Shown here piece by piece: positions 1 through 48,398 of a stretch of 48,398 nucleotides of DNA. The notes beneath the pieces are model-generated. The model had not been told where the DNA came from. It did no database searches and saw only the letters and a list, made by a program, of their open reading frames with translations. How positions within the stretch are numbered: the first letter of the stretch is position 1; each line of letters opens with the position of its first letter. Origin of the DNA: Candidatus Yanofskybacteria bacterium (lineage in GTDB: Bacteria; Patescibacteriota; Minisyncoccia; 2-02-FULL-40-12; GWA2-44-9). The translations under genes and the position numbers were made by a program. The stretch is taken from NCBI GenBank assembly GCA_016181145.1, contig JACOZW010000023.1, positions 1 through 48,398 on the forward strand, read 5' to 3'.

Positions 1-78
1 AATAAAAAAACGACGCCGTCTTTCTCGCGCCAAATTATCAACATAAGAACCGCGTGGTTGATAAGCTCTACCGGCCAT
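1..78 (-). CDS. 5' end of an unidentified gene running off the left edge (MAGRAYQPRGSYVDNLARERRRRFFI...)
   Basis: ATG at 76-78 on the minus strand, open in frame to position 1. Very basic N-terminus. Too short for the ORF track and the product is not recognisable. Confidence 0.3.
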   Translation of the reverse strand, partial: MAGRAYQPRGSYVDNLARERRRRFFI

Positions 79-161
79 ATATTTTTTATCCCTTTTTAAT
101 TTCTAGGAAGCTATCCGATAAGTCTCTTTCTTAACGAAAGTTTCAAATTTTGAGATAGAAG

Positions 162-213
162 TTATTTAAATTTTTGAAGAATAGTTGATACTATTCAGAG
201 AAAATTTAAATAA
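162..213 (-). terminator. AT-rich nested hairpin downstream of serS
   Basis: TTATTTAAATTTT (162-174) pairs with AAAATTTAAATAA (201-213). Inner stem is GAATAGT/ACTATTC. It lies 40 nt after the serS stop. Confidence 0.3.
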
Positions 214-253
214 TCTTATAGCCTAAATTTGAAATTTGCAGTAGAATACGGAC

Positions 254-1537
254 TTATTGGATAGCTTCCAGCCCACCCATATATTTTTGCAAAACTTTAG
301 GAATCTTAACTGTCCCCTTCTCGGTCTGATAATTTTCCATAATGGCAATCAGCGTACGACCAGCAAATGCAGTCGCGTCATTCATGTGAACAAATTCGGA
401 CTTATTATCTCTCTTGAACTTAATAGCAAGGCGACGAGATTGAAAATCAGTCATTAAGTCTGAAGTATGAGTCTCGCGATATTTGTTTTGACCAGGCATC
501 CAGGTTTCAATATCGATCTGGCGGGCATCCGGTGCGCCCATATCGCCGCTACAGATCGCCACAACCTGGTATGGCAGTTCCAGATCCTGAATCATATATT
601 CCTGAATCGCGACTATGAAATCCTGTTCTTTGACAGAATCTTCCGGCAAAGTAAAAGATTCCATCTCCAATTTATCGAATTGATGCACCCTAAGCATCCC
701 CTTCATATCTTTGCCGTAAGAACCTGCTTCACGACGAAATGCAGTTGAAAAACCAACATATCTTAAAGGCAGGTTTTCTATTTTTATAAATTCATCCATG
801 TGCATTGAACCGAGAGTGTGTTCGGCACTGCCTATTAGATAGAGGTTGTCACTCGAGATGTGATATCGTTCTTCTTTGGGTTCAAGGCGTCCCATTTTTT
901 GAAATACATCCGGCTTAATAAAAACTGGCGGTAAGACCGGAATAAACGGAGTGTCGGGAACATCCAGCTTTGCCTTTTTTATTATTTTTTTAAGCTGACC
1001 GCTGTCAGTTAAAACAGACAGAGCATATTGCATCAGGGCAAATTCCATCAACGCCAAACCGCCTTTCATATAAACAAATCTCGCTCCTGAGACTTTAGCC
1101 GCCCTCTCGCTATCCAGAATATCCAATTCCTGACCCAACTCCCAGTGCTCTTTTGGCTTAAATGGGAATCCTGATATTTTACCAACTTGCCGGATAACTT
1201 TATTCCCAGACTCATCTACACCAACGGGAGTATCCTCCGAAGGGATATTAGGAACTTTTAACATTATCTCGTGGAACTTCTTTTCAATCTCAGTCAAACC
1301 GCCTTCCAGCTCCTTAAATTTTTCTTTTATTTTCTTTAGCTCCTCAATACCTTCAGGCGACTGCGGACCTTTTGACTTGCTATTTTGTTCAGCCTTCAGT
1401 GATTCGGATGACTCCATTATCTGCCTTCTCTTTTTGTCTATTTCCAATAACTCATCTACATCAACATTGGCCTTCTTATTTTTAACGGCTTCTTTCACAA
1501 TCTCCGGATTATCCCTTATGAATTTAATATCGAGCAT
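254..1537 (-). CDS. serS: seryl-tRNA synthetase
   Basis: 427 aa. N-terminal coiled-coil arm plus class-II motifs FRREAGSYGKDMKGMLRVHQFDKLE and GRTLIAIMENYQ. Confidence 0.95.
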   Translation of the reverse strand: MLDIKFIRDNPEIVKEAVKNKKANVDVDELLEIDKKRRQIMESSESLKAEQNSKSKGPQSPEGIEELKKIKEKFKELEGGLTEIEKKFHEIMLKVPNIPSEDTPVGVDESGNKVIRQVGKISGFPFKPKEHWELGQELDILDSERAAKVSGARFVYMKGGLALMEFALMQYALSVLTDSGQLKKIIKKAKLDVPDTPFIPVLPPVFIKPDVFQKMGRLEPKEERYHISSDNLYLIGSAEHTLGSMHMDEFIKIENLPLRYVGFSTAFRREAGSYGKDMKGMLRVHQFDKLEMESFTLPEDSVKEQDFIVAIQEYMIQDLELPYQVVAICSGDMGAPDARQIDIETWMPGQNKYRETHTSDLMTDFQSRRLAIKFKRDNKSEFVHMNDATAFAGRTLIAIMENYQTEKGTVKIPKVLQKYMGGLEAIQ

Positions 1538-1552
1538 AATTATCTTTTAAAT

Positions 1553-3052
1553 TTATTTCAATGCTACTTCTCTGCCTGATTTTGTTTTCCGATCAGCTAC
1601 ATCAGATATAGTCTCGGCAACCTTGTTGCTATGGGCAACTATGTAATCGTTTACCCGACGGCCTTGTATAAATATATCCCGAACTAAGTCTTTCGACAAT
1701 GAGATATTCCCTAGCCTCAACTTGGCTATGATGCTGGTGAGTATTTTTAAGTCGCCTCCCAGAGAAACCTCAGTTCTTTTACCGCCATCTTCCAGATCAA
1801 TCATCTCTGAAGATTGGTATCCTTTAAGGTCATCGGCTATAGAGGCTTCTAGGCCAAGTTTAACCAGGACCCGCCTGAAGCCTTCTATTAACTCATCCTC
1901 TTTTATTAAATCGGCCTGATATAAAGCTATCAGATTTTTTTCTCTGCCGGACTCCAAGATGCTTTTTATAAGCGTCGCCAGAACTACTCTCTGGTCATAG
2001 GCAGATTCACCCACTATCGGTTTAATATCGGGTTTTTTATCCTGAAGATACTGCATTAGTTCAAATGTTATGTTCTGGGTCCTACCCTCGACCAAGATTG
2101 GCCACAATCCGGAAACTTCTTTTCCCCTGAGTATCTGTTCTATATCATCATGTTTAGCCAGATTGGCCTGAAGAGAGTGGATGATTTCATGAACTAAGGC
2201 ATTTAAATAAAGATTCGGATCAACTTCACCTTTGCGATTCAGAAAAATACCTGGGAAAATTAAGATTTCCGGACTTAGTTTTTTGGGTATGCTCGCTAAA
2301 TCTCCAGTAGCGGCCAAAGTGTTTTTATCTTTTAAATTGACGGCATATGTTCCGGCGACTAAACCGTTCAACTCCAGGCGGTCATGGATTTTGAAAGACA
2401 GTTTAGCGGGAGATACGGTTTCCCTGAGCAAGCTCCTGATCTCTCTCGAGTCATCCAATAATAAATTCGACCAGATAATATCGCCCAGATTCGATCGGAT
2501 AAATTCGTGGGCATCTTTTACTATTTCAGGATTTTTTCTTACTGATTCCAATGCCGCGTGTTTTTTCTGGATAAAAATCCTCAATTCATCTCTGGGTATG
2601 TAAGCTCCGGCATATCCTCGCTCCTGCTCAAGGTCTTCAGGTGAACCAATTTCTGCTCCTTCTAAAATTTCTGCGGTCAGCTTATTTAATTCTTCTGATA
2701 GATGTTTCTGGCAATCTTCTACCCACGCATAGAACTCGGGATCTTCTTCTTTTACTCTCTTCTTAAAGTCTTCTATCTTTTTTGTGGACAAATCCTTTTC
2801 CAGATTAAATTCTACACCCTCAGCACCCTTCACTAATTTGAGCTGGTCGGCGGCACTCTGGCCCTCTAAATCCTGAAAGGCTAAAAAACCAAACATAATA
2901 AGCCTGGATATCCTGTTTCCGATCATTCTTCTGAAAAAATTTAGGCTGCGCTCTCGGCCCTGACCATTATCCGGGCCAGCAACTTTTGCCGGAGCTAGCT
3001 CCGGCTGTTGAGAAAAGTCACCTTTTTTTTCCTTTCCGCCAAAATATTTCAT
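1553..3052 (-). CDS. hypothetical protein with an HExxH (LVHEIIHSLQ) metalloprotease-like motif
   Basis: Uninterrupted 499-aa ORF packed tightly between serS and lysS. The only recognisable signature is HEIIH. Confidence 0.6.
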   Translation of the reverse strand: MKYFGGKEKKGDFSQQPELAPAKVAGPDNGQGRERSLNFFRRMIGNRISRLIMFGFLAFQDLEGQSAADQLKLVKGAEGVEFNLEKDLSTKKIEDFKKRVKEEDPEFYAWVEDCQKHLSEELNKLTAEILEGAEIGSPEDLEQERGYAGAYIPRDELRIFIQKKHAALESVRKNPEIVKDAHEFIRSNLGDIIWSNLLLDDSREIRSLLRETVSPAKLSFKIHDRLELNGLVAGTYAVNLKDKNTLAATGDLASIPKKLSPEILIFPGIFLNRKGEVDPNLYLNALVHEIIHSLQANLAKHDDIEQILRGKEVSGLWPILVEGRTQNITFELMQYLQDKKPDIKPIVGESAYDQRVVLATLIKSILESGREKNLIALYQADLIKEDELIEGFRRVLVKLGLEASIADDLKGYQSSEMIDLEDGGKRTEVSLGGDLKILTSIIAKLRLGNISLSKDLVRDIFIQGRRVNDYIVAHSNKVAETISDVADRKTKSGREVALK

Positions 3053-3069
3053 CTTTTTTCAACTCTAGA

Positions 3070-4533
3070 CTACTGTTTCGGCCGCATTAACGGAAAAATT
3101 TGAGTTTCCCTAATGGGTTTATTCATTAAAAAGCTAAACAATCGCTCGCTAAAACCGTGGCCTGCGGTAGGAGGCATACCGTATTCCAGAGCTTCAATAA
3201 AATCATAATCTGCCATTTGAGCTTCTTGGTCGCCCGACTTTCGCATCTTTTCCTGAGCTTCAAATCGCTCTCTCTGATCAATCGGATCATTAAGCTCGCT
3301 ATATCCCTGACCCACTTCCGAACCGGCAATAATAAAATGAAAACGCTCGGTAATATCCGGATTTTTAGCCGAAGCCTTAGCAAGAGGCGAGATTATTTTT
3401 GGTTCATTAATAAGAATAGCTGGTCCGCCTATATTTTTGCGGCAATATTTCCATAGAGAATCAATAAACCGTCCACGATTTTCAACAGCATATTCAACCT
3501 TAAGATCGTCCAGTTTCTTTTGTATCTCTTTATCGGTTGCCTTCCAGATGTCGATATTTGTCTGTTTCCTAATCTCTTCGGTATAATCTATCAGTGGCCA
3601 GTCAGATGCAAGATCTATATCAAAACCATTTATCTTGAACTGAAGCGTTCCGAAAGTTTTTTGAGCAATATAGCGATAGCATTCTTTCAAAAACTTATAC
3701 ATATCTTCGTAGTCAGCATAAGCCCAATAAGCTTCGCATTGAGTGTAGTCCTGCAAATGTTCGGCCGACATTCCTTCATTGCGGAAAATCCTGCCGATTT
3801 CGAATGTTTTTTCAAATCCAGCAACCATCAATTTTTTCTGCCAAAGCTCTCCGGCTGAGATACGAAGATAAACGTCCATATCCAATGCGTCATGATGGGT
3901 CTTGAAAGGGTTTGCATCCGCTCCGCCGACAGTAGTCTCTAAGACCGGAGTTTCAACTTCCAAAAATCCGTTTTTGACATGAAATTCTCTGACCGCATTC
4001 CAGAAAATAGCCCTCTTTTCGACAATTTGTCTTGATTCCGGATTAAAAATAAAATCAAGATACCTCTTCCTTAAACGATCTTCTGTATCCTGCAGGCCAT
4101 GCCACTTTTCCGGCAAAGGAAGAAGGGCTTTAGTCAAAATCCTGAAATCTTTTACTTCGAGAGTTTTTTCTTCTTTTTTGGTTTTAAATAAAGTACCGCT
4201 TATTTCAACAAAATCTCCGATATCACTAAGATCGGAAAAATTAGAAAAAATTTCTTTTCCTACGATATCTTCTTTTATAAATCCCTGAATTTTACCGCTA
4301 CCGTCTCGGAGATCAAAGAATATCGCTCCACCCATATCTCTTCGGGCCATTACTCGTCCGGCTAGGGTAAGTTTCTCTTTTGATTCAGAGAATTTATCAA
4401 AGTTTTCCAATGCTCCGGCGATCGCATGCGTCCGTCCCGAAACAGCCGGATACGGATCAAAACCGGCTTTCCTAAGCTTTTCTAATTTATCTACTTTAGT
4501 TTTACGGATTTCATCTAAGGACATATTCGCCAA
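3070..4533 (-). CDS. lysS: lysyl-tRNA synthetase, class II
   Basis: 487 aa. N-terminal OB-fold region, IFRNEGMSAEH (motif 2 region) and GMPPTAGHGFSERL (motif 3). Confidence 0.95.
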   Translation of the reverse strand: MANMSLDEIRKTKVDKLEKLRKAGFDPYPAVSGRTHAIAGALENFDKFSESKEKLTLAGRVMARRDMGGAIFFDLRDGSGKIQGFIKEDIVGKEIFSNFSDLSDIGDFVEISGTLFKTKKEEKTLEVKDFRILTKALLPLPEKWHGLQDTEDRLRKRYLDFIFNPESRQIVEKRAIFWNAVREFHVKNGFLEVETPVLETTVGGADANPFKTHHDALDMDVYLRISAGELWQKKLMVAGFEKTFEIGRIFRNEGMSAEHLQDYTQCEAYWAYADYEDMYKFLKECYRYIAQKTFGTLQFKINGFDIDLASDWPLIDYTEEIRKQTNIDIWKATDKEIQKKLDDLKVEYAVENRGRFIDSLWKYCRKNIGGPAILINEPKIISPLAKASAKNPDITERFHFIIAGSEVGQGYSELNDPIDQRERFEAQEKMRKSGDQEAQMADYDFIEALEYGMPPTAGHGFSERLFSFLMNKPIRETQIFPLMRPKQ

Positions 4534-4666
4534 AGGATCTAATTGGAGCTGATATTATAAACAAATTATAGCAATATAAAATTTAAAGGTAAATATGCGG
4601 CCTCATTGTAAAATCCATATTTTTGGTTATACTCAGCCTCAGATGCTTTAAAAACCGGGGCTAAGC

Positions 4667-5317
4667 ATGGAAATAAGCAAAGAAGAACTCGAGCTTCTCA
4701 TAGATGCACGGATATCACAGCATATTACTAATTTTTTATTTCCCGATCTAAAAGTATATATTTTCCCGGGCGGCAAAAAACCGGTAAGAGCTACAGATGG
4801 CGCCATCGGCTTTGATTTTTTTCTGAGGGCCGTCGTAGATCCATTTGAGATGGATCCGATTAACCCGGTACTAAGAAAGACTATATTTAATTTTAAAGAT
4901 TTTCCCAAAAATAATCCCGTCGCAGATGGACACATGATTCACTATCCGAGCGAAAAAGGAAACGAGCTTGCATACAGACTGGATCCCGGAGAATCAATCC
5001 TGGTCGGCGTTGGCTGTACAATAGAAATGCCATTCCCTATGTTTCACTGGGTTGCCCCAAGAAGCGGTCTGGCATCCAAATGGAAGGTTACGGTCACTAA
5101 CGCCCCCGGGACAGTTGATCCTGACTATCGGGGTGAGGCCGGAGTCCTATTACTAAATATCAATAGTAATCCAATCCCGCTGACCAAAGACATGAAAATA
5201 GCTCAGGCAATATTTCAAATGGCTATTATTCCGAACCTGATCGAAGTTACTTCTCATAAAGAACTAACAACAACCAAAAGAGGTGTAGGCGGTTTCGGAT
5301 CAACCGGCATTAGATAG
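4667..5317 (+). CDS. dut: dUTP diphosphatase (dUTPase/dCTP-deaminase superfamily) with an N-terminal extension
   Basis: PGTVDPDYRGEAGVLLLN (motif 3) and C-terminal RGVGGFGSTG (motif 5, typical of trimeric dUTPases). Confidence 0.8.
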   Translation: MEISKEELELLIDARISQHITNFLFPDLKVYIFPGGKKPVRATDGAIGFDFFLRAVVDPFEMDPINPVLRKTIFNFKDFPKNNPVADGHMIHYPSEKGNELAYRLDPGESILVGVGCTIEMPFPMFHWVAPRSGLASKWKVTVTNAPGTVDPDYRGEAGVLLLNINSNPIPLTKDMKIAQAIFQMAIIPNLIEVTSHKELTTTKRGVGGFGSTGIR

Positions 5318-5319
5318 TT

Positions 5320-5346
5320 AAAACCCCCTTATATTGGGGGTTTTAT
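5320..5346 (+). terminator. rho-independent terminator of dut
   Basis: AAAACCCCC-TTATATT-GGGGGTTTT followed by T-rich sequence, 3 nt after the dut stop. Confidence 0.7.
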
Positions 5347-5352
5347 TAACTC

Positions 5353-5381
5353 TTGACATTTATACTGAATTATGATATACT
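5353..5381 (+). promoter_or_regulatory. sigma70-type promoter of the GC-rich mini-gene
   Basis: TTGACA (5353-5358), 17-nt spacer, TATACT (5376-5381). Confidence 0.5.
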
Positions 5382-5450
5382 TAAAGCACGATGGGATTAA
5401 CCCATCATCCGTAAACCACTTCCCCGCCAAGGCGGGGGGAGGGACGACAG

Positions 5451-5681
5451 ATGAGAATAACAAGCGTGCGGGAGAGCAAGAAGGGCTTTGTGATCACAGT
5501 CGTACAGGAGGGACGTTCGACAACGTTCCACCTCCACGGCACGACCGACGCCTACGGGCGTCAGTGGAATGTTCTCGACGGCACCTTCACGGTAAGGACG
5601 CCGGAGAACGTCGACTCGCTGGACCCGCGCCCGGGTCCGGCGCCGAAGACCGAAGAGGTCACGACAGTCACCGCCGAATAA
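5451..5681 (+). CDS. hypothetical 76-aa protein encoded in a GC-rich patch
   Basis: GGAGGG sits 7 nt upstream of the ATG. It has its own promoter and terminator. Competing ORFs 5372..5827(+) and 5397..5732(-) lack these signals. Confidence 0.55.
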   Translation: MRITSVRESKKGFVITVVQEGRSTTFHLHGTTDAYGRQWNVLDGTFTVRTPENVDSLDPRPGPAPKTEEVTTVTAE

Positions 5682-5703
5682 GGGATCGCTCCCAAATCGG
5701 CAA

Positions 5704-5729
5704 GGACCGCGCAACGCGCGGTCCTTTTT
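5704..5729. terminator. bidirectional GC hairpin terminator (mini-gene / greA)
   Basis: GGACCGCG (5704-5711) pairs with CGCGGTCC (5717-5724), followed by T5. The greA stop is at 5732 on the opposite strand. Confidence 0.7.
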
Positions 5730-5731
5730 CA

Positions 5732-6190
5732 TTATTTAACTTCGAGTATCTTATATTCCACTATACCTTTTGGTGTTTTTACATCTACATTATCCCCTTT
5801 CTTTTTACCAAGAAAAGCGCTTCCTAGAGGAGATTCATTTGAAATAAAACCTCTGAGCGGATCTGATTCGGCCGCCCCAACAATAACAAAATCCTGAGTG
5901 CCGTTTTTTGACTGAACTTTGACTCCTGAACCAATATCAACAGTGCTCTTGCCAGAACTTCCCTTAAAGACTTTAGCATTATCTAAAATATCTTTTATCT
6001 CTTCGATCCTGCCCTCGTTAACGGCCTGAGCCTCTTTAGCTGCATCGAAACCGGCGTTTTCTGATATATCGCCCTCCTCTTTTGCCTCTTTCAGTCTCTT
6101 GGCGATCTCGCCACGCAGTACACTAATGCGATGCTCATATTCACTCTTTAATTTTTCCAACCCTTCTGGGGTAAAGTATTGTTCATCCAT
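5732..6190 (-). CDS. greA: transcription elongation factor GreA
   Basis: 152 aa. N-terminal coiled coil with GDISENAGFDAAKE, and a C-terminal globular domain. Confidence 0.93.
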   Translation of the reverse strand: MDEQYFTPEGLEKLKSEYEHRISVLRGEIAKRLKEAKEEGDISENAGFDAAKEAQAVNEGRIEEIKDILDNAKVFKGSSGKSTVDIGSGVKVQSKNGTQDFVIVGAAESDPLRGFISNESPLGSAFLGKKKGDNVDVKTPKGIVEYKILEVK

Positions 6191-6363
6191 GTTGTTAGTA
6201 AGTTATGATGAAGTAGCTTAACACTCCTATACAAAAAGGCAAGCTTTCTTTTGTGGGTAACGGTATGAATGTAAAGTGTAAATATCAAAATGGAAAATGA
6301 CAGTTCAAGATCTTAAAATTTTATAATTTTACATTATAATTTTTAATTTTGATTTTTAAATTT

Positions 6364-8292
6364 TTAATTTCTACTGAAGTACCATTTGAGTACCTCGCTA
6401 GCTACTTTAATCGCCAATCCCTGCTGAGTAGGACTTGCCCCCTCTATCAGGATTGTCATTGCCAGCTCTGGATTTTCATGAGGCGTAAAAACAATTAAAA
6501 AAGAGTTAACTGACCTGCCCTTAACAACTTCGGCAGTTCCTGTTTTTGCTCCGGCAGTAACCGGGAGATCTTTAAGCGGCTGGGCAGTTCCGGATAATAC
6601 GGTCTCTCTCATGGCATTTCTAACCTCATTAATAACGCCTTCAGAAAATGGCAGACTGCCAATTACTTCAGAATTGAATTCAGCCACAGTTTCTTGATCT
6701 CTATTAACAACCCTATTCCCGATTAATGGTTTGTAAAAATTACCACCATTAGCAATAGCCGACACATAACTATTAAGCCACAGGGGCGTAACCAGCAAGT
6801 CGCCCTGGCCTATAGAAATATTATATGTATCACCGAGATACCAAGCCTCGCCTTTTTCCCTGAGCTTCCATTCGGGACTGGGAACGAAACCCTTTTCTTC
6901 ACCCGGCATATCCAAGCCCAAAGCAGAAGCAATGAGCGAAGCATTAAAATACTTTATTAACCTCTCAGCGCCAAGACCATTAATATTGCCAAAGCCTCCG
7001 CCCATCGTAAAAAAATAAATATTGCATGAGTTGGCTATCGCCCGCCTAAGATTAAACGGCCCATACTCAACCCGCCAATTTTTAAAAACATAGGGATTAT
7101 CCTGGTCATAAGGATTAGCAATGGTTAAATCAACGCAGTCCTCAATTGTATCGCCAGGAGTCATTATTTTCTCCTGCAGACCGGCCATACCGACAAGAGG
7201 TTTAATCGTCGAACCGGGGTTATATAAACCGCCGACAACGCGATTAAAAAGTGGCTTAGATTTATTCTCAAATAAACGCCTATAATCGCCCTCGGAAATA
7301 CTGGAGCTAAAGATATTGTTATCGAAACCCGGAAAGCTAACCAGAGCCCTGACCGATCCGTCTCTGGGATCCTGCACTATCGCGGCTGCCCTAGATAAAC
7401 CCGAATCACGCAAAACGGAGAATACTTCATCGTACAGCTTTACCTGAAGATCATGATCGATATTTAAAATAAGGCTATTGCCGGATGTCGGCTCTTTAGT
7501 TATGTGTCCGGCCTCACCGCGGGAGAAGAAAATATTACCATGCACGCCCCGCAGAAATTTTTCATATTGATTTTCGATTCCAAGGCGACCCACCACATCC
7601 GTTGTAAAATAATAATCGTCCCCCAAGTCATCTTTGCTTACCTTACCGGTATAACCTATAATCTGGGAAAATTTAGGGCCATCCAGATACTCCCTCTTTG
7701 TATCCGGTACAACATAAAAACCTTTCGGATCGAGATATTCAATTGCCAGAGCCTGATCCTTAGTTAGCTCAAGATGAACAAAAAAAGTGCTATTAAATTT
7801 CATTTGATCAATAATCTTTTGATGCAATATGTCTGGATTCTGGCCGAGTATCTGAGCAATTTTGATCACATGCCCTCCTAAATCTTCTGAACTATCTTTC
7901 AATTCCCTGGTGATAGCCAATAGATTAAACACCGGTATATTTCTAACCAGAACCAGACCATTGCGATCCAATATGGCTCCACGCGGAGGCGGGAGAGGAA
8001 AATTAGCCGACTTGTTCTGAAAGGCAAGCTTAGAAAAAACATCATGGTCGATGATAGAATTTTTAAAAACAAAAGATAAGATGATCAAAAATACAAGCGA
8101 GAACACAACCATAAAGAGACGAAAGACTAATCCGGAAATCGGTTGTTCGATATCTGAATACTGACTATCTGAATCAAGCAAAGTCTCTTCGGGTGCTACC
8201 CAATCATCACTTTCAACGGATATGCCGTAGTAATTTTTATTTCTTTTTAAGAACATAGGCAAAAATAGCAGAAAAAATACACGACCATACAA
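6364..8292 (-). CDS. mrdA: penicillin-binding protein 2 (elongasome transpeptidase)
   Basis: STIKP (SxxK), SCN (SxN) and KTGTA in the correct order. It lies downstream of mreBCD. The start overlaps the mreD end, so the true start may be the internal Met at about 8256. Confidence 0.85.
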   Translation of the reverse strand: MYGRVFFLLFLPMFLKRNKNYYGISVESDDWVAPEETLLDSDSQYSDIEQPISGLVFRLFMVVFSLVFLIILSFVFKNSIIDHDVFSKLAFQNKSANFPLPPPRGAILDRNGLVLVRNIPVFNLLAITRELKDSSEDLGGHVIKIAQILGQNPDILHQKIIDQMKFNSTFFVHLELTKDQALAIEYLDPKGFYVVPDTKREYLDGPKFSQIIGYTGKVSKDDLGDDYYFTTDVVGRLGIENQYEKFLRGVHGNIFFSRGEAGHITKEPTSGNSLILNIDHDLQVKLYDEVFSVLRDSGLSRAAAIVQDPRDGSVRALVSFPGFDNNIFSSSISEGDYRRLFENKSKPLFNRVVGGLYNPGSTIKPLVGMAGLQEKIMTPGDTIEDCVDLTIANPYDQDNPYVFKNWRVEYGPFNLRRAIANSCNIYFFTMGGGFGNINGLGAERLIKYFNASLIASALGLDMPGEEKGFVPSPEWKLREKGEAWYLGDTYNISIGQGDLLVTPLWLNSYVSAIANGGNFYKPLIGNRVVNRDQETVAEFNSEVIGSLPFSEGVINEVRNAMRETVLSGTAQPLKDLPVTAGAKTGTAEVVKGRSVNSFLIVFTPHENPELAMTILIEGASPTQQGLAIKVASEVLKWYFSRN

Positions 8293-8785
8293 AAATAGTT
8301 ATTATAGCACCCGCATCAAGAAGAATACTCCAAGTACCCCATGTCCTGTAAATACTAGTTAGGGCGAATTTATCAGTGCCGATCCGGTCAAATACATCAA
8401 GTCCGTTAAACTGGCCGAAAAATATAAATAGCCATGAATATATATATGAGAGAACCATCAAAACAAAGGATCGGGCTAAAATTACGGCAAAAGAAACTGC
8501 ATTGTCCAGTCCAGCGCTTATCTCAATAAAATGGTCAATAGCAAAATATACAAAAGCGGTGATTAGAAGCGGTATTAGGCTAGAGCCTATCTGGGCCCCC
8601 GTAAATAACTCCCCGACCAGACTGAAGATAGCCAACTGAATTGCGGCTTTTTTAAAATCCGAGGCATTAACAATAATCGCTAAAATAAATATGGGAGTAA
8701 TCAAAAAAAGTTCCGTACCCTCGATGGCCGGCAGCAACAGATTCTCAAGAACTAAGAATAAAATATAAATAAAAAACAGCGTCAT
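8237..8785 (-). CDS. mreD: rod-shape protein MreD
   Basis: 182-aa polytopic membrane protein immediately after mreC, with a 4-nt overlap. Confidence 0.7.
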   Translation of the reverse strand: MTLFFIYILFLVLENLLLPAIEGTELFLITPIFILAIIVNASDFKKAAIQLAIFSLVGELFTGAQIGSSLIPLLITAFVYFAIDHFIEISAGLDNAVSFAVILARSFVLMVLSYIYSWLFIFFGQFNGLDVFDRIGTDKFALTSIYRTWGTWSILLDAGAIITIFVWSCIFSAIFAYVLKKK

Positions 8786-9573
8786 TTTATCAATACCATA
8801 ACCCGGCTTATGTTAACTTGACTCATCATTGGGCTAACCTGAACTTTTTTGAACACATTGCCGTCTTCCGCACTGATGTGGCTAATTTTTCCGATTATAA
8901 AACCTGGAGGCAACGGATCGTTACCATTTGTTATTACTATGTCACCCTCCTTGATTTCATCTTTCTGGGAGATAAAATCGATAAAAATTCCTTCATGGAG
9001 ACTTCCTCGGGCAATACCGGATATATTTGTTTCTAGTATCCTAATGGTGGCTTTAAAGCTAGAGTCAGTTACGACCCCCACTACCGAATACGAATCAAAG
9101 ACCTCTAATATTCTCCCGACTAAAACACCGGACGAAGAGACAACCGATGAATCGCGCCTGATACCGTCAGCAAATCCTTTATTTATTAATAAACGATGAC
9201 CATCTGGCCCAAAACTAACATTAAATGTACCCGCATCAACAATCTTGAACTCGGAAAGACCGGGGAGATTCATGGCCTCTCTAAGCAGTTTATTATCTTC
9301 TTCCGCCTGAAGCTGAGTGGCAATACGCGATAAAAGACGCGTATTCTCTTCACGCAGATACTTGTTTTCTCCAGCCAGATCACGAATCCTGCCAAGTTCT
9401 GCAAAAAAAGAGCTGATAGAGCTCAGGCGAGAAAACAAAAAAGCACTGGGTTTGTTAAAAAGGCGGGCAATGGGGCTTTCAAATTTAATGTTTGTAAATC
9501 CTAAAAAGACGAGCAGTCCCGCTACTATAATAAATAATGCCTGTTTCCAGAATTTTAGATTTTCCATTTTCAA
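8782..9573 (-). CDS. mreC: rod-shape protein MreC
   Basis: N-terminal TM segment, coiled-coil (ENKYLREENTRLLSR) and a beta-rich C-terminal domain. It sits between mreB and mreD. Confidence 0.85.
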   Translation of the reverse strand: MKMENLKFWKQALFIIVAGLLVFLGFTNIKFESPIARLFNKPSAFLFSRLSSISSFFAELGRIRDLAGENKYLREENTRLLSRIATQLQAEEDNKLLREAMNLPGLSEFKIVDAGTFNVSFGPDGHRLLINKGFADGIRRDSSVVSSSGVLVGRILEVFDSYSVVGVVTDSSFKATIRILETNISGIARGSLHEGIFIDFISQKDEIKEGDIVITNGNDPLPPGFIIGKISHISAEDGNVFKKVQVSPMMSQVNISRVMVLIK

Positions 9574-9583
9574 TTTTAAATTT

Positions 9584-10633
9584 CTATAAGTATCCTTCCC
9601 GATTAGTTGAAACTAGAATTGACTTAAGCTGTTCAACGCCCTCTAAGACAAATCCACAGCCTCTGGCAACGGCTGTCAGTGGATCATCCACTATTTTTAC
9701 AAATAATTTAGTTTCTTCGGCAATCGCCTGATCGAGACCGCGCAACAATGCCCCGCCGCCGGCTAGAAATATATGCCGATTAATAAGATCGGCGATAAGT
9801 TCAGGGGGTGTCTCTTCTACGGTATTTTTAACGGCCAAAACGATACTGCGCACCGACCGCTCAATAGCAGTTCTTATCTCTTCAGAGCTGATGGTTATCT
9901 CTTTTGGAAGTCCGGAGACAAGATCTCTTCCCCTAACCCTGCCCTCTAATTCTTCTTCGAGCGGATAAGCCGTGCCGAGAGTTATTTTAAGCTGTTCCGC
10001 ACTCGCCTCTCCAACGAGAAGATTCTTATCTTCTCTCATAAACCTGACAATATCTTGATTCATTTTATCGCCGGCCACTTTTAGCGAACGTGAGGCAATC
10101 ATACCTCCCATTGATATTACCGCTACCTCAGTTGTACCGCCGCCGATATCAACCATGACATTAGCCACAGCTTCCTGTACGGGTAACCTGGCGCCAATTG
10201 CCGCCGCCATAGGTTCTTCAATCAGATAGACTTCACGGGCGCCTGCATTATATGTTGCATCTTCCACCGCTCTTCTTTCAACTTCCGTCACGCCCGAAGG
10301 CACTCCTACCACCACTCTGGGACGCGGAAGAAATGAAAAGCTTTCCTGGTGAACTTTATCAATAAAATATTTGAGCATTTGCTCAGTGACCTCAAAATCA
10401 GAAACCACACCCGATATCAGGGGCCTGGAAACCATTATATGGCCCGGCGTACGACCAACCATTTTACGGGCTTCATTGCCGATAGCAAGAATTTTTCCAG
10501 TTTTCTTATTTATTGCAACAATTGAGGGCTCATTAATAACAATGCCTTTCCCGCGAACATAAACCAGGGTATTGGCCGTACCCAAGTCGATTCCGATATC
10601 TTTTGACCAGAGCCCGAAAATTCGGTTAAACAT
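9584..10633 (-). CDS. mreB: actin-like rod-shape protein MreB
   Basis: IGIDLGTANTLVY phosphate-1 motif, DIGGGTTEVAV, and LAGGGALLRGL. Confidence 0.95.
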   Translation of the reverse strand: MFNRIFGLWSKDIGIDLGTANTLVYVRGKGIVINEPSIVAINKKTGKILAIGNEARKMVGRTPGHIMVSRPLISGVVSDFEVTEQMLKYFIDKVHQESFSFLPRPRVVVGVPSGVTEVERRAVEDATYNAGAREVYLIEEPMAAAIGARLPVQEAVANVMVDIGGGTTEVAVISMGGMIASRSLKVAGDKMNQDIVRFMREDKNLLVGEASAEQLKITLGTAYPLEEELEGRVRGRDLVSGLPKEITISSEEIRTAIERSVRSIVLAVKNTVEETPPELIADLINRHIFLAGGGALLRGLDQAIAEETKLFVKIVDDPLTAVARGCGFVLEGVEQLKSILVSTNREGYL

Positions 10634-10699
10634 TCTAATAAAAAGCTACTTTAATTGATACTAACATAACAAAAAGAGTATCAACAATCAAAAAACGGC

Positions 10700-11950
10700 T
10701 TAGAGCCGATTTTTGATATCTGACAATGCCACTAATTCGAGCTCTTTTTTATTGCGATGTTTAAGTTCGACACTGTCTTTTTCGAGAGTTTTCTTGCTGA
10801 CCACCAGACGGATTGGGCATCCGATTAGATCGGCATCGGCGAACTTTTCACCCGGAGCTTTGTCTTCACGATCGTCGTATAAAACTTCGACATTATTTTT
10901 GATTAAATCTTCATAAATCTTATTTGCGTAATTCGTAATTCGTAATTCGCTATTCTGTTCATTTAATGTAATTAAATGAACACGGAAAGGAGCGATGTTC
11001 TCCGGCCAAATAATTCCCTTGTCATCACTGGATACTTCTACAACTGTTGCCATAATCCTGCCTAAACCTATCCCGTAAGCACCCATGATCACCGGTTTTT
11101 TATCCCCCCCCTCATCTGTAAAATAGAGCCCTAAAGCTTCAGAATATTTTGTTCCCTGATCAAATATATTGCCGACTTCAATCGATTTCTTTTCTACCAA
11201 ATCTTCTTTCTTCCAACCGAGATGTTTTAATCCCCTTTCATCAAAAACTTCTTTATTGATAGCCTCATTTTTATCTTCATTAACATATATGGTGTCTTCT
11301 CCGACATCGGCCACAACCTGAAATTCATGAGTAAATTTATCTGTAAAAATTCCGCCTGCTGCCAGCGTATACACAGCCTTGAGCCCACAACGATTAAAAA
11401 TTTTTAGATAAGCATTTTTCGCCTTTTCATAATACTCATTAAGGCTTTCCTGGCTGGCATGAAAACTGTAAAGATCTTTCATCATAAATTCCCTTCCCCG
11501 TAAAAGTCCCGACTTGGCTCTTGCTTCATGTCTAAACTTAGTCTGGATCTGATAGGCAGAAAATGGCAGGTCCTTATAGGAGCTTATGTATCTGGCTGAG
11601 ATAGCAGTTAGAACTTCTTCGTGCGACCAACCCATAACAAAACTGGCTTCCTCCTCTCCTAGGCCTTTAGCAAAATACCCGACATCTAAGTTCCATCGTC
11701 CAGTCGGTTCCATATATTTCTTTTCAACTAGCGCTGACATAAATAACTCTTGCCCGCCAATAGCATTAATTTCTTCACGAATAACATTGGCTATCTTACT
11801 AAGAACACGCCATCCTAGCGGCAAGTAAGAATATATTCCGGCTGAATTTTTAAAAACAAAACCGCCCCGAATTAACAGCTGGGCATTTATCGCTGTTTCA
11901 TCCGTCGGCGCTTCTCTTAAGGTTTTAGTAAATAATTGAGAAAATTTCAT
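10700..11950 (-). CDS. proS: prolyl-tRNA synthetase (short form, no editing insertion)
   Basis: FRHEARAKSGLLRGREFMMKDLYSF (motif 2), GAYGIGLGRIMA (motif 3) and a C-terminal anticodon-binding domain. Confidence 0.9.
   Translation of the reverse strand: MKFSQLFTKTLREAPTDETAINAQLLIRGGFVFKNSAGIYSYLPLGWRVLSKIANVIREEINAIGGQELFMSALVEKKYMEPTGRWNLDVGYFAKGLGEEEASFVMGWSHEEVLTAISARYISSYKDLPFSAYQIQTKFRHEARAKSGLLRGREFMMKDLYSFHASQESLNEYYEKAKNAYLKIFNRCGLKAVYTLAAGGIFTDKFTHEFQVVADVGEDTIYVNEDKNEAINKEVFDERGLKHLGWKKEDLVEKKSIEVGNIFDQGTKYSEALGLYFTDEGGDKKPVIMGAYGIGLGRIMATVVEVSSDDKGIIWPENIAPFRVHLITLNEQNSELRITNYANKIYEDLIKNNVEVLYDDREDKAPGEKFADADLIGCPIRLVVSKKTLEKDSVELKHRNKKELELVALSDIKNRL
10928..10948. repeat. (GTAATTC)x3 heptamer microsatellite inside proS
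   Basis: Three perfect tandem heptamers, 21 nt and in frame, encoding ELRITNY. Confidence 0.9.
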
Positions 11951-11977
11951 ATCTAAGGATTTAGAAATTTAAGTTTT

Positions 11978-13069
11978 TCACACCGTGAAAAACTTCGTTA
12001 TATCCTTAATTGTTACATAAATCATCAAACCGACCAAGAGAGCGAAACCGATTCCGTTGACTGCCGCCTCTATTTTTTTATCCAATGGCCTGCCCCTTAA
12101 TTTCTCGGCAACAATAAAAACCGCTCTTCCGCCATCCAGTGCCGGGAAAGGAAGAATATTCAAGACAGCCAGATTGATCGATATAAGGGCCACAAATTGC
12201 ATTAGGTAGCTGAAACCGACCCTGGCCGCCTGTCCGGTAATACCGGCGATACCGATAGGACCGGATACCTCACCAATCAGCCTGCCATCGATAAAAAGAG
12301 TTTTAATCAGTGAATAATATCCATACATAGTGTTATAAGTCAGTATTGCCGTATCATTGACTCCTCGCCAAATTGCCTCATACCAAGGATAGGAAACAAC
12401 TCCGGTAAGCGCCATGACTATGCCAATACTGCCTTCACCAGGCGGAGGGTTAAGTCTTGTTTCTACCTCTTTAGTGACCAGGCCATTGCCATGCCTTAAA
12501 ATCACGCCCAGCTTCTCGCCAACATGTTCTGAAGTAAATTTCTGCACTTCTTCGGTAGTAGTAACATACTGGATAGCACCGCCGGCCGACTGAAGCCCCA
12601 CTATTTCGTCGAGTATCTGCAGCCCGGCACGCTCGGCCGGACTTTCGGGAGCCACTTGAAGAATCTGGACTTTTTTGTCGCGAGCAGTAGCAATCATCTC
12701 TTCATCAAACAAACCTATTCTTAAGCCGAAAAAATTACCCGAAACCAGGAGCAACACCGCAAAAATGAGATTCATCACTACTCCTGCGACAACTACTTTG
12801 AGTCTGGCAGAAATTGATTTTGAACCAAAACTCCCCAGCTTATCAAGCTGGCCGCCATCTTCGCCGAGTATTCTAACGAACCCTCCAAAAGGTATCCAGT
12901 TTATGGAATAGATGGTTTCCCCCTTTTTTATGCCAAATAGGCGCGGTGGAAATCCAAATCCGAACTCCTCGACTTTCATCCCGGCACGGCGCGCCATAAC
13001 AAAATGCCCCCATTCATGAACGAGAACCAAAACTCCTATAACAGCAATAAAAATTAAACCGGTAATCAA
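11978..13069 (-). CDS. rseP: site-2 (M50) intramembrane zinc metalloprotease, RseP-like
   Basis: HEWGHF (HExxH) in TM1, a central PDZ-like segment, and NILPFPALDGG (the LDG motif). Confidence 0.85.
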   Translation of the reverse strand: MITGLIFIAVIGVLVLVHEWGHFVMARRAGMKVEEFGFGFPPRLFGIKKGETIYSINWIPFGGFVRILGEDGGQLDKLGSFGSKSISARLKVVVAGVVMNLIFAVLLLVSGNFFGLRIGLFDEEMIATARDKKVQILQVAPESPAERAGLQILDEIVGLQSAGGAIQYVTTTEEVQKFTSEHVGEKLGVILRHGNGLVTKEVETRLNPPPGEGSIGIVMALTGVVSYPWYEAIWRGVNDTAILTYNTMYGYYSLIKTLFIDGRLIGEVSGPIGIAGITGQAARVGFSYLMQFVALISINLAVLNILPFPALDGGRAVFIVAEKLRGRPLDKKIEAAVNGIGFALLVGLMIYVTIKDITKFFTV

Positions 13070-13099
13070 TTGAGTTTATAAAGTTCCGAGTTAATAAAG

Positions 13100-13444
13100 T
13101 TATAAAGTTTTTATTAATCCGGAAATTAATTTAGATATTTCGGAACATAGGAATTGAATATTATTAAAGTCTTTGTCATCGATATAGCCTAACTTAACCG
13201 CTAAGTAAGACATTGATCTTACTTCACCACAAGAACCTTTTGCAATAAATAAGAAATGCTTGAATTCATTATTACTCTTTCTTTCAAAGCCTTCAGCAAT
13301 ATTGTTACCTATACTAACTGAGGCTCTTTGTATTTGATCTCTAAAACCAAAGTCTTTATTGGATTTGAATAATTTATATATTAATAATGTAAGCTCTCCT
13401 GATTTTTGCCACGATATAATTTCCTCAAAACTATTTATTTTCAT
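13100..13444 (-). CDS. four-helix-bundle protein (23S rRNA intervening-sequence protein family)
   Basis: 114 aa with WQKS...L...IY, QIQRASVSIGNNIAEGFER and GSCGEVRS, the characteristic pattern of this family. Confidence 0.8.
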   Translation of the reverse strand: MKINSFEEIISWQKSGELTLLIYKLFKSNKDFGFRDQIQRASVSIGNNIAEGFERKSNNEFKHFLFIAKGSCGEVRSMSYLAVKLGYIDDKDFNNIQFLCSEISKLISGLIKTL

Positions 13445-13483
13445 TTTAACTTTATAAACTTTAAAAACTTGATGAACTTTTAA

Positions 13484-14074
13484 CTAGAGCATCAGTTCCT
13501 GTTCTTTCTTTTTAATCAACTCATCAAATTTTTTATTTGAATCGTCCATTATTTTCTGTAAGTCATCTTTGGCTTTGCGCATATCATCTTCTCTGGCCGT
13601 TTTGGCCCGAACCTCCGCCTGAACTTTCTTAATAATATCCTCTCTTATCTGCCTGGTTTTGATCCGGGCTTCTTCAACTTTATTGTGCAACAGGCGGATA
13701 AATTCCCTGCGCCTTTCTTCGCTAAGAGGGGGAAGGTTTATGCGAATACCCATATTATCAGATACCGGACTCAAGCCATGAGCGCTGTCTCTTATACCCT
13801 TTTCTATGAAAGGAATGGCGGATTTATCCCATGGCTGTATCATTAAGGACCTTGGCTCAGGTGCTGTAATAGTGGCTAATTCCTTTATCTTCACCCTGGA
13901 ACCCATGTAATCTATCTGAATATCTTCAACCAAGGATGAATGGGCTCTACCTGTTCTTATAGAAGCAACATCGCCTCTTGCCCGCTCAAAAGCGGCATCG
14001 AAATCACCTTTCCGCTGATTGATTAAGTCTTTGTACATCTTATCCATAATATAATATCTAGAAAACAAATTCAA
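13484..14074 (-). CDS. frr: ribosome recycling factor
   Basis: RTGRAHSSLVEDIQIDYMGS...LATITAPEPRSLMIQPWD pattern. The true start is probably the Met at 14047. Confidence 0.9.
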   Translation of the reverse strand: MNLFSRYYIMDKMYKDLINQRKGDFDAAFERARGDVASIRTGRAHSSLVEDIQIDYMGSRVKIKELATITAPEPRSLMIQPWDKSAIPFIEKGIRDSAHGLSPVSDNMGIRINLPPLSEERRREFIRLLHNKVEEARIKTRQIREDIIKKVQAEVRAKTAREDDMRKAKDDLQKIMDDSNKKFDELIKKKEQELML

Positions 14075-14144
14075 TTGAAAAAGCGTGTGGAATTTTAATT
14101 GCTCAGATTTCTAAAATAGATACTTATTTGGTAATATAAAGGCA

Positions 14145-15014
14145 ATGACTATTTACGGTCTTGGAATTATAGCAGCTTTCGGAGCGTTAATTTTTTGGGG
14201 AGTTGGGGATTTTCTGATTCAAAGATCTGTTCGTCGACTTGGCGACTGGGAACCTCTTTTTATCATCTCTCTCTTCGGCTCAATAATTATAACTCCTTTT
14301 GTATGGCATGATCTCCAGATTATTACTACTTCTGGTAATTTTATCCTATTAATCACAGTCGCGGTAACTTTTCTATGCGCCTCGCTTCTTGAATTTCAAG
14401 GATATAAAATCGGTAAGTTGGCGGTTATAGAGCCAATCCAAGTACTAGAAATACCAATTAGCGCCTTCCTAGCTTTTTTCTTATTATATGAGAGGCCAAC
14501 AAGTATGGTAATTCTACTTGTTCTAATCCTAATATTCGGCCTTGTTCTGATATCAGTCAAACGTCATCATTTTTTAAAAAAGTCTTGGCTGGAAAAAGGG
14601 ATCATATTTGCTATTGCTGCGTCATTTTTCATGGGTATTACTAACTTCCTAGTCGCTTATTCTTCTCGACTCACAAACCCGCTTATCGCAATTTGGTTTT
14701 TCAATATTTTTATTACATTGACCACCTTTATCTATCTCACTGCAATGGGTAAGATTCATAACTTATTTAAAGATTTTACCTCTAATCCAAAACTGATGAC
14801 CGCGGTCTGCGTTTTTGATAATTTAGCTTGGATCTCATTTGCATTTGCCTCAAGCGTAGTGCCGGTTATAACTGCACTTGCTATATCCGAAAGCTATATT
14901 GTATTAGCATCAATCCTAGGAATTTTCTACAACAATGAACGTCTTGCGCGCTATCAAATCGCAGGTCTTTTTATTGTCATTCCTAATGCTATAATTTTAG
15001 CAATCATAGCTTGA
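14145..15014 (+). CDS. EamA/DMT-family transporter
   Basis: 289 aa with about 10 hydrophobic segments in two similar halves, typical of drug/metabolite transporters. Confidence 0.7.
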   Translation: MTIYGLGIIAAFGALIFWGVGDFLIQRSVRRLGDWEPLFIISLFGSIIITPFVWHDLQIITTSGNFILLITVAVTFLCASLLEFQGYKIGKLAVIEPIQVLEIPISAFLAFFLLYERPTSMVILLVLILIFGLVLISVKRHHFLKKSWLEKGIIFAIAASFFMGITNFLVAYSSRLTNPLIAIWFFNIFITLTTFIYLTAMGKIHNLFKDFTSNPKLMTAVCVFDNLAWISFAFASSVVPVITALAISESYIVLASILGIFYNNERLARYQIAGLFIVIPNAIILAIIA

Positions 15015-15031
15015 TACTGTAGCCACAAAGC

Positions 15032-15060
15032 TTGACATATTATGGTTTATGGCTTATCAT
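15032..15060 (+). promoter_or_regulatory. sigma70-type promoter of ligase sub-operon 1
   Basis: TTGACA (15032-15037), 17-nt spacer, TATCAT (15055-15060). The ATG of the small ORF lies only 10 nt after the -10 box. Confidence 0.5.
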
Positions 15061-15069
15061 TGAGAAAAC

Positions 15070-15141
15070 ATGAATTTAAGACTTATAAATACAAATTGGC
15101 ATTATCACTCAACATTCTCTCGTGAAAGAGGGTTGAGTTAA
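15070..15141 (+). CDS. 23-codon aromatic-rich small ORF (MNLRLINTNWHYHSTFSRERGLS): leader peptide or precursor peptide
   Basis: Not in the ORF track. It is paralogous to the small ORF at 17052-17126, with synonymous differences at conserved residues. It would be near-leaderless and no SD is present. Confidence 0.4.
   Translation: MNLRLINTNWHYHSTFSRERGLS
15108..15137 (+). promoter_or_regulatory. hairpin 1 of a putative attenuator
   Basis: CTCAAC-a-TTCTCT [CGTGAA] AGAGGG-TTGAG. It starts at the last aromatic codon of the small ORF and ends 1 nt before its stop codon. Confidence 0.4.
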
Positions 15142-15173
15142 TGTCTCTATTTTCCAATTTTTGACATAAATTT

Positions 15174-15200
15174 AGCCCCCTCTCACGAGGGGGCTTCTTG
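15174..15200 (+). terminator. terminator-like hairpin upstream of ligase 1
   Basis: AGCCCCCTC-TCAC-GAGGGGGCT (9 bp) followed by TCTTGTTG. Its 5' arm CCCTCT can alternatively pair with AGAGGG of hairpin 1. Confidence 0.5.
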
Positions 15201-15239
15201 TTGCTCAAGAGGCTTAGTTCTTTTAACAGGGAGGTGTAG

Positions 15240-16157
15240 GTGGAAAGATTAGTTCGTTATTTCACGGAAGGGATAGAAAATCGACCCATTGCCAATACTA
15301 TAGGAGTAGAGGTTGAAACTTCGTTTATGATGGAACATGAGAATGGCAGTCCAATTACTGTCGCTCAATCTCAACTATTGATAGAAAGATTCCGTAGAGT
15401 TAAAGATTGGCGAATAACTAAAACGAAAGGAAATCTGATAGCAGAAATATCAGACGGCGCAAATAAACTATCTTACGAATTGGGTCGACAGAATCTCGAG
15501 CTTTCAATAGCGCCTGATACAAATAGTGCGGTGGCTGTTTCAAGGGCGATGAAACTTGCGGATGAACTAGGATCTGTTGCAAGTTATGTCTCCGATCCAG
15601 ATGCCCGCTTTTTATGGGAGGTGAGCGAACCGATAATTCATACTAATGAGGATCTACTTATGATTCCGGATGAACGAGATGCAACATGGCTTGAGCTTGA
15701 TGGCCGCCCCGCGCTAGAACTTCTTGCAAGGACATCGGCAGTTCAATTCACTATTTCCGTATCGCTGAAAGATGCAATCGAGTGTTTAAACAGATTAGGA
15801 GAAAAGATAGGATCGTTTCTAAAGGATTATCCACAAGAAGAAAATTGGCGGAGGTATATCAAAGAATCAAAAGCCGACTATCACGCGATGCGATATGGCG
15901 GCCCATTATTTTTCGATAGTATTGAAGATTATTGTAAAAAATTAATTAAGCACAATGTCGTCGTAGGCCCAGAACTCGTTCCCTATAATCAAGTGCGCGA
16001 TCTAGATATCCCTCTTTATCTGCGTTCTATCTGGTGGTATTTTCGCCTAAGACGCTACGAAAACACACTTTGCATAGAGGTTAGACCGTTGCCACGGCGC
16101 GATAGTAGAAAATTCAAAGAGCAATTTGATTTTGTAATGAATATCATGCAAAGCTAG
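15240..16157 (+). CDS. glutamate-cysteine-ligase family 2-like carboxylate-amine ligase, paralog 1 (divergent metal motif)
   Basis: GTG start 5 nt after GGGAGG. Motifs IGVEVETSF, ELGRQNLELSIAP and LCIEVRPLP are in family order. TSAVQFTIS replaces the GxHxH motif. Confidence 0.65.
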   Translation: MERLVRYFTEGIENRPIANTIGVEVETSFMMEHENGSPITVAQSQLLIERFRRVKDWRITKTKGNLIAEISDGANKLSYELGRQNLELSIAPDTNSAVAVSRAMKLADELGSVASYVSDPDARFLWEVSEPIIHTNEDLLMIPDERDATWLELDGRPALELLARTSAVQFTISVSLKDAIECLNRLGEKIGSFLKDYPQEENWRRYIKESKADYHAMRYGGPLFFDSIEDYCKKLIKHNVVVGPELVPYNQVRDLDIPLYLRSIWWYFRLRRYENTLCIEVRPLPRRDSRKFKEQFDFVMNIMQS

Positions 16158-16167
16158 AACACGCCAC

Positions 16168-16194
16168 GGGGAGATTCCCTTCTCCCCTCTTTTC
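16168..16194 (+). terminator. terminator/partial terminator between ligase 1 and the amidotransferase gene
   Basis: GGGGAGA-TTCCCT-TCTCCCC followed by TCTTTT. Confidence 0.55.
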
Positions 16195-16245
16195 TAAAGT
16201 AATTTTAATGTATAAGATTACTTTAGAGAGGTTTAATAATCACAT

Positions 16246-17016
16246 ATGAAAAACAAAAACATAAAAATCCTTTTTCTCGATATCTTCACTGACAACGAAA
16301 AGTTCAGAAAAGAGCTTGAGAAAAAAGTTTATAACGGACGAAGTTTATCTGAGCATGTCAGAAAAGTTTTTGGATTGGATAAAAACCAATGGCTAACCCT
16401 AGATGCCTCTAAAGATATTTTTCCCGATAAATTTCTTAATGTTGATGCAGTAGTAATAAGCGGTTCATCTAAAGATCCGGTAAAGGGACAGGAGAAGAAA
16501 TGGATGCGCGATACTTATAAATTTATAAGAAAAGCGATTAAAAAAGATCTTCCTATTCTTGGTATTTGCGGAGGGTTGCAGTTTACAGTTAGGGCTTTAG
16601 GCGGAGAAATAATTTATAATCCTAACGGCAAAGAATTCGGGGCTATAACGGTAACTATCAAAAAATCTGACCCCCTATTCAATGGCTTGAAGAAAAATTT
16701 TATCATCCCATCAAATCACCAATGTATGGTCGGTAAATTTAATTCCAGCGCTAAGCTGTTGGCCAGCTCTAAAATGTGCTCGGTTCAAGCTCTAGCAATC
16801 GGCGACAAAATAAGATTAGTCCAATTCCACCCCGAAAGAACTAAAGAGCAGAATATGATTTTAGCAAAAATGTCTAAAGAGAATTTGGTCAGAGATGGAA
16901 TTATAAAAAACGAAAAAGAATATCCGAAATTTTTAGAATCCCTAAAAACCGATATGGGCGCCGGCAAAGTAATAATCAAAAATTTTCTGGATAACTTTGT
17001 TTACAAAATGAATTGA
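16246..17016 (+). CDS. class-I glutamine amidotransferase-like / gamma-glutamyl hydrolase-like protein
   Basis: Nucleophile elbow PILGICGGLQF and the His-Glu pair in VQFHPE. Confidence 0.8.
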   Translation: MKNKNIKILFLDIFTDNEKFRKELEKKVYNGRSLSEHVRKVFGLDKNQWLTLDASKDIFPDKFLNVDAVVISGSSKDPVKGQEKKWMRDTYKFIRKAIKKDLPILGICGGLQFTVRALGGEIIYNPNGKEFGAITVTIKKSDPLFNGLKKNFIIPSNHQCMVGKFNSSAKLLASSKMCSVQALAIGDKIRLVQFHPERTKEQNMILAKMSKENLVRDGIIKNEKEYPKFLESLKTDMGAGKVIIKNFLDNFVYKMN

Positions 17017-17041
17017 CTCATAAATTCAAAGGTGCTATAAT
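17013..17041 (+). promoter_or_regulatory. sigma70-type promoter of ligase sub-operon 2
   Basis: TTGACT (17013-17018, overlapping the preceding TGA stop), 17-nt spacer, TATAAT (17036-17041) with TGc upstream. An ATG follows 11 nt later. Confidence 0.55.
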
Positions 17042-17051
17042 TCACATAACA

Positions 17052-17126
17052 ATGAATAATTTATACAAAAACACTAATTTTTATTGGTTTACATATAACC
17101 TCTCTCGGGGAAGGTGTTTTTGTTAG
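17052..17126 (+). CDS. 24-codon aromatic-rich small ORF (MNNLYKNTNFYWFTYNLSRGRCFC): paralog of 15070-15141
   Basis: Not in the ORF track. It shares MN, NTN at codons 7-9, an aromatic block at codons 10-15 and SRxR with the first small ORF. It has the same promoter-to-ATG geometry. Confidence 0.4.
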   Translation: MNNLYKNTNFYWFTYNLSRGRCFC

Positions 17127-17152
17127 GCTAAACTCTCAGTAGCTAGCGACAT

Positions 17153-17180
17153 AAAAACCTCTTCCTCGGAAGAGGTTTTT
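17153..17180 (+). terminator. terminator-like hairpin upstream of ligase 2
   Basis: AAAAACCTCTTCC-TC-GGAAGAGGTTTTT, a 13-bp stem with a T5 tail abutting ATG 17181. Confidence 0.5.
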
Positions 17181-18011
17181 ATGTCTTCCGAACAGCTCTT
17201 TAACAAAAGGAGGGACGAGATGAAACCAGAAAATGAACTGAATTTATTTCTCGATAAAATCGTATTCAGGCCGGAAATGACCGGTTCAATAGGTATTGAA
17301 AGAGAACATTTTCTTGAAATCCATGCCGAAATTAATGATTGTCTGCCTTCTTTGTGTGTTCCTTACGCCGGATGGTTTTTAAGAAACATAAACGACGACA
17401 GGTGGACTTATGAATTATCGGCCTGCCAAGTTGAGTCAAGAACCAATCCCCAGATAGATCTTTCTGCTCTTAAGCTAGAACTCTATGAGAATCTGAATCT
17501 AAGTAATGCGACTGCGCAAAAAATGGGTATTTATCTGGTTAACCATGAAGTAGCAGATAGATTTATGCCGCTTGATGTCTATCCCGACCCGAGATATCTC
17601 GAAATCGTAAAGCGCATTTCCGAGGAAGAGCTGCGTGCAGCTTGTAGGGTAGCCGGAACCCATATTCACATCGGGGCCAGAGACATAAACCATGCAATTG
17701 CCATTAACAATTTACTTGCTCCGCGCATCGATGCTTTGTGCAGAATCAGCGACCACTCAAATGGAGAACGGCTCCATCTTTATAAAACAATGGCTAAAAA
17801 TTGGCAGCCGACCACATATGAAAGTCCGGAACATCTATTCGAGGTCGCAAAAACCGAAGGCTTTATCGATAATCCGAGAAACTGTTGGAAACTTATCAGA
17901 GTAAGCATTCACGGAACTATTGAATTAAGAATGTTTGGCGCGACCAATAGTATTGATGAAATATTGGAATGGGTTTCGTTTGTGAAATATCTCATCAAGG
18001 AGGCAATGTAA
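17181..18011 (+). CDS. glutamate-cysteine-ligase family 2-like carboxylate-amine ligase, paralog 2
   Basis: IGIEREHFL, ELSACQVESRTNP, AGTHIHIG and GTIELRMFG. The better start is probably ATG 17220, 5 nt after AAGGAGGG. Confidence 0.75.
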   Translation: MSSEQLFNKRRDEMKPENELNLFLDKIVFRPEMTGSIGIEREHFLEIHAEINDCLPSLCVPYAGWFLRNINDDRWTYELSACQVESRTNPQIDLSALKLELYENLNLSNATAQKMGIYLVNHEVADRFMPLDVYPDPRYLEIVKRISEEELRAACRVAGTHIHIGARDINHAIAINNLLAPRIDALCRISDHSNGERLHLYKTMAKNWQPTTYESPEHLFEVAKTEGFIDNPRNCWKLIRVSIHGTIELRMFGATNSIDEILEWVSFVKYLIKEAM

Positions 18012-19429
18012 TGTCACGACCGGATTCAAGTACCTCACTGCAAGCAGAAAAGGAGATGCTGGAAGCGTTCACTATCCAAACCCAAGAGCTGATAGCCTCG
18101 CAGGATAGATTTATCAAGGACAACTATGGCGTTAAAATAGGACTGGAATCGGAATTGGCAATTCACGGTAGGTTCGACAATACGGAATTGACTCAAAAAA
18201 GAGATGCAGTTATTGCTGATAATAAAGATTTTACAGATATTGAACTCGGAGCCAATCAGATAGAAATACGAACTCCTCCGCTGGATATCCTATCGAGTGA
18301 CGGGTTAGCCTCTCTGGATAATATATACAGAGCAAGATATAACGCAGTACTAGAGTCAGCTCGCAGGAATAAAGTAGGACTGCTCCGTATCGGCGCGAAT
18401 CCTTTCTTGCCAACGATAAATACGCCCAGAACAGATAAGCCTAAATATCGTTTAGTGCCCGATTTCTATAATCAGCACAGAGATCCAAGACTCGATACAT
18501 TCATCGGTCTTGGCAAAAGCAGAATTGATATTGGCGATGCATCTGTCGTATCCCTATTTCAATCTTTTCAGGTTAATCTAGAAGCAAAATCTCTAGACGA
18601 TGCCTGCGAAAAAATGAATAGGTCCCTAGCTATTGCTCCCTATCTTCTGGCTTTTTCCGGTAATGCCAGATATCTGAGCCATCAGGACACCAAAATCCAA
18701 GATACGCGGATGATGAGCTGGGAAATCAGCCATGACACCAGAACTTTCTATGATACCAAGTTACAAGATTTGAGAATTATATCTTGGGAAAGAAGCTTTG
18801 ATGTAAGGCCGGAAAAAAACGAAAACTGGTCTAATGAATTAAGAATCGGCCTACCGAGCAGGTATTTTAGAAATATGACCGATTACTTTCAAAGAGCCGG
18901 AACATTTCCATTTATCTTATACGCACCGGAATCTGCATTGGCAATTTCAATAGGCATGACCTGGTTGGATGCCAGAACTAAATTCATAGGAGATTCGGCG
19001 ATAGTTGAACTGCGACTGCCATCCACTCAGCCCACAATAGAAGAAGAGATGTTATTGACCCTCCTCTATATCGGCAGACTCCACTATGCCCAGACAAACC
19101 AAGAACAAATACTGCCTATAAATATGGTCAGAGAAAACAGGCTTTCGGCCATGTTATATGGATTCAAAAAGTCGATGTGGTTCTTAAGTGAAAACGGCGC
19201 CCCGATAAAACTACCGACCAAAATAGGATTGGCAAGAGAACTGGAGCTGGCTATAATCGGCTTAAATCAGTTGGGATTATCGACGGCTATAGATAAAGAG
19301 TTGCTCGATGCTGTCCTCAAAACAGACTCTCCCTCAGATAGATTAGCGAGATTTCTAGATCCAATTAATGAAGCATCAATTACTGACATGGAAGATGCTC
19401 TATCGGAAACAAAAATGTTAATTTCATAA
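18011..19429 (+). CDS. glutamate-cysteine-ligase-like carboxylate-amine ligase, paralog 3 (long form)
   Basis: ATG 18011 lies 7 nt after AAGGAGG and overlaps the upstream stop (TAATG). Motifs IGLESELAI, ELGANQIEIRTPP and AIVELRLPS are present. The track start at 17969 is rejected. Confidence 0.75.
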   Translation: MSRPDSSTSLQAEKEMLEAFTIQTQELIASQDRFIKDNYGVKIGLESELAIHGRFDNTELTQKRDAVIADNKDFTDIELGANQIEIRTPPLDILSSDGLASLDNIYRARYNAVLESARRNKVGLLRIGANPFLPTINTPRTDKPKYRLVPDFYNQHRDPRLDTFIGLGKSRIDIGDASVVSLFQSFQVNLEAKSLDDACEKMNRSLAIAPYLLAFSGNARYLSHQDTKIQDTRMMSWEISHDTRTFYDTKLQDLRIISWERSFDVRPEKNENWSNELRIGLPSRYFRNMTDYFQRAGTFPFILYAPESALAISIGMTWLDARTKFIGDSAIVELRLPSTQPTIEEEMLLTLLYIGRLHYAQTNQEQILPINMVRENRLSAMLYGFKKSMWFLSENGAPIKLPTKIGLARELELAIIGLNQLGLSTAIDKELLDAVLKTDSPSDRLARFLDPINEASITDMEDALSETKMLIS

Positions 19430-19433
19430 ATAT

Positions 19434-19487
19434 AAGCGGTTTGATATCTTCCCTCCAGAGGCGGGCAGACAGACCGCTTTTTTATTT
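19434..19487 (+). terminator. terminator of ligase sub-operon 2
   Basis: AAGCGGT (19434-19440) pairs with ACCGCTT (19473-19479) around an internal GC stem, followed by T6. Confidence 0.45.
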
Positions 19488-19512
19488 TTCAAAAATACCC
19501 ATTAAATCATAA

Positions 19513-19542
19513 TTGACATAAATCCGATATAAATGCTATAAA
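19513..19542 (+). promoter_or_regulatory. promoter of the 121-aa gene
   Basis: TTGACA (19513-19518), 18-nt spacer ending in TGc, then TATAAA (19537-19542). Confidence 0.45.
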
Positions 19543-19577
19543 ACAAGAAGTTCCTAATCCTTTCGAGGAAAAGACAC

Positions 19578-19943
19578 ATGGTAGCATTGAATTCATCGAG
19601 AATTAGCAGAATTATTGGACTACTAATCAAATACACAAATTCAGCAAGCATGCGCTGGATTTCCTCAGCCTATCCTTACCGCAAGAAGGGCATTTTACCA
19701 GAAATGGTTCCCTGCTATTCAGCTCAGCGAGGGACACTGAATATTGAAATATTTTTTAAATTCGCAGGTCACCGCCAGCCAGCGAAAGCGGTTCTTGATA
19801 TCGACGGTGTCCTATACCAGGGAACGGAGGTTGATGAACTTACGGATGCAGTAATAAAGAGCATGTCACAGTCGCTGAAAAATACTCTGGATCATGCCGA
19901 TATTATCTACAACGAAGAACTTATGAAAAAACTCGAGGCCTGA
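19578..19943 (+). CDS. hypothetical 121-aa protein
   Basis: GAGGA about 9 nt upstream of the ATG, with its own promoter and terminator. No recognisable motif. Confidence 0.55.
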   Translation: MVALNSSRISRIIGLLIKYTNSASMRWISSAYPYRKKGILPEMVPCYSAQRGTLNIEIFFKFAGHRQPAKAVLDIDGVLYQGTEVDELTDAVIKSMSQSLKNTLDHADIIYNEELMKKLEA

Positions 19944-19957
19944 TAAGCCTCGTTTTT
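19934..19957. terminator. bidirectional terminator (121-aa gene / holB)
   Basis: CGAGGC-CTGATAA-GCCTCG followed by T5. The hairpin contains the TGA stop. Confidence 0.6.
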
Positions 19958-19959
19958 AA

Positions 19960-20808
19960 TTACAAATTTATGAGAAAATTCTCAAGTGCCAAACGATGGT
20001 TGAACTGAGGCTGAGAAACGAGATAATTTAATTCCAGGAGATTTCTGACAATTCTCGTATTTTTTGGAGAGTTATTCAGATTGGCATAAAGCCAATTAAG
20101 CCAATAGCCGACTGTCTGCACATAAGTCTTATTTTCGTGTACTATCTTGGCGTAATCTATCTTCTCAGAAATTCCCCTACTCAACAGCTTTCTTAAATCC
20201 TCAACTGCAATTTTAGCAGAATCCAGTCCGTCATCTCGGAGTAAGCGCTCGATAAGCCCAAGTCTGCCGAAAGAAATTTTAATTAAAAAGTCTTCATCTT
20301 GTTTATTCAAATTCTTGCTCCTCAAAAATTCCGCAACCTCGGCAGGCTGAGCCGGCAAAAATGTTACTTCCTCACAACGCGACAAAATAGTGCTAGGCAA
20401 GCTTTTTGGCATATGAGTTATCAGGAATAATATAGAGAAGGCAGAAGGTTCTTCAAGAGCTTTTAGTAATGCATTGGATGCCTCATTAGTTAAGCGATGA
20501 GCATCATCAATTACTACAACTTTCTGCGGCCCAGAATAGGGCTTATACGATAGGAATTTTTTAATATCCCTGATATCCTCGATGTAGAGCTTAGTCTCAC
20601 CATCTTCTACTTTGGGCGTAATTAATTTAAAATCAGGGTCATTTTCTGAACTGCGACCATTTAATTTCTCATATAAATCTATCGTAAAGAGTTTTTTACC
20701 AATCATCTCCGGACCGCTAAGCAGATATGCGTGCGACAAAAAATCATTCTTAACAATGTTGGAAAAGTATTTTTTCTGTTTGTTGTGCCCGATAATGCTG
20801 GAGTTCAA
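19960..20808 (-). CDS. holB: DNA polymerase III delta-prime subunit
   Basis: HAYLLSGPEMIGKK, VVVIDDAHRLT and ALLKALEEP, a clamp-loader AAA+ pattern. Confidence 0.85.
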   Translation of the reverse strand: MNSSIIGHNKQKKYFSNIVKNDFLSHAYLLSGPEMIGKKLFTIDLYEKLNGRSSENDPDFKLITPKVEDGETKLYIEDIRDIKKFLSYKPYSGPQKVVVIDDAHRLTNEASNALLKALEEPSAFSILFLITHMPKSLPSTILSRCEEVTFLPAQPAEVAEFLRSKNLNKQDEDFLIKISFGRLGLIERLLRDDGLDSAKIAVEDLRKLLSRGISEKIDYAKIVHENKTYVQTVGYWLNWLYANLNNSPKNTRIVRNLLELNYLVSQPQFNHRLALENFLINL

Positions 20809-21938
20809 ATTTTTAAAGTTTTAAATATTGTTTCGGATATTATATTCGCAGCTAAGGGAGTAGCAAAAGTTTTGATTCTTTCACTAATCCTAGCATATTG
20901 TTCAGGATTTAATAAAATATCCAATTCGCGCAGAAGGCTTTCTCTATTAAGGTTTGCCTCCTCCATAAGATACCCCCCGAAAAGGCTGAATTCAAACGCA
21001 TTCATATACTGATGATTGGATGAGGATTGAGTTATCGGAATAATAATAGCCGGTTTCCCCAATTGAGCAATCTCAAAAAGAAATGCCGCTCCGGCTCGTG
21101 AAATAATTACATCCGCGATTGAAAAGGCCAAGTTTAGCTGATTCTCATTAAAATATGGGTAGTAGCGATAATATGCTTTAATCGGCGAAGAATATTGCTG
21201 AGCCCCTTCTTTAAGAATGGTTTCTACGGCACTATGAACAGACGGGTACTGGCTTTCTCCGCATTGATGAATGATGTTAAATTTTTGAGCCATAACCACA
21301 AGACCTGAAGTTATAGTTTCATTGATAATTTTTGCTCCTTGGCTTCCTCCAAGAACAAGTATTGTTGGCCTGACTTCATGCAGATCAAAATATTCCCTGG
21401 CAGCATTTATATCTTCCCTAAATACACGGGTTGGGTTACCAGAAAAAATAACCTTTGAGCTCTTGAAATATCTCTCGGCAGTTTTAAATGACAGAAAAAC
21501 AGTTGATGCCATATTGCCTATAATCTTGTTAGCTAGGCCCGGTATCGAATCGGATTCATGCACGAACACAGGTATAAAGAAAAGGCGGGCAACAATGGCC
21601 GGGGCAACCGAACCATACCCGCCCTTAGAAAAAACCGCATCGGGCATAAACAAGAAGATATACCACAGCGATTGGATAAAACCCAGCGGGATTTTAAAGA
21701 GATCAAAAAAAGTTGCTATACTGATATATCTCCTGAGCTTGCCTGCGAGTATTCTTTTATACGGAATTTCACTCTCATTAGCTGCCATCTTGATAAAATT
21801 TCCCTCCCCCAACATCAGCAACTTAAGCCTGATATTCTTAGTAGATGCCTGATTTTGAAGTGATCTGGCAACAGCAACAAGCGGATAGGTATGTCCGCCT
21901 GAACCGCCACCAATTAATAAGATACGGAGTTCTGTCAA
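20805..21938 (-). CDS. murG: undecaprenyl-PP-MurNAc-pentapeptide GlcNAc transferase
   Basis: GGGSGGHTYPLVAV G-loop, LGGSQGA, and a C-terminal Rossmann half. Confidence 0.9.
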   Translation of the reverse strand: MTELRILLIGGGSGGHTYPLVAVARSLQNQASTKNIRLKLLMLGEGNFIKMAANESEIPYKRILAGKLRRYISIATFFDLFKIPLGFIQSLWYIFLFMPDAVFSKGGYGSVAPAIVARLFFIPVFVHESDSIPGLANKIIGNMASTVFLSFKTAERYFKSSKVIFSGNPTRVFREDINAAREYFDLHEVRPTILVLGGSQGAKIINETITSGLVVMAQKFNIIHQCGESQYPSVHSAVETILKEGAQQYSSPIKAYYRYYPYFNENQLNLAFSIADVIISRAGAAFLFEIAQLGKPAIIIPITQSSSNHQYMNAFEFSLFGGYLMEEANLNRESLLRELDILLNPEQYARISERIKTFATPLAANIISETIFKTLKI

Positions 21939-21952
21939 GGTAGTATTAAGTA

Positions 21953-22489
21953 TTAAGGTTGAAGAATAGTTTTTGAATCTCCGTCAACTGATATAATCAC
22001 TTCTTTGATTTCGGGGAATTGCTTTAGCGTTTCCTCTATTTGAGAACGGATTGTCTGAACCCGACAAGAACCAGCTACACCCCTATTGAATTCTTCGTCA
22101 AACTCAACATTAGCAACTCCTTCTACGATAGAAATTTTTTGAACCTTAGCTCCTAGATTAATCGAAGTAAAAAAACCTTGGGCCTTATCTGCCTCGGTAG
22201 GTCCTTTCAATAACTCCTTAATCGCAATATAAGCAATCTCTCCGAGGCGATTCTCTGAATTATTAGTCGACATAGATATCTCTCTTGAGGCGGGGTAGGT
22301 TTTTTCACAGCTCAGATTGTCGGAATCTTGTACCTTATTCGGAAAAAATACTTTAACCCCAGAGTACTGAGGGCTAATCCTCGGAACAGGCTCGACTATA
22401 TCGCTTCTACCGACAAACCAACTCACAAAAAGAGTAAGGAGAGCTATATCGATAGCTAAAGATATAAGAGAAATTTGGTAGGGTTTCAT
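21953..22489 (-). CDS. membrane-anchored GerMN-domain protein
   Basis: N-terminal TM segment. The C-terminal region (GFFTSI...VANVEF...SQIEETLKQFPEIKEV) resembles GerM-type domains. Confidence 0.65.
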   Translation of the reverse strand: MKPYQISLISLAIDIALLTLFVSWFVGRSDIVEPVPRISPQYSGVKVFFPNKVQDSDNLSCEKTYPASREISMSTNNSENRLGEIAYIAIKELLKGPTEADKAQGFFTSINLGAKVQKISIVEGVANVEFDEEFNRGVAGSCRVQTIRSQIEETLKQFPEIKEVIISVDGDSKTILQP

Positions 22490-22560
22490 CCCGTTAGAAG
22501 TAGCCCCGCCAAGGTCCTCCGGACTCGCGCCTAGGGCGCGAGCGAGACTTCTAACGGGAT
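22488..22560. repeat. 73-bp GC-rich element with 14-bp terminal inverted repeats ATCCCGTTAGAAGT / ACTTCTAACGGGAT
   Basis: Perfect terminal inverted repeat plus an inner 8-bp palindrome CTCGCGCC/GGCGCGAG. The left terminus overlaps the start codon of 21953..22489. Confidence 0.8.
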
Positions 22561-22567
22561 TAATTCA

Positions 22568-22822
22568 TTATATCACTACTCCTTCATGGCCTAAAATCTC
22601 TCTCTTCTTTTTTATTCCCCTATTATAACCTCCTATCCCGCCATCGCTTCTTATCACTCTATGGCAAGGGATGTCGGAATTATAGTTCTTGTTTAAAATA
22701 TTTCCTACCGCCCGATAGGCCTTAGGTCTTCCGGCTAACCTTGCCACCTCCTTATAGGTTAAGGTCTTGCCCCTAGGTATTCCCTCGACTATCGCATTTA
22801 CTTTTTCATTAAATTTAGTCAT
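22568..22822 (-). CDS. MGMT-family DNA-binding/active-site domain protein (84 aa)
   Basis: IPCHRVIRSDGGIGGY (PCHR active-site motif) preceded by a helix-turn-helix segment. Confidence 0.8.
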   Translation of the reverse strand: MTKFNEKVNAIVEGIPRGKTLTYKEVARLAGRPKAYRAVGNILNKNYNSDIPCHRVIRSDGGIGGYNRGIKKKREILGHEGVVI

Positions 22823-23166
22823 TATTTAATCCCTGTCCCCGAGACAACCTCTGATTCCGGCGCAATTAATACCGGACCCAGCTCGTCAGAAGCAGCTAAA
22901 AGCATACCTTGACTTTCATAGCCCATAAGCTTTCTCGGTTCCAGATTAGCGACAATTACTATTTGTTTTCCGATTAAAATCTCAGGGGTATAGATCGTGC
23001 CTATGCCGGCTATCAGCTGCCGCTGACCTCCGCCAGCTGGCGGATCGCCGACATCAATTTTAAGTTTTACTAACTTATCAGAACCATCAACTCTCACCGC
23101 CTCCAAAATTTTGGCAACCCGCAGGTCTATCTTTTTAAAATCGTCGTAAGTTATTGTTTCAGACAT
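22822..23166 (-). CDS. tRNA-binding domain protein (CsaA/Trbp111-like)
   Basis: DFKKIDLRVAKI...KLKIDVG...VANLEPRKLMGYESQGMLLAA, an OB-fold tRNA-binding signature. Confidence 0.85.
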   Translation of the reverse strand: MSETITYDDFKKIDLRVAKILEAVRVDGSDKLVKLKIDVGDPPAGGGQRQLIAGIGTIYTPEILIGKQIVIVANLEPRKLMGYESQGMLLAASDELGPVLIAPESEVVSGTGIK

Positions 23167-23767
23167 TTTCCAAAAAATGTTTTCTAAATTCCGGCCATGA
23201 CTTAATTTTTATGTAATGGCCGGCCTTTTCAAAAACATCAAATTGATCAAATAAATATTTATTTTTAACGCTTGAAAGGGCATTAATAATTTTTAACTCA
23301 TCGTCAATATAGTGGGTAACGCCCAGTTGAGCAGCCTGAAAATTCTTGTCTTCGGGATGCGCTACAAAAAATGAATTTTTATCATTAAAATACTTGGGCC
23401 AAAGCAGGTGCTTTTTCAAAATTTTTATAGCCACTTCCGGTATTTTACGGCGTGAAATAAGAAACATGGGAATATTTTTTTTACTCAAATCCGCCATAGT
23501 TGTCTTAATCCCTCTCATTAGCGGCGTAGATAAAGCAACATCATGATCATCGTAAAGAATGCCCTGAAGCTTTTCTAATATGTTCTGGGGGAGAACAGTT
23601 CTTATTACCTCAGATGGGGTATGATGCGGTTTAATATCGAAACCAAGACTCTTGGCAATTCTGACCTTAGAATCGGCATTATCCAAGATTACCCCGTCCA
23701 TATCGAAACCCACTGCTACTTTATTATTCACATTGAACTTATTCATAATATTAATTATACTAATCAA
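23159..23767 (-). CDS. HAD-superfamily hydrolase (nucleotidase-like)
   Basis: Motif I in VGFDMDGVILDN and a late acidic motif YIDDE. Confidence 0.6.
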   Translation of the reverse strand: MISIINIMNKFNVNNKVAVGFDMDGVILDNADSKVRIAKSLGFDIKPHHTPSEVIRTVLPQNILEKLQGILYDDHDVALSTPLMRGIKTTMADLSKKNIPMFLISRRKIPEVAIKILKKHLLWPKYFNDKNSFFVAHPEDKNFQAAQLGVTHYIDDELKIINALSSVKNKYLFDQFDVFEKAGHYIKIKSWPEFRKHFLENV

Positions 23768-23797
23768 ACTTCAGTATTTTTACAAATAGGTCACAGT

Positions 23798-24496
23798 ATG
23801 GCTCAATGGCATATAGATTCACGAGAATATCTAACTCGACTTGGGCTTGATAAATTAAATTTTGAAAAACATCTAAACCTACCTGATGTCGTAAACCTTG
23901 AACTAGTAGTGCCTCTTCGAGATATGGCGGTGATTCAATCCGTAGTTCCGATAGATTCTAAGCTACTAGCCTATCTAATAACACGAATTCGAACCTTCGA
24001 CGGAAGACTACCATTTCAAAATTCTGAAATAAGTCAGGTGGTCACCAATACTCGCCAATTAAAAATTGGACAAAGATATGTCTACAGAGAGAGTTACCAA
24101 GCTCTCCTAGAATTTGGAGCTACTAAATTATTTGAACCGTTCTTAGGCGAATGGGCGGGGTTAGGAAACCTAGGAGCTTATTTCGTATTCGGATTAAATC
24201 GAACGTCCAATTATTCAATGGCTTGCTACATACCGCCTATAATCGAAGTCCATGGATCAAAGTCTCTTATCATGGACGGTATTCACCGTAATTATATTGC
24301 TCGCCAAAGCGGTCTTTCAACAATTAATGCCATTTTAGTTCAAAATATAGAGGTACCTTTCCCTTGCGCAACACAAGGCTGGGAAGAAATTAAAGTAATT
24401 CCCTTAGCTAACAAGCCAGAAAATTTAGAAGATAGGTATTTCTCATTACAAAAAAACTTATTCCGCGATCTTAAATATCTTGGAATAGACGGCTAA
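23798..24496 (+). CDS. ParB/sulfiredoxin-fold domain protein with an unknown N-terminal half
   Basis: PPIIEVHGSKSLIMDGIHRNYIARQSG (DGxHR-type motif). Start moved to ATG 23798 because the track start 23621 overlaps the HAD gene. Confidence 0.55.
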   Translation: MAQWHIDSREYLTRLGLDKLNFEKHLNLPDVVNLELVVPLRDMAVIQSVVPIDSKLLAYLITRIRTFDGRLPFQNSEISQVVTNTRQLKIGQRYVYRESYQALLEFGATKLFEPFLGEWAGLGNLGAYFVFGLNRTSNYSMACYIPPIIEVHGSKSLIMDGIHRNYIARQSGLSTINAILVQNIEVPFPCATQGWEEIKVIPLANKPENLEDRYFSLQKNLFRDLKYLGIDG

Positions 24497-24530
24497 AATC
24501 AAAACCCTCACAATGAGGGTTTTTAATTAA
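24497..24530 (+). terminator. terminator module, copy 1
   Basis: AAAATCAAAACCCTC-ACAAT-GAGGGTTTTTAATTAA. Confidence 0.7.
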
Positions 24531-24650
24531 CGCGTCCAATTATCTCAGTGTCGATCCCGAGGAATTCGGATAGATTGTTATCAACATTGAGCTTATCTAT
24601 GGCTTTATTTATACTTAGTCGTAATAAAGTTATTTCACAAATAGGAAATC

Positions 24651-25382
24651 ATGGCCGAGCGAGATAATAATGAACAGCTTTTTGAAGAAAAGGCTAAAAA
24701 TATACTTGCACACTTAAAAACTCAGCTACGCTACGGAAATGGATTTTTACCCCGTCCGTTCATGATAGAATTTACCGGACCGCCTTCGTCCGGCAAAACC
24801 ACGACTATCAGGGAATTGTATGATTTCCTTCGACCGCTTGGATTCGTTGTCTGGAGACCCCAGGAAGGAGCTGAATATATCCAGAACATACCCAGAACTA
24901 CACCGCTCTATAACGTCGCTACCGGACTTTATGCGCTTGATAAGCTCATCCACGAGAGTTTTGGCCATAAATACGACATTATTCTTTTTGACAGAGCTGT
25001 CTATGATGCCTACTGCTGGATGGAGTATTGGGTTGAAAAAAATCAGCTATCGCCGGGGGATAAATATGTCTGGCAATCATTTTTTACCTCCAAACAATTC
25101 TTGGAAAAATTAGACCTCGCTTATTTTATGATCTGTGACCCTGAAGTTGCAATGAAAAGACAACTTAGAATTGCTATCAGTAAAAGACCAAGAGAAACAA
25201 CTAACCCGGCCAGCATCGAACAAAAAAATAAAATCTGGCAACGGGCTCATAGCTTTCACTCAGCATTTCGCACTAATATCCGCTTAGTAAACACGACTAA
25301 CATGGGAGAGCAGGAAATGGTTGATTATTTCACTAACGATATCCTTACTGTTCTTGAATCAAAATCAAAACCCTCGCAATGA
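24651..25382 (+). CDS. P-loop kinase, deoxynucleoside/nucleotide-kinase-like
   Basis: FTGPPSSGKTT Walker A, LFDRAVYD (a DRS-like motif) and a basic lid KRQLRIAISKRPRE. Confidence 0.6.
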   Translation: MAERDNNEQLFEEKAKNILAHLKTQLRYGNGFLPRPFMIEFTGPPSSGKTTTIRELYDFLRPLGFVVWRPQEGAEYIQNIPRTTPLYNVATGLYALDKLIHESFGHKYDIILFDRAVYDAYCWMEYWVEKNQLSPGDKYVWQSFFTSKQFLEKLDLAYFMICDPEVAMKRQLRIAISKRPRETTNPASIEQKNKIWQRAHSFHSAFRTNIRLVNTTNMGEQEMVDYFTNDILTVLESKSKPSQ

Positions 25383-25396
25383 GGGTTTTTAATTAA
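25361..25396 (+). terminator. terminator module, copy 2 (overlaps the last codons of the kinase gene)
   Basis: AAAATCAAAACCCTC-GCAAT-GAGGGTTTTTAATTAA. It differs from copy 1 at one loop base. Confidence 0.7.
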
Positions 25397-25433
25397 AGTC
25401 TACAAACTACTAATTCAAACGCACGCCGGAAAA

Positions 25434-26150
25434 CTATTGAGATCCGCTCTCGGCCTGGAATGCTGCTCCAAGACAAGTAACAAGCTCCTCGGTCGGCACC
25501 CAGCCGCATTTTCCATCTTCTTGGCGTCCGCATTTAGCATTCTTATAGCAGGCATATTCCGACTTAAACTCACAGCTCGTAATAACATCTTCCTCGGCAC
25601 ATACCTGACCGGAACAGCCGGTAATTTTACATCCGCCGGAACCGGAGGCTGAGTCCGAGGACCAACCCGCCTCGCCGGCAGGCAGATTAGCCGGATCAAA
25701 ACGGATAGGAATCCTTAACTCGGCATCATTTTCAGGCAACCCTGACGGATTGTCTTTCTGAAGAACCAGCGTCCCCGCCTCAGTAGCGGGTTTTTTAAAT
25801 CTTAAAACTGCCTCAAATGGTACAAACTCATCGGTCATCCATTCGTCTTGAGCCTGAGCCGGAATTACACCCAACTCAACGCCATCGGCATCATATATCC
25901 TAACCGGGAAAGATGCTTCAAAATACCAATATCCTCTAGCCTCGCCCTTAACCGTCAAGGGGCTGGAAATTAACTGGCCAGGTTCTGGCTTCTCAAGGCG
26001 AATCAAATTATCAATACCAGACCGAACGGTCATAGTCGGACTTACTGTCGGAGCGCTCATTCTAAAATTATCCATCACGTCACGGCCAAGAAAGAAAATG
26101 ACAGACAAACCCGCGGCCAAAATACCCAGAAACAATATAATTTTTTTCAT
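25434..26150 (-). CDS. secreted Gmad2-type Ig-like domain protein with a Cys-rich C-terminal extension
   Basis: Signal/TM segment MKKIILFLGILAAGLSVIFFLG. PLTVKGEARGYWYFEASFPVRIYDADG. C-terminal 70 aa carry 10 Cys. Confidence 0.65.
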   Translation of the reverse strand: MKKIILFLGILAAGLSVIFFLGRDVMDNFRMSAPTVSPTMTVRSGIDNLIRLEKPEPGQLISSPLTVKGEARGYWYFEASFPVRIYDADGVELGVIPAQAQDEWMTDEFVPFEAVLRFKKPATEAGTLVLQKDNPSGLPENDAELRIPIRFDPANLPAGEAGWSSDSASGSGGCKITGCSGQVCAEEDVITSCEFKSEYACYKNAKCGRQEDGKCGWVPTEELVTCLGAAFQAESGSQ

Positions 26151-26151
26151 T

Positions 26152-26826
26152 TTATTTTATTTTATTTTTTAATAACCGTATTATTTCTTCAATAGTTCCG
26201 CTATCTAATATCTGAACGTCGGTATTTTCTATTAGGCCGTTTATTTTTTGACGCGAGGTTACATAAACACCCTTAATCATGCTCGGCATATCACCCAAAT
26301 CAATTTTAGGACTCATAAATACGACTACTGAGGCAACCTTAAAATCACGGCCCATCTTACTCCTTAGTAATTCGCTCAGGGCATAGGACTTCTGGAGAGA
26401 TTGGGTAATAATTCCCTTCAGAATCACGCCGTCCTGAACCAATTCATCACCATCGAAGCTTACCCTCCCATCCCTGTCTTTAGCAACAATGAGCCAGGTA
26501 CCCGAAGGTCCAACAATCGCGTAATCGACTACTGCATTATTAGGCAGCTTGGGTTTTGATAAAACTCTGAATCCTTTTTCAAGTCTATTCAAATCACTGC
26601 CAAAACTCAACATATCTGCCACAAGCTGTACCTGCACCATTGAGCGCTGGATAACCTCGAATATAATATCAACGATAACAAAAAATATTCCAAGCCATAT
26701 AAATCTATAAAGGGGCGTATCGCCAAACCATGAAACAAGCGGAAAAAACCAATTAGCAACGCCAGCTATTACTAGAAGGATAATTAGAAAAACATGTCCG
26801 AAAATTTTGCTGGTGTATTTAGACAT
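26152..26826 (-). CDS. membrane-anchored NERD-like (nuclease-related) domain protein
   Basis: Two N-terminal TM segments, then DYAIVGPSGTWLIVAKDRDG, which resembles the NERD core. Confidence 0.5.
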   Translation of the reverse strand: MSKYTSKIFGHVFLIILLVIAGVANWFFPLVSWFGDTPLYRFIWLGIFFVIVDIIFEVIQRSMVQVQLVADMLSFGSDLNRLEKGFRVLSKPKLPNNAVVDYAIVGPSGTWLIVAKDRDGRVSFDGDELVQDGVILKGIITQSLQKSYALSELLRSKMGRDFKVASVVVFMSPKIDLGDMPSMIKGVYVTSRQKINGLIENTDVQILDSGTIEEIIRLLKNKIK

Positions 26827-26855
26827 CTGTCATAATATAAGACCCGAGGCAGGTT

Positions 26856-27161
26856 CTATGGCATTCTTCTCATCTCATTCTCATAATTGGGAAAGTGACC
26901 CGCAACATCTGCAAGATTAAACTTTTTCATAATAACCTCTTTCTGCTCTTTTTCAAGTAAAAAACGGAAGGTGGCTTTTACTAATTCTGCCGGTTCAATT
27001 CTCCTAACCGTCAGCCTGGTCCAATAATCCTTATCGACATCGACAAAATATTCAATCAAACTATCTCCTTGTCCGACTTCCACAAGAAAAGTCCAGCCAT
27101 CTTCACGCTGACTGACTTCTGTTGCTCGAATACCATCAGAATCTTCATCAAACTCTGCCAT
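26856..27161 (-). CDS. hypothetical acidic 101-aa protein
   Basis: Clean ORF with no recognisable motif. Confidence 0.5.
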   Translation of the reverse strand: MAEFDEDSDGIRATEVSQREDGWTFLVEVGQGDSLIEYFVDVDKDYWTRLTVRRIEPAELVKATFRFLLEKEQKEVIMKKFNLADVAGHFPNYENEMRRMP

Positions 27162-27216
27162 AGATTTATTATAGCATAAATTAACTCAGGGATAATCTAA
27201 TTTTATCAGGATTCCT

Positions 27217-27257
27217 GAGGCGATTCCCAGAAAGTTCCTCCGGTGAACCTTCGCCTT
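27217..27257 (-). repeat. M-motif copy 1 (AAGGCGAAGGTT-hairpin-GGAATCGCCTC, minus orientation)
   Basis: The reverse complement reads AAGGCGAAGGTTCACCGGAGGAACTTTCTGGGAATCGCCTC. It matches 40552-40592 closely. Confidence 0.75.
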
Positions 27258-27368
27258 GCATCAATATGGCGACTAGATGGTCCCGAAAGGCAATAGTCCG
27301 TCGCTCATTAGCTGTTCAACGTTAAATTTCTTTTCCAGGACATAGCCCTTTCCAAAAATGAGCGAGAC

Positions 27369-27397
27369 TTGACATAGCTTACCTAATATTATACACT
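27369..27397 (+). promoter_or_regulatory. promoter of a small membrane ORF
   Basis: TTGACA (27369-27374), 17-nt spacer, TACACT. Confidence 0.4.
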
Positions 27398-27430
27398 CCA
27401 AAAACTTTGAGTTTCTGCCAGGAGAAAATC

Positions 27431-27622
27431 ATGATCAGTTCTTTGTTAAAGAGAATCAGCCTGTTAAAGCTCCTAATTATACTGGCTGCCATAAGTATTG
27501 GCCTGATAATCTATGTTTCCCTGAATTCAAATCAAGGTTTTGTGGCCTGGCTAGATTCTCCAGTTAAAATTTGGCACTTAATGGCATTCTGGGTGATTCT
27601 AAGCCCCTTCCGAAAAAAGTAA
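27431..27622 (+). CDS. small (63-aa) two-TM membrane protein
   Basis: AGGAG 7 nt before ATG 27431, two hydrophobic segments, and a terminator directly downstream. Confidence 0.5.
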   Translation: MISSLLKRISLLKLLIILAAISIGLIIYVSLNSNQGFVAWLDSPVKIWHLMAFWVILSPFRKK

Positions 27623-27625
27623 CTC

Positions 27626-27649
27626 GCCGACCCAACAGTCGGCTTTTTT
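27626..27649 (+). terminator. rho-independent terminator
   Basis: GCCGAC-CCAACA-GTCGGC followed by T6. Confidence 0.7.
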
Positions 27650-27674
27650 ATGCTTTAAAAAAGTTAAGCGAAAA

Positions 27675-28023
27675 GACTATACTCTAGGGAGAAAATAAGC
27701 ATATATCTTCTAAAAGATGAGCTTACCCAATTCATTCACAGACTACATAAAACTCTCCATCATCCGCCAACTGGCGGAGGCAGATGAGTTTTTCCTCAGA
27801 GGATTAGCCAATCTGAAGCAATTGAGACTCCGAGATAGCCCAATGATATAATATCTGGACGCTAGTCCAATCATTGGGCTATCAGAGGAGCGAACTTAGC
27901 TGAGGTCGGATAACTCATGGAGCAAGGCGAAGGTTTTAGGGACGTGCTTTAGCCGTCCCTGGAATCGCCTCGGAGTTATCCGACCGGAGGCGTGCTGAAG
28001 ATGGTTAATCCTCCGAGGAAAAA
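27675..28023. ncRNA. hairpin-dense ORF-poor region, candidate structured RNA (strand unresolved)
   Basis: A 21-position closing helix pairs 27789-27809 with 28003-28023 (19 WC, 1 GU, 1 mismatch). Nested perfect helices are 27834-27847/27870-27883 (14 bp), 27906-27916/27973-27983 (11 bp) and AGGGACG/CGTCCCT (7 bp). Confidence 0.45.
27924..27971 (+). repeat. M-motif copy 2 (same flanks, different internal hairpin)
   Basis: AAGGCGAAGGTT-TTAGGGACGTGCTTTAGCCGTCCCT-GGAATCGCCTC. Confidence 0.7.
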
Positions 28024-28024
28024 G

Positions 28025-29032
28025 TTACAATAATTTCCCTCTCCAGTGAGAATCTATGTAAGAGGCCGCTTCGCTTAACTTGAGTGAGGTGGTGCCATTG
28101 CCGGTACGGATAAAAAAGTCTTCATTCTCTTCAGTCCTTAGATAAGCCGGCCTATCGGCAGGAAGAACATTTACCAGACAAAAATCTTTGCCGTCTTTTT
28201 TTTGCAAAGATAGATCAACAAACTGCCTGAATTCTGGTCCGATCATAGAATGGAAAATGTTGGTAAAATGATTTTGGAAACCATCGGCATTCGATTTAGG
28301 CAGTGACCTGTAATCATTCTCCAGGCCGACAACTTGGCCCGAATCATCAACGCCAATAGCTAAGCGTCCGCCCGCAGAATTAAGAAACGCTGCAATTGTC
28401 TTCATTACCGCCCGCTCCAAACTCTTATTAACTTTATTTAGTTTCATATCCCAACGCAGAGAAGTTTTAAACTCAAGACGCTCATGCTCGCCTCCGCTTA
28501 ACAAACCATTGAATGTATCAGCTGATATTTTATCTGCGTGGGCCACGAGTCCGCCCTTGAGCTGAACTATAAGCTCAGCATACCTCTGTGGTTCTGGAAT
28601 GTGATCCAGAGAAAACTTAGAGTCGCTTTCCTTAAGGTCGATGGTTCCGTATTTAGTAAGTCTGCCTAAGGGACCTTGGCGATAATCAACGGAGTGGATG
28701 AATTTCAGAGGAATTACTGTCTTTTTTCTGAAAATAATACCGCGACCATAAACAATTTTGTCCGGCCGGAACTCGAAATATTCTTTATACCACTGAAAGA
28801 ATATATAAAAAACTAAGCCGGTTTCCAGAATAAAAAGTCCTGCCGCCTCAACTATATGAAAAGATAGAGAACTAGATAACGGCAAGTGCTCATATATTTC
28901 ACCGTAATCAGCCAGAACCGAGGCTAAGAAAAAAACGGCTACTGCCGTCAACTGGAGCACAATAAAGGTCTTAACAATAACAACAGGGCTTTTTTTGACC
29001 ACGAGTTGATTGGTGAAGCCAAATCTATCCAT
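28025..29032 (-). CDS. membrane protein with a bacterial PH (bPH_2) domain and a C-terminal AlbA_2/Schlafen-like domain
   Basis: YRQGPLGRLTKYGTIDL (bPH_2-like). EHERLEFKTSL and AAFLNSAGGRLAIGVDDSGQVVGL (AlbA_2 signature). The start is probably Met 29032; the track start 29068 lies inside the repeat element. Confidence 0.7.
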   Translation of the reverse strand: MDRFGFTNQLVVKKSPVVIVKTFIVLQLTAVAVFFLASVLADYGEIYEHLPLSSSLSFHIVEAAGLFILETGLVFYIFFQWYKEYFEFRPDKIVYGRGIIFRKKTVIPLKFIHSVDYRQGPLGRLTKYGTIDLKESDSKFSLDHIPEPQRYAELIVQLKGGLVAHADKISADTFNGLLSGGEHERLEFKTSLRWDMKLNKVNKSLERAVMKTIAAFLNSAGGRLAIGVDDSGQVVGLENDYRSLPKSNADGFQNHFTNIFHSMIGPEFRQFVDLSLQKKDGKDFCLVNVLPADRPAYLRTEENEDFFIRTGNGTTSLKLSEAASYIDSHWRGKLL

Positions 29033-29143
29033 CCCGTTAGAGATAGTGCTCGCACTCACTATCACCATATGGTGATAGAAATGGTTACATTACCTTAACT
29101 TATAATCTTCCATATTGTCCCGCTAGGGTATCTCTAACGGGAT
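29031..29143. repeat. 113-bp element with 15-bp terminal inverted repeats ATCCCGTTAGAGATA / TATCTCTAACGGGAT
   Basis: It shares the outer 11 nt of its termini with the element at 22488-22560. An inner palindrome CACTATCACCATATGGTGATAG is present. The left terminus overlaps the start codon of the AlbA_2 gene. Confidence 0.8.
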
Positions 29144-29263
29144 CCATGTGCTTATTATGGCGCGATTATTTAATAAAACAAGAGGTGCTCATATATACCC
29201 AAGTCAAAACCAATAAACGGCTTACTGTCAGTCATTATACGATCGACAGTTTTTGTCGTCCAT

Positions 29264-30196
29264 TTATTTTATCCTCGAAGCTATGGCTTTACTGATATTT
29301 TCCTGCCAAGTAGCCGGAGTATGGACTATCCTCTCAGCACCCAAAGCCTTGAGATCACTGCGAGTTTTTGCTTTTTCGGAAATAGGCTGCCAGTATCTCT
29401 TTTCCACCTCATCCCTCAATTCTTCCTTAGAAACTTTTACAGATTCTCCTTCTTTTGATTTTTTAACCCTGATCTCCTCTTCTATCGCTTCCATATCTAC
29501 TTTTTCCGGTAAATCTAGTATAAAAGCAGCATTGCCCTTATAAGGATTTTCTATGACAATAAAATCTCTGTCATTGAAAAATACCACCATATATCCTTTC
29601 AGACCCTTTGAGCGGTTGGCCGATATAAATTTGGCGTCCTTTAATGATCGGAAAAATTCTAGCCTTTCGGGATCAATGACCTTTTCGCCGCCCTCAATAC
29701 CACCTCCATCCACAACAGAATTTTCTTTCTCGGACACCTTATCCTGAGCTGGAATAATATCCAAATCCGTAAGATGGATAAAGGACGGCCCAATCCTCTC
29801 AAGTAAACCGGCGATCTCAAGAGTAATTTCTTCCTGGCTGTATTTCTTGGCTAGTTCGGATGGAATTGGCTGTATGGGTTTTATGGTCCCATTTCGGTTA
29901 ACTGTCCAAGTATGATTTACGTTTTTGCCCGACTCATTTTTACTGAAAATAACGGCATTCAAAGTATTCGCATTTCTTTCACCCGTTTTTCTGTCAGTCG
30001 GACGGGCAAATGCGATCCAACTTATTTCCGGCAGACTGCTCTTAAACGGACCTTCCGGAATAGAATCAAAATCATCCTTGACCGACTTCTCAAATATATC
30101 ATCGATCTGCTGTTTCAAATTTTGAGCCCGCTCCTGTTTATCTGCCCTGCCAAATTCCTCAAAACCACCGAATTTTTTAAAATCTTTTTGTGCCAT
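29264..30196 (-). CDS. hypothetical 310-aa protein
   Basis: Clean ORF 13 nt downstream of cca on the same strand. No recognisable motif. Confidence 0.6.
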   Translation of the reverse strand: MAQKDFKKFGGFEEFGRADKQERAQNLKQQIDDIFEKSVKDDFDSIPEGPFKSSLPEISWIAFARPTDRKTGERNANTLNAVIFSKNESGKNVNHTWTVNRNGTIKPIQPIPSELAKKYSQEEITLEIAGLLERIGPSFIHLTDLDIIPAQDKVSEKENSVVDGGGIEGGEKVIDPERLEFFRSLKDAKFISANRSKGLKGYMVVFFNDRDFIVIENPYKGNAAFILDLPEKVDMEAIEEEIRVKKSKEGESVKVSKEELRDEVEKRYWQPISEKAKTRSDLKALGAERIVHTPATWQENISKAIASRIK

Positions 30197-30209
30197 ATTT
30201 TTTATTATT

Positions 30210-32705
30210 TTATTTTTTAACTATTGACTCAATGATATCAAATACTTTTTCCGGGGCAAGTTGAGAACGAGAACCGTCTGAATTGCGTGGAGCGCCGCCA
30301 ATTGATGATCCCCCACCCCAGCCAGGTTCAATCTTGTTCAGCTCATAGAGTATGGTTCCCTCTTTAGAAACTGGCCCAACAGGAAAATCACTTACCATAT
30401 CTGATTTTTTGGCAATTGTATAAGCGTAACTGCCATCAAGTTGTTGCTGAAAAGCCACCGCTCTGGTATGGCTGGCTTTATAGAGCAAATCGAAGACAAA
30501 ATCATCCGATTCAGCCATCACCCAACCAGTACCTTCTCTTACAATTTTAAAACTTCTTTTATCTTCTTCCGATTCATATTGAAACTGACCACTAACAAAG
30601 TCATCTAGATTCTTAAGGCACTTCTTGAGCAACTCTTTTAGATCCAATTTAGCGTATTCTTTATTCTTCCTTGAGTACCCTTCTGGTTGCATCACTCCTT
30701 TAAAAAATATTTCGGCAAGTCTGGGATCAAGCGCCGTATATGCCGGGCCATGAGCATCAATACCCCCGATAGATTCAACCAGCATCCTGATTAATGAATC
30801 TTTAATCTTATTCGGATGCTGCAAAAGCCAAATAGATAAAACAGTATCACCATCTATGTCGTTTATATAGACATCAAAGCCCGAAGGGTCAAATCCAAGA
30901 AGCAGGGCGTCTAAAATTTGCTGGCAAGTTGCCCGTGTAATTTGACGGCTTACCCGATCGTGATGATCAAAAGAATATCTTCTTCTTTCTGAATCAGAAT
31001 CAGGTCCCTGAACATAACCATCAAGTGCAATGCTATTATTAGGTAGCTCATCGAAGTTCACAGCTTTCCCTCGCTCAATAATGACATTATCAGCTGGCCG
31101 TTCCTTAACCTCAACGCCATTCGTGCTATTACCGGATATTTCAACAAATTTTTTGCGGGCATATTCTTTGGCTTGATCGGTGCTGGTTATCTCGCCGTCA
31201 AGCTGTAGTTCCAGAATCTCTTTCAAGGTTTGTCCCACCATTGTCCCCGGCTTAAATCCGATTTCCAGTAAATCACGGCCCATAATTAATGGCTGAGGTT
31301 TGGATTTTTCAACTGATAATTCCTCTGCTCTTCTCAAAACATCTTCGGCCTTGTCATAATCCATAATTCCACGACCAGATCCGCGTATATCTGCAGTCGC
31401 AAGATTGGCCAGTTCTTTTATCGTGCCGGGATAAACTCTTTTGGCAAGTCGTCTTATGGCCGAATCTGATGGGTCGGGAGCATTGTGGATAAACATGTGA
31501 CACTCAACTAGGCGGAGGACTCTTTCAATTAATTCTTTTTTTATAAAAAGCATCTCGAGGAATTTTTGGCTAGGTTCAAGACCAGCATCCTCATGGCCAT
31601 AAGAAGTTATTTTGCCGTCTTCTTCTTTTGTGGTAGCCGGCTTACCTAAATCATGACAAACAGCAGCCAATAAAAGTATCTTCTTTTCTTCATCAGATAA
31701 TTTTTGTTCGCCGGCTATATCGACAGCTGAATCTATGACCATTTTAGTATGTGTCCAGACATCACCTTCCGGATGATATTTAGGATTTTGAGGAACACCT
31801 ATAAGTGCTTTCAATTCCGGATGTAATTGATCAAGCACCCCCACCTCTAAAGCCAATTCGAGGCCAATACTTGGCTTAGGAGCCTTCATTAGAAGTTTTA
31901 ACCACTCACCACCGATTCTTTCCGGCGACAATTCTCTTAGATCAAGGGTTCTACATAATTCTTTTGTATCTTCATCAATACTAAAACCAAATCGAGCTGC
32001 AAATTGCACCGCCCTTAAGACACGCAATGAATCCTCTGCAAAGGTTTCCTTATCAGTCGCCCTCAAAGTTTTTCTTTTGATGTCTTCTATCCCGCCGTAA
32101 AAATCGAGAATCTCACCGGTTAAAGGATCGAGTGCCAATGCATTTATGGTGAGGTCCCTTCTTCGAGCCGCTTCTTTTACAGACATATATGGATCTCCTG
32201 TTACATCAAAACCTTTATGGCCTTTTCCGGTTTTTGAATCACGCCTTGGGATGGAAATATCAAGCATAGTCGACATTTTTGCCGTATTTAATTTGAATAC
32301 CTTAAAAGCTTCGCCGGCAATTTCCAATTTACCTAATTTATCTAAAATATTTTTTAAAATATCCTGATCAATACCATATACTTCAATATCGATATCTTTG
32401 GGCTTTAAGTTATGGCCGAATTTAGATAAAGCTGCATCCCGAGCAAAACCGCCGACAACCAAGGCCAAACCGCCCCTCTCCTTAACGGCTTCGCAAACTT
32501 TAATAGCCAATTCAATTTCTTCCTTTTCTAAAGGATCTTCTATTCTTTCACGAATAGCATAGAAGCTATCAGTATTCTCTATCAACGCCTGCTCGTGAAG
32601 ACGGTTTCGTTCTTCTTTCCCGGCTTCATCTGATAACGCTTCGAATTTTTCTCTTTCCCGTAGGTCTTCTGGTGTAGTTGGATTAAATTTATCTAAATTT
32701 CCCAT
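30210..32705 (-). CDS. cca: CCA-adding tRNA nucleotidyltransferase with an HD domain and a roughly 290-aa C-terminal extension
   Basis: LVVGGFARD...DIDIEV, RRDLTINALA and EDSLRVLRAVQFAARF (class-II NTase head/neck). HPEGDVWTHT...CHDLGKP (HD domain). The C-terminal part carries FDHHD, DIDGDT, GIDAHG and GWGGGS. Confidence 0.8.
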   Translation of the reverse strand: MGNLDKFNPTTPEDLREREKFEALSDEAGKEERNRLHEQALIENTDSFYAIRERIEDPLEKEEIELAIKVCEAVKERGGLALVVGGFARDAALSKFGHNLKPKDIDIEVYGIDQDILKNILDKLGKLEIAGEAFKVFKLNTAKMSTMLDISIPRRDSKTGKGHKGFDVTGDPYMSVKEAARRRDLTINALALDPLTGEILDFYGGIEDIKRKTLRATDKETFAEDSLRVLRAVQFAARFGFSIDEDTKELCRTLDLRELSPERIGGEWLKLLMKAPKPSIGLELALEVGVLDQLHPELKALIGVPQNPKYHPEGDVWTHTKMVIDSAVDIAGEQKLSDEEKKILLLAAVCHDLGKPATTKEEDGKITSYGHEDAGLEPSQKFLEMLFIKKELIERVLRLVECHMFIHNAPDPSDSAIRRLAKRVYPGTIKELANLATADIRGSGRGIMDYDKAEDVLRRAEELSVEKSKPQPLIMGRDLLEIGFKPGTMVGQTLKEILELQLDGEITSTDQAKEYARKKFVEISGNSTNGVEVKERPADNVIIERGKAVNFDELPNNSIALDGYVQGPDSDSERRRYSFDHHDRVSRQITRATCQQILDALLLGFDPSGFDVYINDIDGDTVLSIWLLQHPNKIKDSLIRMLVESIGGIDAHGPAYTALDPRLAEIFFKGVMQPEGYSRKNKEYAKLDLKELLKKCLKNLDDFVSGQFQYESEEDKRSFKIVREGTGWVMAESDDFVFDLLYKASHTRAVAFQQQLDGSYAYTIAKKSDMVSDFPVGPVSKEGTILYELNKIEPGWGGGSSIGGAPRNSDGSRSQLAPEKVFDIIESIVKK

Positions 32706-32729
32706 ATTAGTAATTCTAGAATTTTATTA

Positions 32730-32763
32730 TCAAAAACAAAAGGCCGAACTATGACAGTTCGGC
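32730..32763 (-). terminator. terminator of the GC-rich island operon
   Basis: Minus strand: GCCGAAC-TGTCATA-GTTCGGC followed by CTTTTGTTTTT. The stop codon of the last ORF lies in the loop. Confidence 0.65.
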
Positions 32764-32907
32764 TCGAATATCCTTTCGGGAACTTTCTTTCTCCTGGCCA
32801 CGGCGGTATTTCCCGCCCTTGGTCGGTTGATGGGCTCCGCCACCTGCTCGCTTGATTGCCGGCAGACGAACTTTCAGGTACATCGACTTTTGCTTTTTCT
32901 TTTTCAT
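32749..32907 (-). CDS. very basic 52-aa protein (MKKKKQKSMYLKVRLPAIKRAGGG...)
   Basis: GGAGGAACGATC directly precedes ATG 32907. The longer track ORF start at 32958 lacks an SD. Confidence 0.5.
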   Translation of the reverse strand: MKKKKQKSMYLKVRLPAIKRAGGGAHQPTKGGKYRRGQEKESSRKDIRAELS

Positions 32908-32933
32908 GATCGTTCCTCCATTATAACAAAAGA

Positions 32934-33290
32934 TTAAGAATACTCGATAGAGATCCAATCACGGGTTGAGGTAAGGTAGAAAACCCTTTTAATTCCTGCG
33001 GCTTCCAATAATTTCTGACATTTCTGACATGGCTTTGAGGGTACGAATTTACCATTTCTGACCCTCATACCAGCAACATAAATTGTTGATCCCTTCAGGC
33101 GATTACGATTCGCCCTGCGAATGGCTAAAGCCTCGGCACACTCACCAAGACCATCAACACCGGCATGGTTCCAGCCCCAGCTGAATATTCTGCCGGTACG
33201 ATCCGTAATTACCGCCGCAACGCGAACATTGCATGATGAACGATCAATCAGGTCAATAGCTAAATCCATCGGCGAACATCTCGTATTCAA
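32934..33290 (-). CDS. cytidine/deoxycytidylate-deaminase-fold zinc enzyme (118 aa)
   Basis: GECAEALAI (C/HAE) and PCQKCQKLL (PCxxC) 32 residues apart. TTG start 6 nt after AGGAGG. Confidence 0.7.
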   Translation of the reverse strand: MNTRCSPMDLAIDLIDRSSCNVRVAAVITDRTGRIFSWGWNHAGVDGLGECAEALAIRRANRNRLKGSTIYVAGMRVRNGKFVPSKPCQKCQKLLEAAGIKRVFYLTSTRDWISIEYS

Positions 33291-33300
33291 GGGGCTCCTC

Positions 33301-33534
33301 CTATGCTACATCCCAACCAGTCAGACGGTAACCGAGCTGTGGTTCAACAAGGTCATAATCGCCGCTAGCGACTACCTTGTTAAATTCTCGATTTGCCACT
33401 CGCCGAAAGCGACGACGAGCACCTTTCTTCATGGGCCCGAGATTGAGCCTCACTACTCGATGGGCCATCTCACGAGCATTCCGATCGGTCACCATTTTTT
33501 CCCGCATCTTACCCTCATCCTTATTAATTAGCAC
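33301..33534 (-). CDS. hypothetical basic protein (77 aa; may start at Met 33507)
   Basis: ORF in the operon frame, with a 7-nt overlap with the upstream ORF. Confidence 0.45.
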   Translation of the reverse strand: MLINKDEGKMREKMVTDRNAREMAHRVVRLNLGPMKKGARRRFRRVANREFNKVVASGDYDLVEPQLGYRLTGWDVA

Positions 33535-33785
33535 TTAGCATATAATACAGCAAAAAAAATCCCAGTCAAGATTATTGGGAGAAAATCAGTGGGCGCTCCG
33601 GCTACATGACTTATTGGGCATGCTTTCGCAATGCCCTCATGCATATTGCGCCAGATATTCCACAATCCCCTCCCACCAAAAACTTCTCGCTTGAAAAATC
33701 TTTGATAGAAGGCCGAATCAAGGTGATTCGGCAGCTCTGACATCCCCAGAGCAAATGAGAAGTGTTCGTATTTTGAGCCCAACAC
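33528..33785 (-). CDS. hypothetical protein with a C-terminal TM segment (85 aa, GTG start)
   Basis: GGGAG 7 nt before the GTG, and a hydrophobic C-terminus FLPIILTGIFFAVLY. Confidence 0.4.
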   Translation of the reverse strand: MLGSKYEHFSFALGMSELPNHLDSAFYQRFFKREVFGGRGLWNIWRNMHEGIAKACPISHVAGAPTDFLPIILTGIFFAVLYAKC

Positions 33786-33800
33786 ACAAGGCTCCCTTGC

Positions 33801-33986
33801 TTACTTCGCTACCGGCCACTCGACTTCGACGCCGAGTTCCACGGCCGCCAGCAAAGCAAGTTCCCGCTTCTCCGCGTCGGTGAGCTCCTTGAGCTCGATG
33901 TTGAACGCCTTCAACCCCGTCTCACCCTTGTAGTCCTGATAACCGAAGAATTTCACCAGAACCTTCATCTGACCCATCTTTTCCAT
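33801..33986 (-). CDS. hypothetical 61-aa protein
   Basis: AGGAG 6 nt before the ATG, and protein-like composition. Confidence 0.5.
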   Translation of the reverse strand: MEKMGQMKVLVKFFGYQDYKGETGLKAFNIELKELTDAEKRELALLAAVELGVEVEWPVAK

Positions 33987-34036
33987 GACTGTCTCCTCTT
34001 ACTGCAAAAGCAGTATAATTGGAAAGAACTATTCCT

Positions 34037-34101
34037 CCCGCCAAAATCTTCAATATTTTTTATTATGATATATCATAATAAGTTTTGAAAATTTTGGCGG
34101 G
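34037..34101. repeat. GC-clamped AT-rich palindrome in an island spacer
   Basis: CCCGCCAAAAT (34037-34047) pairs with ATTTTGGCGGG (34091-34101). The inner palindrome is TTATTATGATATATCATAATAA. Confidence 0.75.
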
Positions 34102-34108
34102 AACCCAA

Positions 34109-34492
34109 TCACGAGGATTGGGGCTGCCGAGTAAAACTCGGCTCTTTAGCGCTCGTGGGAGCGAGCGCTTCGGCCATGGCTTTGCCCATCTGCGTTTTGG
34201 CGCGCAGATGGAGAAGATAGTCCTGAGCGGCTTTACGCTCAGACTGACGCTTCTCAAGAAGTGTAACGGTACCGACGTATGAAAACGTCTTGCCGTCACC
34301 TTTCTTGGCTGCCTCCTTCTGAATCAGATGGGCATGACGCCCACACAAGATCCAGCCGGTCAGGTCGTCAACTGTCACGGGCTTTCCGATCGCCAATCGG
34401 ATTGCCGTAACAGCCGGTACCTTCGCTTTTTCGGGAGCCATCTTGGCCTTGCATCCCGAAAAAGTACACGCTAATACAATCTGTTCACTCAT
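34109..34492 (-). CDS. hypothetical 127-aa protein with a possible Cys/His cluster
   Basis: AGGAGG 6 nt before the ATG. C9, C14, C50 and H53 are spaced like a zinc site. Confidence 0.55.
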   Translation of the reverse strand: MSEQIVLACTFSGCKAKMAPEKAKVPAVTAIRLAIGKPVTVDDLTGWILCGRHAHLIQKEAAKKGDGKTFSYVGTVTLLEKRQSERKAAQDYLLHLRAKTQMGKAMAEALAPTSAKEPSFTRQPQSS

Positions 34493-34833
34493 GCATACCT
34501 CCTAAAAGAAAAAACTGTAAAAAAACAAAGAACACGGGTAGTGTGGTGCGGAGTCTCTTGGCCCGAAGCCTCATGCCTGTTCTCCCCGCTCGAGTCACCC
34601 ATTCCGCTGTCTTATTTCGACTGCGGTAGTCTAAGTGCCGCCATCCGCTCTTATGAGCGAGATACTCTATGCTTGCGACGGTCTTCAGCCAACCACACCC
34701 CCATCAGAATCTTCATATACCGACAGTTAGATTAAAAACTCTGACGGGGTGGGGAGAATTGCCTGTTCTACTCTCCCCCTATGCCTGTTTATTTTTCGTC
34801 GGACTCAGCAGGCTCCGACTAGGGGTGTGCCTT

Positions 34834-35076
34834 CTATCGAAGAAGGCTGGCGAACCACTGCGGCTCGATGACGCAAATGCCGTTCTCTGCAAGAATGGAT
34901 TTCATATCCACCAGCAGGTCGGCATAAGCGCGCTGAGCCTGATCACGGTCCATCCCTTTCTCCCGAAGGAGAAAAAAGAATTCCTGGACGGTGACGCAGT
35001 GATCAACCAACTCCCGATGGGTCCGCATGCGGCCATCAGGAGCGGGCACCCACGTGAACAGCGGTTTGCTGCTCAT
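34834..35076 (-). CDS. hypothetical 80-aa protein
   Basis: Protein-like composition but no SD. Preferred over the overlapping 213-aa plus-strand ORF. Confidence 0.35.
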   Translation of the reverse strand: MSSKPLFTWVPAPDGRMRTHRELVDHCVTVQEFFFLLREKGMDRDQAQRAYADLLVDMKSILAENGICVIEPQWFASLLR

Positions 35077-35825
35077 ATAGAACGAAAGGATGGGGAAAAT
35101 GTGGATGAGTCACCGACTTGTCGGAGCGGTCCCTCCGGTCCAGACTCAGGTTTAGTCGGTGTGTTGCAGCGTCCCGCCCGCTCACATCACATTCTCCCCA
35201 CCAGAAACTTTATAAAAAATCTCTGGTGGGGGGCCGAGCTGATTAGGCTCGGCTTTAGTTTTTCTATTCTGCAAAGAACTCGAGGGGGTGTGACTTGGGC
35301 TGGATCGTAGCTCGGAGTAGCTTCTCCGGCTTCAGACTTTCGCGATCCATTTTGGTTCACCTTCTTTTTTTCGCTACGTATAGCGCTTCAGTTATTCCCC
35401 CTCCCACGGACTGTGCCGTGGGAGGGATGCTGAAGAGGAAGGTTCCGCACAACGCTGGCTTGCTAAGGGCCAGGGTCCCGTATGCGGTATTAAGTCGACC
35501 CTATCACACCCCACAGTTTTAACTGACAGGTTAATCAGCTAAAAATGTGTGGCGTGATAAGTACAATTTCCCCCTTTCTAGGCCGGCATGCACGCTGACG
35601 ACACAAGACGAAACTTATTGTAACGCCTTGTCCCTCCTGTACCGTCCGCACATTCCGGTCTGGAAAGAGGCCTCAATAACCAATTTTGGCTGGATTCTTG
35701 AGGTTCCTCTTAATCGGCAGAACTAAGATTGATTGGATGGGAGCCGCGATAATTATCTAGACGGCTTAAACCCGATACCTGAACCAATCCCTGCCCAAAA
35801 TTAACCTTACTTAACTTTCCGGCTT
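35077..35825 (-). other. approximately 740-nt ORF-free, hairpin-dense 5' leader of the island operon
   Basis: It lies between the minus-strand promoter (35826-35853) and the first ORF. Stops occur in all six frames. Strong stems include 35399-35409/35416-35426 (11 bp), 35196-35205/35222-35231 (10 bp), 35233-35239/35247-35253, and the long-range pair GGGGTGTGA (35285-35293) with TCACACCCC (35504-35512). Confidence 0.45.
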
Positions 35826-35853
35826 ATTATACACAAATGAATTATTTTGTCAA
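35826..35853 (-). promoter_or_regulatory. near-consensus sigma70 promoter of the island operon
   Basis: Minus strand: TTGACA (35853-35848), 16-nt spacer, TATAAT (35831-35826). The -35 box is one arm of the palindrome ATTTTGTCAAT-ACCC-ATTGACAAAAT. Confidence 0.55.
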
Positions 35854-36013
35854 TACCCATTGACAAAATTTTGTCTCTAAATAGCCATATTGTGGCTTAA
35901 ATACTGGGTTTTTTGACTATAGAGATGTCATCAAAAATTGACTAAAAACACAAAAATTATATAATTTTAAAATTTTTATTAAAAAAATTAAAAATTAAAT
36001 ATGTCAGCAAGCC

Positions 36014-36042
36014 TTGACAGAAATATAAGAATAGATTATAAT
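36014..36042 (+). promoter_or_regulatory. consensus sigma70 promoter diverging from the island operon
   Basis: TTGACA (36014-36019), 17-nt spacer, TATAAT (36037-36042). A second match, TTGACT-16-TATAAT, is at 35938-35965. Confidence 0.55.
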
Positions 36043-36048
36043 ACACAA

Positions 36049-36333
36049 AGCTGGGATGTCTCAATCGAGGATCCCGGCATCGTGGGGCAAGCACGCCCCA
36101 AGAAGCCAGGAGGCACAAGTGTCGAAATCTCACTCTGAAAAGTCCGCTGATAAGGACAAGATAGAGAAGATTAACGATACACAAACCCCCTCCTGCAAGA
36201 ATGGAGGGTGAAATGGGAGCTGGCTAAATTTACCAGAGTTCGGCCGACGATCGAAAAACACAGGGAAAAGTAAAAACAGAACAATGTCACAATGCCATTG
36301 AAACCGCCGTCGCACATGCGATGGCTTTGTTTT
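36049..36333 (+). ncRNA. approximately 285-nt transcript unit (sRNA and/or mRNA for a 51-aa ORF)
   Basis: It is bounded by the consensus promoter and by the hairpin GCCGTCGCA-CA-TGCGATGGC plus TTTGTTTT (36306-36333). Internal stems are TGGGGC/GCCCCA and CCCTCC/GGAGGG. Confidence 0.4.
36056..36211 (+). CDS. possible 51-aa hydrophilic ORF ending ...SCKNGG
   Basis: ATG lies about 7 nt after the predicted transcription start and no SD is present. It is below the ORF-track cutoff and coding status is unproven. Confidence 0.25.
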   Translation: MSQSRIPASWGKHAPRSQEAQVSKSHSEKSADKDKIEKINDTQTPSCKNGG

Positions 36334-37078
36334 ATCTCCCTAAACTATTCCAGAGGAGTTCAAAAACCGACCTAAACGAATCTGCCATTTCTTTATGCTC
36401 GATAACTACACCAGAAATTTTGCCCTTGAGAGCCATAACTGCTATTTTATCACCGAAAATTGTTATATCTGAGCCTAGAGACAATTTATCTTTAGATACA
36501 TATTTTGACTCGCGCAAAAACTCCTTATCGTCTCCGCTAAGGAAGGGTCCCTTACTAGAAGTATATATGAGCTTAGACGGTATTCTTTTTTGGGCTCTTT
36601 TTGAGGAATAGTCAGAAGAAAAATCAGGGAATAATTCCATCACGCTATCGAAATCAGATATGCCATAAATAAAATCAGACTTTGTTTTTAAAAATTCACT
36701 CTGGATCTTAAGAATCCCCTCTTTACCCTCAAAGAACCTGACTTGAGGCTTTGAATCAGAAAGATTAAAAATATTTGTAAGTTCCGGCAAAAGTTTATGA
36801 AGTTCTTCTTTTTTCTGTTCGAGTTCACCCCTTTGCCTTTCAATCATAGACTCTAAGTGTTCTGGTGATTCGGCTATAAATAGTTGCTTTTTACCCCTTG
36901 TTTGAGTACTGGCAAGACCCATTTTTTTAAGCGACTCAATCTGAACATAAGTTGTCGGACGATTAACACCGGCCTTAGCAGATATTTCAAGAGCAGTAGC
37001 CGGACCAAGCTCAAGCATAGCAAAATATACTTTGGCTTCATTCTCGGAAAGACCCAGGTTTTTTAATTGATTCAGCAT
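36332..37078 (-). CDS. TrmB-family transcriptional regulator
   Basis: N-terminal winged HTH: LGLSENEAKVYFAMLELGPATALEISAKAGVNRPTTYVQIESLKKMGL. Confidence 0.8.
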   Translation of the reverse strand: MLNQLKNLGLSENEAKVYFAMLELGPATALEISAKAGVNRPTTYVQIESLKKMGLASTQTRGKKQLFIAESPEHLESMIERQRGELEQKKEELHKLLPELTNIFNLSDSKPQVRFFEGKEGILKIQSEFLKTKSDFIYGISDFDSVMELFPDFSSDYSSKRAQKRIPSKLIYTSSKGPFLSGDDKEFLRESKYVSKDKLSLGSDITIFGDKIAVMALKGKISGVVIEHKEMADSFRSVFELLWNSLGR

Positions 37079-37114
37079 AGTTTCTATATTATACCATATA
37101 AAATATAATCAGTA

Positions 37115-37146
37115 AAGCCCCATGCTCAAACTTGGGCATGGGGCTT
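37115..37146. terminator. 11-bp hairpin terminator
   Basis: AAGCCCCATGC (37115-37125) pairs with GCATGGGGCTT (37136-37146). Confidence 0.6.
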
Positions 37147-37173
37147 AAAATATATCACTATCTTACTTGGCCT

Positions 37174-37524
37174 CTATAGACTATTGAGATCAGTATCGAT
37201 TGCCTGAAATTCAGCATCTAAATTACCGCCCGCATCAACCCCTCCCAAAGCCTGGTTAATCAGGGCGTCCTCCCTGGCATCCTGGTTTGTCTTGGACTGT
37301 TCAATCACAACTGGCTCATCATTCATCTGACCGATATACCACCAAGTAAAAGCACCTACGGCAATTAGCACTAATACGGTTATAGGGAACAAATAATTTT
37401 TCTTTTTCATCGTCGCCTGAGATACAGATGGCATCTGGCCGGACATGCCTTGACTGGGCTGACTCGCCTGAACAAGCGGACTGGAGGGAACATTCGGGTT
37501 TTGTATTTGGTTTAATTCGTCCAT
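37174..37524 (-). CDS. hypothetical single-pass membrane protein (116 aa)
   Basis: Q/S/P-rich N-terminus followed by one TM segment, FPITVLVLIAVGAFTWWYI. Confidence 0.55.
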   Translation of the reverse strand: MDELNQIQNPNVPSSPLVQASQPSQGMSGQMPSVSQATMKKKNYLFPITVLVLIAVGAFTWWYIGQMNDEPVVIEQSKTNQDAREDALINQALGGVDAGGNLDAEFQAIDTDLNSL

Positions 37525-37547
37525 ATTATTTAAGTTATTTTTTTTAA

Positions 37548-38375
37548 TTATGGGTTTGTGGTTACAGAAGGAGAGGGGGCTGGAGATACTGATATGGTGG
37601 GTGAAATCTCGGGCAAATCTCTTCCATGAGCTTTAGCAAAAGCCTGAGCCGCCTCATGAACTGCATTTCGTGCGACTTTAACCTTCTCAGAAACAACTTT
37701 CAGGTCCTCTTGTAACAACCGCCTCGTCTTACCAACATCGGTTTTTAATTTATCTTCAGTGCTGATAGCTAGACTATAGGTTTTAGTGGCTTGTACTTCG
37801 ACGGCTGTCTTAACATCACCAATTGCTGCCTGAGCCGCGACAACAGCCGAATCAACAGAGGAAACATCTACGCCCCGACCCTCGGCAACATCTGTTCTCT
37901 CGCCTATCCTAACTAGAATATCTTCTAGTTTCTTCAGGTTTTCCAGGAGGCGGTCGGTTATTTTTTCATTTAACGAATCGAGGTTCTTATCAATCTTCTC
38001 AACAACCTGCTTTTTACGATTATCTTTAATTTTTTCGAGACGCTTCTTTAGTTCCTCTCTCTTGTTTTCTATTCTATCTTTTAACTCTTCTTTTTTCTGT
38101 TCAAGCCTATCTTTCAGTTCTTCTCTCTTTTGTTCAAAATCCTGCTTGAGTTCTTCCCTATTTTGTTTTAATTCCTCTCTCTTATTTTCAGAATTCTGCT
38201 TCAGCTCTTCCCTCTTCTGCTCGAGTATCTGTTTTGCTTCCTCTTTATTTTCTCTTCTAGCGTCTTTAATCTCCGATCTTGATGTCGGTGATGGAGTCTG
38301 AGCAAAAACAGACAAAGCCAGACCCAAGCTAGCAAAAGAGATGACTGATATTTTTACTAATTTATTTTTATACAT
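37548..38375 (-). CDS. secreted coiled-coil protein with KREELK-type tandem repeats
   Basis: Signal-like N-terminus, then about 7 iterations of xKREELKxxxE, with a matching nucleotide periodicity at about 38021-38225. Confidence 0.65.
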   Translation of the reverse strand: MYKNKLVKISVISFASLGLALSVFAQTPSPTSRSEIKDARRENKEEAKQILEQKREELKQNSENKREELKQNREELKQDFEQKREELKDRLEQKKEELKDRIENKREELKKRLEKIKDNRKKQVVEKIDKNLDSLNEKITDRLLENLKKLEDILVRIGERTDVAEGRGVDVSSVDSAVVAAQAAIGDVKTAVEVQATKTYSLAISTEDKLKTDVGKTRRLLQEDLKVVSEKVKVARNAVHEAAQAFAKAHGRDLPEISPTISVSPAPSPSVTTNP

Positions 38376-38400
38376 ATACCATCAATTATACGTCAATATA

Positions 38401-39120
38401 CTAAAGAGCAACAGAAAAATTGTGGACAATAAGATAAGTTCCGATAATTGCGGCTGTTTCGGCTCTTAAAGTTAGCTTGCCCAAATTGAATATTTTAAAA
38501 TTTTCGACTCGAGCCCGCTCGAGCTCTTTATCAGTCCACCCGCCCTCAGGACCGATCCAAACACCCAGGGGGTAATTTCCAATTTCCAATTTCCAATTTC
38601 CAAAAATTTCTCCAGACATATCGAAAATAATATTTATGCCATTTCTATTAACACCACCCGTAGCATCTACAAAATTAACTGGATCTCGCAAAATAGGTAC
38701 AATTCCCCTGCCGGACTGCTCAGCAGCCTCTTTGATTATTTTCTCGAGCCGATCGGGACGAATATTCAGTTTAACCGTTCTCTCGGTAATAATAGGAATA
38801 ATTTCTTTAACTCCGGCTTCAGTCGCCTTCTGAACCACTAATTCAAAATTTTCCCTCTTTAATATCGAACAGCATAATATTATATGACGAGAAGGCTCAT
38901 TAATATTCGTATTGATTCCGCCTATCTCTACCCCAATGAAATCTCTTCCGAGTTCTTTTATCTCCGCTAACCCCTCGTTCATTCTGCCGTCACCAAGAAT
39001 TATTTTTTCCCCGATCTTTAGTTTAAGGACGCTTTTTATCTGATTAAAAAGCTCCGGATCTCCAATCCTTAGATCACCTGGTTTAATATTAAAATTTCCA
39101 ATAAAACGATGGGTTTTCAT
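38401..39120 (-). CDS. rsmE: 16S rRNA (uracil1498-N3) methyltransferase
   Basis: N-terminal PUA-like HRF..., and a C-terminal SPOUT knot with IGPEGGWTDKE. Confidence 0.85.
   Translation of the reverse strand: MKTHRFIGNFNIKPGDLRIGDPELFNQIKSVLKLKIGEKIILGDGRMNEGLAEIKELGRDFIGVEIGGINTNINEPSRHIILCCSILKRENFELVVQKATEAGVKEIIPIITERTVKLNIRPDRLEKIIKEAAEQSGRGIVPILRDPVNFVDATGGVNRNGINIIFDMSGEIFGNWKLEIGNYPLGVWIGPEGGWTDKELERARVENFKIFNLGKLTLRAETAAIIGTYLIVHNFSVAL
38574..38601. repeat. (AATTTCC)x4 heptamer microsatellite inside rsmE
   Basis: Four perfect tandem heptamers, encoding GNWKLEIGN on the minus strand. Confidence 0.9.
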
Positions 39121-39190
39121 AGCTTTATTCTATGTGGATTATCAACAATTGCAAGGAACATCAAGAGGAGTATCATTAAATTAATTAATA

Positions 39191-39243
39191 CATTCCGAAT
39201 TTCGAATTACGAATTATAAATCCGTAATACGGAATCCGTAATT
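39191..39243. repeat. TACGAAT/CCGTAAT-type short-repeat cluster, partly palindromic
   Basis: CATTCCGAATTTCGAATTACGAATTATAAATCCGTAATACGGAATCCGTAATT. Confidence 0.7.
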
Positions 39244-39253
39244 GACTTAAATT

Positions 39254-39604
39254 ATGTCAAAATTAAAAACAGCAACAGCTATGGGTTTGGGGGCGGGACT
39301 GGCCGCAGCTGCCGTAGGAGCAGCGCTAGGGAGTTATCTATTAACCGGCCCGAGGGCAAAAAATACAAAAAGGGCCCTTAAAAGCTGGGTGCTCAAAGCA
39401 AAAGGAGAATTGCTTGAGCAACTCGAGAAAGCCGGAGACGTAGGAGAAGATATGTACTATAAGGCTGTTGACCGGATCGCCGCAAAATATTCTAAAATGT
39501 CGGGGGTCGGCCAGAAAGAAGTAGATGATATGGTGCTTGAACTAAAGAAGCAATGGAAATTGGTAAATAAAGGTCTTGCGAAGGCGAAAAAATTAACCAA
39601 ATAG
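39254..39604 (+). CDS. hypothetical protein with an N-terminal Gly/Ala-rich TM segment and a helical C-terminal part
   Basis: Clean ORF with a terminator downstream. Confidence 0.55.
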   Translation: MSKLKTATAMGLGAGLAAAAVGAALGSYLLTGPRAKNTKRALKSWVLKAKGELLEQLEKAGDVGEDMYYKAVDRIAAKYSKMSGVGQKEVDDMVLELKKQWKLVNKGLAKAKKLTK

Positions 39605-39632
39605 TAATTGCTATACTCCTAAATAAAAAATG

Positions 39633-39654
39633 CCCCGCCTTGGCGGGGTTTTTT
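39633..39654. terminator. bidirectional terminator
   Basis: CCCCGCC-TT-GGCGGGG flanked by an A-run upstream and a T-run downstream. Confidence 0.7.
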
Positions 39655-39666
39655 ACATGCTTGCTC

Positions 39667-40158
39667 CTACTGGGAAGTTCTGACAATTCCGTGTTCGTCA
39701 ACAAAATAGGTTTCGACAATAAGCTCGGGAAAGCGAGCCAGGATATATTTTGCAGCCTTTTCATGCTCCTTAGAGTGAAACTTAAATTCCTTATCGTGGT
39801 CGTTATCAAAAGCAGCAAAACCGCCGTAAGCTCCGCAGTCATGATGAGTGAAGAGCATTACTCTGTTCACATGATGAAGACGGATGGATAGCTCGAGTTC
39901 ACGGATATTGTAATCACGGTCACCCTTCTTAATGGGCGAAGAAAAAACCTTAGCTCCTCCAGCGGGAGTTTTCGAATCAAGCCGGTTAATTCCCCCTACT
40001 TTGAGGTAATTTTTGTAAACTCTGAAAAATCTATCATCTACACATCTGACCACATAAGCTTGCGCCCTGTAATGGTCAAGTGATGATTTCTCATGGAAAA
40101 CATATATTCTTTTTGCCTTTGCCTGATCCAACACGGTCTGTCGAATCGGTAATTCCAT
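39667..40158 (-). CDS. small protein with beta-carbonic-anhydrase-like zinc ligand pattern
   Basis: VRCVDDRF (CxDxR) and THHDCGAYGG (HxxC) in the order expected for beta-CA. At 163 aa it is short for the family. Confidence 0.45.
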   Translation of the reverse strand: MELPIRQTVLDQAKAKRIYVFHEKSSLDHYRAQAYVVRCVDDRFFRVYKNYLKVGGINRLDSKTPAGGAKVFSSPIKKGDRDYNIRELELSIRLHHVNRVMLFTHHDCGAYGGFAAFDNDHDKEFKFHSKEHEKAAKYILARFPELIVETYFVDEHGIVRTSQ

Positions 40159-40220
40159 GGACCTCCTATCGAAGTGAATGCACTCCGAAGATTATACCAA
40201 AAAATCAACAATTCGGCAAG

Positions 40221-40460
40221 TTAATTAGCCAATACTGTAGCTTGATTATTTTCTCCAATTTCTAAAAATCCCGACTTAATATCGAAATTAACTTTTTCAC
40301 CACCTTCTTTAATAATAACCGCCTCGCCTTTTGCTAGCTGAGTGATCAATGGCCTGTGATTATCAAGCACAGTAATCTCCCCCGAAGTTGTCTTTAAATT
40401 AAGCGAGCTAATCTCACCCTCAAATTTAATTCCTTGTAATGTGATGATCGATAATTTCAT
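40221..40460 (-). CDS. atpC: ATP synthase epsilon subunit, N-terminal beta-sandwich only
   Basis: 79 aa, with LQGIKFEGEISSLNLKTTSGEITVLDNHRPLIT. The C-terminal helical hairpin is absent. Confidence 0.8.
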   Translation of the reverse strand: MKLSIITLQGIKFEGEISSLNLKTTSGEITVLDNHRPLITQLAKGEAVIIKEGGEKVNFDIKSGFLEIGENNQATVLAN

Positions 40461-40470
40461 GAAAATAAGG

Positions 40471-40700
40471 TTAATTTTTTCCGTGCCATTTTTGAAATCA
40501 TTGCGAGAGGTATAGCAACAAACAAGGCTTTATAAACCGACAGGAAAGTTCAAGGCGAAGGTTCACTGGAGGAACTTCCAGGGAATCGCCTCCGAAACTG
40601 ACTGAACGATAGTGAAGGAATTTCGGATGGTGTTCCGGAGGTTTTAAAGCCATTGTTTGTCTAGACCAAAGCACCGATTGAAAAAATGGGGAGGAAAAAA

Positions 40701-40703
<3 letters not shown>
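40471..40703 (+). repeat. hairpin-forming repeat element, copy C (downstream flank of atpD)
   Basis: It aligns over its whole length with the reverse complement of 42065-42248. Its own termini, TTAATTTTTTCC / GGAGGAAAAAATTAA, are inverted repeats. Confidence 0.8.
40552..40592 (+). repeat. M-motif copy 3, present in element C but absent from element D
   Basis: AAGGCGAAGGTTCACTGGAGGAACTTCCAGGGAATCGCCTC. Confidence 0.8.
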
Positions 40704-42248
<1,545 letters not shown>

Positions 42249-42258
42249 GTATATCTGA

Positions 42259-43188
42259 TTACGTCAAAGCACTAACCGCCGATGTTATCTCAATCAGTTC
42301 TTTTGTGATTCCAGCTTGTCGGGCTTTATTATACTCTAAATTCAATTTTTCGGAAAGCTCCTTGGCATTATCCGAAGCCGTCTTCATCGCTACCATCCTA
42401 GCCGAATGTTCAGATGCATTGGCCTCCAGAATCAAATCGTAAATCTGCATTTTCATTAAATGCTCCACCAAGCCTTCGATCAGTTTTTTCGGAGAAGGCT
42501 CGAATATGTATTCTAGCTCTGAATCATGAATCGTAAATCGTGAATCTCTTAACTCTGAAAATTTACCATGCTCGGGAATAATTTCATTTATAGTGTGTTG
42601 AATTTTTTCTAGATCAACCGGCAAAACCTGCCGCATTAAGACTTCCTGCTTTAGGGTTGATCGGAAGTGGGTCGATATGGTCATTACCCTATCCCAGCCT
42701 TTATTTAAATAACCCTCTATCAAAATTTCTGACAAAGGATTTGTTTCGCTCGGCAACACGAAATCTCCAAATCCGGAAAATTCGGAAACTAAATTTAATT
42801 TCTTCTTATTTGCATATGAAATGGCCTTTTTGCCGACAGCAACAACGCTCAAATTATCATCTTTTGTTTCTGCATAAGATTTGAGAAATGAATCTACCAA
42901 GCGCAATACCTGCGAATTAAAAGATCCAGCAAGACCACGGTCAGAAGTTACAATTACTAAAAGTGTTTTTTTAATTTTTCTTCCTCTTATAAGATCAGTT
43001 TTTACGGGCGAGAATTTTCCTAAAACTGACAATAATTGAAGCGCCTTAAAAGCATAGGGACGAGAATTTAAAGCCACTTGCTGGCTTTTTCTCATTTTCG
43101 TCGCCGCAACAACCTCCATCGCCTTGGTGATCTGTCCTATATTTTTAACGGCTTTTATTCTAGATTTTGTTTTTTGTAAGGATTCCAT
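42259..43188 (-). CDS. atpG: ATP synthase gamma subunit
   Basis: N-terminal IKAVKNIGQITKAMEVVAATKMRK and C-terminal ITKELIEITSA helices. Confidence 0.9.
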   Translation of the reverse strand: MESLQKTKSRIKAVKNIGQITKAMEVVAATKMRKSQQVALNSRPYAFKALQLLSVLGKFSPVKTDLIRGRKIKKTLLVIVTSDRGLAGSFNSQVLRLVDSFLKSYAETKDDNLSVVAVGKKAISYANKKKLNLVSEFSGFGDFVLPSETNPLSEILIEGYLNKGWDRVMTISTHFRSTLKQEVLMRQVLPVDLEKIQHTINEIIPEHGKFSELRDSRFTIHDSELEYIFEPSPKKLIEGLVEHLMKMQIYDLILEANASEHSARMVAMKTASDNAKELSEKLNLEYNKARQAGITKELIEITSAVSALT

Positions 43189-43195
43189 CTTTTAA

Positions 43196-43498
43196 TTATG
43201 CCTCCTCGAGAATTATTCCTTTTTTAAACCCTCCTCTTTCCTCTACCTTTGCTAATTTAACGGTATTAATATCCTGATGATCAAATTTTTTATACTCAAC
43301 AACAGCCTCAATAACTTCCCATATATCAGCCATCTCTTCGATGCTTTCTGATTTTATAAATTCTTCAACCTCTTCTCTTAATTTTTCTTTTAAACCGTTC
43401 CAATGTTCATCCGCGCTAGCAATCCGAAAAACTGGTTTTCCGCCTTTACTCTTTATATATTCCGGTATTTTATCCCGAACAAGTTTATTGTATTTCAT
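43196..43498 (-). CDS. MazG-like/PRA-PH-like nucleotide pyrophosphohydrolase domain protein
   Basis: MKYNKLVRDKIPEYI...EEVEEF...EMADIWEVIEAV, an all-alpha NTP-PPase pattern. Start set at Met 43498. Confidence 0.65.
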   Translation of the reverse strand: MKYNKLVRDKIPEYIKSKGGKPVFRIASADEHWNGLKEKLREEVEEFIKSESIEEMADIWEVIEAVVEYKKFDHQDINTVKLAKVEERGGFKKGIILEEA

Positions 43499-43508
43499 TA
43501 TTTTACTA

Positions 43509-43537
43509 TTGACAGTTAACCCTAAATACATTATACT
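43509..43537 (+). promoter_or_regulatory. promoter of an antisense-oriented small gene inside the atp operon
   Basis: TTGACA (43509-43514), 17-nt spacer, TATACT (43532-43537). Confidence 0.5.
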
Positions 43538-43567
43538 GTCTTTGCACTTAATAATTCGGGGGATTCG

Positions 43568-43846
43568 GTGAACAACGTTATTACCTGGTTCGTTATCCTT
43601 TTGACGCTCTTTTATATCTCAACGCGTATTGATAAATTAACAGCTAACCAAGCACTGATACTTAACGGTTATAGCCAAGCACAACTCACTGACACAATGT
43701 ACATGGGAGCATATTGGAGAAGTGACTGTAATTATCCTGACTATGCCCGCCTAACTTTTAAAGTTAGACGTCCCGGAAATTCAGAAACGGAAAATGTCTC
43801 TGTGTGCATAAATTGGCGAGGCGAGACTGCAATTCGCAATCCCTGA
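43568..43846 (+). CDS. hypothetical 92-aa protein with an N-terminal TM segment
   Basis: GTG start after GGGGGA, bracketed by a promoter and a terminator. Confidence 0.5.
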   Translation: MNNVITWFVILLTLFYISTRIDKLTANQALILNGYSQAQLTDTMYMGAYWRSDCNYPDYARLTFKVRRPGNSETENVSVCINWRGETAIRNP

Positions 43847-43852
43847 ATGTTC

Positions 43853-43880
43853 AAGCCCAAATCCATGAAGGGCTTTTTTT
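43853..43880 (+). terminator. rho-independent terminator
   Basis: AAGCCC-AAATCCATGAA-GGGCTT followed by T7. Confidence 0.65.
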
Positions 43881-43905
43881 GTTTTTAAATAATAAATCTT
43901 ACCTT

Positions 43906-44119
43906 AGTCGACTATCATATACCCTAGGGAGGAAATAATAAGAATGAGCTTACCCAATTCATTTACAGAACGTTTCGGAAGCCGACTGGGCTGAGAGAGA
44001 GCAAAAACTCAGCAGAGTTTTATGCGATCTGTAAATGAGTTGGGTAAGCGAATTTATGCGATCTGTAAATGAGTTGGGTAAGCGAATTAACTCCGAGTCT
44101 GGGTATATGATAGTCGGCT
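43906..44119. mobile_element. 214-bp MITE-like element with 19-bp terminal inverted repeats
   Basis: AGTCGACTATCATATACCC (43906-43924) pairs with GGGTATATGATAGTCGGCT (44101-44119), with 18 of 19 positions complementary. The flanking TA/TA is compatible with a TA target duplication. No ORF longer than 16 codons. Confidence 0.5.
44020..44087. repeat. perfect 2 x 34-nt tandem duplication inside the MITE-like element
   Basis: TTATGCGATCTGTAAATGAGTTGGGTAAGCGAAT occurs twice, head to tail. Each copy is complementary to 43948-43971. Confidence 0.9.
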
Positions 44120-44123
44120 AAAA

Positions 44124-45680
44124 CTAAACTCCCTTTAATTCTTCCAAAGAACTTTTTAACTTCTCCTCCGTCTCATCGTCAATCTGATTACTCACTCTGA
44201 TTTTTTTCAAAATATCTCCGTGCAGTTTTTCAATATTATCTATTATCCTATCGGAAACCGCCCTGACCTCATCAACTTTTACGTCATCCAAATATCCATT
44301 GGTCGCCATGTAAATCGTCAAAACCTGTTTCTCGAACGGAATCGGCGCATTATCAACCTGTTTTAAAATTTCAGTTAATCGTTGTCCACGGGCAATCTGT
44401 TTTTTGGTATTTTCATCTAAGTCCGAAGCGAATTGAACGAATGCCTGAAGTTCTCTGAATTGAGCCAAATCCAAACGTAATTTTCCGGAAACTTTTTTCA
44501 TAGCTTTTGTCTGTGCCGATGAACCTACGCGAGAGACAGATAATCCGGCATTAATAGCGGGGCGTAAGCCTTTATAAAACAAATCTGATTCGAGATAAAT
44601 CTGGCCATCGGTAATGGAAATGACATTAGTAGGAACATAGGCAGAAACATCTCCCAGCTGTGTCTCAATAATTGGCAAGGCGGTCAATGATCCCCCACCA
44701 TGTCCTTTATCCATCTTAGCCGCACGTTCGAGTAACCTAGCATGCAAGTAAAATATATCTCCCGGATAAGCTTCTCTTCCTGGCGGCCTCCTTAGCAAAA
44801 GAGATAGCTGGCGATATGAATCCGCGTGCTTGGATAAATCGTCGTAAACAACCAGAGCATCCTGTCCTTGGTCCATAAAATATTCTCCGATAGCACAACC
44901 GGCGAAAGGGGCTAGATATTGAACCGAAGCAGGAGAAGATGCAGGAGCAGAAACAACTATTGTATACGCAAGCGCACCTTTTTCTTCAAGGGTTTTGACT
45001 ATTTTGGCAACCTTAGAATTCTTCTGACCGATAGCAACATAGATACAGACCATCTGCCTCCTGCCCTCCGAAGCTTTAGCGAAGGAGGGTCGCCCTTCGG
45101 CATCCTGTCCCTGATTCAATATGGTATCAAGAGCAATAGCTGTTTTACCAGTTTGCCTGTCACCTATAATAAGCTCTCTCTGGCCACGGCCGATAGGAAT
45201 CATAGCATCAACGGCTTTAATACCGGTATGTACCGGCGTATTCACTGATTCCCTGGAAACGACATCCGGCGCTCGACGTTCAAGGGGATAATCTTTAGCT
45301 TTTTCGGGGTCATTAAAGATAACTCCCTTATTGTCCAGCGGATTTCCGAGAGGATCAACGACGCGACCCAGCATTTCCGAGCCAACCTTGATTGAAACAA
45401 CTTTTCCGGTTTGCTTGACCCGGTCTCCGACTTTAACTTTTTGAGCATCGCCAAGAATTACCGCCCCGATAAAATTTTCCTCCAGATTGAAAGCAATGGC
45501 AGACACATCACCGCTTTTAGCCTCAATATTCAATAATTCCTGGCTTAATGCCTTGGATAATCCGGATATTTTTGCAATGCCATCGCCTACTTCAGTTACA
45601 ACGCCGACGTGCTCAAACTTGGTATCATCTTGATACCCCGCTATTTCCTTCTTCAGTTTTTCTATAATCTCATACGGCAT
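44124..45680 (-). CDS. atpA: ATP synthase alpha subunit
   Basis: GDRQTGKT Walker A. A short extra segment ([17 protein letters not shown]) follows it. Confidence 0.97.
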
Positions 45681-45741
45681 TTGATATTGAATTTAATGAT
45701 ATTCTCAAATTCTTAAGAATTTGAGAATAAGATAGTTATTG

Positions 45742-46107
45742 TTATTTGAAAAGTTTGTTTAATTTATTCCGAAGAGTGTTATTTAACTCTTCTTCACCGT
45801 TTACCGTAATTCTGACTCCAGCCACCAATTCAGGATTTATTATGAAATTAATATGGTCTTTTTTTGAAAATTTATTTTTTAACATTTCCCTTTTCGGCAT
45901 CGGCTCTCTAGCAGCTTCTATATCAATCCATTTTCCACCATCTTCATTTATTATTTTTTTATGAATTGCCGTGAGGATCTTCTTTGAATGTTTAATATCC
46001 CCCGTCTTAGCTAACAATCTCAAAAAACCGTTGATAGCTTTTTCACGCGGTATTTCTTTGATAATCTGGGTAAATGCCCCAACATAATTGTTGACGGAAT
46101 ACCTCAT
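45742..46107 (-). CDS. atpH: ATP synthase delta (OSCP) subunit, short form
   Basis: 121 aa. C-terminal LVAGVRITVNGEEELNNTLRNKLNKL, and the expected position between atpF and atpA. Confidence 0.7.
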   Translation of the reverse strand: MRYSVNNYVGAFTQIIKEIPREKAINGFLRLLAKTGDIKHSKKILTAIHKKIINEDGGKWIDIEAAREPMPKREMLKNKFSKKDHINFIINPELVAGVRITVNGEEELNNTLRNKLNKLFK

Positions 46108-46108
46108 A

Positions 46109-46136
46109 TTGACAATAAGTTATTAACTGGTATAAT
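46109..46136 (+). promoter_or_regulatory. consensus promoter of a second antisense-oriented small gene in the atp operon
   Basis: TTGACA (46109-46114), 16-nt spacer, TATAAT (46131-46136). Confidence 0.5.
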
Positions 46137-46169
46137 TACGAATGCTGGAAAACCTGAGGAGGACAAACG

Positions 46170-46358
46170 ATGGAACTCTTTAAAAAGCTAAGTATCAGTT
46201 TCACCGGTATTATGCTTATGGTTTTTGGGGTATCAGATGGTCTTCACCCCATAACCGCAGGACTTCTTGGAATAGTTTTCGTGATTGCAGTTCTTATTAT
46301 TTTGGGCTACAGATTCAAACTTCCCAAGATTTTCAAACTTCCCAAGATTCTACACTAA
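46170..46358 (+). CDS. 62-aa two-TM membrane peptide with a C-terminal FKLPKI tandem repeat
   Basis: GAGGAGG 6 nt before the ATG. Hydrophobic core, then RFKLPKIFKLPKILH. Confidence 0.5.
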   Translation: MELFKKLSISFTGIMLMVFGVSDGLHPITAGLLGIVFVIAVLIILGYRFKLPKIFKLPKILH

Positions 46359-46438
46359 TAATTCAGCGCTGCCTCAAGGGCATGGACCCCTATCAGCCGC
46401 ATGGTACACCCAGCGGTTTTTTTATTTTTTACCACACC

Positions 46439-46948
46439 CTACGCCCCACGTTCTAGGATGAAAGACCCTACTGCCTCCTCAATCAACTTCTCATCAACCT
46501 GCTCAGGTTTTAACTGAACCGTCTTGATTATTGCTTCCTTGACCAGTTTTCTAGCCTCTCCAGCAACTCTATCCATTTCTTCTTTTTCTTTTCTCTCAAC
46601 AAGAAGCATTGCTTCTCTTAATGTGCCTTGGGCCTTTAAGTCGGCTTGATGAGCAATCTCTTGAGCTTTTTTCTGGGCGTTCTTTTCGGCTTCGGAGATA
46701 ATTGCAATAGATTCCGTATTGGCTCCTTTGATTATCTCGGCTTTTTCTTCCTCAGCATCATTTATTATTTTTACCCCTTTTTCTCCGGCTTTTACGCCAA
46801 ATTCAATCCTTTTTCGACGCTCCTCAACCATTTTCATCAATGGTCTATAAACAAACTTTGTCAGAACCACTAGCAAAATCAGAAAATTAACCCCTTGAGC
46901 TAAAAGGAGTTTCCAGTCAATCCCAAGTTGATTTACTAATTCTGACAT
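46439..46948 (-). CDS. atpF: ATP synthase b subunit
   Basis: One N-terminal TM segment followed by a long charged helix. Operon position supports the call. Confidence 0.85.
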   Translation of the reverse strand: MSELVNQLGIDWKLLLAQGVNFLILLVVLTKFVYRPLMKMVEERRKRIEFGVKAGEKGVKIINDAEEEKAEIIKGANTESIAIISEAEKNAQKKAQEIAHQADLKAQGTLREAMLLVERKEKEEMDRVAGEARKLVKEAIIKTVQLKPEQVDEKLIEEAVGSFILERGA

Positions 46949-46953
46949 TAAAA

Positions 46954-47005
46954 AATTACGAATGGCGGATTACGAATTAATAATACGAAATTCGTAATGC
47001 GTAAT
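46954..47005. repeat. ATTACGAAT-type short-repeat cluster, partly palindromic
   Basis: ATTACGAATGGCGGATTACGAATTAATAATACGAAATTCGTAATGCGTAATT. Confidence 0.7.
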
Positions 47006-47023
47006 TAAATACTTCTAAAATTC

Positions 47024-47278
<255 letters not shown>

Positions 47279-47330
47279 TTATGATTTAAGAATATTCTAA
47301 AATCCTGAATCGTAAATCTAAAATCTTAAT

Positions 47331-48092
47331 TTAATGTTCGACCTCGTGATGACTCACCGACATTCCAATGAATACCAGCGTGAGCATCGCGAAAATAAAT
47401 GCCTGTATAAAACCGACAAATACTTCTAAAAACAAAAATGGTAACGGCAGGAAGTAGGGACCCAAAAAACCTATGATTATCAGCAGAACCTCTCCTGCGA
47501 ATACGTTACCAAATAAACGAAATGAAAACGAGATAATTTTAACAAATTCCGAAACTAATTCAAGTAAGCCGACAAATGTGTAGATAGGATTTTTAAAATT
47601 AAAGAACTTTCCGGCATGAGTTCGCATACCCACGGCCATAGCTCCAAGTAGATTTACTGAAAAAACCGCTATTATCGCCAGAGCGATTGTAAAATTGAGA
47701 TCGCTGGTGGGTGCACGGAGCAACGGAATAAGAACATGCTCGGTTTCACCATGCTTGTATATTTCATGGGTCAAGCCCAAAGAACCAGTTCCGGGCAGAA
47801 GACCCATCCAATTTGAAAGCATTACAAATAAAAATATCGTAGCTACGATAGGAAAATATCTCTCTGATTGTGTTCTTGAGCCCAAGACAGCATCCATCAT
47901 TTTAAGAGCCTCCTCGGTAAAGAGCTCAAATAAACTCTGTAATTTTCCTGGTATCATTTCTATAACCCCCCTAAGCCAAAAAGATAACGAAGCAAAAATT
48001 CCAACCACTATCAGCGACAGAAGGTAGGAATTAGTAAAATTAAAAACGCCTAAATGGAACAGCGTCTCTGCTTTAATAGATATTTCAGCCAT
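47331..48092 (-). CDS. atpB: ATP synthase a subunit
   Basis: Polytopic, with the conserved Arg in SFSFRLFGNVFAGE. Confidence 0.9.
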   Translation of the reverse strand: MAEISIKAETLFHLGVFNFTNSYLLSLIVVGIFASLSFWLRGVIEMIPGKLQSLFELFTEEALKMMDAVLGSRTQSERYFPIVATIFLFVMLSNWMGLLPGTGSLGLTHEIYKHGETEHVLIPLLRAPTSDLNFTIALAIIAVFSVNLLGAMAVGMRTHAGKFFNFKNPIYTFVGLLELVSEFVKIISFSFRLFGNVFAGEVLLIIIGFLGPYFLPLPFLFLEVFVGFIQAFIFAMLTLVFIGMSVSHHEVEH

Positions 48093-48133
48093 AGTAACCT
48101 ATTCTAGCACGAAAATAAAAATAAAAAAGGTTC

Positions 48134-48398
48134 CTATTTAAATCCAAACTTCTCTTGAAGAGATTTGAAGAAGTAGTGCTTTTCCAATTCAGCAAATCGG
48201 ACAAGATGAGGCGAGCTTTGAATATCAACCTCATCACCAATCTCAAGCGGAAATATAGACTCTCCGTCCGCGACAAGAACAACATCTAATTTCTTTCCGG
48301 TTCTAGACAGAGATATTAACCCTCTCTCCCTAAAAGAAATCACTTTTATCCCAATCGGATTCGAGTGCTTGACGATTATGCTGGGACTGGGGATGCTA
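48134..48398 (-). CDS. nadK: NAD kinase, C-terminal part (gene continues beyond the right edge)
   Basis: The reading frame is open to position 48398. The ...VVLVADGESIFPLEIGDEVDIQSSPHLVRF... pattern resembles the NadK C-terminal domain. Confidence 0.65.
   Translation of the reverse strand, partial: SIPSPSIIVKHSNPIGIKVISFRERGLISLSRTGKKLDVVLVADGESIFPLEIGDEVDIQSSPHLVRFAELEKHYFFKSLQEKFGFK

Follow-up and report, generated by a model that had tools for sequence, protein, structure and literature searches.

Three carboxylate-amine ligases, here called LigA, LigB and LigC, and a class-I glutamine-amidotransferase-type enzyme (GATase) are encoded together in a 48,398-nucleotide stretch of DNA, hereafter the window, and form a module that is conserved in the Patescibacteria (CPR), a group of ultra-small symbiotic bacteria. 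We read the ligase units as amino-acid-specific, starvation-induced salvage modules that ligate and then hydrolyse, a reading to which we assign a probability of about 0.5. It draws on folds, motif integrity, conserved gene order, an attenuator architecture with covariation, a codon code, and associations with repressors and aminoacyl-tRNA synthetases (aaRSs), all of which were computed here. The initial annotation did not recognise the gene combination as a described pathway, and our literature search, of limited reach, likewise found no published description of the system or matching pathway. Every open reading frame (ORF) and motif that the initial annotation reported is present, and the genes of the locus and the hairpins between or after them are as follows.

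14145..15014, + strand: EamA/DMT-family transporter gene (Pfam EamA, E 4e-20)
15240..16157, + strand: LigA, a 305-aa GCL/GS-fold carboxylate-amine ligase of a small CPR-restricted family
16168..16187, + strand: terminator-like hairpin after LigA, found by terminator scan
16194-16226, + strand: second hairpin after LigA, conserved
16246..17016, + strand: class-I glutamine-amidotransferase/peptidase-C26-type enzyme with a Cys108-His195-Glu197 triad
17220..18011, + strand: LigB, a 'mini' ligase of 263 aa, YbdK/GCS2-like, whose motif set is complete and includes His148 and His150
18011..19429, + strand: LigC, a 472-aa GCS2-family ligase (25 bits to Pfam PF04107, cut-off 21)
19436..19483, + strand: putative terminator after LigC, GCGGT...ACCGC then TTTTTT, read from the sequence and marking the module end; a simple terminator scan did not report it
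19578..19943, + strand: 121-aa ORF, function unassigned by family match, with its own promoter-like sequence and terminator

The glutamate-cysteine-ligase/glutamine-synthetase (GCL/GS) fold is common to all three ligases, each of which keeps the catalytic motifs GhExE, E and ExR. The motif sets comprise GVEVET (22-27), YELGRQNLE (79-87), SAVQFT (166-171) and CIEVRP (278-283) in LigA; GIEREH (25-30), YELSACQVESRT (64-75), GTHIHIG (146-152) and IELRMFG (234-240) in LigB, counted from ATG 17220; and GLESE (44-48), ELGANQIEIRT (78-88), FQSFQVNLE (183-191) and VELRL (332-336) in LigC. As had been noted before, GTHIHIG survives only in LigB, with SAVQFT in LigA and FQSFQVNLE in LigC. The metal-binding His is substituted in two of the three ligases, by Gln169 in LigA and Asn189 in LigC. 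LigA has no Pfam or NCBIfam match and is rare, with only 133 representatives among 1.84 billion proteins; its AlphaFold model (pLDDT 93.6) matches the plant GCL 2gwc in Foldseek (E 7e-11, TM 0.74). LigB, which matches NCBIfam TIGR02050 at E 4.6e-11, under the cut-off, and whose model (pLDDT 95.7) has YbdK 1r8g as top Foldseek match (E 1e-8, TM 0.72), has more than 677 homologues; no other member of the module is as widespread, and LigB forms its core. LigC, with 113 homologues spread over CPR bacteria and a single DPANN archaeon, carries an internal 16-aa duplication (18695-18742 and 18761-18808). ATG 17220 is favoured as the LigB start by homologue lengths and by the ribosome-binding site AAAGGAGG (17206-17213), and the translational coupling of LigB and LigC described earlier is borne out by a TAATG stop/start overlap at 18009-18013 and an AAGGAGG ribosome-binding site at 17997-18003.

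The initial annotation presented the three as paralogous GCL-like enzymes. Their membership of one superfamily holds, whereas recent paralogy does not: pairwise BLASTP among them is not significant, but profiles connect them. In hhalign comparisons of family profiles, each full length with the motifs aligned, LigB and LigC are related at 95% probability, LigA and LigB at 72% (E 3.5e-5), and LigA and LigC at 43%; plant GCL or YbdK heads the PDB profile matches of each family. Profile and structure comparison links the three ORFs rather than placing them in unrelated families. Judged from their sequences, LigA, LigB and LigC are separate families of great age and not recent paralogues.

The neighbourhood is also kept in relatives. 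At least 13 further Patescibacteria (CPR) loci have the gene order LigA-GATase-LigB-LigC, this order or GATase-LigB-LigC is present in GTDB genomes and metagenomes, and the GATase gene is conserved beside LigB-LigC. Both hairpins after LigA are retained in a related locus (L005). Elsewhere the ligases occur singly and in many combinations, with LigA, LigB or LigC alone, or as LigB-LigC or LigA-LigB pairs.

Within the window, the ligases form two regulated transcription units, leader-LigA and leader-LigB-LigC, each with its own promoter directly 5′ of a leader ORF of about 23 codons, an antiterminator, and an intrinsic terminator that lies some 40 nt upstream of the ligase ribosome-binding site.

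15032..15060, + strand: promoter-like site for the LigA leader transcript, TTGACA-17-TATCAT (11/12 match), ending 10 nt before the leader ATG
15070..15141, + strand: LigA leader ORF, MNLRLINTNWHYHSTFSRERGLS, with regulatory codons W10-H11-Y12-H13
15098..15195, + strand: LigA attenuator RNA, with hairpin 1:2, antiterminator and terminator
17013..17041, + strand: promoter-like site for the LigB-LigC leader transcript, TTGACT-17-TG-TATAAT (11/12 match, extended -10), ending 10 nt before the leader ATG
17052..17126, + strand: LigB-LigC leader ORF, MNNLYKNTNFYWFTYNLSRGRCFC, with an aromatic patch F10-Y11-W12-F13-T14-Y15
17099..17180, + strand: LigB-LigC attenuator RNA, from fold simulations and covariation

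On sequence grounds, this layout is that of a ribosome-mediated attenuator, overlooked in the initial annotation. The leader ORFs have no Shine-Dalgarno sequences, and their translation would proceed through putative near-leaderless initiation. The LigA promoter-like site is the joint best of the + strand in its region. Downstream of it lie hairpin 1:2 (15098-15145), an antiterminator (15121-15145 paired with 15163-15187) and a terminator (15174-15195, followed by a T-rich tail) that the terminator scan detected; in fold simulations, a ribosome front at 15115-15121 gives the antiterminator, and a front at 15127 or at the stop codon gives the terminator. The leader ORF is conserved 5′ of LigA in relatives, with His codons always just before hairpin 1 (patches NWHYH, NWHHY, SYHHN, THHQN, KHYHAH, SWHWH, MMHH and YRNHT) and present in 14/14 distinct leaders. 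Counting against the His reading, the leaders of the window's own clade conserve W-H-Y and not a His run, the second His being variable.

An equivalent leader ORF precedes LigB in all LigB-LigC operons with sufficient upstream sequence. Each of the 25 distinct LigB-LigC leader peptides contains one Trp and on average 3.3 Phe/Tyr per 9-codon window, and the leaders of LigB-only loci carry tandem Trp codons (WW, WWW, WTW or WATW). Trp codons are found in 40/40 distinct LigB leaders and are all that divergent leaders retain. The attenuator comprises region 1 (17099-17104), region 2 (17109-17114), an antiterminator (17106-17123 paired with 17151-17168) and a terminator hairpin (17158-17175), which has A/U extensions and is followed by a T-run (17176-17180). 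The antiterminator (2:3) helix covaries, with 19 compensatory cells against 7.6±2.7 in shuffles, a value that none of 500 shuffles reached and slid controls (<=8) did not approach; columns 46:135, for example, change from G:C to A:U (14 vs 10 sequences). The terminator state is 92% paired, and the terminator motif occurs only upstream of LigB within about 1 Mb of related loci. When 45 leaders were folded with the ribosome at the stop codon, the terminator was in the minimum-free-energy fold of all 45; with the ribosome stalled at the regulatory codon it was absent from 42, and shuffling the upstream segment displaced it in only 1.5% of trials. In the window's own leader, the Trp codon precedes region 1 by about 14 nt, with later Phe/Thr/Tyr codons better placed, and a ribosome paused exactly on Trp may leave region 1 uncovered. 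If region 1 is left free, the RNA is thermodynamically best folded as an extended [1-2]:[3-4] helix, whose end is still at the U-run and which might by itself terminate transcription.

Independent regulators and synthetases accompany the same ligases. Genes for YerC/YecD (HisR/YerC-type) regulators adjoin LigA in other lineages, YerC being HisR, a His-responsive repressor (PMC9413887), and regulators whose best match is TrpR, with scores under the curated TrpR cut-off, adjoin LigB and LigC. The link of LigC to Tyr consists of one leader, the YYYF leader of a single LigC-TyrRS operon, and three TyrRS adjacencies, those beyond this operon being in loci L103 and L104. The attenuators are predicted to turn the ligase units on when charging of His, Trp or Tyr/Phe tRNA is low, and induction under shortage is what one expects of genes for supply or salvage rather than of genes whose products use these amino acids up.

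This sign bears directly on the proposal of the initial annotation, a dedicated ligation module with exporter, in which the three ligases and the GATase would make a gamma-glutamylated small molecule or short peptide (a His/Trp/Tyr conjugate, signal or antimetabolite) exported by EamA. The ligase superfamily and the intact GATase stand, with ligase motifs intact in all three proteins, and a role in peptide-metabolite synthesis was predicted by Iyer et al. for a different family of carboxylate-amine ligases near GATase-like peptidases (PMC2588565). However, attenuators and HisR/TrpR-type repressors predict induction at scarcity, the wrong sign for a consuming pathway, and ligases that occur singly or variously combined fit poorly with a one-product assembly line. 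The exporter is not conserved: EamA adjoins the ligases in the window, and a different EamA gene follows the LigC-epimerase-GATase cluster of one DPANN archaeon, but no homologue of the window's EamA lies beside the ligases in about 100 related bacterial loci. The downstream 121-aa ORF, also noted earlier, is present yet likewise no conserved member of the module; it has no Pfam/NCBIfam family match, no homologue in any related locus, and no similarity to a 123-aa ORF adjoining LigC in L103. We regard such a product as unlikely.

What the GATase does separates the salvage reading from a further alternative. Its triad context, reported earlier, is intact (Cys108 in GICGG, His195/Glu197 in FHPE), and two Pfam models score above curated cut-offs (PF00117, 71 bits against 22.8; Peptidase_C26 PF07722, 41.5 against 20.5). 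The enzyme might be a true glutaminase feeding ammonia to one or more ligases, making a two-component glutamine-dependent amidotransferase that converts carboxylate to carboxamide, like MurT/GatD and GatCAB. The intact triad is compatible with this, as are family matches that are best to GuaA-like stand-alone glutamine amidotransferases (PRK09065, E 3.5e-33, under its cut-off, and PRK00758) and not to PuuD. In other lineages the class-I GATase is swapped for an EgtC-like class-II (Ntn, GATase_4) hydrolase, which could also donate ammonia but matches best EgtC, a gamma-glutamyl-amide hydrolase, or for an M20 ArgE/DapE deacylase, which is incapable of supplying ammonia; this partner swapping favours amide hydrolysis over ammonia channelling. 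In the window, moreover, the GATase gene stands alone between terminators and shows no translational coupling to a ligase, and an amidated product would not relieve a shortage of His, Trp or Tyr. Ammonia supply is accordingly an unlikely role, and the GATase is probably an amide (gamma-glutamyl) hydrolase partner of the ligases, in line with the ligase-hydrolase pairing suggested initially.

The leaders might instead sense codon-specific decoding problems or D-aminoacyl-tRNA poisoning, in which case the ligases would serve not nutrition but D-amino-acid detoxification, or would act on tRNA or the translation apparatus. Queuosine-tRNAs decode His, Tyr, Asn and Asp codons, and i6A37-tRNAs decode Phe, Tyr and Trp codons; in E. 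coli, the trp and phe attenuators are derepressed when miaA is defective, and no synthetases reject D-amino acids less well than TyrRS and TrpRS. NAY codons abound in LigA leaders (e.g., YRNHTD, NTNWHYH), the critical patch of LigB-LigC leaders consists of UNN codons only, and the ligases often lie among aaRS genes. Nonetheless, the HisR- and TrpR-type repressors encoded beside these ligases sense amino acids, LigB-only leaders with their tandem Trp follow the classic Trp-supply design, and no tRNA-modification genes are linked to the module, all of which makes this account improbable.

The small ORFs mentioned in the initial annotation read as regulatory leader peptides and are unlikely substrates. 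As short conserved ORFs with an F-x-Y-W-F or W-H-Y patch directly 5′ of enzymes and followed by a hairpin, they do resemble precursor peptides of a ribosomally made natural product (RiPP) whose aromatic/His patch the ligases would modify. Yet the frame through the conserved hairpin varies among loci, so that in the C-terminal halves conservation is of the RNA, not the peptide; a carboxylate-amine ligase would find no conserved Asp, Glu, Lys or C-terminal motif to act on; the antiterminator helix covaries; the terminator stands so close to the enzyme ribosome-binding site that another promoter would not fit; some leaderless loci have TrpR-family repressor genes directly 5′ of the ligase; and only Trp codons survive in divergent leaders. 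A RiPP pathway is therefore very improbable. It is scarcely credible that these are GshA/YbdK-like genes for the ordinary synthesis of gamma-glutamylcysteine or low-molecular-weight thiols, turned over by a gamma-glutamyl hydrolase: the nearest family with an annotation is GCS2/YbdK, and some database homologues are named 'glutamate-cysteine ligase family protein', but scores to curated GCL/YbdK models are all far under cut-offs, the metal-binding His is substituted in two ligases, the critical leader patch lacks Cys codons in a regulation specific for His, Trp and Tyr, and gamma-Glu-Cys would not need three different ligases.

Under the salvage reading, the cluster points to an undescribed route by which auxotrophs would secure His, Trp and Tyr/Phe. 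In organisms unable to make these amino acids, LigA would be part of a histidine regulon, LigB of a tryptophan regulon and LigC of a tyrosine/phenylalanine regulon. A ribosome pausing at His codons of the LigA leader, or at Trp and Phe/Tyr codons of the LigB-LigC leader, would allow the antiterminator and hence ligase transcription, and one reaching the stop codon would let the terminator form. We infer what the substrates are, that a gamma-glutamyl intermediate is formed, and in which direction and for what purpose the cycle runs. At the expense of ATP, each ligase would attach the cognate amino acid, or a form of it that is otherwise unusable such as the D-enantiomer, to a carboxylate carrier through an amide bond, and the GATase-type hydrolase (elsewhere the EgtC-like enzyme or M20 deacylase) would free the usable L-amino acid. 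In some LigC clusters, a homologue of N-acyl-amino-acid racemases and dipeptide epimerases may act between the two steps: in L103 and L104 the gene for an MR_MLE enzyme separates LigC from the GATase, and the solved structures closest to that enzyme are those of OSBS/NSAR-family enzymes, Ala-Glu and dipeptide epimerases, and an N-acylamino acid racemase. No MR_MLE homologue occurs in the 48-kb window or in any LigB-type locus, and the window holds no other modifying enzyme; ligase and hydrolase alone would run a futile cycle, which counts against salvage. The carrier would most likely be the gamma-carboxyl of glutamate, as in GCL.

The six cluster ORFs form a plus-strand island of slightly lower G+C content than its surroundings (0.38 vs about 0.41), flanked by minus-strand housekeeping genes, namely, frr, rseP, ProRS, mreB, PBP2, LysRS, SerRS, holB, murG, and ATP synthase. 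The nearest relatives are Candidatus Yanofskybacteria and other Parcubacteria, and the window is thus assigned to a CPR/Patescibacteria genome. A class-II aminoacyl-tRNA synthetase gene at 10700-11950, considered as a possible HisRS, proved to be ProRS. The six ORFs lie at the coordinates reported in the initial annotation:

14145-15014, plus strand: EamA, transporter gene (Pfam)
15240-16157, plus strand: LigA, first GCL/GS-fold ligase
16246-17016, plus strand: GATase, class-I amidotransferase-type enzyme (Pfam class-I GATase/peptidase C26)
17181/17220-18011, plus strand: LigB, second ligase
18011-19429, plus strand: LigC, third ligase
19578-19943, plus strand: 121-aa ORF, with a separate TTGACA-type promoter-like sequence and, at 19934-19952, a bidirectional terminator

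The TAATG overlap described between LigB and LigC is present at 18009-13, with AAGGAGG just ahead, and Pfam agrees with the EamA identity of the transporter gene. EamA and the 121-aa ORF lie outside the module, as neither has a counterpart in any related bacterial locus. The 121-aa ORF, which has no family match and no homologue at any related locus, is an orphan gene; its suspected kinship with a 123-aa ORF adjoining LigC in a patescibacterial locus, L103, was rejected, the two being unrelated. The GATase gene lacks an attenuator of its own. Between the LigA terminator and the GATase start lies a perfect 10-bp inverted repeat, CTAAAGTAAT...ATTACTTTAG (16194-16226), which is kept in the related locus L005 and may serve as an operator, or as an RNA element, in control of the GATase gene.

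Pairwise BLASTP among LigA, LigB, and LigC detects no significant similarity, so that family profiles and structure prediction were needed; PDB searches with single ligase sequences gave no match either. LigC scores just above the cut-off of PF04107 (25.0 vs 21 bits), and all of its homologues carry this domain. LigB falls below it (15.7 bits), as it does for TIGR02050 (42.6 bits, cut-off 176), and a precomputed PF04107 match is present in many LigB homologues. LigA has no Pfam or NCBIfam match at E <=1; its links are at the profile level only, to plant GCL (E 0.003) and, by hhalign, to the LigB family at 72% probability (E 3.5e-5) and the LigC family at 43%, with LigB and LigC joined to each other at 95%. 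These family alignments are full-length with motifs in register, and the best PDB match by profile search is plant GCL or YbdK for all three ligases alike. The AlphaFold models of LigA and LigB are confident (pLDDT 93.6 and 95.7), and their first Foldseek ranks are taken by plant GCL (2gwc), YbdK (1r8g/1tt4), GshA, and glutamine synthetases, LigA matching 2gwc at E 7e-11 and TM 0.74 and LigB matching 1r8g at E 1.3e-8 and TM 0.72. The six-stranded GS-type fold is found by model for LigA and LigB, and LigC is linked by profile only.

Family alignments identify the invariant catalytic residues as G22, E24, E26, E87, R262/R269, E280, and R282 in LigA; G25, E27, E29, E72, R184/R227, E235, and R237 in LigB; and G44, E46, E48, E85, R220/R322, E333, and R335 in LigC. 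With the exception of the metal-binding histidine, these residues constitute the catalytic set of the superfamily, that is, GhExE, the strand-2 glutamate, the arginine fingers, and ExR (Iyer et al., 2008; PMC2588565). The metal-binding histidines of the HxH strand are kept in LigB (H148, H150) and replaced by an invariant Gln169 in LigA and an invariant Asn189 in LigC, side chains which may still be able to ligate Mg. A well-populated family surrounds each of LigA, LigB, and LigC; set against 1.84 billion proteins, the LigA family is very small at 133 representatives.

Thus, all of the ligase motifs quoted in the initial annotation are found in the ORFs, profile search and structure prediction uphold the GCL/GS kinship, and the shared fold stands by profiles and Foldseek. 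The paralogy needs one correction, in that the three enzymes are not paralogues of recent origin but represent three ancient, separate families: LigC and LigB are remote GCS2/YbdK members and LigA is a fold-level relative. Within LigC, a 16-aa segment is further duplicated in tandem, IQDTRMMSWEISHDTR (18695-18742, residues 229-244) and LQDLRIISWERSFDVR (18761-18808, residues 251-266). The duplicated segment includes the invariant family residues D231, R233, W237, H241, and D242, and the second copy and linker occur only in the LigB-linked LigC subgroup, being missing from the LigC-only, MR_MLE-linked subgroup.

The GATase scores above the cut-offs of PF00117 (71.4 bits) and PF07722 (41.5 bits), and its class-I triad is intact (C108, H195, E197), as had been proposed. 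In other genomes its place is filled by different enzymes. A class-II (Ntn) GATase_4 follows LigB-LigC in place of the class-I GATase in the loci L097, L099, and L105, and the one scanned, that of L097, has EgtC as its best match. EgtC is the gamma-glutamyl-amide hydrolase of ergothioneine synthesis. An M20 ArgE/DapE-type deacylase adjoins LigB in L074, L084, and L092 and LigA in L100 and L101; no M20 gene is found within the window. That three unrelated amidohydrolases (class-I GATase, EgtC-like, and M20) occupy the same position argues that the window GATase would act as an amide (gamma-glutamyl) hydrolase rather than as an ammonia donor, and these interchangeable partners support the earlier idea of enzymes that ligate and hydrolyse.

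The arrangement is both conserved and modular. A survey of neighborhoods across relatives recovers LigA-GATase-LigB-LigC in this order and on one strand in at least 13 further loci, and, in many more, the set GATase-LigB-LigC lacking LigA. The member met most often is LigB, which occurs in the arrangements LigB-LigC, LigB-GATase, GATase-LigB, LigA-LigB, LigB-LigA, and LigB alone; LigA is also found alone, and LigC alone or within a different cluster. In one locus, L002 (4973-10259), a GATase-leader-LigB-LigC block sits exactly between glyA (SHMT) and folD, in one lineage only. Because it was seen only once, this insertion is treated as coincidental, and a role in folate polyglutamylation suggested by the SHMT and FolD flanks was dropped on the grounds of its single lineage and its clash with the regulation.

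That regulation resides in the intergenic regions ahead of LigA and LigB, whose candidate RNA switches had escaped the initial annotation:

15015-15239, plus strand: LigA intergenic region, with promoter-like site, short ORF, hairpin, and terminator
15070-15141, plus strand: LigA leader ORF, MNLRLINTNWHYHSTFSRERGLS
17017-17219, plus strand: LigB intergenic region, with promoter-like site, short ORF, hairpin, and terminator
17052-17126, plus strand: LigB-LigC leader ORF, MNNLYKNTNFYWFTYNLSRGRCFC

The promoter-like sites, at 15032-15060 and 17013-17041, are each among the three best on the plus strand. The leader ORFs begin about 10 nt past the -10 box, and leader translation requires near-leaderless initiation. 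A strong terminator ends about 40 nt ahead of the ligase ribosome-binding site, too close for a further promoter to fit in between. Relatives show this layout ahead of LigB and LigA as well. A search blind to the peptide, which asked for a terminator <=140 nt from the gene and took the longest ORF ending <=80 nt before that terminator, recovered leaders in 28 of the 31 LigB-LigC operons and, among LigB-only loci having a terminator, in the majority. The reading frame through the first hairpin varies among loci, and the hairpin is therefore conserved as RNA and not as peptide. Searched with Rfam at a permissive threshold, the leaders gave only chance-level matches and no matching family.

Judged by sequence and predicted folding, both leaders are textbook ribosome-mediated attenuators, in which four RNA segments (regions 1-4) pair alternatively as 1:2, as the antiterminator 2:3, or as the terminator 3:4. 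Regions 2 and 3 are complementary. With the ribosome placed at the stop codon, the terminator is part of the minimum-energy fold in 45/45 leaders; moving the ribosome to the regulatory codon lets alternative pairing displace it in 42/45, compared with only 1.5% of trials in a control with a shuffled upstream segment. Aligning 25 LigB leaders shows the 2:3 helix to be 88.5% paired, with 19 compensatory cells vs 7.6±2.7 in shuffles (0/500) and <=8 in slid controls. The clearest covariation replaces G:C with A:U at columns 46:135 (14 vs 10 sequences), and the covarying column also pairs in the terminator, by C-G or U·G. An earlier duplex-energy test, which paired region 2 with the 5′ arm of the terminator only, was too weak (median z -1.45) and was replaced by the whole-structure shuffle test; the antiterminators of divergent leaders pair with the loop and 3′ arm of the terminator.

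In the window, the antiterminators join 17106-17123 with 17151-17168 (LigB) and 15121-15145 with 15163-15187 (LigA). Each is the optimum when the front edge of the ribosome lies over region 1, and the terminator returns once the front moves on; where region 1 remains unoccupied, pairing shifts to an extended [1-2]:[3-4] helix, which still borders the U-run. Between the Trp codon and region 1 lie 11-18 nt in LigB-LigC leaders and 0-9 nt in those of WW type. In the window LigB-LigC leader this spacing is about 14 nt, and the Phe/Thr/Tyr codons that follow are better placed than Trp for an effective stall. The terminator of the LigB leader, CCTCTTYCYCGRAAGAGG (window 17158-17175), is itself near-invariant in about 50 related loci, across lineages whose LigB proteins are only 45-65% identical, and within about 1 Mb of related DNA its occurrences are confined to positions 35-200 nt upstream of LigB. 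This conservation exceeds the need of a generic terminator, a bound factor or a dual coding/structural constraint being possible explanations.

The codons of the critical patch differ between the ligases. All LigA leaders (n=14 distinct) carry His codons in the critical patch (NWHYH, NWHHY, SYHHN, THHQN, KHYHAH, SWHWH, MMHH, YRNHT), against a His background of 2.2%, and all LigB leaders carry Trp, against a background of 1.1%. LigB-only leaders (n=6) display tandem or repeated Trp (NWWK, YWWT, VWWW, RWWN, WTW, WATW) with a mean of 0.8 Phe/Tyr, and LigB-LigC leaders (25 distinct) place one Trp amid a mean of 3.3 Phe/Tyr codons (e.g., YWFTY, YFWF, FWYYF, FWFYF). Regulatory codons are few, either 1-3 His or a single Trp accompanied by 2-4 Phe/Tyr. 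In the LigC-only operon L004, the leader MIVLNTQSYYYFQP follows the same hairpin logic, and LigC is co-transcribed with TyrRS, which also adjoins LigC in L103 and L104; the LigC-Tyr link draws on these few cases. On a Collierbacteria contig (L100:9246-9500, minus strand), an operon of HisRS and an M20 deacylase is preceded by a small ORF, MGMNKSVFALHQIYVNHLLGRV, whose two His codons fall within a hairpin. A GC-rich terminator, CCCGCCCAAGCGGG plus T8, comes next, and its 5′ arm is complementary to the preceding GCTTGGGAGGG. The arrangement resembles a His attenuator acting on HisRS itself, and as such would calibrate the codon code used for LigA.

The genes beside the ligases point to the same amino acids. 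In L101 and L102, LigA is preceded by a YerC/YecD-family regulator that scores above the cut-off, and the YerC protein of Bacillus subtilis is HisR, which belongs to the TrpR family and represses in a histidine-dependent manner (PMC9413887). A TrpR-family gene precedes LigB in L053, L061, L049, L093, and L068 and LigC in L017; the best model for these neighbors is the trp repressor itself, at E 1e-11 to 1e-16, just below the cut-off. The attenuator is missing in four of the five LigB loci with such a gene, and L093 has both repressor gene and leader. A further locus, L070, combines a leader with a TrpR-family neighbor that was not scored against curated models. No TrpR/HisR-like gene lies within the window. 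Taken together, the leader codons and adjoining repressors give the putative assignments LigA-His, LigB-Trp, and LigC-Tyr/Phe.

A distinct LigC subtype offers a view of what may happen between ligation and hydrolysis. In L103 and L104 an MR_MLE enzyme is encoded between LigC and GATase, the order being LigC, MR_MLE, GATase, a 306-aa ORF, and TyrRS in the patescibacterial L103, and an AsnC-type regulator, a 291-aa ORF, LigC, MR_MLE, GATase, and EamA in L104, from a DPANN archaeon, where the operon-like cluster (4133-9221) adjoins an aminotransferase and TyrRS. The nearest characterized kin of the L103 MR_MLE enzyme are OSBS/N-succinylamino-acid racemases, N-acetyl-D-Glu racemase, and Ala-Glu and dipeptide epimerases. 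MR_MLE homologues were found only in these two loci, being absent from the window and from every LigB-type locus. The sharing of the cluster core by archaeal L104 and patescibacterial L103 suggests that the module has passed between these two groups of ultra-small symbionts. In both domains the core is accompanied by a 291-306-aa family with an 'IYHHIADTHA' motif (L103:8455-9375, L104:4133-5008), whose members match a TyrRS model marginally and in part (E 0.009) and have no PDB sequence match. Upstream of the L103 TyrRS gene (9376-9637), a small ORF, MAYGKYYSNPCGKFKLMKISL, with three Tyr in six codons precedes a hairpin; no clear U-run terminator is seen in this interval, and the ORF may be a Tyr-responsive leader.

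It is strongly supported by the leaders and their predicted folds that both ligase units would be turned on by stalling of translation at their cognate codons, as happens when charged tRNA is scarce. Stall-type control in bacteria is typical of biosynthesis, uptake, and aminoacyl-tRNA synthetase genes, and CPR organisms are not known to possess the biosynthetic pathways for these amino acids; the ligases therefore most likely serve acquisition or salvage. Each would join its amino acid through an amide to a carboxylate, presumably glutamate by analogy with GCL, and an interchangeable hydrolase would then free the amino acid. A bare ligase-hydrolase pair would be a futile cycle, so that the ligated and released forms must differ somehow. 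The LigC-MR_MLE-GATase clusters suggest that they differ by stereo-inversion, which would parallel the N-succinylamino-acid racemase route; the window cluster itself has no epimerase. Alternatively, ligation may trap the imported amino acid metabolically, or the modules may detoxify D-Tyr and D-Trp. The boldest reading, to which we assign a probability of roughly one in five, is that CPR and DPANN share a hitherto undescribed ATP-driven salvage route for the four costliest amino acids, with GCL-fold ligases for His, Trp, and Tyr/Phe. In this route, a ligase would capture an unusable form, such as the D-enantiomer released by neighbors, as a gamma-glutamyl conjugate; the epimerase, where present, would invert the conjugate; a gamma-glutamyl hydrolase would free the L-amino acid; and each branch would be gated by its own cognate attenuator or HisR/TrpR-type repressor.

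CPR/Patescibacteria and DPANN make up a large share of microbial diversity, mostly uncultivated and without amino-acid biosynthesis, and it is the open question of how they obtain amino acids that gives the locus its interest. It is one of few conserved, lineage-typical enzyme sets in these groups with a clear regulatory signature. The assignment of three un- or barely annotated ligase families to putative His, Trp, and Tyr/Phe starvation regulons yields testable hypotheses regarding substrates for the purified enzymes and inducing conditions, and offers a starting point for annotating several hundred proteins that now go by 'hypothetical' or 'glutamate-cysteine ligase family'. If gamma-glutamyl capture or stereo-inversion is true, it would constitute a new nutritional strategy and might suggest medium supplements for cultivation; a salvage route, if real, would give minimal symbionts a novel kind of functional replacement for amino-acid biosynthesis. 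The leaders are apparently the first candidate leader-peptide attenuators in CPR, within an incomplete coverage of the literature. Novelty was judged from PMC2588565, PMC9413887, annotation databases, and general knowledge, and an earlier description may exist outside this incomplete literature search.

Among known systems, the closest by fold are GCS2/YbdK and plant GCL (PF04107; 1r8g, 1tt4, 2gwc), with which LigA and LigB share the fold at TM 0.72-0.74 and the ligases share the same ordered motifs (GhExE, strand-2 E, Arg fingers, ExR). LigC passes the Pfam cut-off and LigB keeps HxH; by contrast, LigA is without any sequence-family match, LigB is about 110 residues shorter than YbdK and under every curated cut-off, and the metal-binding His is swapped for Gln in LigA and Asn in LigC. 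YbdK has weak gamma-Glu-Cys ligase activity and no settled role. We know of no His, Trp, or Tyr attenuator or starvation control for GCS2-type ligases, including in auxotrophic symbionts.

By pathway logic, the parallels are PuuA/PuuD for putrescine, gamma-glutamylanilide synthase/hydrolase, and EgtA/EgtC for ergothioneine, each of which couples a GS/GCL-fold ligase with a class I or EgtC-type hydrolase, as here, where both hydrolase types accompany LigB-LigC in different lineages. However, these gamma-glutamyl carrier pathways serve catabolism or biosynthesis, and scarcity of a proteinogenic amino acid is not known to induce them; no oxidase, dehydrogenase, sulfoxide synthase, or methyltransferase intervenes here between ligation and hydrolysis. 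LigA, LigB, and LigC are not of the PF00120 glutamine-synthetase type (no PF00120 match), no oxidoreductase gene lies within 14145-19943, and EgtB, EgtD, and EgtE are absent from the window cluster and all inspected loci, only an EgtC-like hydrolase occurring in some relatives.

The N-succinylamino-acid racemase route of Sakai et al. (2006) reportedly converts D- to L-amino acids irreversibly through acylation, racemization by an enolase-superfamily enzyme, and deacylation by an M20 enzyme. L103 and L104 likewise carry LigC, an MR_MLE homologue of NSAR/dipeptide epimerases, and then GATase, and other relatives pair LigA or LigB with M20 ArgE/DapE-type deacylases. That route employs succinyl-CoA transfer, whereas acylation here would be an ATP-driven ligation, presumably glutamylation, and the window cluster is without a racemase.

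LigA, LigB, and LigC belong to the same ligase superfamily as Amidoligase_2 and PafA/Dop. The placement of a ligase by a GATase-like peptidase has a precedent in another family, Amidoligase_2 (PF12224), which adjoins GATase-like thiol peptidases (Iyer et al., 2008; PMC2588565). PafA/Dop show ligation and hydrolysis to be within the reach of paralogous pairs with this fold; the Amidoligase_2 match of LigB is marginal only (E 0.017), and the Foldseek matches to PafA and Dop are weak and partial. As for a Pup system, no small Pup-like ORF with a GGQ/GGE end is present, the C-termini of the small ORFs being ...RGLS and ...RCFC and unconserved, and the window contains no proteasome gene. A RiPP precursor finds no peptide-level core: the conservation of the 3′ half of the ORF lies in an RNA hairpin whose reading frame varies, and divergent leaders keep only aromatic or His codons. 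The accessory genes that define the known pathways are all absent.

The leaders themselves find their counterparts in the trpL/hisL/pheL attenuators of Enterobacteria, and His attenuators are known in some Firmicutes (PMC9413887). As in those systems, a short leader ORF with cognate codons is followed by alternative 1:2, 2:3, and 3:4 helices and an intrinsic terminator before the structural gene, and the stop codon is placed so that a non-stalled ribosome masks region 2. Unlike trpL/hisL/pheL, the LigA and LigB leader mRNAs are nearly leaderless with few regulatory codons, and the LigB-type terminator sequence is unusually invariant across lineages; and whereas the classical attenuators control biosynthetic operons, those of LigA and LigB would control ligases in auxotrophs.

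Follow-up and report, generated by a model that had tools for sequence, protein, structure and literature searches.

The leader element and its distribution

The window, by which we mean the whole 48,398-nt stretch of DNA analysed here, belongs to a genome of the Patescibacteria (CPR). At 15032-15239 it carries a compact leader element, followed by a gene for a protein with a glutamate-cysteine-ligase fold (ligase 1), a class-I glutamine amidotransferase gene and two further GCS2/YbdK-like genes (Table 1). A Pfam search with ligase 1 gave no match, and its profile matched plant glutamate-cysteine ligase weakly. The AlphaFold model (pLDDT 93.5) found 2gwc as its best PDB match (TM 0.74), followed by YbdK, and on the strength of these fold matches "ligase" is a fair name. 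Those ligase 1 homologues that bear names all come from CPR lineages, and the pairing of ligase 1 with the amidotransferase is kept in the relatives examined.

Table 1 Coordinates of the leader element, the genes that follow it and the second element of the same operon.
Feature	Coordinates	Strand	Details
Sigma-70-type promoter	TTGACA 15032-15037; TATCAT 15055-15060	+	17-nt spacer; 11/12 match
Leader ORF, 23 codons	15070-15141	+	MNLRLINTNWHYHSTFSRERGLS; TAA stop 15139-15141
Candidate regulatory codons TGG CAT TAT CAC (W-H-Y-H)	15097-15108	+	Align with the His-His-His positions of the family
P1, anti-antiterminator (1:2)	15098-15145	+	Hairpin 1 plus outer helix GGCAUUA/UAAUGUC; -13.3 kcal/mol
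Hairpin 1	15108-15137	+	TAA stop begins 1 nt past its end
Region 2, antiterminator 5' strand	15117-15145	+	P1 loop, P1 3' arm and stop codon
Region 3, antiterminator 3' strand	15163-15191	+	Flank, 5' arm and loop of the terminator
Putative intrinsic terminator (3:4)	Stem-loop 15174-15195; U-rich tail to 15203	+	-19.0 kcal/mol
Hairpin 2 (4:5)	15191-15215	+	-12.7 kcal/mol; shares the terminator 3' arm and U-tract
AGTTCTTTTAA motif, Shine-Dalgarno and ligase 1 start	15216-15242	+	Conserved motif 15216-15226; GGGAGG 15229-15234; GTG 15240
Ligase 1, glutamate-cysteine-ligase fold	15240-16157	+	305 aa
Class-I glutamine amidotransferase	16246-17016	+	Adjoins ligase 1
Second, paralogous attenuator (candidate)	17013-17180	+	Ahead of ligase 2
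Second promoter TTGACT-17-TATAAT	17013-17041	+	17-nt spacer
Second leader ORF	17052-17126	+	MNNLYKNTNFYWFTYNLSRGRCFC, then stop; Tyr-Trp-Phe codons (F-Y-W-F)
Second terminator (putative)	17153-17180	+	Region 2 complementary at 15/16 positions, by eye

An initial annotation had placed in this interval a TTGACA-17-TATCAT promoter, a near-leaderless 23-codon ORF beginning at ATG 15070, a W-H-Y-H run abutting a first hairpin, a stop codon 1 nt past that hairpin and a 9-bp GC hairpin with a T-rich tail. All were found at the positions given in Table 1, the last as the stem-loop 15174-15195 plus tail. Also borne out was its trp-type geometry, in which 1:2 and 3:4 pairing competes with 2:3 pairing, the codons abut hairpin 1 and the stop follows directly. 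The 2:3 pairing itself, annotated as AGAGGG with CCCTCT, is real and proved far longer, joining the whole of 15117-15145 to 15163-15191.

The promoter was scored as sigma-70, with sigma-70-like rules assumed for the CPR host, and is the best among 8 promoter-like sites in 13000-17000, an interval not enriched in such sites (8 seen vs 12.6 expected). Transcription is predicted to start at about 15067, which would give a 5' UTR of 0-3 nt; the ATG lies 9 nt past the -10 box and is without a Shine-Dalgarno sequence. The same layout, with a 17-nt spacer and an ATG 7-9 nt past the -10 box, is repeated in relatives of the window's clade (loci L005, L068, L071, L072, L077 and L001).

Homologous elements were sought with nhmmer and then with a covariance model built on the antiterminator, most scores falling between 44 and 103 bits. 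The element was found directly upstream of ligase 1 homologues in at least about 63 loci, spread over many CPR lineages, and among relatives with 65-84% protein identity a leader core of about 100 nt is almost identical. The gene on its upstream side varies: in L005 it encodes RRF and in L002 an ABC transporter, both on the opposite strand, and other loci have hisR or different genes there. Since the upstream neighbour changes in this way, the element belongs to ligase 1 and not to the EamA transporter gene that precedes it in the window.

Features of the leader ORF recur throughout the family. An in-frame ATG is present in 63/65 homologous leaders, the frame that carries the His codons is open in 54/64 loci (the other two are open in 22 and 19), and a -10-like hexamer lies 3-12 nt upstream of the ORF in 52/63, most commonly at 6 nt. 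A Shine-Dalgarno-like sequence precedes the ORF in only 2/63. The rarity of such sequences, together with the closeness of a -10-like box to the ATG, indicates that leaderless initiation is a family trait. In one leader, L009, a canonical in-frame start codon was not found. Locus L005 carries a 69-nt GC-rich insertion straight after its ATGAAT start, with the reading frame kept; the idea that this is a repeated mobile element was rejected, as it occurs at a single site among the related loci compared. The leader thus contains a short ORF with a usable start, as do attenuators of the trpL/hisL class, and this ORF is predicted to be translated.

No Rfam family reached its gathering score in the window, and permissive thresholds likewise gave nothing relevant; the best sub-threshold leader match there was Phe_leader, with 18.4 bits against a threshold of 55. 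Among 15 related loci no Rfam family covered the element, the only hits being tRNAs and one SAM riboswitch elsewhere. A literature search found no earlier description of the element in Patescibacteria/CPR.

Alternative RNA structures in the window and its relatives

Computed folding of 15067-15239 gave the antiterminator, 15117-15145 paired with 15163-15191, as the minimum-free-energy structure (-48.7 kcal/mol; z = -3.9; 0/200 shuffles equally stable). The antiterminator helix accounts for -32.9 kcal/mol, vs -13.3 for P1 and -19.0 for the terminator, and as the latter two add up to about the same energy, the two states are nearly isoenergetic in the window. When a ribosome footprint was masked at W-H-Y-H, folding yielded the antiterminator; with the footprint at the stop codon, it yielded the terminator. 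Over the family, mean energies of -13.8 kcal/mol for P1, -19.0 for the terminator and -21.7 for the antiterminator suggest that P1 plus terminator is the default and that the antiterminator would win only if P1 is blocked.

The outer helix of P1 joins the His/Tyr codons to the stop-codon region. The terminator stem has 9 pairs, 7 of them G-C, and closes a 4-nt loop. Its tail reads TCTTGTTG, and relatives carry tails of the GGGGGTTTT type; the placement of the stem-loop between the leader and the structural gene is that of a putative intrinsic terminator. Hairpin 2 is compatible only with the antiterminated state, because it re-uses the terminator 3' arm and U-tract. Inspection by eye showed analogous second hairpins with differing sequences in relatives, and RNAalifold on the MAFFT alignment gave no consensus structure for the region from terminator to start. 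The columns of the AGTTCTTTTAA motif are at least 90% conserved across lineages. A AGTTCTTTAA motif between the terminator and the ligase 1 start was also noticed by eye.

The competing structures were examined across relatives in a MAFFT alignment of 41 leaders fitted to no structure, in which columns 36-60 correspond to 15121-15145. The antiterminator is a helix of about 24 bp running through the stop codon, and 19/23 of its pairs show compensatory changes, two mismatch positions being left out of these pair counts. Overall, about 85% of its alignment cells are paired, vs 28-55% in slid controls. Its core is paired in 86.5% of cells (slid controls 41-55%), with both sides changed in 12/15 pairs and 109 compensatory cells, and the part through the stop codon in 84.2% (slid controls 28-48%), with 7/8 pairs covarying. 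Much of this covariation falls in stretches that hairpin 1 and the terminator would leave as loops, a pattern expected only if the two regions pair together. The terminator is paired in 92% of cells, and 7/11 of its pairs covary.

Hairpin 1 gave a different picture. Treated as one helix in fixed columns, it is paired in 60% of cells, which is not above slid controls, and it has no common register in the 41 leaders. Sequence-by-sequence folding of P1 in these leaders gave a mean of -13.8 kcal/mol, vs -7.9 when the 5' half was shuffled, with a mean z of -2.4 and z < -1.64 in 30/41. The outer helix CAUCA:UGAUG is paired in 82% of cells and shows little covariation. Relatives conserve the ORF together with the mutually exclusive pairings, 2:3 and 3:4 by covariation and 1:2 by per-sequence stability; a comparison of homologous leaders was the check that the initial annotation had proposed.

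Codon signal, the histidine repressor and competing readings

Three codons of the leader ORF align across the family. Among 61 distinct leaders they encode His in 43, 48 and 38, respectively, and two or more His codons are present in 54. At the third position, CAC is used by 22 leaders and CAT by 16. The codon preceding the His positions varies, and the window's own clade is alone in having Trp there. The His trio abuts or overlaps the 5' strand of P1, so that the family has a cluster of codons for one amino acid, His, at a position where a stalled ribosome would mask region 1.

A link to histidine also comes from the form of the leader ORF. A short form of 17-52 codons, mostly 19-29, is found in 33 loci, the window included. 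In another 29, about half of the loci, the ORF is a HisR/YerC-family repressor gene with about 104 codons, and its 3' end, some 13 codons that finish in LHHHNSIQSRRGLS, overlaps P1. The long ORF encodes a TrpR-like protein of the YerC/YecD family (TIGR02531, 74 bits at a cut-off of 42) and matches PDB entries 3g1c, 3frw and 3kor with E = 1e-12 to 1e-13. YerC is the histidine repressor HisR, with the published operator cacTTTAnnnnnnTAAAgtg (PMC9413887). Sites of the form ACTTTA-N6-TAAAGT (≤2 mismatches), in agreement with that published motif, were found at 27/29 of the hisR-like promoters, 12 of them with two tandem sites, and at most of these promoters the proximal site ends 6-7 nt ahead of the ATG. 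Among promoters of the short-ORF form, 1/34 has an operator-like site (L027, not the window), where shuffles predict about 0.26 per set.

In the 48-kb window neither a hisR/YerC-like gene nor a HisR operator at the element's promoter was found; its clade has lost hisR and retains a minimal leader. The leader itself appears to be, ancestrally, the 3' tail of a hisR gene. The conserved His codons, taken together with leaders that are HisR/YerC genes with operators, point to histidine as the signal of the family.

A histidyl-tRNA synthetase gene near the element was considered and rejected, the class-II synthetase at 10700-11950 being ProRS, not HisRS. On the physiological side, there is no evident reason for histidine shortage to induce a carboxylate-amine ligase, which counts against the model set out next.

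We consider it likely that 15032-15239 is a ribosome-mediated attenuator of the hisL/trpL kind for ligase 1 and the amidotransferase, with His-His(-His) as the codons of the family. In the proposed mechanism, transcription would start no more than about 3 nt from the AUG that opens the 23-codon ORF. A ribosome that reached the UAA stop would cover region 2, the terminator would form and transcription would end; if no ribosome were loaded, P1 would form, allowing the terminator to form and transcription to end in the same way. A ribosome stalled at the His (here also Tyr) codons 15100-15108 would mask the P1 5' strand, leaving region 2 to pair with 15163-15191 before the terminator 3' arm is made. 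With the antiterminator formed, RNA polymerase would continue into ligase 1. We infer both stalling at the His codons as the signal and termination in vivo.

The window's own codons depart from the family pattern. Its H-Y-H (15100-15108) lies directly 5' of hairpin 1, a position that the footprint-masked folds support, and is a weak cluster, with two non-adjacent His codons. Clade members share the motif W-H-Y-(H/Y/N), and some of them have a single His (W-H-Y-Y, W-H-Y-N). The initial annotation had proposed that charged aromatic or His tRNA controls ligase 1 and the amidotransferase. The His part of that proposal agrees with the conserved codons; the aromatic part does not extend to the family, as Trp is confined to the window's clade, and the suggestion that the pathway's substrate class is linked to aromatic amino acids gives way to histidine, to which the His codons and HisR point.

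It is nevertheless conceivable, although we think it unlikely, that the attenuator of the window's clade senses aromatic (Trp/Tyr) aminoacyl-tRNA or a His/Tyr mixture, tying ligase 1 and the amidotransferase to aromatics. In the clade Trp and Tyr are mostly kept (exceptions are L001 with C-H-Y-H and L002 with W-H-H-Y), the Tyr codon changes synonymously between TAT and TAC, and the third His can be replaced by Tyr or Asn. A paralogous leader of the same operon has Y-W-F (see below), and leaders with mixed aromatic codons have precedents, such as aroR of C. glutamicum as summarised in PMC11802643. However, one His codon is invariant among the clade members examined, the aligned codons outside the clade are His-His-His with a variable codon at the Trp position, and ancestrally the leader belongs with a histidine repressor gene and its HisR operators. 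The Tyr codon, moreover, may stem from RNA pairing: in the window's clade the change CAU to UAU goes with UGA to UAA, so that the CAUUA:UAAUG pairing is preserved once the stop has become UAA. The W-H-Y-H variant of the window may sense His alone or a His/Tyr mixture.

The His codons contain a CAUCA stretch that pairs with UGAUG at the stop as well, so that part of the apparent codon conservation could be at the level of RNA. A translation-independent switch, in which a riboswitch or a protein-bound RNA would select between this antiterminator and this terminator and the ORF would be incidental, would accommodate His codons that double as one strand of a helix; covariation of antiterminator and terminator by itself needs no ribosome, and within the window's clade nucleotide conservation exceeds protein conservation. 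We nonetheless hold such a switch to be very improbable. His codons persist in L031, L033, L018 and L058, where a UAA stop breaks the UGAUG pairing, and very different lineages keep the ORF, its ATG and its leaderless placement. The three competing helices explain almost all conserved nucleotides and leave no conserved unpaired core, and no Rfam riboswitch or T-box matched the element in the window or in the 15 related loci.

That there is no regulatory unit at all, with the hairpin at 15174-15200 simply terminating the EamA gene, whose end is at 15014, and with an ORF and a promoter that are chance matches, could appeal to the position of the hairpin downstream of that gene, its symmetry and score on both strands, and the lack of enrichment of promoter-like hexamers, but is effectively refuted by the differing upstream neighbours of an element that tracks ligase 1, by its recurrence in about 63 loci and by a covarying helix that spans ORF and terminator.

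A paralogous element and the relation to known systems

The covariance model also matched 17076-17185 in the window (22.8 bits, E = 0.0046), past the amidotransferase gene, and equivalent sites were matched in at least a dozen loci. A second, paralogous attenuator is read here ahead of ligase 2, with its own promoter, leader ORF and terminator (Table 1). In relatives the second leader conserves (F/S/A)-Y-W-F or Y-F-W-F. The most probable start codon of ligase 2 is ATG 17220, which is preceded by a AAAGGAGGG Shine-Dalgarno sequence. Judged by its codons, the aromatic reading fits this second attenuator better than the element at 15032-15239.

Taken jointly, the two elements allow a reading that we put forward tentatively, as one possibility. 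They would belong to a phylum-wide, undescribed family of leaderless attenuators, ancestrally the 3' tail of hisR, with paralogues of differing codon specificity following one another in a single operon, His-His-His in front of ligase 1 plus the amidotransferase and Tyr-Trp-Phe in front of ligases 2 and 3. If the codons report physiology, the GCL/YbdK-fold ligases might form a system for the acquisition, salvage or conjugation of histidine and aromatic amino acids.

Patescibacteria are believed to obtain amino acids from hosts, and to our knowledge almost nothing is known of gene regulation in CPR bacteria. The element would imply coupled transcription and translation, leaderless initiation and the sensing of tRNA charging in these reduced symbionts. 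It also offers a functional clue to a group-wide gene cluster, in which a GCL-fold ligase and an amidotransferase are accompanied by further YbdK-like ligases. Part of this cluster would be wired to histidine supply twice, through HisR operators and a His attenuator, and another part to aromatics. The architecture, in which a full-length repressor gene doubles as the leader ORF of an attenuator, is unusual; the attenuation mechanism itself is textbook, so that the surprise is limited.

The element resembles the hisL (RF00514), trpL and pheL leaders in its short ORF with candidate regulatory codons just 5' of region 1, in its mutually exclusive 1:2, 2:3 and 3:4 pairings and in a terminator ahead of the first structural gene. 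With hisL it shares His codons as the conserved signal, but it matches the Rfam model RF00514 in neither sequence nor structure and has only 2-3 His codons. The E. coli hisL leader has 7. Unlike hisL and trpL, it has a leaderless ORF with a stop codon located within the antiterminator helix; unlike hisL, it precedes, and would govern, a GCL-fold ligase and an amidotransferase rather than histidine biosynthesis, and its hosts are Patescibacteria.

Comparable in signal are the candidate His attenuators that Ashniev et al. (2022, PMC9413887) predicted by comparative genomics in Firmicutes lacking HisR, whose leader peptides have 3-5 consecutive His codons directly ahead of the attenuator, antiterminator and terminator hairpins. 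Both they and the CPR element place His-codon leaders before hairpins, and both are known from comparative genomics alone. The Firmicutes attenuators replace HisR, occur without it and precede his operons, whereas the CPR element occurs alongside HisR, is physically joined to the hisR 3' end in 29 loci and stands ahead of genes other than his. Like members of the HisR regulon, CPR relatives encode a YerC/YecD-family protein and have ACTTTA-N6-TAAAGT at their promoters, but the CPR proteins bear an extra tail of about 13 residues (ending in LHHHNSIQSRRGLS) that overlaps the attenuator RNA.

For mixed aromatic codons, the parallel is aroR, the leader that precedes aroF in Corynebacterium glutamicum and has a short mixed run of aromatic codons (Neshat et al. 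2014, as summarised in PMC11802643) comparable with F-Y-W-F of the second attenuator and with the W-H-Y-H variant. In that summary aroR governs an aromatic biosynthesis gene, whereas the CPR targets are YbdK/GCS2-like ligases. What is new in the CPR element, relative to these systems, is its leaderless ORF, the stop codon inside the antiterminator, the ancestral fusion to the 3' end of hisR, targets that are non-biosynthetic ligases, and its duplication with a different codon specificity.

A paralogous attenuator ahead of ligase 2

Judged by its sequence, a second attenuator, paralogous to the one ahead of ligase 1, lies between the amidotransferase gene and ligase 2. The aromatic run (F/S/A)-Y-W-F of its leader is kept in about 11 further loci. 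Ligase 2 probably starts at ATG 17220, with the Shine-Dalgarno (SD) sequence AAAGGAGGG upstream, rather than at 17181. Ligase 1 and the amidotransferase gene may not be strictly co-transcribed, since a terminator-like hairpin (GGGGAGATTCCCTTCTCCCC and TCTTTTCT) occupies the intergenic region between them.

A third attenuator-like element was observed once, in the related CPR locus L010, scoring 31 bits with R1, the covariance model of the attenuator family. It comprises a short ORF ending in ..FIFGMEMAAPSWKWPA before the stop codon and a terminator, AAACCCCTTTCACGGTGAAAGGGGTTTTT; the gene on its 3' side encodes a 170-aa protein for which neither Pfam nor NCBIfam returned a match.

Coordinates of the features in the window and in related CPR loci (L numbers)
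Feature	Location	Sequence or remark
Class-II aminoacyl-tRNA synthetase gene	window 10700-11950	- strand
Second hairpin after first terminator, with the conserved motif and SD sequence	window 15191-15234	
Terminator-like hairpin	window 16168-16187	
Second attenuator	window 17013-17222	
Its promoter	within window 17013-17222	TTGACT-17-TATAAT
Its leader ORF	window 17052-17126	MNNLYKNTNFYWFTYNLSRGRCFC, then stop
Its terminator	window 17153-17180	
Third attenuator-like element	L010:1985-2173	
GC-rich insertion	L005:4759-4827	69 nt
Leader without in-frame ATG, GTG or TTG	L009:1-222	
SAM riboswitch	L057:1583-1683	RF00162, 51.3 bits
Operator sites	L024:2530-2580	ACTTTA-N6-TAAAGT; 26 more hisR-like loci (e.g. 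L061, L015, L052)

Sequence between the terminator and the ligase 1 start

Downstream of the first attenuator's terminator, a second hairpin draws on the 3' arm and U-tract of that terminator. Next, directly 5' of the SD sequence, comes the motif AGTTCTTTAA(A), which is at least 90% conserved; UUCUUU could pair with the SD sequence AAGGAG. An equivalent region with this arrangement of hairpin and motif was found in most loci; UCUUCC/CTCTTTAAC is its counterpart in the second attenuator. This region may provide a layer of translational control.

Leader variants and neighbouring genes

A palindromic insertion (CCCGTACGAAGT...ACTTCGTACGGG) directly follows the leader start codon in L005, and also occurs in L006, L007 and L069; no further copies were found among the related loci compared. 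In L005 it is flanked by duplicated ATGAAT within an otherwise AT-rich leader and preserves the frame, yielding 48 codons. L009 keeps the W-H-Y-H region and all RNA elements; its leader has no in-frame ATG, GTG or TTG downstream of the preceding stop codon. Only this leader and that of L034 lack an in-frame ATG.

The synthetase encoded three genes upstream in the window is ProRS (TIGR00409, 419 bits) rather than HisRS; the His attenuator is therefore without a synthetase link. In L057, a SAM riboswitch precedes the gene upstream of the attenuator, so classical riboswitches are present in these CPR genomes too.

Operators at hisR-like promoters

Where the leader ORF is a HisR/YerC-family repressor gene (hisR-like loci), one or two tandem HisR-type operator sites overlap the -35 and -10 boxes, the proximal site ending 6-7 nt 5' of the leaderless ATG in most promoters. 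Such sites were found at 27 of 29 hisR-like promoters, versus 1 of 34 promoters preceding a short leader ORF. The motif of these CPR promoters is identical to the published HisR operator of Firmicutes.

Follow-up and report, generated by a model that had tools for sequence, protein, structure and literature searches.

A tryptophan-codon leader ORF with mutually exclusive RNA helices ahead of a YbdK-like ligase gene in Candidatus Yanofskybacteria: a probable transcription attenuator

The small open reading frame (ORF) at positions 17052-17126 of the Candidatus Yanofskybacteria contig JACOZW010000023.1, whose full 48,398 nucleotides are called the window here, very probably encodes the leader peptide of a ribosome-mediated transcription attenuator that senses the supply of charged tRNA-Trp, judging from the sequences of the leader and its relatives. 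This leader, termed leader 2, probably senses the charging of tRNA-Phe and tRNA-Tyr as well. As an attenuator leader, it is a new member, absent from Rfam, of a known mechanism, and the mechanism itself is textbook. The original prediction had left two readings side by side for this ORF and for a similar one upstream (leader 1), namely attenuator leaders or short precursor peptides for the adjacent ligases. Our analysis favors the former: each ORF has its end within an antiterminator strand, whose pairing shows compensatory changes and excludes formation of a terminator, and the regulatory codons follow the downstream gene, tryptophan (W) for the ligase gene lig2 and histidine (H) for the ligase gene lig1. 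The elements of leader 2 and the genes behind it are as follows.

17013-17041, + strand: sigma-70-type promoter of leader 2, TTGACT-17-TATAAT, with a TG-extended -10 box (11/12 match)
17052-17126, + strand: leader ORF 2, 24 codons, MNNLYKNTNFYWFTYNLSRGRCFC followed by the stop codon (ORF list and translation)
17079-17096, + strand: regulatory codons TTT TAT TGG TTT ACA TAT, F-Y-W-F-T-Y (W enrichment in lig2 leaders)
17098-17115, + strand: weak hairpin of segments 1 and 2 inside leader ORF 2, its 3' arm being part of the antiterminator (folding)
17106-17123, + strand: antiterminator 5' strand, segment 2, CGGGGAAGGTGTTTTTGT, ending 1 nt ahead of the stop codon (folding, covariation)
17151-17168, + strand: antiterminator 3' strand, segment 3, overlapping the terminator 5' arm and loop (folding, covariation)
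17153-17185, + strand: intrinsic terminator, AAAAACCTCTTC-CTCG-GAAGAGGTTTTT plus tail (97.8% of cells paired in 23 relatives)
17184-17190, + strand: conserved TCTTCCG, "segment 5", complementary to CGGAAGA of the terminator 3' arm (by eye, about 20 loci)
17220-18011, + strand: lig2, minimal carboxylate-amine ligase of the GCS2/YbdK fold, first gene under leader 2 (domain and fold searches)
18011-19429, + strand: lig3, longer GCS2-like protein co-oriented with lig2, start at 17969 or 18011 (domain searches)

The promoter and the 24-codon ORF were confirmed as originally proposed, with a predicted transcription start about 4 nt before ATG 17052. Because the -10 box ends 10 nt before this ATG, the 5' untranslated region would be only ~3-5 nt long and the transcript near-leaderless. 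A Shine-Dalgarno (SD) sequence is absent, and both the missing SD and a promoter-to-ATG spacing of mostly 9-12 nt are also seen in the leaders of relatives. The Trp codon occupies 17085-17087 and the stop codon 17124-17126. The ORF is identical over 75/75 nt to that of the closest relative (L137), where the third codon positions of lig2 are 88% identical. TAT TGG TTT is unchanged in the seven closest orthologues with an F-Y-W-F core, and L003 has TTT TGG TTT. The predicted start of lig2 at ATG 17220 also holds, with the SD AAAGGAGGG at 17206-17214 and homologues that align from that ATG. We rejected ATG 17181 as an alternative lig2 start, since this codon falls within the terminator tail and L137 does not conserve it.

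The RNA between the regulatory codons and lig2 contains two alternative helices. The terminator hairpin anticipated at 17153-17180 was recovered, with an 8-bp G+C core, an A/U extension and a T-run. The competing antiterminator pairs segment 2 with segment 3; its pairing is found in 88% of cells, compared with 42-68% when the strands are slid against each other. Eight of its pairs show compensatory change, and its covariation score was reached by 0/500 shuffles, a count that is not a probability, as the leader sequences share a phylogeny. In both leaders, 9-13 nt separate the last regulatory codon from the antiterminator strand, at whose 3' end the stop codon sits. When ribosome positions were masked during folding, the antiterminator formed with the ribosome stalled and the terminator with the ribosome at the stop codon. 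For the 19 core-group sequences shown, which keep the ORF through segment 2, the stalled-ribosome antiterminator ranges from -16 to -33 kcal/mol; it is weaker, from -7 to -16 kcal/mol, in L004, L007 and six leaders of divergent sequence. L004 and L007, two of the 23 relatives, have an ORF stop that precedes segment 1 and a weak antiterminator, and they fit the simple attenuator model poorly. L015, L030 and L054 are quite different in sequence, yet they keep WW codons together with the hairpin and terminator logic. The small hairpin that had been noted at 17098-17115 does exist but has little stability, at about -4 to -8 kcal/mol across the leader-2 family. Since this 1:2 hairpin is weak and the unbound RNA folds into the antiterminator, the system is predicted to be "on" without translation.

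From these elements, we propose the following course of regulation. Transcription would begin 3-5 nt ahead of the ATG, and the ORF would be translated without an SD. When charged tRNA is scarce, the ribosome would stall at F-Y-W-F-T-Y (17079-17096) and leave the 5' strand free, so that the last 18 nt before the stop (17106-17123) could pair with 17151-17168. The resulting long antiterminator would consume the 5' arm of the terminator (17153-17180), and RNA polymerase would read into lig2-lig3. When translation reaches the stop codon, the ribosome would cover the 5' strand, the terminator would form and transcription would end. Translation of the ORF, stalling, the response to amino acids and the need of translation for termination are parts that we infer.

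The ORF and its codon content are conserved among relatives. Absence of a micro-ORF from homologous clusters was one of the points on which the original idea was to be given up. We examined 23 loci chosen solely by their terminator motif, as a control for selection bias that covers the Trp set only. An ATG ORF with an in-frame TGG, ending 15-95 nt before the terminator, was present at 23/23 loci, compared with 1.6 +/- 1.2 (maximum 5) of 23 loci in shuffles. In the wider leader sets, partly chosen by eye or by a regular expression for W and H, a W codon occurs in 31/31 lig2 leaders (5.9% vs 0.9% background) and an H codon in 46/46 lig1 leaders, 37 of which have at least two (10% vs 1.6% background). 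Two loci with lig1 and lig2 under one leader carry both W and H (SSWMMHHS and SWHWHP).

Leader 1 lies upstream in the window and is predicted to work like leader 2, controlling lig1 and the gene behind it as a member of a family rich in His codons. Its elements are these.

15032-15060, + strand: promoter of leader 1, TTGACA-17-TATCAT, ending 9 nt before the ATG (promoter match)
15070-15141, + strand: leader ORF 1, 23 codons, MNLRLINTNWHYHSTFSRERGLS followed by the stop codon (translation, codon content in relatives)
15122-15145, + strand: leader-1 antiterminator 5' strand, spanning the stop codon 15139-15141 (folding, covariation)
15163-15186, + strand: leader-1 antiterminator 3' strand, overlapping the terminator 5' arm and loop (folding)
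15174-15205, + strand: leader-1 intrinsic terminator, AGCCCCCTC-TCAC-GAGGGGGCT plus T-rich tail (terminator detection)
15240-16157, + strand: lig1, remote paralogue of lig2, putatively controlled by leader 1 (homology searches)
16246-17016, + strand: class-I glutamine amidotransferase (GATase)/peptidase C26-like gene between the two units (domain searches)

The regulatory codons of leader 1 are W-H-Y-H at 15097-15108. In the clade of the window, a single His codon is invariant (W-H-Y-x), and leader 1 is therefore a less clear His sensor there. Its antiterminator was defined by folding four single sequences, all of which map to the same alignment columns. The pairing is kept in 87.9% of 101 cells, compared with 41-51% when slid; 14/20 pairs are compensatory, and 0/500 shuffles match the covariation. 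RNAalifold on the 46-sequence leader-1 alignment recovered the terminator core alone because of gaps. As a separate observation, a W-rich 37-aa ORF precedes the GATase gene in L005, L006 and L010, with a plain terminator next to it and no evident antiterminator.

The two micro-ORFs had been called peptide-level paralogs. Their resemblance as peptides is above chance: the global BLOSUM62 score is 28, compared with 6.9 +/- 6.7 for shuffles (p ~0.005), and none of the 213 other ATG ORFs of 18-30 aa in the window scores above 14. The shared architecture and some peptide similarity thus stand, whereas the leaders belong to distinct His-type and Trp-type families and their nucleotide similarity is not significant (52/500 shuffles as high in local alignment, 41/1000 for the ORFs), and we do not claim a duplication at the nucleotide level. 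Synonymous codon differences between the two ORFs had also been taken as a signature of selection on the peptide. Among orthologues the opposite was seen: the 3' half of both leader ORFs, including S-R-x-R, is nucleotide-invariant save for a hairpin-loop base (CGG/CGA, CGT/CGC). The lack of synonymous variation is therefore a signature at the RNA level and not at the peptide level; the "SRxR" C-terminus is invariant because it is the antiterminator 5' strand, the pairing partner of the terminator's 5' half. At the column pair 45:112 of the leader-2 alignment, a swap from G-C to A-U turns the peptide SRGR into SRER.

The genes under the two leaders encode ligase-like proteins. The AlphaFold2 (AF2) model of lig2 has a pLDDT of 95.4, and its best fold match in the PDB is YbdK (1r8g, TM 0.70). 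The paralogy of lig1 and lig2 was detected by hhalign (probability 85.7%, E 5.5e-6). Sequence and fold searches with the ligases gave matches limited to YbdK, GCL and GS, and the Pfam and NCBIfam domains nearby are GCS2/YbdK-like, GATase/C26 and EamA only. The regulated genes are not known genes of Trp or His biosynthesis, transport or charging, and the physiological logic is therefore incomplete.

Independent links to Trp and His come from homologous loci, where many lig2 homologues lack a micro-ORF and are accompanied by a T-box, a TrpR-like gene or a tRNA-Trp gene. T-box leaders were found at 14 lig2-homologue loci in other CPR lineages, among them L026 (95.6 bits, at or above the Rfam cut-off) and L050 (48 bits, E 1e-9). 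Their specifier position reads UGG plus a purine, and the bulge base N is C or U, matching G73 of the local tRNA-Trp. A leucine specifier (YUG) was considered and rejected: UGG is the invariant triplet, the codon and one purine stand beside the lower helix, N = C in UGGN fits G73 of tRNA-Trp, and tRNA-Trp genes adjoin. A tRNA-Trp(CCA) gene adjoins the lig2 homologue in six loci, a gene of the Trp_repressor family lies immediately upstream of it in L029, L031 and L042, and L030 has a gene for a 327-aa class-I synthetase of the W/Y type after lig2. On the His side, lig1 is preceded by a terminator and, ahead of this, by a 104-aa ORF of the Trp_repressor family (YerC/HisR type) whose last residues before the stop codon are KLHHHNSIQSRRGLS; the equivalent of leader 1 in ~30 relatives is the last 15 codons of this protein.

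Three other explanations of leader 2 were weighed against attenuation by tRNA charging. Nascent-peptide arrest, in which the peptide and free Trp would stall the ribosome, at the stop codon for example, and the peptide sequence rather than tRNA charging would decide, is improbable. The peptide of leader 2 shares with TnaC a length of 24 aa and a W at position 12. The nucleotide invariance of TAT TGG TTT in close orthologues would suit such an arrest, and a ribosome held at the stop would favor the terminator too, giving the same sign of regulation. However, the aromatic residues vary in order and number among leaders (YWF, FWF, FWYYF, WW, WQW), W alone is conserved and no downstream Asp or Pro is. 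The TnaC pattern of W...D...P at fixed spacing with Rho-dependent termination is thus not that of leader 2, whose terminators are intrinsic, and at other loci the equivalent function is served by T-boxes, which read uncharged tRNA-Trp. Slightly less probable still is an element acting at the RNA level alone, for example a riboswitch or a protein or sRNA site, in which the reading frame would be incidental. The very strong nucleotide conservation of the 3' half points that way, and CCUCUUCC/GGAAGAGG are unusually invariant even in distant genomes. Yet this invariance is accounted for by the two partners with which each segment must pair, and the ATG, frame, in-frame TGG and stop position are kept at all 23 terminator-motif loci, with codon identity changing from W to H with the downstream gene. 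Rfam searches of the leader region and the whole window returned zero families at the gathering cut-off, Trp_leader, His_leader and Phe_leader included; the best score of a leader family was 18.6 bits for Phe_leader against a cut-off of 55. A match to STnc130 (34.7 bits against 55) was rejected as a signal of AU-rich sequence and the terminator, and the same search found no T-box, with its UGGN bulge and specifier loop, in the window.

The least probable account is the second of the two original readings, in which the adjacent GCS2-like ligases would modify or extend the micro-ORF peptides as precursors of the RiPP or PqqA type and the hairpin would merely set stoichiometry; we consider it highly unlikely. 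The above-chance likeness of the two peptides speaks for it, as do the conserved aromatic core and the position of each ORF before a carboxylate-amine ligase of the GS/GCS fold, which includes the protein-tagging ligase PafA. Leader 2 also resembles PqqA-type precursors in size (~24 aa) and in its position before enzymes. A conserved N-terminal recognition part with a variable aromatic core had been proposed, whereas the reverse was observed: the N-terminus of lig2 leaders is variable (MNNLYKNTN, MEQQKYT, MRLLLIAKK, MDIKTSLNN) and the aromatic/Trp core is conserved. The C-terminus differs in length and sequence between relatives, and its residues track base-pair swaps in the RNA, the change from G to E going with that from G-C to A-U. 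Furthermore, in ~30 loci a 104-aa HTH protein has the equivalent of leader 1 as its tail, many lig2 homologues have a T-box, a TrpR-like gene or a tRNA-Trp gene in place of the micro-ORF, and the ORF has no SD. Pfam and NCBIfam searches found no RiPP maturase, RRE, protease/leader peptidase or exporter domains nearby. Unlike PqqA, leader 2 thus shows neither a recognition sequence nor RiPP enzymes as neighbors, nor peptide selection independent of mRNA structure. What was found, a conserved short upstream ORF with enriched codons, an intrinsic terminator and a mutually exclusive antiterminator, are features expected of an attenuator.

Read as an attenuator, leader 2 resembles E. coli trpL and the Rfam families Trp_leader, His_leader and Phe_leader in placing codons of the sensed amino acid beside an exclusive antiterminator/terminator pair. 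As in trpL-type attenuators, the ribosome position would pick the helix, and the stop codon adjoins the antiterminator 5' strand. Unlike these systems, leader 2 belongs to none of the Rfam leader families at the gathering score, its transcript is leaderless or near-leaderless without an SD, and its host is a member of the Patescibacteria. With its weak 1:2 hairpin, the RNA is expected to be "on" when it is not translated, in contrast to the E. coli trp leader, and the targets of leader 2 are orphan GCS2/YbdK-like ligases rather than biosynthetic genes. Leaderless sensing ORFs are known elsewhere: mycobacterial leaderless polycysteine short ORFs are attenuators whose codon content senses the amino acid, and the Corynebacterium aroR leader has mixed aromatic codons. 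Leader 2 is like these, with a different phylum and different targets. The Trp T-box (RF00230) of CPR lig2 homologues shares with leader 2 the regulatory position, the terminator/antiterminator output and a signal of uncharged tRNA-Trp; leader 2 would use a translated leader instead of direct tRNA binding. The lig1 leader family is like His-leader attenuators in its runs of His codons before an antiterminator/terminator pair, although the regulated gene is a ligase and leader 1 of the window is a free-standing 23-codon ORF with W-H-Y-H. HisR (YerC, TrpR family) is a repressor in Firmicutes (PMC9413887). CPR relatives likewise have a YerC/HisR-type gene directly upstream of lig1; unlike in Firmicutes, it is the final 15 codons of this HisR-like gene that make up the His codons and the antiterminator strand. 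In a partial search of the literature, we found no description of leader-peptide attenuators or Trp T-boxes in Patescibacteria/CPR.

We offer a broader reading tentatively, at somewhat less than even chance: the GCS2/YbdK-like ligases of Patescibacteria and their partners (GATase/C26, AstE-AspA or gamma-glutamyl-cyclotransferase) might form amino-acid-specific modules, with lig1 for His and lig2 for Trp, that uncharged tRNA switches on. Under this tentative scheme, the modules might be run by interchangeable devices, a leaderless leader-peptide attenuator, a short-stem T-box or a TrpR/HisR-type repressor, and in part of the phylum a HisR-like repressor gene might double as an attenuator leader through its last 15 codons. 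A repressor gene whose C-terminal codons are an attenuator leader would couple two layers of control in an unusual way. In annotation pipelines, micro-ORFs of this kind are better marked as regulatory leaders than as peptide products. Through its regulators, a widespread, unannotated CPR ligase family gains a predicted specificity, of lig2 for Trp and of lig1 for His, which turns a "hypothetical protein" into testable hypotheses on amino acid supply in organisms with very few biosynthetic genes. If the module reading is true, these symbionts, which are poor in biosynthesis, would obtain, trap or salvage His and Trp by a route that has not been described.

The locus of micro-ORF 2, ahead of the carboxylate-amine ligase gene lig2, is a real feature, which we read from comparative sequence as a putative Trp (aromatic)-codon leader-peptide attenuator; micro-ORF 1, ahead of lig1, would be its His-family counterpart. 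The host genome belongs to the Patescibacteria (CPR, Parcubacteria-like), and its top protein matches were Yanofskybacteria and other Parcubacteria MAGs. All elements listed in the original prediction were found in place, within the following layout:

14145-15014, + strand: EamA transporter gene
15032-15060, + strand: promoter ahead of micro-ORF 1
15070-15141, + strand: micro-ORF 1, MNLRLINTNWHYHSTFSRERGLS
15174-15195, + strand: terminator 1
15240-16157, + strand: lig1
16246-17016, + strand: class-I GATase/C26-like gene
17013-17041, + strand: promoter ahead of micro-ORF 2
17052-17126, + strand: micro-ORF 2, MNNLYKNTNFYWFTYNLSRGRCFC
about 17098-17115, + strand: small hairpin, inside micro-ORF 2
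17153-17180, + strand: terminator 2
17220-18011, + strand: lig2
after lig2, ending at 19429, + strand: lig3

The window also has a terminator-like hairpin between lig1 and the GATase gene (16168-16187) and a second hairpin (15191-15215) that overlaps the T-tract of terminator 1 and whose arms covary among relatives (GCTTYC...GRAAGC). A 23S rRNA intervening-sequence protein gene (PF05635, 13100-13444, - strand), adjoining the ribosome recycling factor gene, is unrelated to the leaders.

The comparison drew on 56 genomic loci containing lig2 homologues and 80 metagenomic ones containing lig1 homologues, some leader sets being chosen by eye; the order lig1-GATase-lig2-lig3 recurs among them. Many lig2-homologue loci have a short upstream ATG ORF, in which nothing is constant except an aromatic cluster that includes one or more Trp codons (for example FYWF, FTYWF, YFWF, NYWFYF, SFWYYF, IWW, SWW, NWW, AWW or WQW), while the N-terminus is free to differ and the tail after the cluster varies in length. 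An aromatic/Trp ATG ORF was present in 23 of 23 loci defined by the terminator motif alone, compared with 1.6 ± 1.2 (maximum 5) in dinucleotide shuffles. The micro-ORF is hence kept in homologous clusters, but it is not conserved as a peptide.

The original prediction regarded the two micro-ORFs as peptide-level paralogs and left open whether they are duplicated attenuator leaders or RiPP-type precursors for the adjacent ligases. The likeness of the peptides is indeed above chance (score 28 versus 6.9 ± 6.7 in shuffles; the window's 213 other small ORFs all scored 14 or less), whereas the DNA of the two leader regions showed no significant resemblance. Differing synonymous codons at the shared N, T and R residues had been taken as a sign of selection on the peptide. 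In close orthologues, the 5' half of micro-ORF 2 has both synonymous and non-synonymous changes, and the 3' half (CTC TCT CGR GGA AGG TGT TTT TGA) is nucleotide-invariant except for one hairpin-loop base. The 75-nt ORF is identical in the nearest relative, L137, even though lig2 DNA is 92.9% identical and third codon positions 87.9%. The S-R-x-R likeness is therefore an RNA feature translated in the same frame, and it provides no evidence of peptide selection. With its N-terminus and tail variable and its 3' half constrained as RNA, the precursor reading is not supported. Attenuation is instead favored by covarying alternative helices, W and H codon enrichment and the ORF in all terminator-defined loci. 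L137 also carries a 22-nt insertion (~210-232) directly after the terminator T-run (window 17180/17181), the remaining leader being nearly identical.

We folded each leader with its 5' part masked to mimic either a stalled ribosome or one that has reached the stop codon. Under the stalled-ribosome mask, the last ~18 nt of the ORF formed a long helix with the region holding the terminator 5' arm and loop, at -16 to -33 kcal/mol in the 19 shown core-group sequences whose ORF runs through segment 2, the 5' strand of the antiterminator. L004, L007 and the divergent leaders had a weaker helix of -7 to -16 kcal/mol, as measured in L019, L030, L033, L041 and L053 out of a divergent group of six that also includes L054. 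Under the stop-codon mask, the terminator formed. The window antiterminator pairs 17106-17123 with 17151-17168. Among the leaders compared, which are phylogenetically related, 88% of cells were paired in the leader-2 antiterminator (n = 23) versus 42-68% with the 3' partner slid, 97.8% versus 45-71% in the leader-2 terminator (n = 23), and 87.9% versus 41-51% in the leader-1 antiterminator (n = 46). Both sides changed in 8 pairs, 3 pairs and 14 of 20 pairs (101 cells), respectively, and in each case none of 500 shuffles reached the covariation score. At leader-2 alignment columns 45:112, a G-C to A-U swap turns the peptide SRGR into SRER, and the terminator accommodates the same C-to-U change as a U·G pair. 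The layout of WW codons, hairpin and terminator is kept in lineages of quite different sequence (L015, L030, L054).

The regulatory codons end 9-13 nt ahead of the antiterminator strand, with the stop codon at its 3' end, a geometry that fits attenuation. Since the 1:2 hairpin inside micro-ORF 2 is weak and the antiterminator is the fold adopted by free RNA, we infer that translation causes termination, unlike in the E. coli trp leader. In L004 (5864-5911) and L007 (1618-1662), the leader ORF ends shortly ahead of segment 1, and the antiterminator, at -7 to -10 kcal/mol, is weak; these lie outside the simple model, as either decaying copies or leaders with other logic. Directly after the leader-2 terminator, at 17184-17190 in the window and at the matching site of about 20 loci, lies a conserved YTTCCG motif. 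The motif complements CGGAAG in the 3' arm of the terminator and, in part, the SD GGAGG, and could form a further alternative pairing affecting lig2 translation. The -10 box of most relatives lies close to the ATG, ending 7 nt ahead of it in lig1 leaders and 9-12 nt ahead in lig2 leaders. Because of this short distance and the missing SD-like sequence in 53 of 55 leaders, the leaders are leaderless or nearly so; lig2 itself has a strong SD.

Trp occurs in 31 of 31 lig2 leaders, at 5.9% of residues versus 0.9% in window proteins. Other CPR lineages have a T-box, a Trp_repressor-family gene or a tRNA-Trp gene at the lig2 homologue instead. T-boxes scored 95.6 bits in L026, at or above the Rfam cut-off, and 48 bits (E 1e-9) in L050. 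The specifier position reads UGG plus purine, in the standard loop (GAAAUUGGA) as well as in a variant with a very short stem I, made up of a CCGG/CCGG lower helix, a UCCC..GGGA hairpin and, beside the lower helix, a 3' bulge YUGGG. Variants of this kind lie ~100-330 nt upstream of lig2 homologues in L040, L043-L046, L048-L052 and L076; at ~48 bits against the Rfam cut-off of 93, they would be missed by standard annotation. In the UGGN bulge, N is C or U, fitting G73 of tRNA-Trp genes from the same loci. Six unrelated loci have a tRNA-Trp(CCA) gene adjoining the lig2 homologue:

L037, 5778-5851
L043, 7434-7505
L044, 3984-4055
L046, 1-73
L049, 3968-4042
L050, 5416-5489

L043 carries T-box, lig2, an AstE/AspA-like gene and tRNA-Trp on a single strand. 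A Trp_repressor-family gene lies immediately upstream in L029, L031 and L042 and, by sequence, in L025, L032 and L035, and L030 has a 327-aa class-I W/Y-type synthetase gene 3' of lig2. These features are independent evidence, pointing to Trp as the W codons do.

Where lig1 is absent, the GATase-lig2 pair stands behind a W-W leader (L013, L014), ~170 nt upstream of the GATase gene, with peptides ending in CRTYWYSWLSDGRLVFDLIN and CNYWATWLSDGKLVFDLVN, then a hairpin and terminator (AGCTTTCC-A9-GAAAGCT). Upstream of the GATase gene in L005 (~4300-4440), L006 and L010, a hydrophobic 37-aa ORF ending in HPLW[NS]WPWYS[KR]K and a stop precedes a plain terminator; with three Trp codons and no evident antiterminator, it is a candidate leader or small protein.

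His occurs in 46 of 46 lig1 leaders (at least two in 37), at 10% of residues versus 1.6% in window proteins, and leaders of L112 and L119, with lig1 and lig2 adjacent under a single leader, hold both W and H. About 30 lig1 loci have a 104-aa Trp_repressor-family ORF of the YerC(HisR) type (L094, 3075-3389; also L084, L089, L097, L116, L129 and about 25 more), with 3frw, 3kor and 3g1c as closest solved relatives, the last being the HisR structure cited in PMC9413887. Its last 15 codons, KLHHHNSIQSRRGLS and a stop, are followed by a spacer, a terminator and lig1, and these tails align with window leader 1 across the structured part. Because both the His run and the antiterminator strand serving the lig1 homologue downstream lie in these codons, the repressor-gene tail itself appears to be the attenuator leader of these loci. 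Leader 1 is probably a mixed sensor within the clade of the window itself, since W-H-Y is kept there and the fourth residue is variable.

The regulated genes lig1 and lig2 are distantly related paralogues, with an hhalign probability of 85.7%. By sequence, lig2 and lig3 match GCS2/YbdK only weakly, and lig1 had no Pfam or NCBIfam match and only a weak profile-level match to plant glutamate-cysteine ligase. The lig2 model (pLDDT 95.4) came closest in fold to YbdK (TM 0.70), followed by plant glutamate-cysteine ligase and, after it, glutamine synthetases. Partner genes elsewhere encode AstE/AspA-type deacylases, a gamma-glutamyl cyclotransferase-like protein or a C26-like GATase, all enzymes that cleave N-acyl or gamma-glutamyl amides. 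Speculatively, a ligase/hydrolase pair induced under His or Trp limitation suggests a role in acquisition or salvage.

The mechanism class is already known, and the leader described here is a new member, its lack of earlier description being provisional given limited literature coverage. Its value lies in the organism group, the orphan targets and the three Trp/His regulators converging on those targets.

Follow-up and report, generated by a model that had tools for sequence, protein, structure and literature searches.

Described features of known MITEs, in the available part of PMC10969869, include Correia promoters, RNase III cleavage at the hairpin, the location of ERIC at gene 3′ ends and the nesting of pneumococcal repeats. 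An sso, as set out in the accessible portion of PMC4595007, is an orientation-specific folded ssDNA that serves as a promoter for host RNA polymerase and yields a primer RNA. Here, a locus that was compared with both was analyzed in a Candidatus Yanofskybacteria bacterium (GCA_016181145.1; 0.95 Mb, 92% complete), using as the window the whole plus-strand stretch of 48,398 nucleotides from contig JACOZW010000023.1 (positions 1–48,398). Patescibacteria genomes are tiny and tightly packed, with few recognizable mobile-element genes. This genus carries several foldback repeat families that land behind stop codons and bring unknown genes along, and the best constrained of them is the family termed B here.

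Segment 27640–28030 folded with an energy of −159.9 kcal/mol on the plus strand (z = −9.66) and −156.1 kcal/mol on the minus strand (z = −9.75), and none of 100 shuffles was as good for either strand. An earlier note had read 27675–28023 as one RNA-like region of ~350 nt. All of the helices and hairpins listed there were recovered in place: a long-range closing helix joins 27789–27810 to 28002–28023 (22 nt, 91% complementary), a perfect 14-bp helix joins 27834–27847 to 27870–27883, a 7-bp helix joins 27938–27944 to 27954–27960 and the hairpin TCCGCC-AACT-GGCGGA lies upstream at 27762–27778. A helix given as 11 bp also exists (27904–27916/27973–27985), but its length needed correction to 13 perfect base pairs. 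The statement that no ORF exceeds 44 codons was reproduced, the longest encoding 44 aa (27717–27851, plus strand) and 43 aa (27743–27874, minus strand). What survives of the RNA-like region is its main part, which is conserved, covarying and folded specifically on the plus strand; a single ~350-nt RNA it is not. The region is instead a stack of three unrelated genome repeats (a fragment of family A, family B, and family C nested within B), and the possibility of stacked MITE fragments, named in the same note as grounds for refutation, was therefore partly borne out. Very stable multi-helix 'RNA-like' regions of CPR genomes can thus be stacked nested repeats, a point of caution for annotation.

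The stack belongs to a lineage-specific inserted block of 863 bases (27162–28024), which extends from the stop codon of an AlbA_2 gene to the start of the next minus-strand gene (26856–27161). This block is missing at the same site in all six congeneric genomes, where the spacers at the AlbA_2 site measure 9–12 nt in two and 45 nt in one and hold other foldback elements in three. Within the block, short genome repeats form a mosaic that surrounds a single small ORF, which is unique. The ORF (27431–27622, 63 aa) forms a plus-strand membrane-protein unit (27369–27650) with a promoter-like TTGACA-17-TACACT upstream (27369–27397) and an intrinsic terminator (27626–27643) plus a T-run downstream; tblastn found no second copy in the genome, and no Pfam family was assigned to it. 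A C-like hairpin module lies reversed at 27215–27262 (minus strand), with the basal stem AGGCGA/TCGCCT and an upper hairpin that differs from that of C. BLASTN copies of this module were found at C16:14880–14925 and C51:40551–40592, and alignment to module C showed similarity confined to the module itself. Reading the left block end as a degenerate inverted B copy was dropped, as MAFFT supported the C-like module only.

The 5′ half (leader and 5′ arm) of a family A foldback repeat occupies 27666–27745 on the plus strand, its 3′ arm missing here. Family A measures ~190 nt and was aligned with six other genome copies, five of them full length (two on contig C17 and one each on C14, C33 and C51, the last at 43900–44069) and the sixth cut by the end of contig C40. 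An imperfect local hairpin on the plus strand follows (27749–27792, 76% complementary); its core at 27762–27778 is of the CCGCC-loop-GGCGG type, which occurs 71 times in the genome. The B element itself, a three-way-junction foldback, covers 27789–28023 on the plus strand (covariance model, 176 bits, E = 1.5e-52) and holds at its P3 tip the ~50-nt family C hairpin module (27923–27972, plus strand), which is probably the 'M motif' of the earlier note. Module C occurs inside B in this copy only (none of the six other full-length B copies in the genome); six further copies of C were detected by BLAST in the genome, with compensatory changes in the upper stem. Metagenome contigs from four DNA runs of one study, mapped on the region, joined 27921 to 27972/27973 and so skipped module C. 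Contig depth reached 200–286 over the B core and 55–87 over the C-like module versus ~5 in the flanks, and no single contig of the four runs spanned the block, so that an empty-site allele was not observed. A perfect 12-nt inverted repeat (27661–27672/28070–28081) is probably due to chance, because the boundary motif TAAGCGAA shows no over-representation across the genome (48 observed versus 36 expected).

The B element was resolved on the plus strand into the closing stem P1 (27789–27810/28002–28023), a tandem G·A loop (27815–27816/27997–27998), P1b (27817–27820/27993–27996), J1/2 ATTGAGA (27821–27827), the P2 arm (27828–27890), J2/3 (27891–27898), P3a (27899–27901/27989–27991) and P3 (27904–27916/27973–27985). 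Family members are branched and typically ~165–185 nt long (range 165–235 nt), with a long closing stem broken by tandem G·A pairs, near-invariant three-way junction bases (TTGAGAC, GCGAAnnTAGCnGAGG and CCGGAGGCGTG) and two variable arms that accommodate or gain additional hairpin modules. Complementary ends (P1) are present in every copy; their inner 6–10 bp fall into subtypes and the outer part differs between copies. The ends read (T)AAGCGAR and NGAGCGA, and similarity between copies starts exactly at TAAGCG before P1. Across the alignment, 96.3% of 1,949 cells are paired versus 34–46% with slid partners. Examining homologs for covariation, as the earlier note had proposed, revealed compensatory double changes in 48 of 56 base pairs, and none of 500 shuffles reached the observed values. 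The junction bases stay invariant across five genera while the helices covary, and in the genera that share them proteins are only 40–79% identical within one genus. Such near-invariance looks more like a functional RNA than a decaying selfish repeat, and, together with covariation in all helices, it implies that something reads the folded single strand of B.

The fold of family B is specific to the plus strand of the window. Counts of 103 GU/UG versus 18 AC/CA favor a plus-strand fold, here the strand antisense to AlbA_2, and in 40 of 41 copies the plus strand is the more stable, the mean difference being 11 kcal/mol. These data bear directly on the neighboring bPH_2 + SLFN_AlbA_2 gene (28025–29068, minus strand; SLFN_AlbA_2 E = 2.8e-18), whose stop codon at 28025–28027 does lie 1 nt off the closing helix, as had been noticed, and abuts the 3′ end of B. 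The element might on that ground be taken for a structured 3′ UTR or terminator of this gene, transcribed from the minus strand, which also folds strongly (z = −9.75). We regard this as very improbable: read on the minus strand, the 103 wobbles become A·C mismatches, stability falls in 40 of 41 copies, and neither strand has a T-run after the stem. The genes on the 3′ side of B are diverse, AlbA_2 being that neighbor in one of 41 copies where the earlier note had suggested looking for steady company. Orthologs of AlbA_2 (61–68% identity) are present in all six congeners, none with B alongside. The AlbA_2 gene is a neighbor and not part of element B.

The host genome contains seven full, one partial, one mini and one weak copy of B, as determined by BLASTN and the covariance model, and a further 33 copies are spread over 11 of 36 other genomes in the same family. 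The covariance model detected none in 24 genomes of three sister families, and all of the B-bearing genomes found are Candidatus Yanofskybacteria. An exact 19-mer scan of wider genome contigs returned 17 loci, four of which matched the B model, all in Candidatus Yanofskybacteria MAGs; the remaining 13 were chance hits in high-GC taxa without a model match, and two loci in viral contigs were both chance. Copies at the AlbA_2, dnaJ and ftsQ sites occur in the host genome only (zero of six congeners at each). On contig C40 a B fragment is interrupted by A-like sequence, and truncated copies lie on contigs C4 and C2. For 29 of 36 copies the nearest relative belongs to the genome that carries the copy, identity averaging 0.77 within genomes against 0.62 between them. 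Copies within a genome are related, and counts across copies are therefore not independent. B is multicopy, present or absent at orthologous sites, clustered by genome, found nested and truncated, and constrained to fold on one strand.

No Rfam 15 family matched the window at the gathering score, only chance-level hits (E above 5) appeared at a permissive threshold across 27400–28200, and uninterrupted B copies gave zero matches, in keeping with the earlier impression of no resemblance to RNase P, tmRNA, SRP or 6S RNA. Family B was likewise undescribed in the available parts of the literature on Patescibacteria noncoding RNA and on candidate phyla radiation intergenic repeats or MITEs. It is an undescribed, Yanofskybacteria-restricted, evolutionarily conserved three-armed element. 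Its copies could be paralogous functional structured RNAs (sRNA, ribozyme-like or protein-binding), made from the plus strand and spread by gene duplication. The invariant junction bases and covarying helices, the strong strand asymmetry and the purine-rich junctions, tandem G·A motifs and variable arm lengths seen in many natural RNAs would all suit such molecules. We nevertheless consider this unlikely, given that B is dispensable (11 of 36 other family genomes), that its copies do not occupy orthologous positions in congeners and are in part truncated or interrupted, that no conserved promoter precedes them, that intrinsic terminators stand immediately before two of them and that Rfam matches are absent. 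Insulation or antisense control, the kind of role by which the same account would explain siting at 3′ ends by convergent genes, is similarly unlikely.

The placement of B beside genes was examined across copies. In 21 of 42 copies the 3′ end of B adjoins the stop codon of a convergent long ORF: in 20 this codon lies within 23 nt beyond the model end, and in one it overlaps the end by 6 nt. The 3′-side neighbors are convergent in 29 of 41 copies and belong to Pfam families in 37 of 41, mostly housekeeping and diverse. On the 5′ side, 25 of 41 neighbors have no Pfam family, which points to non-conserved DNA, and 19 of these 25 ORFs are on the strand of B. The two terminators mentioned above lie directly upstream of their B copies. 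All-against-all BLASTP of 41 5′-side ORFs yielded no family, so a shared mobilization protein was rejected. No consistent target-site duplication was found at any B boundary examined. The 92%-complete genome yielded no cognate transposase, which is absence of evidence only, and no Y1_Tnp (PF01797), RVT_1, TnpB, DDE_Tnp_1, IS110, resolvase or Nop match; its one rve ORF is located in single-copy DNA that is unrelated, and its sole tyrosine recombinase is Xer-type (138 bits versus the 265-bit integron-integrase cut-off). Searches of seven genus genomes for Y2_Tnp, Rep_trans and Rep_1 were negative, two of the three having no positive control.

The P2 arm contains TGATATAAT, a match to the extended −10 promoter consensus (27844–27852, plus strand), in which TGAT is paired and ATAAT lies in a 5′ bulge; a −35-like TTGAGA (27822–27827) precedes it with a 19-nt spacer. 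The hexamer TA[TAC]AAT occurs in P2 of 29 of 42 copies (26 exact), 24 of the 29 having TG two bases 5′ of it, and in the long-arm forms, which carry TGnTATAAT, the TGnT part is paired and ATAAT is unpaired. The 13 short-arm copies lack the hexamer and keep the junction. An 11-mer of the site recurs at 14 other places in the genome, ~8–10 of them directly upstream of ORF starts. In single-sequence folds of the 29 hexamer copies, TGn was paired in 28 and T(−12) in 24, and A(−11) to T(−7) were all unpaired in 27 with RNA parameters and 25 with DNA parameters. The P2 duplex therefore ends where promoter melting starts, and this pattern was seen in three P2 architectures.

These observations suggest that the fold might be a docking site for RNA polymerase specific to the single strand, a pre-opened promoter in the form of Frpo/sso-like ssDNA or 6S-like RNA. 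Whenever its plus strand is single (in incoming, excised or replicating DNA, or as RNA), B would then be a folded promoter whose P2 arm offers polymerase a ready-made upstream fork junction, duplex at TGnT and open at ATAAT, and whose three-way junction acts as scaffold, a doubtful proposal. A duplex end at −12/−11 in three architectures, a strand- and orientation-specific fold and three stems, like the pBAA1/ICEBs1 sso, agree with it, as does the definition of sso in the part of PMC4595007 available, a folded ssDNA promoter for host RNA polymerase. Of the 25 Pfam-less 5′-side ORFs, 19 are on the B strand and would thus be copied if synthesis were primed on the strand that folds. Against this, searches for Rep, relaxase-type and Y2 genes were negative (two of the three lacking a positive control), the 13 of 42 short-arm copies keep the junction without a hexamer, and the −35-like TTGAGA is unpaired at 19-nt spacing. 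The P2 architectures share ancestry and hence are not independent, and an AT-rich stretch tends to be unpaired regardless. Rfam 6S matched none of 37 genomes of the order, which allows no statement on 6S replacement. We hold such docking to be quite improbable, and equally so its suggested consequences of priming the complementary strand, driving early expression of transferred cassettes or sequestering polymerase.

The explanation that we favor, and consider somewhat probable, is that the locus is a mosaic of foldback repeats whose core, B, is a Correia/ERIC-like mobile element with a single-strand fold and a putative promoter. Small foldback repeats would have collected at an intergenic hot spot for insertion, directly behind a stop codon. 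B would be non-autonomous, of the Correia/ERIC type, and would move or act through a single-stranded folded intermediate (ssDNA or RNA) and not through protein-bound duplex ends. Judging from the TGnTATAAT match, long-arm forms may carry a working promoter that fires towards the 3′ end of the element. In 12 of 41 copies its predicted output would enter the downstream gene; in 29 of 41 it would head, antisense, towards the 3′ end of a convergent gene, mostly one with a housekeeping function. That most copies should aim a promoter antisense into essential genes is difficult to rationalize. The identity of the reader of B (polymerase, nuclease or recombinase) would reveal how accessory DNA moves in these organisms and in what way insertions reshape transcription at essential-gene 3′ ends.

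Several known systems were set aside as assignments for B. Extragenic palindromes of the REP/BIME class cluster behind genes, often between convergent genes, and share this placement with B. REP/RAYT was rejected, since a REP measures ~35 nt, has a conserved tetranucleotide and depends on a Y1 HUH transposase, whereas B is five times larger (165–235 nt) and branched and the genome has no PF01797 match. 6S RNA is ~180 nt in length, and its long closing stem imitates an open promoter; it has a central bubble in place of the three-way junction of B, and RF00013 matched neither the window nor any of 37 related genomes, B being multicopy, patchy and probably mobile. Integron attC core sites R″/R′ read RYYYAAC/GTTRRRY; the ends of B are not R boxes, and the only tyrosine recombinase is the Xer-type protein below the integron-integrase cut-off. 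TIGR-Tas/Nop and an L7Ae k-turn binder were considered and found unsupported. Hammerhead and other self-cleaving cores were discarded, the junction being unlike a hammerhead core by eye and the Rfam models giving no match.

Like Correia elements in Neisseria and ERIC/IRU in enterobacteria and Yersinia (100–200 bp), B is non-coding, multicopy and intergenic, folds into long hairpins and varies in copy number between relatives. Its promoter-like site recalls the sigma-70-type promoters of Correia, its insertion pattern the pneumococcal repeats that enter one another, and its position at gene 3′ ends that of ERIC, which, in the portion of the source available, also affects mRNA fate. Unlike Correia and ERIC, B has no target-site duplication or cognate transposase found, and forms a three-way junction with conserved unpaired bases, covariation in every helix and a strand-specific fold in which the −10 hexamer is unpaired. 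Its closing-stem sequence varies between copies, whereas classical TIRs are conserved. For Frpo, the single-stranded DNA promoter of plasmid F, the reference is reportedly Masai and Arai 1997. Like Frpo, ssoA/ssoT/ssoU and ICEBs1 sso1, B has a strand- and orientation-specific fold of several stem-loops in the range of ~150–300 nt with apparent promoter elements inside it, which in B are a sequence match (TGnTATAAT, 29 of 42 copies). It differs from them in having no Rep or relaxase found nearby and no sequence similarity, and in being dispersed, with up to nine chromosomal copies beside housekeeping genes where sso and Frpo are single and on a plasmid or ICE. If B were a folded single-strand promoter, it would prime or express accessory DNA on its 5′ side and could serve gene cassettes as a signal for mobility or establishment, in a phylum for which we know of no such machinery; a multicopy chromosomal repeat of ultra-small CPR bacteria would then work like a plasmid sso or Frpo.

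No reading frame in 27675-28023 exceeds the 44 codons given in the earlier note (the two longest are 44 and 43 codons), and the long-range closing helix is present at 27789-27810/28002-28023 (22 nt, 91% complementary). The inner helices described as perfect over 14 and 7 bp lie at 27834-27847/27870-27883 and 27938-27944/27954-27960; a third is likewise perfect, but is 13 bp long rather than 11 bp (27904-27916/27973-27985). The upstream hairpin TCCGCC-AACT-GGCGGA occupies 27762-27778, and the adjoining minus-strand gene ending at 28025 was confirmed to encode bPH_2 and SLFN_AlbA_2 domains (the AlbA_2 gene). Folding of 27640-28030 gave -159.9 kcal/mol (z -9.66) for the plus strand and -156.1 kcal/mol (z -9.75) for the minus strand, with 0 of 100 shuffles as stable in either case. 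The judgement that the region does not resemble RNase P, tmRNA, SRP or 6S RNA agreed with Rfam 15, in which no family matched at the gathering score or at E up to 10.

A repeat search of the contig's own genome (G000; 951,685 bases in 68 contigs, 92% complete) contradicted the proposed single RNA of ~350 nt, dividing the region into three unrelated repeat families, A, B and C. Aligned with six other copies of ~190 nt (five full length and one ended by a contig edge), the family A fragment at ~27666-27745 comprises the leader and 5' arm of a long foldback, with the 3' arm absent. The family B copy spans 27789-28023 and is interrupted by a family C module (27923-27972). Among own-genome full-length B copies this insertion is confined to the window copy; in the six others the equivalents of 27922 and 27972 are directly joined, without C, and metagenome contigs carry the same C-skipping joint. 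The family C hairpin, which occurs alone, inside B and as a variant within one A copy, combines a basal stem (AGGCGA/TCGCCT) and a loop that are both conserved with a 3-nt bulge and an upper stem that covaries. Further short repeats lie left of the A fragment (27182-27216, 27215-27262 and 27260-27306). Elsewhere in the window are a second family A locus (43900-44069), which has both hairpin arms but a shorter leader, and a further C-like module (40551-40592).

The whole block 27162-28024 is lineage-specific. Orthologues of the AlbA_2 gene are present in six of six congeneric genomes (61-68% identity); the gene spacing behind them is 9-12 nt in two congeners and 45 nt in one, and in three, different foldbacks with long outer stems begin 0-6 nt past the AlbA_2 stop codon. 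Inside the block, a membrane-protein ORF of 63-71 codons (27407-27650), antisense to the flanking genes and assigned to no Pfam family, carries a promoter-like TTGACA-17-TACACT together with a strong intrinsic terminator and is single-copy in the genome. The whole region is flanked by a 12-nt perfect inverted repeat (AAGTTAAGCGAA at 27661-27672, TTCGCTTAACTT at 28070-28081), whose right arm falls within AlbA_2, at the conserved KLSEA codons. Since the 8-mer shows no over-representation (48 observed, 36 expected), this repeat is probably coincidental. In the congeners G001, G003 and G006, unrelated foldbacks with 14-19-bp outer stems lie 0-6 nt past the stop codons of AlbA_2, dnaJ and ftsQ orthologues (loci L049, L050, L052, L062 and L067); one such family (core ...CAGGTACCCTCGCTTGCCTC...GCGCTCGACC...) is common to G001 and G006.

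Seven own-genome copies of family B yielded a consensus with a long closing stem (P1), a tandem G.A internal loop, a 4-bp stem (P1b) and a three-way junction bearing a long P2 and a P3. A covariance model built from these copies, trimmed by 10 nt at each end, found 10 matches in the own genome and 33 elsewhere in the GTDB family, where 11 of the 36 other genomes, from five genera, carry 1-8 copies each; none of 24 genomes from three sister families matched. An exact-pattern scan of 185,579 species genomes returned 17 loci, of which only four, all in Candidatus Yanofskybacteria MAGs, match the model; two viral loci were rejected as chance matches. Covariation of the helices was borne out on an alignment of 45 matches (including two duplicate partial rows and one spurious 32-nt match, left out of later counts): standard pairs fill 96.3% of 1949 cells, compared to 34-46% with slid partners, and 48 of 56 pairs show both-side changes, values attained by 0 of 500 shuffles, although these figures overstate independence, since the copies share ancestry and were aligned by fitting them to the model. 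The slid-partner control retains this relatedness. The junction bases TTGAGAC, GCGAAnnTAGCnGAGG and CCGGAGGCGTG are near-invariant across genera, and the arms vary from short hairpins to long, module-bearing structures. Outside the own genome, B ends in (T)AAGCGAR at the 5' side and NGAGCGA at the 3' side, boundaries at which between-copy similarity stops; the two motifs can form a second tandem G.A motif and two G-C pairs, and in the own genome are often swapped for a Watson-Crick extension of P1. An 84-nt 'mini' B (L010:2181-2264; G000 C9:16180-16263) has a long closing stem and the junction motifs without both arms, its 3' arm overlapping the final 25 nt of a DNA polymerase X-family gene.

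The strand that folds is the plus strand of the window, antisense to AlbA_2. Wobble pairs number 103 vs 18 A.C/C.A cells (wobble on the opposite strand), and in an alignment-free comparison 40 of 41 copies were stabler as the modelled strand than as the reverse complement (mean difference 11 kcal/mol), or 32 of 33 without own-genome copies. A large 3' UTR of the AlbA_2 gene, suggested by the adjacency of gene and helix, is thus very improbable: the fold favours the antisense strand, and B is absent at six of six congener AlbA_2 sites.

Genomic setting was assessed with mechanically called ORFs, and the counts over B copies are descriptive rather than tests, as the copies are related. A convergent long-ORF stop codon lies ≤23 nt beyond the model 3' end in 20 of 42 copies, with a 6-nt overlap in one more; 16 of these 21 have a distance of 4-14 nt. 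Given the 10-nt trimming of the model, the complete stem frequently reaches the stop codon. Just 5 of 41 copies have an ORF boundary this near on their 5' side. Of the 41 neighbours on the 3' side, 29 are convergent and 37 belong to a Pfam family, including DnaJ, FtsQ, MurJ, RNase Y, RNase J, PNPase, RpoC, DnaK, FtsZ, RelA/SpoT (three times) and ribosomal proteins S2, S6 and S16. AlbA_2 appears there once among the 41, so B does not regularly accompany such genes. The RelA/SpoT cases, on the stop-codon side, come from one genome in each of three genera (L011 in G000 C4, L044 in G026 and L032 in G030), and RNase Y, RNase J and PNPase genes have other B copies behind them. On the 5' side, 25 of 41 neighbours have no Pfam family, 19 of them on the same strand as B; no homology was found among these ORFs, some of which are probably not genes. 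By this neighbour pattern, B tends to mark the border of a conserved gene and variable DNA. The own-genome ftsQ-murB junction, contiguous in three congeners, holds B, a 270-codon membrane gene of unknown kind and an A fragment. At C18:13315-15061 (L002, L006), two opposite-oriented B copies with 3' ends outward flank a 1.4-kb segment between convergent conserved genes. The segment contains an A-like fragment and two unknown genes, one for a membrane protein of 182 aa and one for a basic protein of 137 aa, an arrangement resembling a composite element. The C33 copy of B has a tRNA gene (65 bits; L003:1657-1728, G000 C33:6180-6251) ~30 nt away from its 5' end. A tandem double hairpin (CCGCCAGAGGCGG-GT-CCGCCTTTGGCGG and variants) occurs at six or more G000 sites (C4:2804, C6:3082, C13:13868, C15:2399, C20:28518 and C30:1896), at least one within a RelA/SpoT reading frame.

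All six congeners lack B at the orthologous dnaJ, ftsQ and AlbA_2 sites, 29 of 36 copies have their closest relative within the genome that carries them (identity 0.77 within vs 0.62 between genomes), and nested, interrupted and truncated copies are present. Target-site duplications were not found at the B boundaries examined. The 92%-complete own genome was blank for Y1_Tnp, RVT_1, TnpB, DDE_Tnp_1, IS110, resolvase, L7Ae and Nop as candidate mobilising enzymes; it has one Xer-type tyrosine recombinase and one rve ORF, the latter in unrelated single-copy DNA. Y2_Tnp, Rep_trans and Rep_1 were absent from seven genus genomes, in searches of which two of three had no positive control. The best-supported reading, which we hold to be probable, treats B as a new family of mobile foldback repeats of the Correia/ERIC-like kind. 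That B is instead a family of ncRNA genes with a function would accord with the covarying, strand-specific fold and is unlikely beside the empty congener sites and the truncated and interrupted copies.

The 5' strand of P2 contains TA[TAC]AAT in 29 of 42 copies, which are all the long-P2 copies (26 exact TATAAT), with TG two bases before the hexamer in 24 of the 29; in the window the motif is TGATATAAT (27844-27852). Conservation of T and G, a middle base that changes together with its partner, and an invariant pair at the hexamer's first T give the pattern expected of TGnTATAAT. The 11-mer TGNTATAAT[AG]T occurs 20 times in the genome (chance expectation ~10 by base composition), six in B and 14 elsewhere; because ~8-10 of the 14 lie 3-76 nt before starts of ORFs ≥96 codons, it is a putative working -10 element of the organism. 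TGnTATAAT with an ATG just 6-11 nt past the hexamer (G000 C17:25469, C23:9462, C48:13237 and C51:37096, the last on the minus strand at window 37096) suggests that leaderless or near-leaderless mRNAs are common here. When each of the 29 copies was folded singly, 28 had TGn paired and 24 had T(-12) paired, and the whole stretch from A(-11) to T(-7) stayed unpaired in 27 with RNA parameters and in 25 with DNA parameters, a pattern holding in three P2 architectures. Promoter melting at sigma-70 promoters starts at -11, so the duplex ends where melting begins. In duplex form the candidate promoter would aim at the B 3' end, with a same-direction gene 11-260 nt off in 12 of 41 copies and antisense to a convergent gene in 29. 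Its transcript would omit the 5' arms of P1 and P2, so some other molecule, full-length RNA or single-stranded DNA, must account for the covariation of these helices. Another reading makes the fold a docking signal for polymerase on a single strand, comparable to sso or Frpo; PMC4595007 describes sso as orientation-specific folded ssDNA recognised as a promoter by host RNA polymerase. With the Rep-type searches blank, we regard this reading as improbable.

A full-text search returned no description of family B in the literature text it covered. For the preferred reading as a mobile foldback repeat, a review of prokaryotic MITEs (PMC10969869) offers several parallels: Correia elements bear promoters and their hairpins are cleaved by RNase III, ERIC acts at gene 3' ends, and pneumococcal repeats nest in one another. 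As a Correia/ERIC-like repeat, B is unusual in its strand-specific three-way junction, the conservation of that junction across genera and its putative promoter.

Follow-up and report, generated by a model that had tools for sequence, protein, structure and literature searches.

A structured RNA heads a chromosomal locus conserved beside a TrmB-type regulator gene in Parcubacteria

The minus-strand transcription unit (Unit A) of a GC-rich island at 32730-36335 begins with a structured RNA of about 545 nt in three domains, which is supported by covariation and has not been described before; Rfam has no family match for it, either in the window (the whole 48,398-nt stretch of DNA analysed) or in 12 related loci. 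The locus is chromosomal, is conserved in a Parcubacteria clade close to Yanofskybacteria, and lies beside a gene for a TrmB-type regulator in at least eight related lineages. We give roughly an even chance to the reading that the whole is a repressor-controlled chromosomal operon dominated by RNA structure, with a cis-acting leader, which recombines between lineages. Features are listed in Table 1.

Table 1. Features of the island and of the adjoining regulator gene, in window coordinates
Feature	Position	Strand	Description
Unit A promoter	35853-35826	-	TTGACA-16-TATAAT; 12/12 consensus match
Operator-like inverted repeat	35848-35865	-	TGTCAAT-GGGT-ATTGACA; overlaps Unit A promoter (element 35826-35865)
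Unit A RNA, 5' domain	35714-35798	-	Long hairpin, invariant apex AAGCCGUCUAGAUAAUUAUCGCGGC
Unit A RNA, central domain	35570-35676	-	Long irregular hairpin GGCCUCUUUCC...CCUAGAAAGGGG
Unit A RNA, 3' domain	35283-35512	-	About 230 nt, multi-branched; closing long-range helix GGGGUGUGAUAGGG / CCCAAGUCACACCCC
Junction element J1	35190-35262	-	GC hairpin, then perfect 16-bp hairpin CCCCACCAGAGAUUUU/AAGUUUCUGGUGGGG; z = -8.3
80-aa protein gene	34834-35076	-	Family KPLFxW...FFFxLR...EPxWFA; without SD, preceded by GUUCUAU; GC3 0.68
Conserved element	34775-34825	-	Right behind 80-aa stop codon; hairpin GUCGGA/UCCGAC
Junction hairpin J2	34699-34749	-	CCCCGUCAGAGUUUUU.../...GAAGAUUCUGAUGGGG
GUUCUUU	34533	-	After J2 and a structured 5' UTR, ahead of Zn-protein gene
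127-aa Zn-binding protein gene	34109-34492	-	C9, C14, C50, H53 invariant; basic C-terminal helix
Junction hairpin J3	34035-34103	-	About 19+9 bp, UCCCGCCAAAAUUUUCAA.../...UUGAAGAUUUUGGCGGGA; z = -8.0; inverted repeat I1; then GUUCUUU (34029)
61-aa protein gene	33801-33986	-	Strong SD; GC3 0.77, GC2 0.26; lineage-specific cassette
Nominal 85-aa ORF	33528-33785	-	Holds J4 and a promoter-like site
Junction double hairpin J4	33669-33731	-	Within nominal 85-aa ORF
Weaker promoter-like site	33569-33542	-	10/12; inside nominal 85-aa ORF
68-aa ORF	33301-33507	-	77 aa from GTG at 33534; Arg-rich; called from ATG as 68 aa in L001
118-aa CDA-fold deaminase gene	32934-33290	-	CAE...PCxxC; Pfam dCMP_cyt_deam_1 1.6e-14; PHROG dCMP deaminase 1.4e-20
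52-aa Lys/Arg-rich protein gene	32749-32907	-	GGxHxxxKGGKxRRxxEKEKxRREIKAE; last cistron
Operon intrinsic terminator	32743-32763	-	37 nt ahead of cca start codon
Half-sites and third promoter-like site	35916-35965		Extra TGACA half-sites; promoter-like site at 35938-35965 (+); beside AT-rich spacer
AT-rich spacer	35940-36010	.	11% GC; between divergent promoters
Inverted repeat	36002-36019	+	TGTCA-N-TGACA; includes -35 box of Unit B promoter
Unit B promoter	36014-36042	+	TTGACA-17-TATAAT; 12/12 consensus match
Unit B transcript	36043-36331	+	About 290 nt, terminated; two 5' hairpins
Unit B 30-aa ORF	36119-36211	+	SD-preceded
Unit B SD-sequestering hairpin	about 36186-36208	+	CCCUCC/GGAGGG
Unit B mini-ORF	36213-36227	+	4 codons, MGAG; behind SD-sequestering hairpin
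Unit B terminator	36306-36325	+	
TrmB-type HTH regulator gene	36332-37078	-	248 aa; Pfam TrmB 2.9e-16; candidate repressor

The RNA lies in a 750-nt ORF-poor stretch from 35826 to 35077, where a sequence-only reading had proposed an ORF-free leader; the stretch has all three stop codons in every frame and folds with z = -7.6 relative to shuffles. Covariation evidence was drawn from 6-8 lineages. The 5' domain, folded with RNAalifold from 6 lineages, has 22 pairs, 5 of them with compensatory changes; the central domain, likewise from 6 lineages, has 29 pairs, of which 4 are compensatory, and an apex of variable length, with insertions of 0 to about 150 nt. The 3' domain is the best supported, with 41 pairs that are 94.5% paired, against 27-42% when the alignment is slid. 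Double (compensatory) changes occur in 14 of these pairs, and 0 of 500 shuffles equal the domain. A covariance model, R1, scores 184 bits at the 3' domain of the window and finds one full-length copy per lineage. In lineage L013 an additional copy precedes the 80-aa gene, and L011 has a new match ahead of a 178-aa ORF; the 161 kb searched contain no others. All R1 matches stand upstream of an ORF.

The composition jump reported in the sequence-only reading is real. The island has 48.1% G+C compared with 40.5% in the rest of the window (a recount of row 34141-34200 again gives 37/60), and its core at 33001-35700 reaches 50.6%; any other 2.7-kb stretch of the window stays at or below 44.4% (mean 40.7, s.d. 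1.4). Across 7 lineages, GC3 is 0.55-0.77 in island genes and 0.30-0.41 in the flanks, including GroEL and atpD. The sharp compositional boundaries are the sole support for an assembly chimera, or for a region that is no biological unit, and to either we attach virtually no probability. Two independent Logan assemblies from other sequencing runs are 100% identical over 35355-32701 and continue through the junction into cca, both junctions are seen again in diverged relatives, and the whole architecture recurs in eight diverged lineages that come from separate studies. The chimera is rejected because the independent assemblies agree and the diverged lineages share the architecture.

The backbone around the locus is collinear, running from atpD and rsmE up to TrmB on one flank and through AlbA_2, NERD and Gmad2 on the other; the left-hand neighbour is constant in all lineages and the right-hand neighbour varies. 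The TrmB-type gene adjoins the locus in 8/8 lineages, in either orientation, and has a host-like GC3 of 0.32 and a discordant tree of its own. Relatives were gathered through the island's own proteins, and the sample is therefore one of occupied sites. Between the window and its relative L010, the RNA is more than 90% conserved and the ORFs are 79-85% identical in nucleotides. Cistron content and order vary from lineage to lineage, with new cassettes inserted at junction hairpins. The Zn-protein tree conflicts with those of the flanking genes and TrmB, and the 80-aa protein tree is also discordant with the flanks; in L006, L007 and L011 the Zn protein has 83-86% identity, compared with 22-51% for flanking proteins. 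Some horizontal exchange is thus real, because of this conflict and the differing cistrons, and to that extent the earlier suggestion of horizontal acquisition stands. Recent acquisition does not, since the composition is shared by all relatives found, these having been found through island proteins.

The discordant trees, the shuffled cassettes, the varying right-hand neighbour and a GC3 that departs widely from the host's in every lineage could also be read as a mobile or selfish element (a minimal integrated satellite, a prophage immunity or early region, or a cassette array) that passes horizontally between Parcubacteria and inserts beside TrmB with its own composition. The arrangement of an operator with divergent promoters, small ORFs and hairpins between the cistrons also resembles phage early regions. 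We consider such an element distinctly unlikely here. Within about 8 kb of the island there are no genes for integrase, replication or capsid functions, and no direct repeat flanks it, in agreement with the sequence-only reading; packaging and transfer genes are likewise absent. Searches of 50,697 phage records and 72,556 plasmids gave 0 matches, IMG/VR holds no relative of the island, PADLOC has no match for it, and the deaminase is the only island protein with a match in PHROGs. The absence of phage, plasmid and IMG/VR relatives and the fixed chromosomal place in eight lineages, with a constant left-hand neighbour and collinear backbone, leave the proposed prophage or satellite remnant unsupported. 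Over such divergence the composition would be expected to drift towards that of the host unless selection maintained it, and constraint at the RNA level is indicated by the folding z-scores and by synonymous sites that are conserved beyond the encoded amino acids.

Signs of this constraint extend along the transcript. A sliding scan gives folding z-scores of -2.5 to -7 over 35700-33526, ORF interiors included, and about 0 in the flanks. A like pattern is seen in L007; the Zn gene of L003, taken by itself, shows no unusual degree of structure. Identity at third positions ranges from 48 to 86% for island genes and from 25 to 50% for the flanks, and for the 80-aa gene of L006 and L013 it reaches 86%, exceeding the amino-acid identity of 74%. 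Because folding z-scores are strongly negative within ORFs and synonymous sites are conserved, RNA-level selection explains the GC anomaly better than foreign origin, and seems to be the main source of the odd composition. The high synonymous identity and discordant trees could instead stem from recent horizontal transfer.

All seven minus-strand ORFs reported earlier are present, with two amendments: the 77-aa ORF shortens to 68 aa, and the 85-aa ORF is probably a structured spacer rather than a gene, because J4 lies inside it, its GC is flat by codon position, and no relatives were found anywhere. Whether the 68-aa ORF is a gene is uncertain; it is a singleton with no family matches in searches that included Pfam and PHROGs. 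The hallmark cistron is that of the 127-aa Zn protein, which occurs in 13/13 loci and has 15 close homologues, 89 clusters by profile search, and an AF2 model with pLDDT 83 that, like its sequence, has no match in PDB or BFVD. The 52-aa basic protein is found in 11 loci and 109 clusters, whose named sources are Parcubacteria MAGs, and has no Pfam or PDB match. These two cistrons are present in nearly every locus. The 80-aa protein is frequent among loci, with 8 homologues that share 70-84% identity and further, more divergent ones in L006, L007 and L013; the remaining cassettes are lineage-specific. The 61-aa protein has no homologue in the other loci compared, L010 included, and its 90% cluster has 4 further members on other contigs. 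The small form of the deaminase is restricted to the window and L010, and OGN07950.1 of Candidatus Yanofskybacteria is among the members of its 90% cluster. The deaminase gene has a GC3 of 0.42.

Perfect hairpins of 16-20 bp, with z = -4.8 to -8.3, stand between the cistrons and are found in every locus; the J1-type family sits between cistrons in all of them. The counterpart of J3 in L010 is a 70-nt repeat flanking the Zn gene, and the stretch 34718-34493 is conserved with L011. The element behind the 80-aa gene has 92-97% nucleotide identity to L007 and L013, always directly after the 80-aa homologue. Its hairpin loop GCCUG can pair with a downstream CAGGC, giving a candidate pseudoknot closed by CCCCUA/UAGGGG; all pairs form in 4 lineages, with 1 compensatory pair, and the signal is not separable from shuffles. 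In L028 a type III hammerhead whose catalytic core is intact (CUGAUGAG...CGAAAC, GUC site; 33 bits, E = 3e-4) lies upstream of the 80-aa gene and is followed by GUUCUUU, the motif that follows the 3' domain elsewhere. The 3' domain, the compact and possibly pseudoknotted element, or both might take the place of the hammerhead as new self-cleaving ribozymes that cut the polycistronic RNA. We regard this as very unlikely: with a cut-off as loose as E <= 10 the window matches none of the known ribozyme models, the hammerhead comes from one short contig and scores below the Rfam gathering threshold, and the pseudoknot has its single compensatory pair.

The consensus promoters, the terminators of both units and the AT-rich tract were all confirmed (Table 1). 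The divergent promoters of Units A and B, both of the sigma-70 consensus type, are each overlapped by an inverted repeat of the same form, TGTCA-N8-10-TGACA. TGTCA-N8-9-TGACA lies over the Unit A -35 box in 8/8 lineages, the Unit B promoter and its repeat are kept in 8 lineages, and the L010 spacer is nearly identical to that of the window. Adjacency makes the TrmB-type protein a candidate for binding these operators. Unit B folds with z = -5.0. Its promoter and terminator are as described in the sequence-only reading, but it is not purely non-coding, since it bears the SD-preceded 30-aa ORF and the mini-ORF; a mini-ORF of 3-4 codons follows the same SD-sequestering hairpin in 8/8 lineages. 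The earlier idea of a compact accessory system equipped with a regulatory RNA comes close to our conclusion and is supported in part.

In a repressor-controlled operon of this kind, the TrmB-like protein, or possibly the Zn protein, would bind the inverted repeats, and the bound repressor would hold both strong promoters off until a signal comes. The 3' domain would be a cis-acting sensor or protein-binding leader and would gate the translation or the stability of the ORF that follows. In some lineages its closing helix stops 20-25 nt short of start codons without Shine-Dalgarno sequences; in the window and L010 the gap to the next ORF is about 200 and 330 nt, so a platform next to the start codon suits some lineages only. 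The long intercistronic hairpins may be RNase III-type processing and stabilising sites, whose cleavage would yield stable monocistronic pieces. Selection for RNA structure along the entire transcript, rather than foreign origin, would produce the high GC, and homologous recombination at repeated junctions and conserved flanks would shuffle cassettes and move alleles among lineages.

Domain subsets of the Unit A RNA differ between lineages, which is more typical of modular cis elements. In L011 an ORF parts the 3' domain from the 5' domain, in L013 the 3' domain is duplicated as the leader of a second ORF, and in the sense direction there is no terminator or obvious 3' end between the RNA and the ORFs. 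These observations argue against an alternative that we judge unlikely, namely that the RNA is a stable, abundant non-coding RNA that forms a ribonucleoprotein with the Zn and Lys/Arg-rich mini-proteins, the ORFs merely sharing its promoter. Such a trans-acting role would be consistent with a large, multi-domain RNA of very highly conserved sequence behind a consensus promoter, and with co-inherited small proteins of nucleic-acid-binding character (a Zn knuckle plus basic helix, and the K/R-rich 52-aa peptide). The palindrome UCUAGA in the invariant apical loop may also permit loop-loop dimerisation. The trans-acting alternative likens the RNA to OLE, ROOL and GOLLD, as a stable non-coding RNA in its own right.

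The segment from 32730 to 36335 has a G+C content of 48.1%, against 40.5% in the rest of the window. Its core (33001-35700) reaches 50.6%, and every other 2.7-kb stretch of the window is at or below 44.4%. The sequence-only reading had described this GC-rich island as a pair of divergent transcription units, Unit A on the minus strand and Unit B on the plus strand, and its main observations hold. Row 34141-34200 does contain 37 G or C in 60 nucleotides, both promoters match TTGACA-N16/17-TATAAT at every position, the spacer between the units (35940-36010) is very AT-rich at 11% GC, and the minus-strand leader runs from 35826 down to 35077 with no credible ORF. All three stop codons are present in each frame of this leader, which rules out a recoded gene or an alternative genetic code. 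The 750-nt ORF-poor stretch folds at -299 kcal/mol, with z = -7.6 relative to dinucleotide shuffles. We rejected a replication origin at the AT-rich tract, as the window has no GC-skew inflection and no DnaA box was seen on reading the sequence. Feature coordinates are collected in the table.

Features of the GC-rich island, with a repeat module of related loci (prefixes name the contig)
Feature	Position	Strand	Remarks
Unit A promoter	35853-35826	-	12/12 match
5' hairpin	35798-35714	-	apex of 25 nt invariant; compensatory changes in 5/22 pairs
Central hairpin	35676-35570	-	base CCUCUUUCC/GGAAAGGGG; compensatory changes in 4/29 pairs
3' domain	35512-35283	-	multi-branched, long-range closing helix
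Junction hairpin J1	35262-35190	-	
80-aa gene	34834-35076	-	
Junction hairpin J2	34749-34699	-	
Zn protein gene (127 aa)	34109-34492	-	
Junction hairpin J3	34103-34035	-	
61-aa ORF	33801-33986		
Junction hairpin J4	33731-33669	-	
85-aa ORF	33528-33785		
68-aa ORF	33301-33507		
Deaminase gene	32934-33290		
52-aa gene	32749-32907		
Intrinsic terminator	32763-32743	-	
Unit B promoter	36014-36042	+	12/12 match
Unit B	36043-36331	+	fold z = -5.0
Intrinsic terminator	36306-36325	+	
~36-nt module	L007:9040-9125; L013:2005-2090; L011:6290-6335, 7910-7945; L024:125-160, 1155-1190		inverted in L013

The abrupt change in composition had raised the possibility of a chimeric join. Over 35355-34024 and 35113-32701 the window is matched at 100% identity by two Logan assemblies of other sequencing runs, the second running on through the entire cca gene at the edge of the island, and both island junctions recur in diverged relatives. 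An assembly chimera is therefore close to inconceivable. Relatives were found through the island's own proteins, by collecting contigs with homologues of the Zn protein and the 80-aa protein, which gave 28 loci. The Zn protein itself has 15 close homologues. Complete loci occur in eight lineages (the window, its nearest relative L010, L003, L006, L007, L011, L013 and L017), and partial ones in L023, L024, L027 and L028. The complete loci share one order: a TrmB-type gene, a gene-poor gap of 1.1-2.6 kb, the homologue of the 127-aa Zn protein and, slightly beyond, a basic ORF of 47-60 aa. All eight gaps contain two divergent consensus promoters about 130-160 nt apart.

The chromosomal backbone of the window is collinear with, for example, that of L003. 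The TrmB-type gene is the left neighbour in all lineages, in either orientation, and the right neighbour varies by lineage between cca, an AlbA_2 gene, an ABC transporter, and a 302-aa gene that has genes for a TadA-like deaminase and a tRNA-binding protein behind it. Within about 8 kb in the window lie cca, an AlbA_2/bPH_2 protein, a NERD protein and Gmad2 on one side, and TrmB, an apolipoprotein-like protein, RsmE and AtpD on the other. None of these is an integrase, replication or capsid gene, and a repeat search found no flanking direct repeats, as had been noted from the sequence. The suggestion of a prophage or satellite remnant is not borne out by Pfam and PHROGs searches of the island and its neighbours, by the repeat search, or by searches of phage, plasmid and IMG/VR collections, in which the island has no DNA or protein match. 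The TrmB-type protein matches PF01978 at 2.9e-16 over residues 5-71, its N-terminal winged helix; its C-terminal half matches no sugar-binding domain model, with NCBIfam scores far under the cut-offs.

Several features of the surroundings deserve mention in their own right. The cca gene (30210-32705, minus strand) encodes 831 aa, with PolyA_pol, RNA-binding and HD domains ending near residue 512 and a C-terminal part of about 320 residues that has no Pfam match; the L010 version has 764 aa. Genes for a bPH_2 and Schlafen/AlbA_2 protein (28025-29068) and a NERD-domain protein (26152-26826), both on the minus strand, lie a few kb from the island, and may form a small defence-like neighbourhood. 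In L003 and L006 the AlbA_2 gene adjoins the island or is one gene off. Near the start of the L010 contig, a gene of the bAvd family (accessory variability determinant; L010:204-599, minus strand) hints at a diversity-generating retroelement. Two locus-bearing metagenome assemblies (L016 and L017) bear the label "Candidatus Saccharibacteria", which looks doubtful: those relatives of the 52-aa protein and of the deaminase that have names come from Candidatus Yanofskybacteria and Taylorbacteria, which are Parcubacteria.

The first ~545 nt of the Unit A transcript are more than 90% identical between the window and L010, against just 79-85% nucleotide identity in the ORFs, and the differences cluster in stem-loops that have been replaced or resized. 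Three domains are definable within this RNA: a 5' hairpin, a central hairpin and a 3' domain. In an alignment of eight lineages, 94.5% of the cells in the 41 pairs of the 3' domain can pair, and sliding the partners by 1-3 columns lowers this to 27-42%; both sides have changed in 14 of the 41, and none of 500 shuffles reached the observed values. The 3' domain thus has compensatory pairs beyond those of the controls, and the 5' and central hairpins add further pairs, with each fold drawing on 6-8 lineages. The apex of the central hairpin ranges from almost nothing in L017 to an insertion of about 150 nt in L023. The invariant apex of the 5' hairpin carries a UCUAGA palindrome in its loop (about 35760-35745), through which the RNA could dimerise by loop-loop contact.

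A covariance model of the 3' domain found one full-length copy per lineage, a second, diverged copy before the 80-aa gene of L013 (71 bits) and a new copy before a 178-aa ORF in L011 (39 bits, E about 1e-8), with nothing further in 161 kb. The 14 hits come from nine distinct lineages, L013 having two copies, and each has an ORF downstream of it on its own strand. The 3' domain is therefore always the leader of some ORF, the arrangement of a cis-regulatory leader. Domain subsets differ by lineage: L003 has no 3' domain, and L007, L013 and L024 have a different 5' domain. Neither a terminator nor an anti-SD alternative is evident in the leader as a switching platform, and one alternative, in which GGUGUGAUAGG pairs with a segment further upstream, is restricted to the window and L010. 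Rfam 15 gives no match at gathering thresholds in the entire window or 12 related loci, and at E <= 10 the window has chance-level miRNA-type matches only, on an AT-rich hairpin. ARAGORN and Rfam likewise gave no match to a tRNA, tmRNA, RNase P, 6S, SRP, group I or II intron or known ribozyme. On the opposite strand (34669-35310, plus), a public assembly (L002, 46-687) annotates a 213-aa ORF as a gene. This ORF overlaps the structured RNA and the 80-aa gene in antisense, and is almost certainly an artefact that the GC-rich RNA region has produced.

Downstream of the leader, the cistrons are parted by perfect hairpins of 16-20 bp belonging to one family, (U)CCCACCAAAxUUUU...AAGAUUUUGGUGGGA. Often a short GC hairpin stands before them, and GUUCUUU, a U/A-rich tract and a Shine-Dalgarno (SD) sequence come after. 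Folding z-scores of J1-J4 lie between -4.8 and -8.3. Such elements are present in every related locus, and sometimes flank the Zn gene as 100% identical repeats. GUUCUUU occurs three times in the sense strand of the island, each time beside a structured element and twice directly before a cistron, and six times in the remaining 45 kb of that strand. Right after the 80-aa stop codon is a 50-nt element (34775-34825) with 92-97% identity in lineages whose proteins are about 35% identical. The loop of its hairpin can pair downstream, and all pairs form in four lineages, one of them compensatory. Four sequences are too few, and these too much alike, for the pseudoknot to be distinguished from shuffles and, with one compensatory pair only, it remains a candidate.

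Unit B comprises two 5' hairpins, a poorly conserved ORF of 30-42 aa with an SD in front, a CCUCC/GGAGG hairpin, a mini-ORF and the terminator. The CCUCC/GGAGG hairpin is invariant and sequesters an SD, and a mini-ORF of 3-4 codons is present in 8/8 lineages. We rejected antisense pairing between Units A and B: in eight lineages the best duplex energies are no better than with shuffled Unit B, and whole-length duplexfold was uninformative. Some relatives contain a further module of about 36 nt, a hairpin GGUCAUACGACC followed by CUGCUCCGCUAYGCGGGUUGC, which the window lacks. Its copies form tandem pairs, are found in either orientation and vary in their place within the loci; the module may be a small mobile repeat or serve as a motif for protein binding. 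A candidate type III hammerhead is present at L028:70-136, with the complete core CUGAUGAG...CGAAAC, its stems and a GUC cleavage site. With 33.2 bits (E = 3e-4) it falls short of the Rfam gathering score of 48.5 bits. The candidate lies upstream of the 80-aa homologue, just before the GUUCUUU motif; the Rfam search at E <= 10 found no hammerhead in the window. That some of the modules are new self-cleaving ribozymes, which would be compatible with the other readings of the locus, is in our estimate a long shot.

The proteins encoded by Unit A are small. In the Zn protein C9, C14, C50 and H53 are invariant and the C-terminal helix is basic. Its AlphaFold (AF2) model is a confident one, with a pLDDT of 83, and gave no Foldseek match at E <= 0.001 in PDB or BFVD; PDB has no sequence match either. 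A profile search widens the family to 89 clusters, with no Pfam domain and no informative names. The 52-aa protein is Lys/Arg-rich, carries the motif GGxHxxxKGGKxRRxxEKEKxRREIKAE, and has 109 clusters from Parcubacteria metagenomes. The 80-aa protein is conserved in nine loci, and its predicted structure (pLDDT 61) is too poor for a structure search. The 61-aa ORF has a strong coding signature (GC3 0.77, GC2 0.26), and its 90% cluster has four other members, on other contigs. The 68/77-aa ORF is a singleton. The 85-aa ORF is probably not a gene, since it is a singleton, has flat GC by codon position and encloses J4. The deaminase is a small CDA-fold enzyme (PF00383 at 1.6e-14, with CAE and PCQKC readable), and this small form is confined to the window and L010. 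PADLOC and NCBIfam models give partial, sub-threshold matches to the deaminase domain only, and we therefore rejected a known anti-phage defence system. A rival reading, which we rate as unlikely, is a stable trans-acting RNP in which the RNA is a scaffold for the Zn and basic proteins.

Cistron content and order vary between loci. Compared with L010, the window has an insertion of about 735 nt (61-aa ORF, spacer and 68-aa ORF) exactly after J3, and an extra 80-aa cassette after the RNA. The order is RNA-80-Zn in L007, RNA-Zn-RNA'-80 in L013, where RNA' is the second copy, and Zn-80-52 in L027. In the window, the nominal 85-aa ORF contains a promoter-like site (TTGACT-16-TATTAT, 10/12; 33542-33569, minus strand), downstream of which are the 68-aa ORF, the deaminase and the 52-aa gene. 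These last three cistrons have folding z-scores near zero and lower GC3, and may be a separate transcription unit.

We compared the island with its flanks for the source of the high GC. Across seven lineages, GC3 is 0.55-0.77 in island genes and 0.30-0.41 in flanking genes including GroEL and AtpD, with a window background of 0.39 +/- 0.05; the low values of GroEL and AtpD mean that high expression alone fails to explain the island. Folding z-scores in sliding 150-nt segments stay near 0 in the flanks, cca and TrmB among them, and are mostly between -2.5 and -7 over 35700-33526, including inside the 80-aa, Zn and 61-aa ORFs. The pattern is alike in L007 and only partly so in L003. Identity at third positions, taken over codons whose four-fold-degenerate family is conserved, is 48-86% in island genes and 25-50% in the flanks. 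In the 80-aa gene of L006 and L013 this value even exceeds amino-acid identity (86% against 74%). The Zn-protein tree groups the window with L010 (89%) and L006 with L007 and L011 (83-86%), in conflict with the flanks, where the same pairs share 22-51%, and with the TrmB tree, which pairs the window with L006, groups L010 with L003 and L011, and pairs L007 with L013. Our reading is that the whole transcript is under an RNA-level constraint that keeps GC high, and that alleles and cassettes are also exchanged between lineages by recombination. A rival reading, that the locus is a mobile or selfish element without a recombinase of its own, we consider very unlikely.

Both -35 boxes form half of an inverted repeat, TGTCA-N8-10-TGACA, in 8/8 lineages, and more half-sites lie in the spacer between the promoters. 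As judged from the sequence, this arrangement is typical of control by a dimeric repressor at both promoters. The adjacent TrmB-type HTH protein is the obvious candidate by virtue of its position. The reading we favour, at roughly even confidence, is that of an operon of the chromosome under the control of a repressor. The long transcript would open with a structured leader that acts in cis, and whose 3' domain in particular may gate the ORF behind it. The transcript would then be cut and stabilized at the long intercistronic hairpins, probably by RNase III. A more radical alternative is a new RNA-centred module, in which a transcript of about 2-3 kb is structurally selected throughout, coding sequence included, and the RNA has a life of its own, while the module, which has no recombinase of its own, spreads among Parcubacteria and reshuffles its cassettes. 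That life might consist of self-processing by undescribed ribozymes, of joining the Zn and basic mini-proteins in an RNA-protein particle, or of being exported or packaged. We hold this alternative to be quite unlikely.

CPR bacteria such as Parcubacteria have tiny genomes and, to our knowledge, almost none of their RNAs or regulators have been characterized by experiment. The locus adds a new, well-delimited structured RNA of more than 500 nt, supported by compensatory mutations and lying outside Rfam, from these little-studied bacteria. The RNA is tied to three uncharacterized mini-protein families, one with more than 100 sequence clusters across Parcubacteria. "Undescribed" here refers to absence from Rfam 15, Pfam, NCBIfam, PHROGs and PADLOC, for RNA from Rfam 15 only, and says nothing of the literature. 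GC3, folding z-scores and synonymous sites suggest that a "GC island" can come from RNA-level selection reaching into coding sequence, and a region of this kind could mislead scans that look for horizontal transfer by composition. The spurious 213-aa antisense gene is a similar caution for annotation by gene callers. The promoter pair with its clear operator, the candidate regulator, RNase III sites and pseudoknot, and the candidate hammerhead of a relative are all testable parts, and could open RNA biology in Parcubacteria, possibly including a new ribozyme or riboswitch class.

Comparison with known systems places the locus between several of them. Hammerhead-associated neighbourhoods resemble L028, whose candidate has structured RNA on one side and a small ORF on the other, and differ from the window, which has no hammerhead and a different conserved domain upstream of the equivalent ORF. 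Integron cassette arrays and CALINs share with the locus small, mostly promoterless same-strand ORFs with similar hairpin-forming repeats between them, cassette content and order that vary in close relatives, and new cassettes exactly at a junction. The locus, however, has only 3-7 cistrons with the same core genes recurring. No recombinase lies within about 8 kb of the island, and attC cores (RYYYAAC/GTTRRRY) are absent from the junction hairpins, which read CCCACCAAA.../...UUUGGUGGG; we rejected membership on these two grounds. In size and conservation the RNA resembles the "ornate" large non-coding RNAs (OLE, GOLLD, ROOL, HEARO and raiA). These too are GC-rich structured RNAs of more than 500 nt in AT-rich genomes, with several domains showing compensatory changes, peripheral stems of variable length, linked small uncharacterized proteins and a narrow clade. 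The locus RNA, in contrast, matches none of their Rfam models, comes from a CPR bacterium and is the 5' part of a polycistronic transcript, with domain subsets that vary and a 3' domain duplicated as a leader.

Riboswitches and leaders of the ribosomal-protein type share with the locus a conserved multi-branch domain with a long-range closing helix directly upstream of ORFs, invariant unpaired nucleotides and, in several lineages, a start codon near the 3' strand of the closing helix. Unlike them, the locus RNA measures about 230 nt in a single domain and 545 nt overall, shows no evident terminator or SD-sequestering alternative and, in the window, has its 3' domain 200 nt from the next ORF. 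For phage early and immunity regions, the reference systems are the lambda PL/PR operators and the T7 early mRNA with its RNase III sites. The locus differs from them in having no phage genes nearby and a chromosomal position that is fixed in eight lineages. It is like them in its divergent consensus promoters under repeated palindromic operators, the adjoining HTH regulator, and the consecutive small ORFs with long perfect hairpins between cistrons. The nearest analogy for how the locus would work is a processed operon of the phage-early type with a giant mRNA leader attached.
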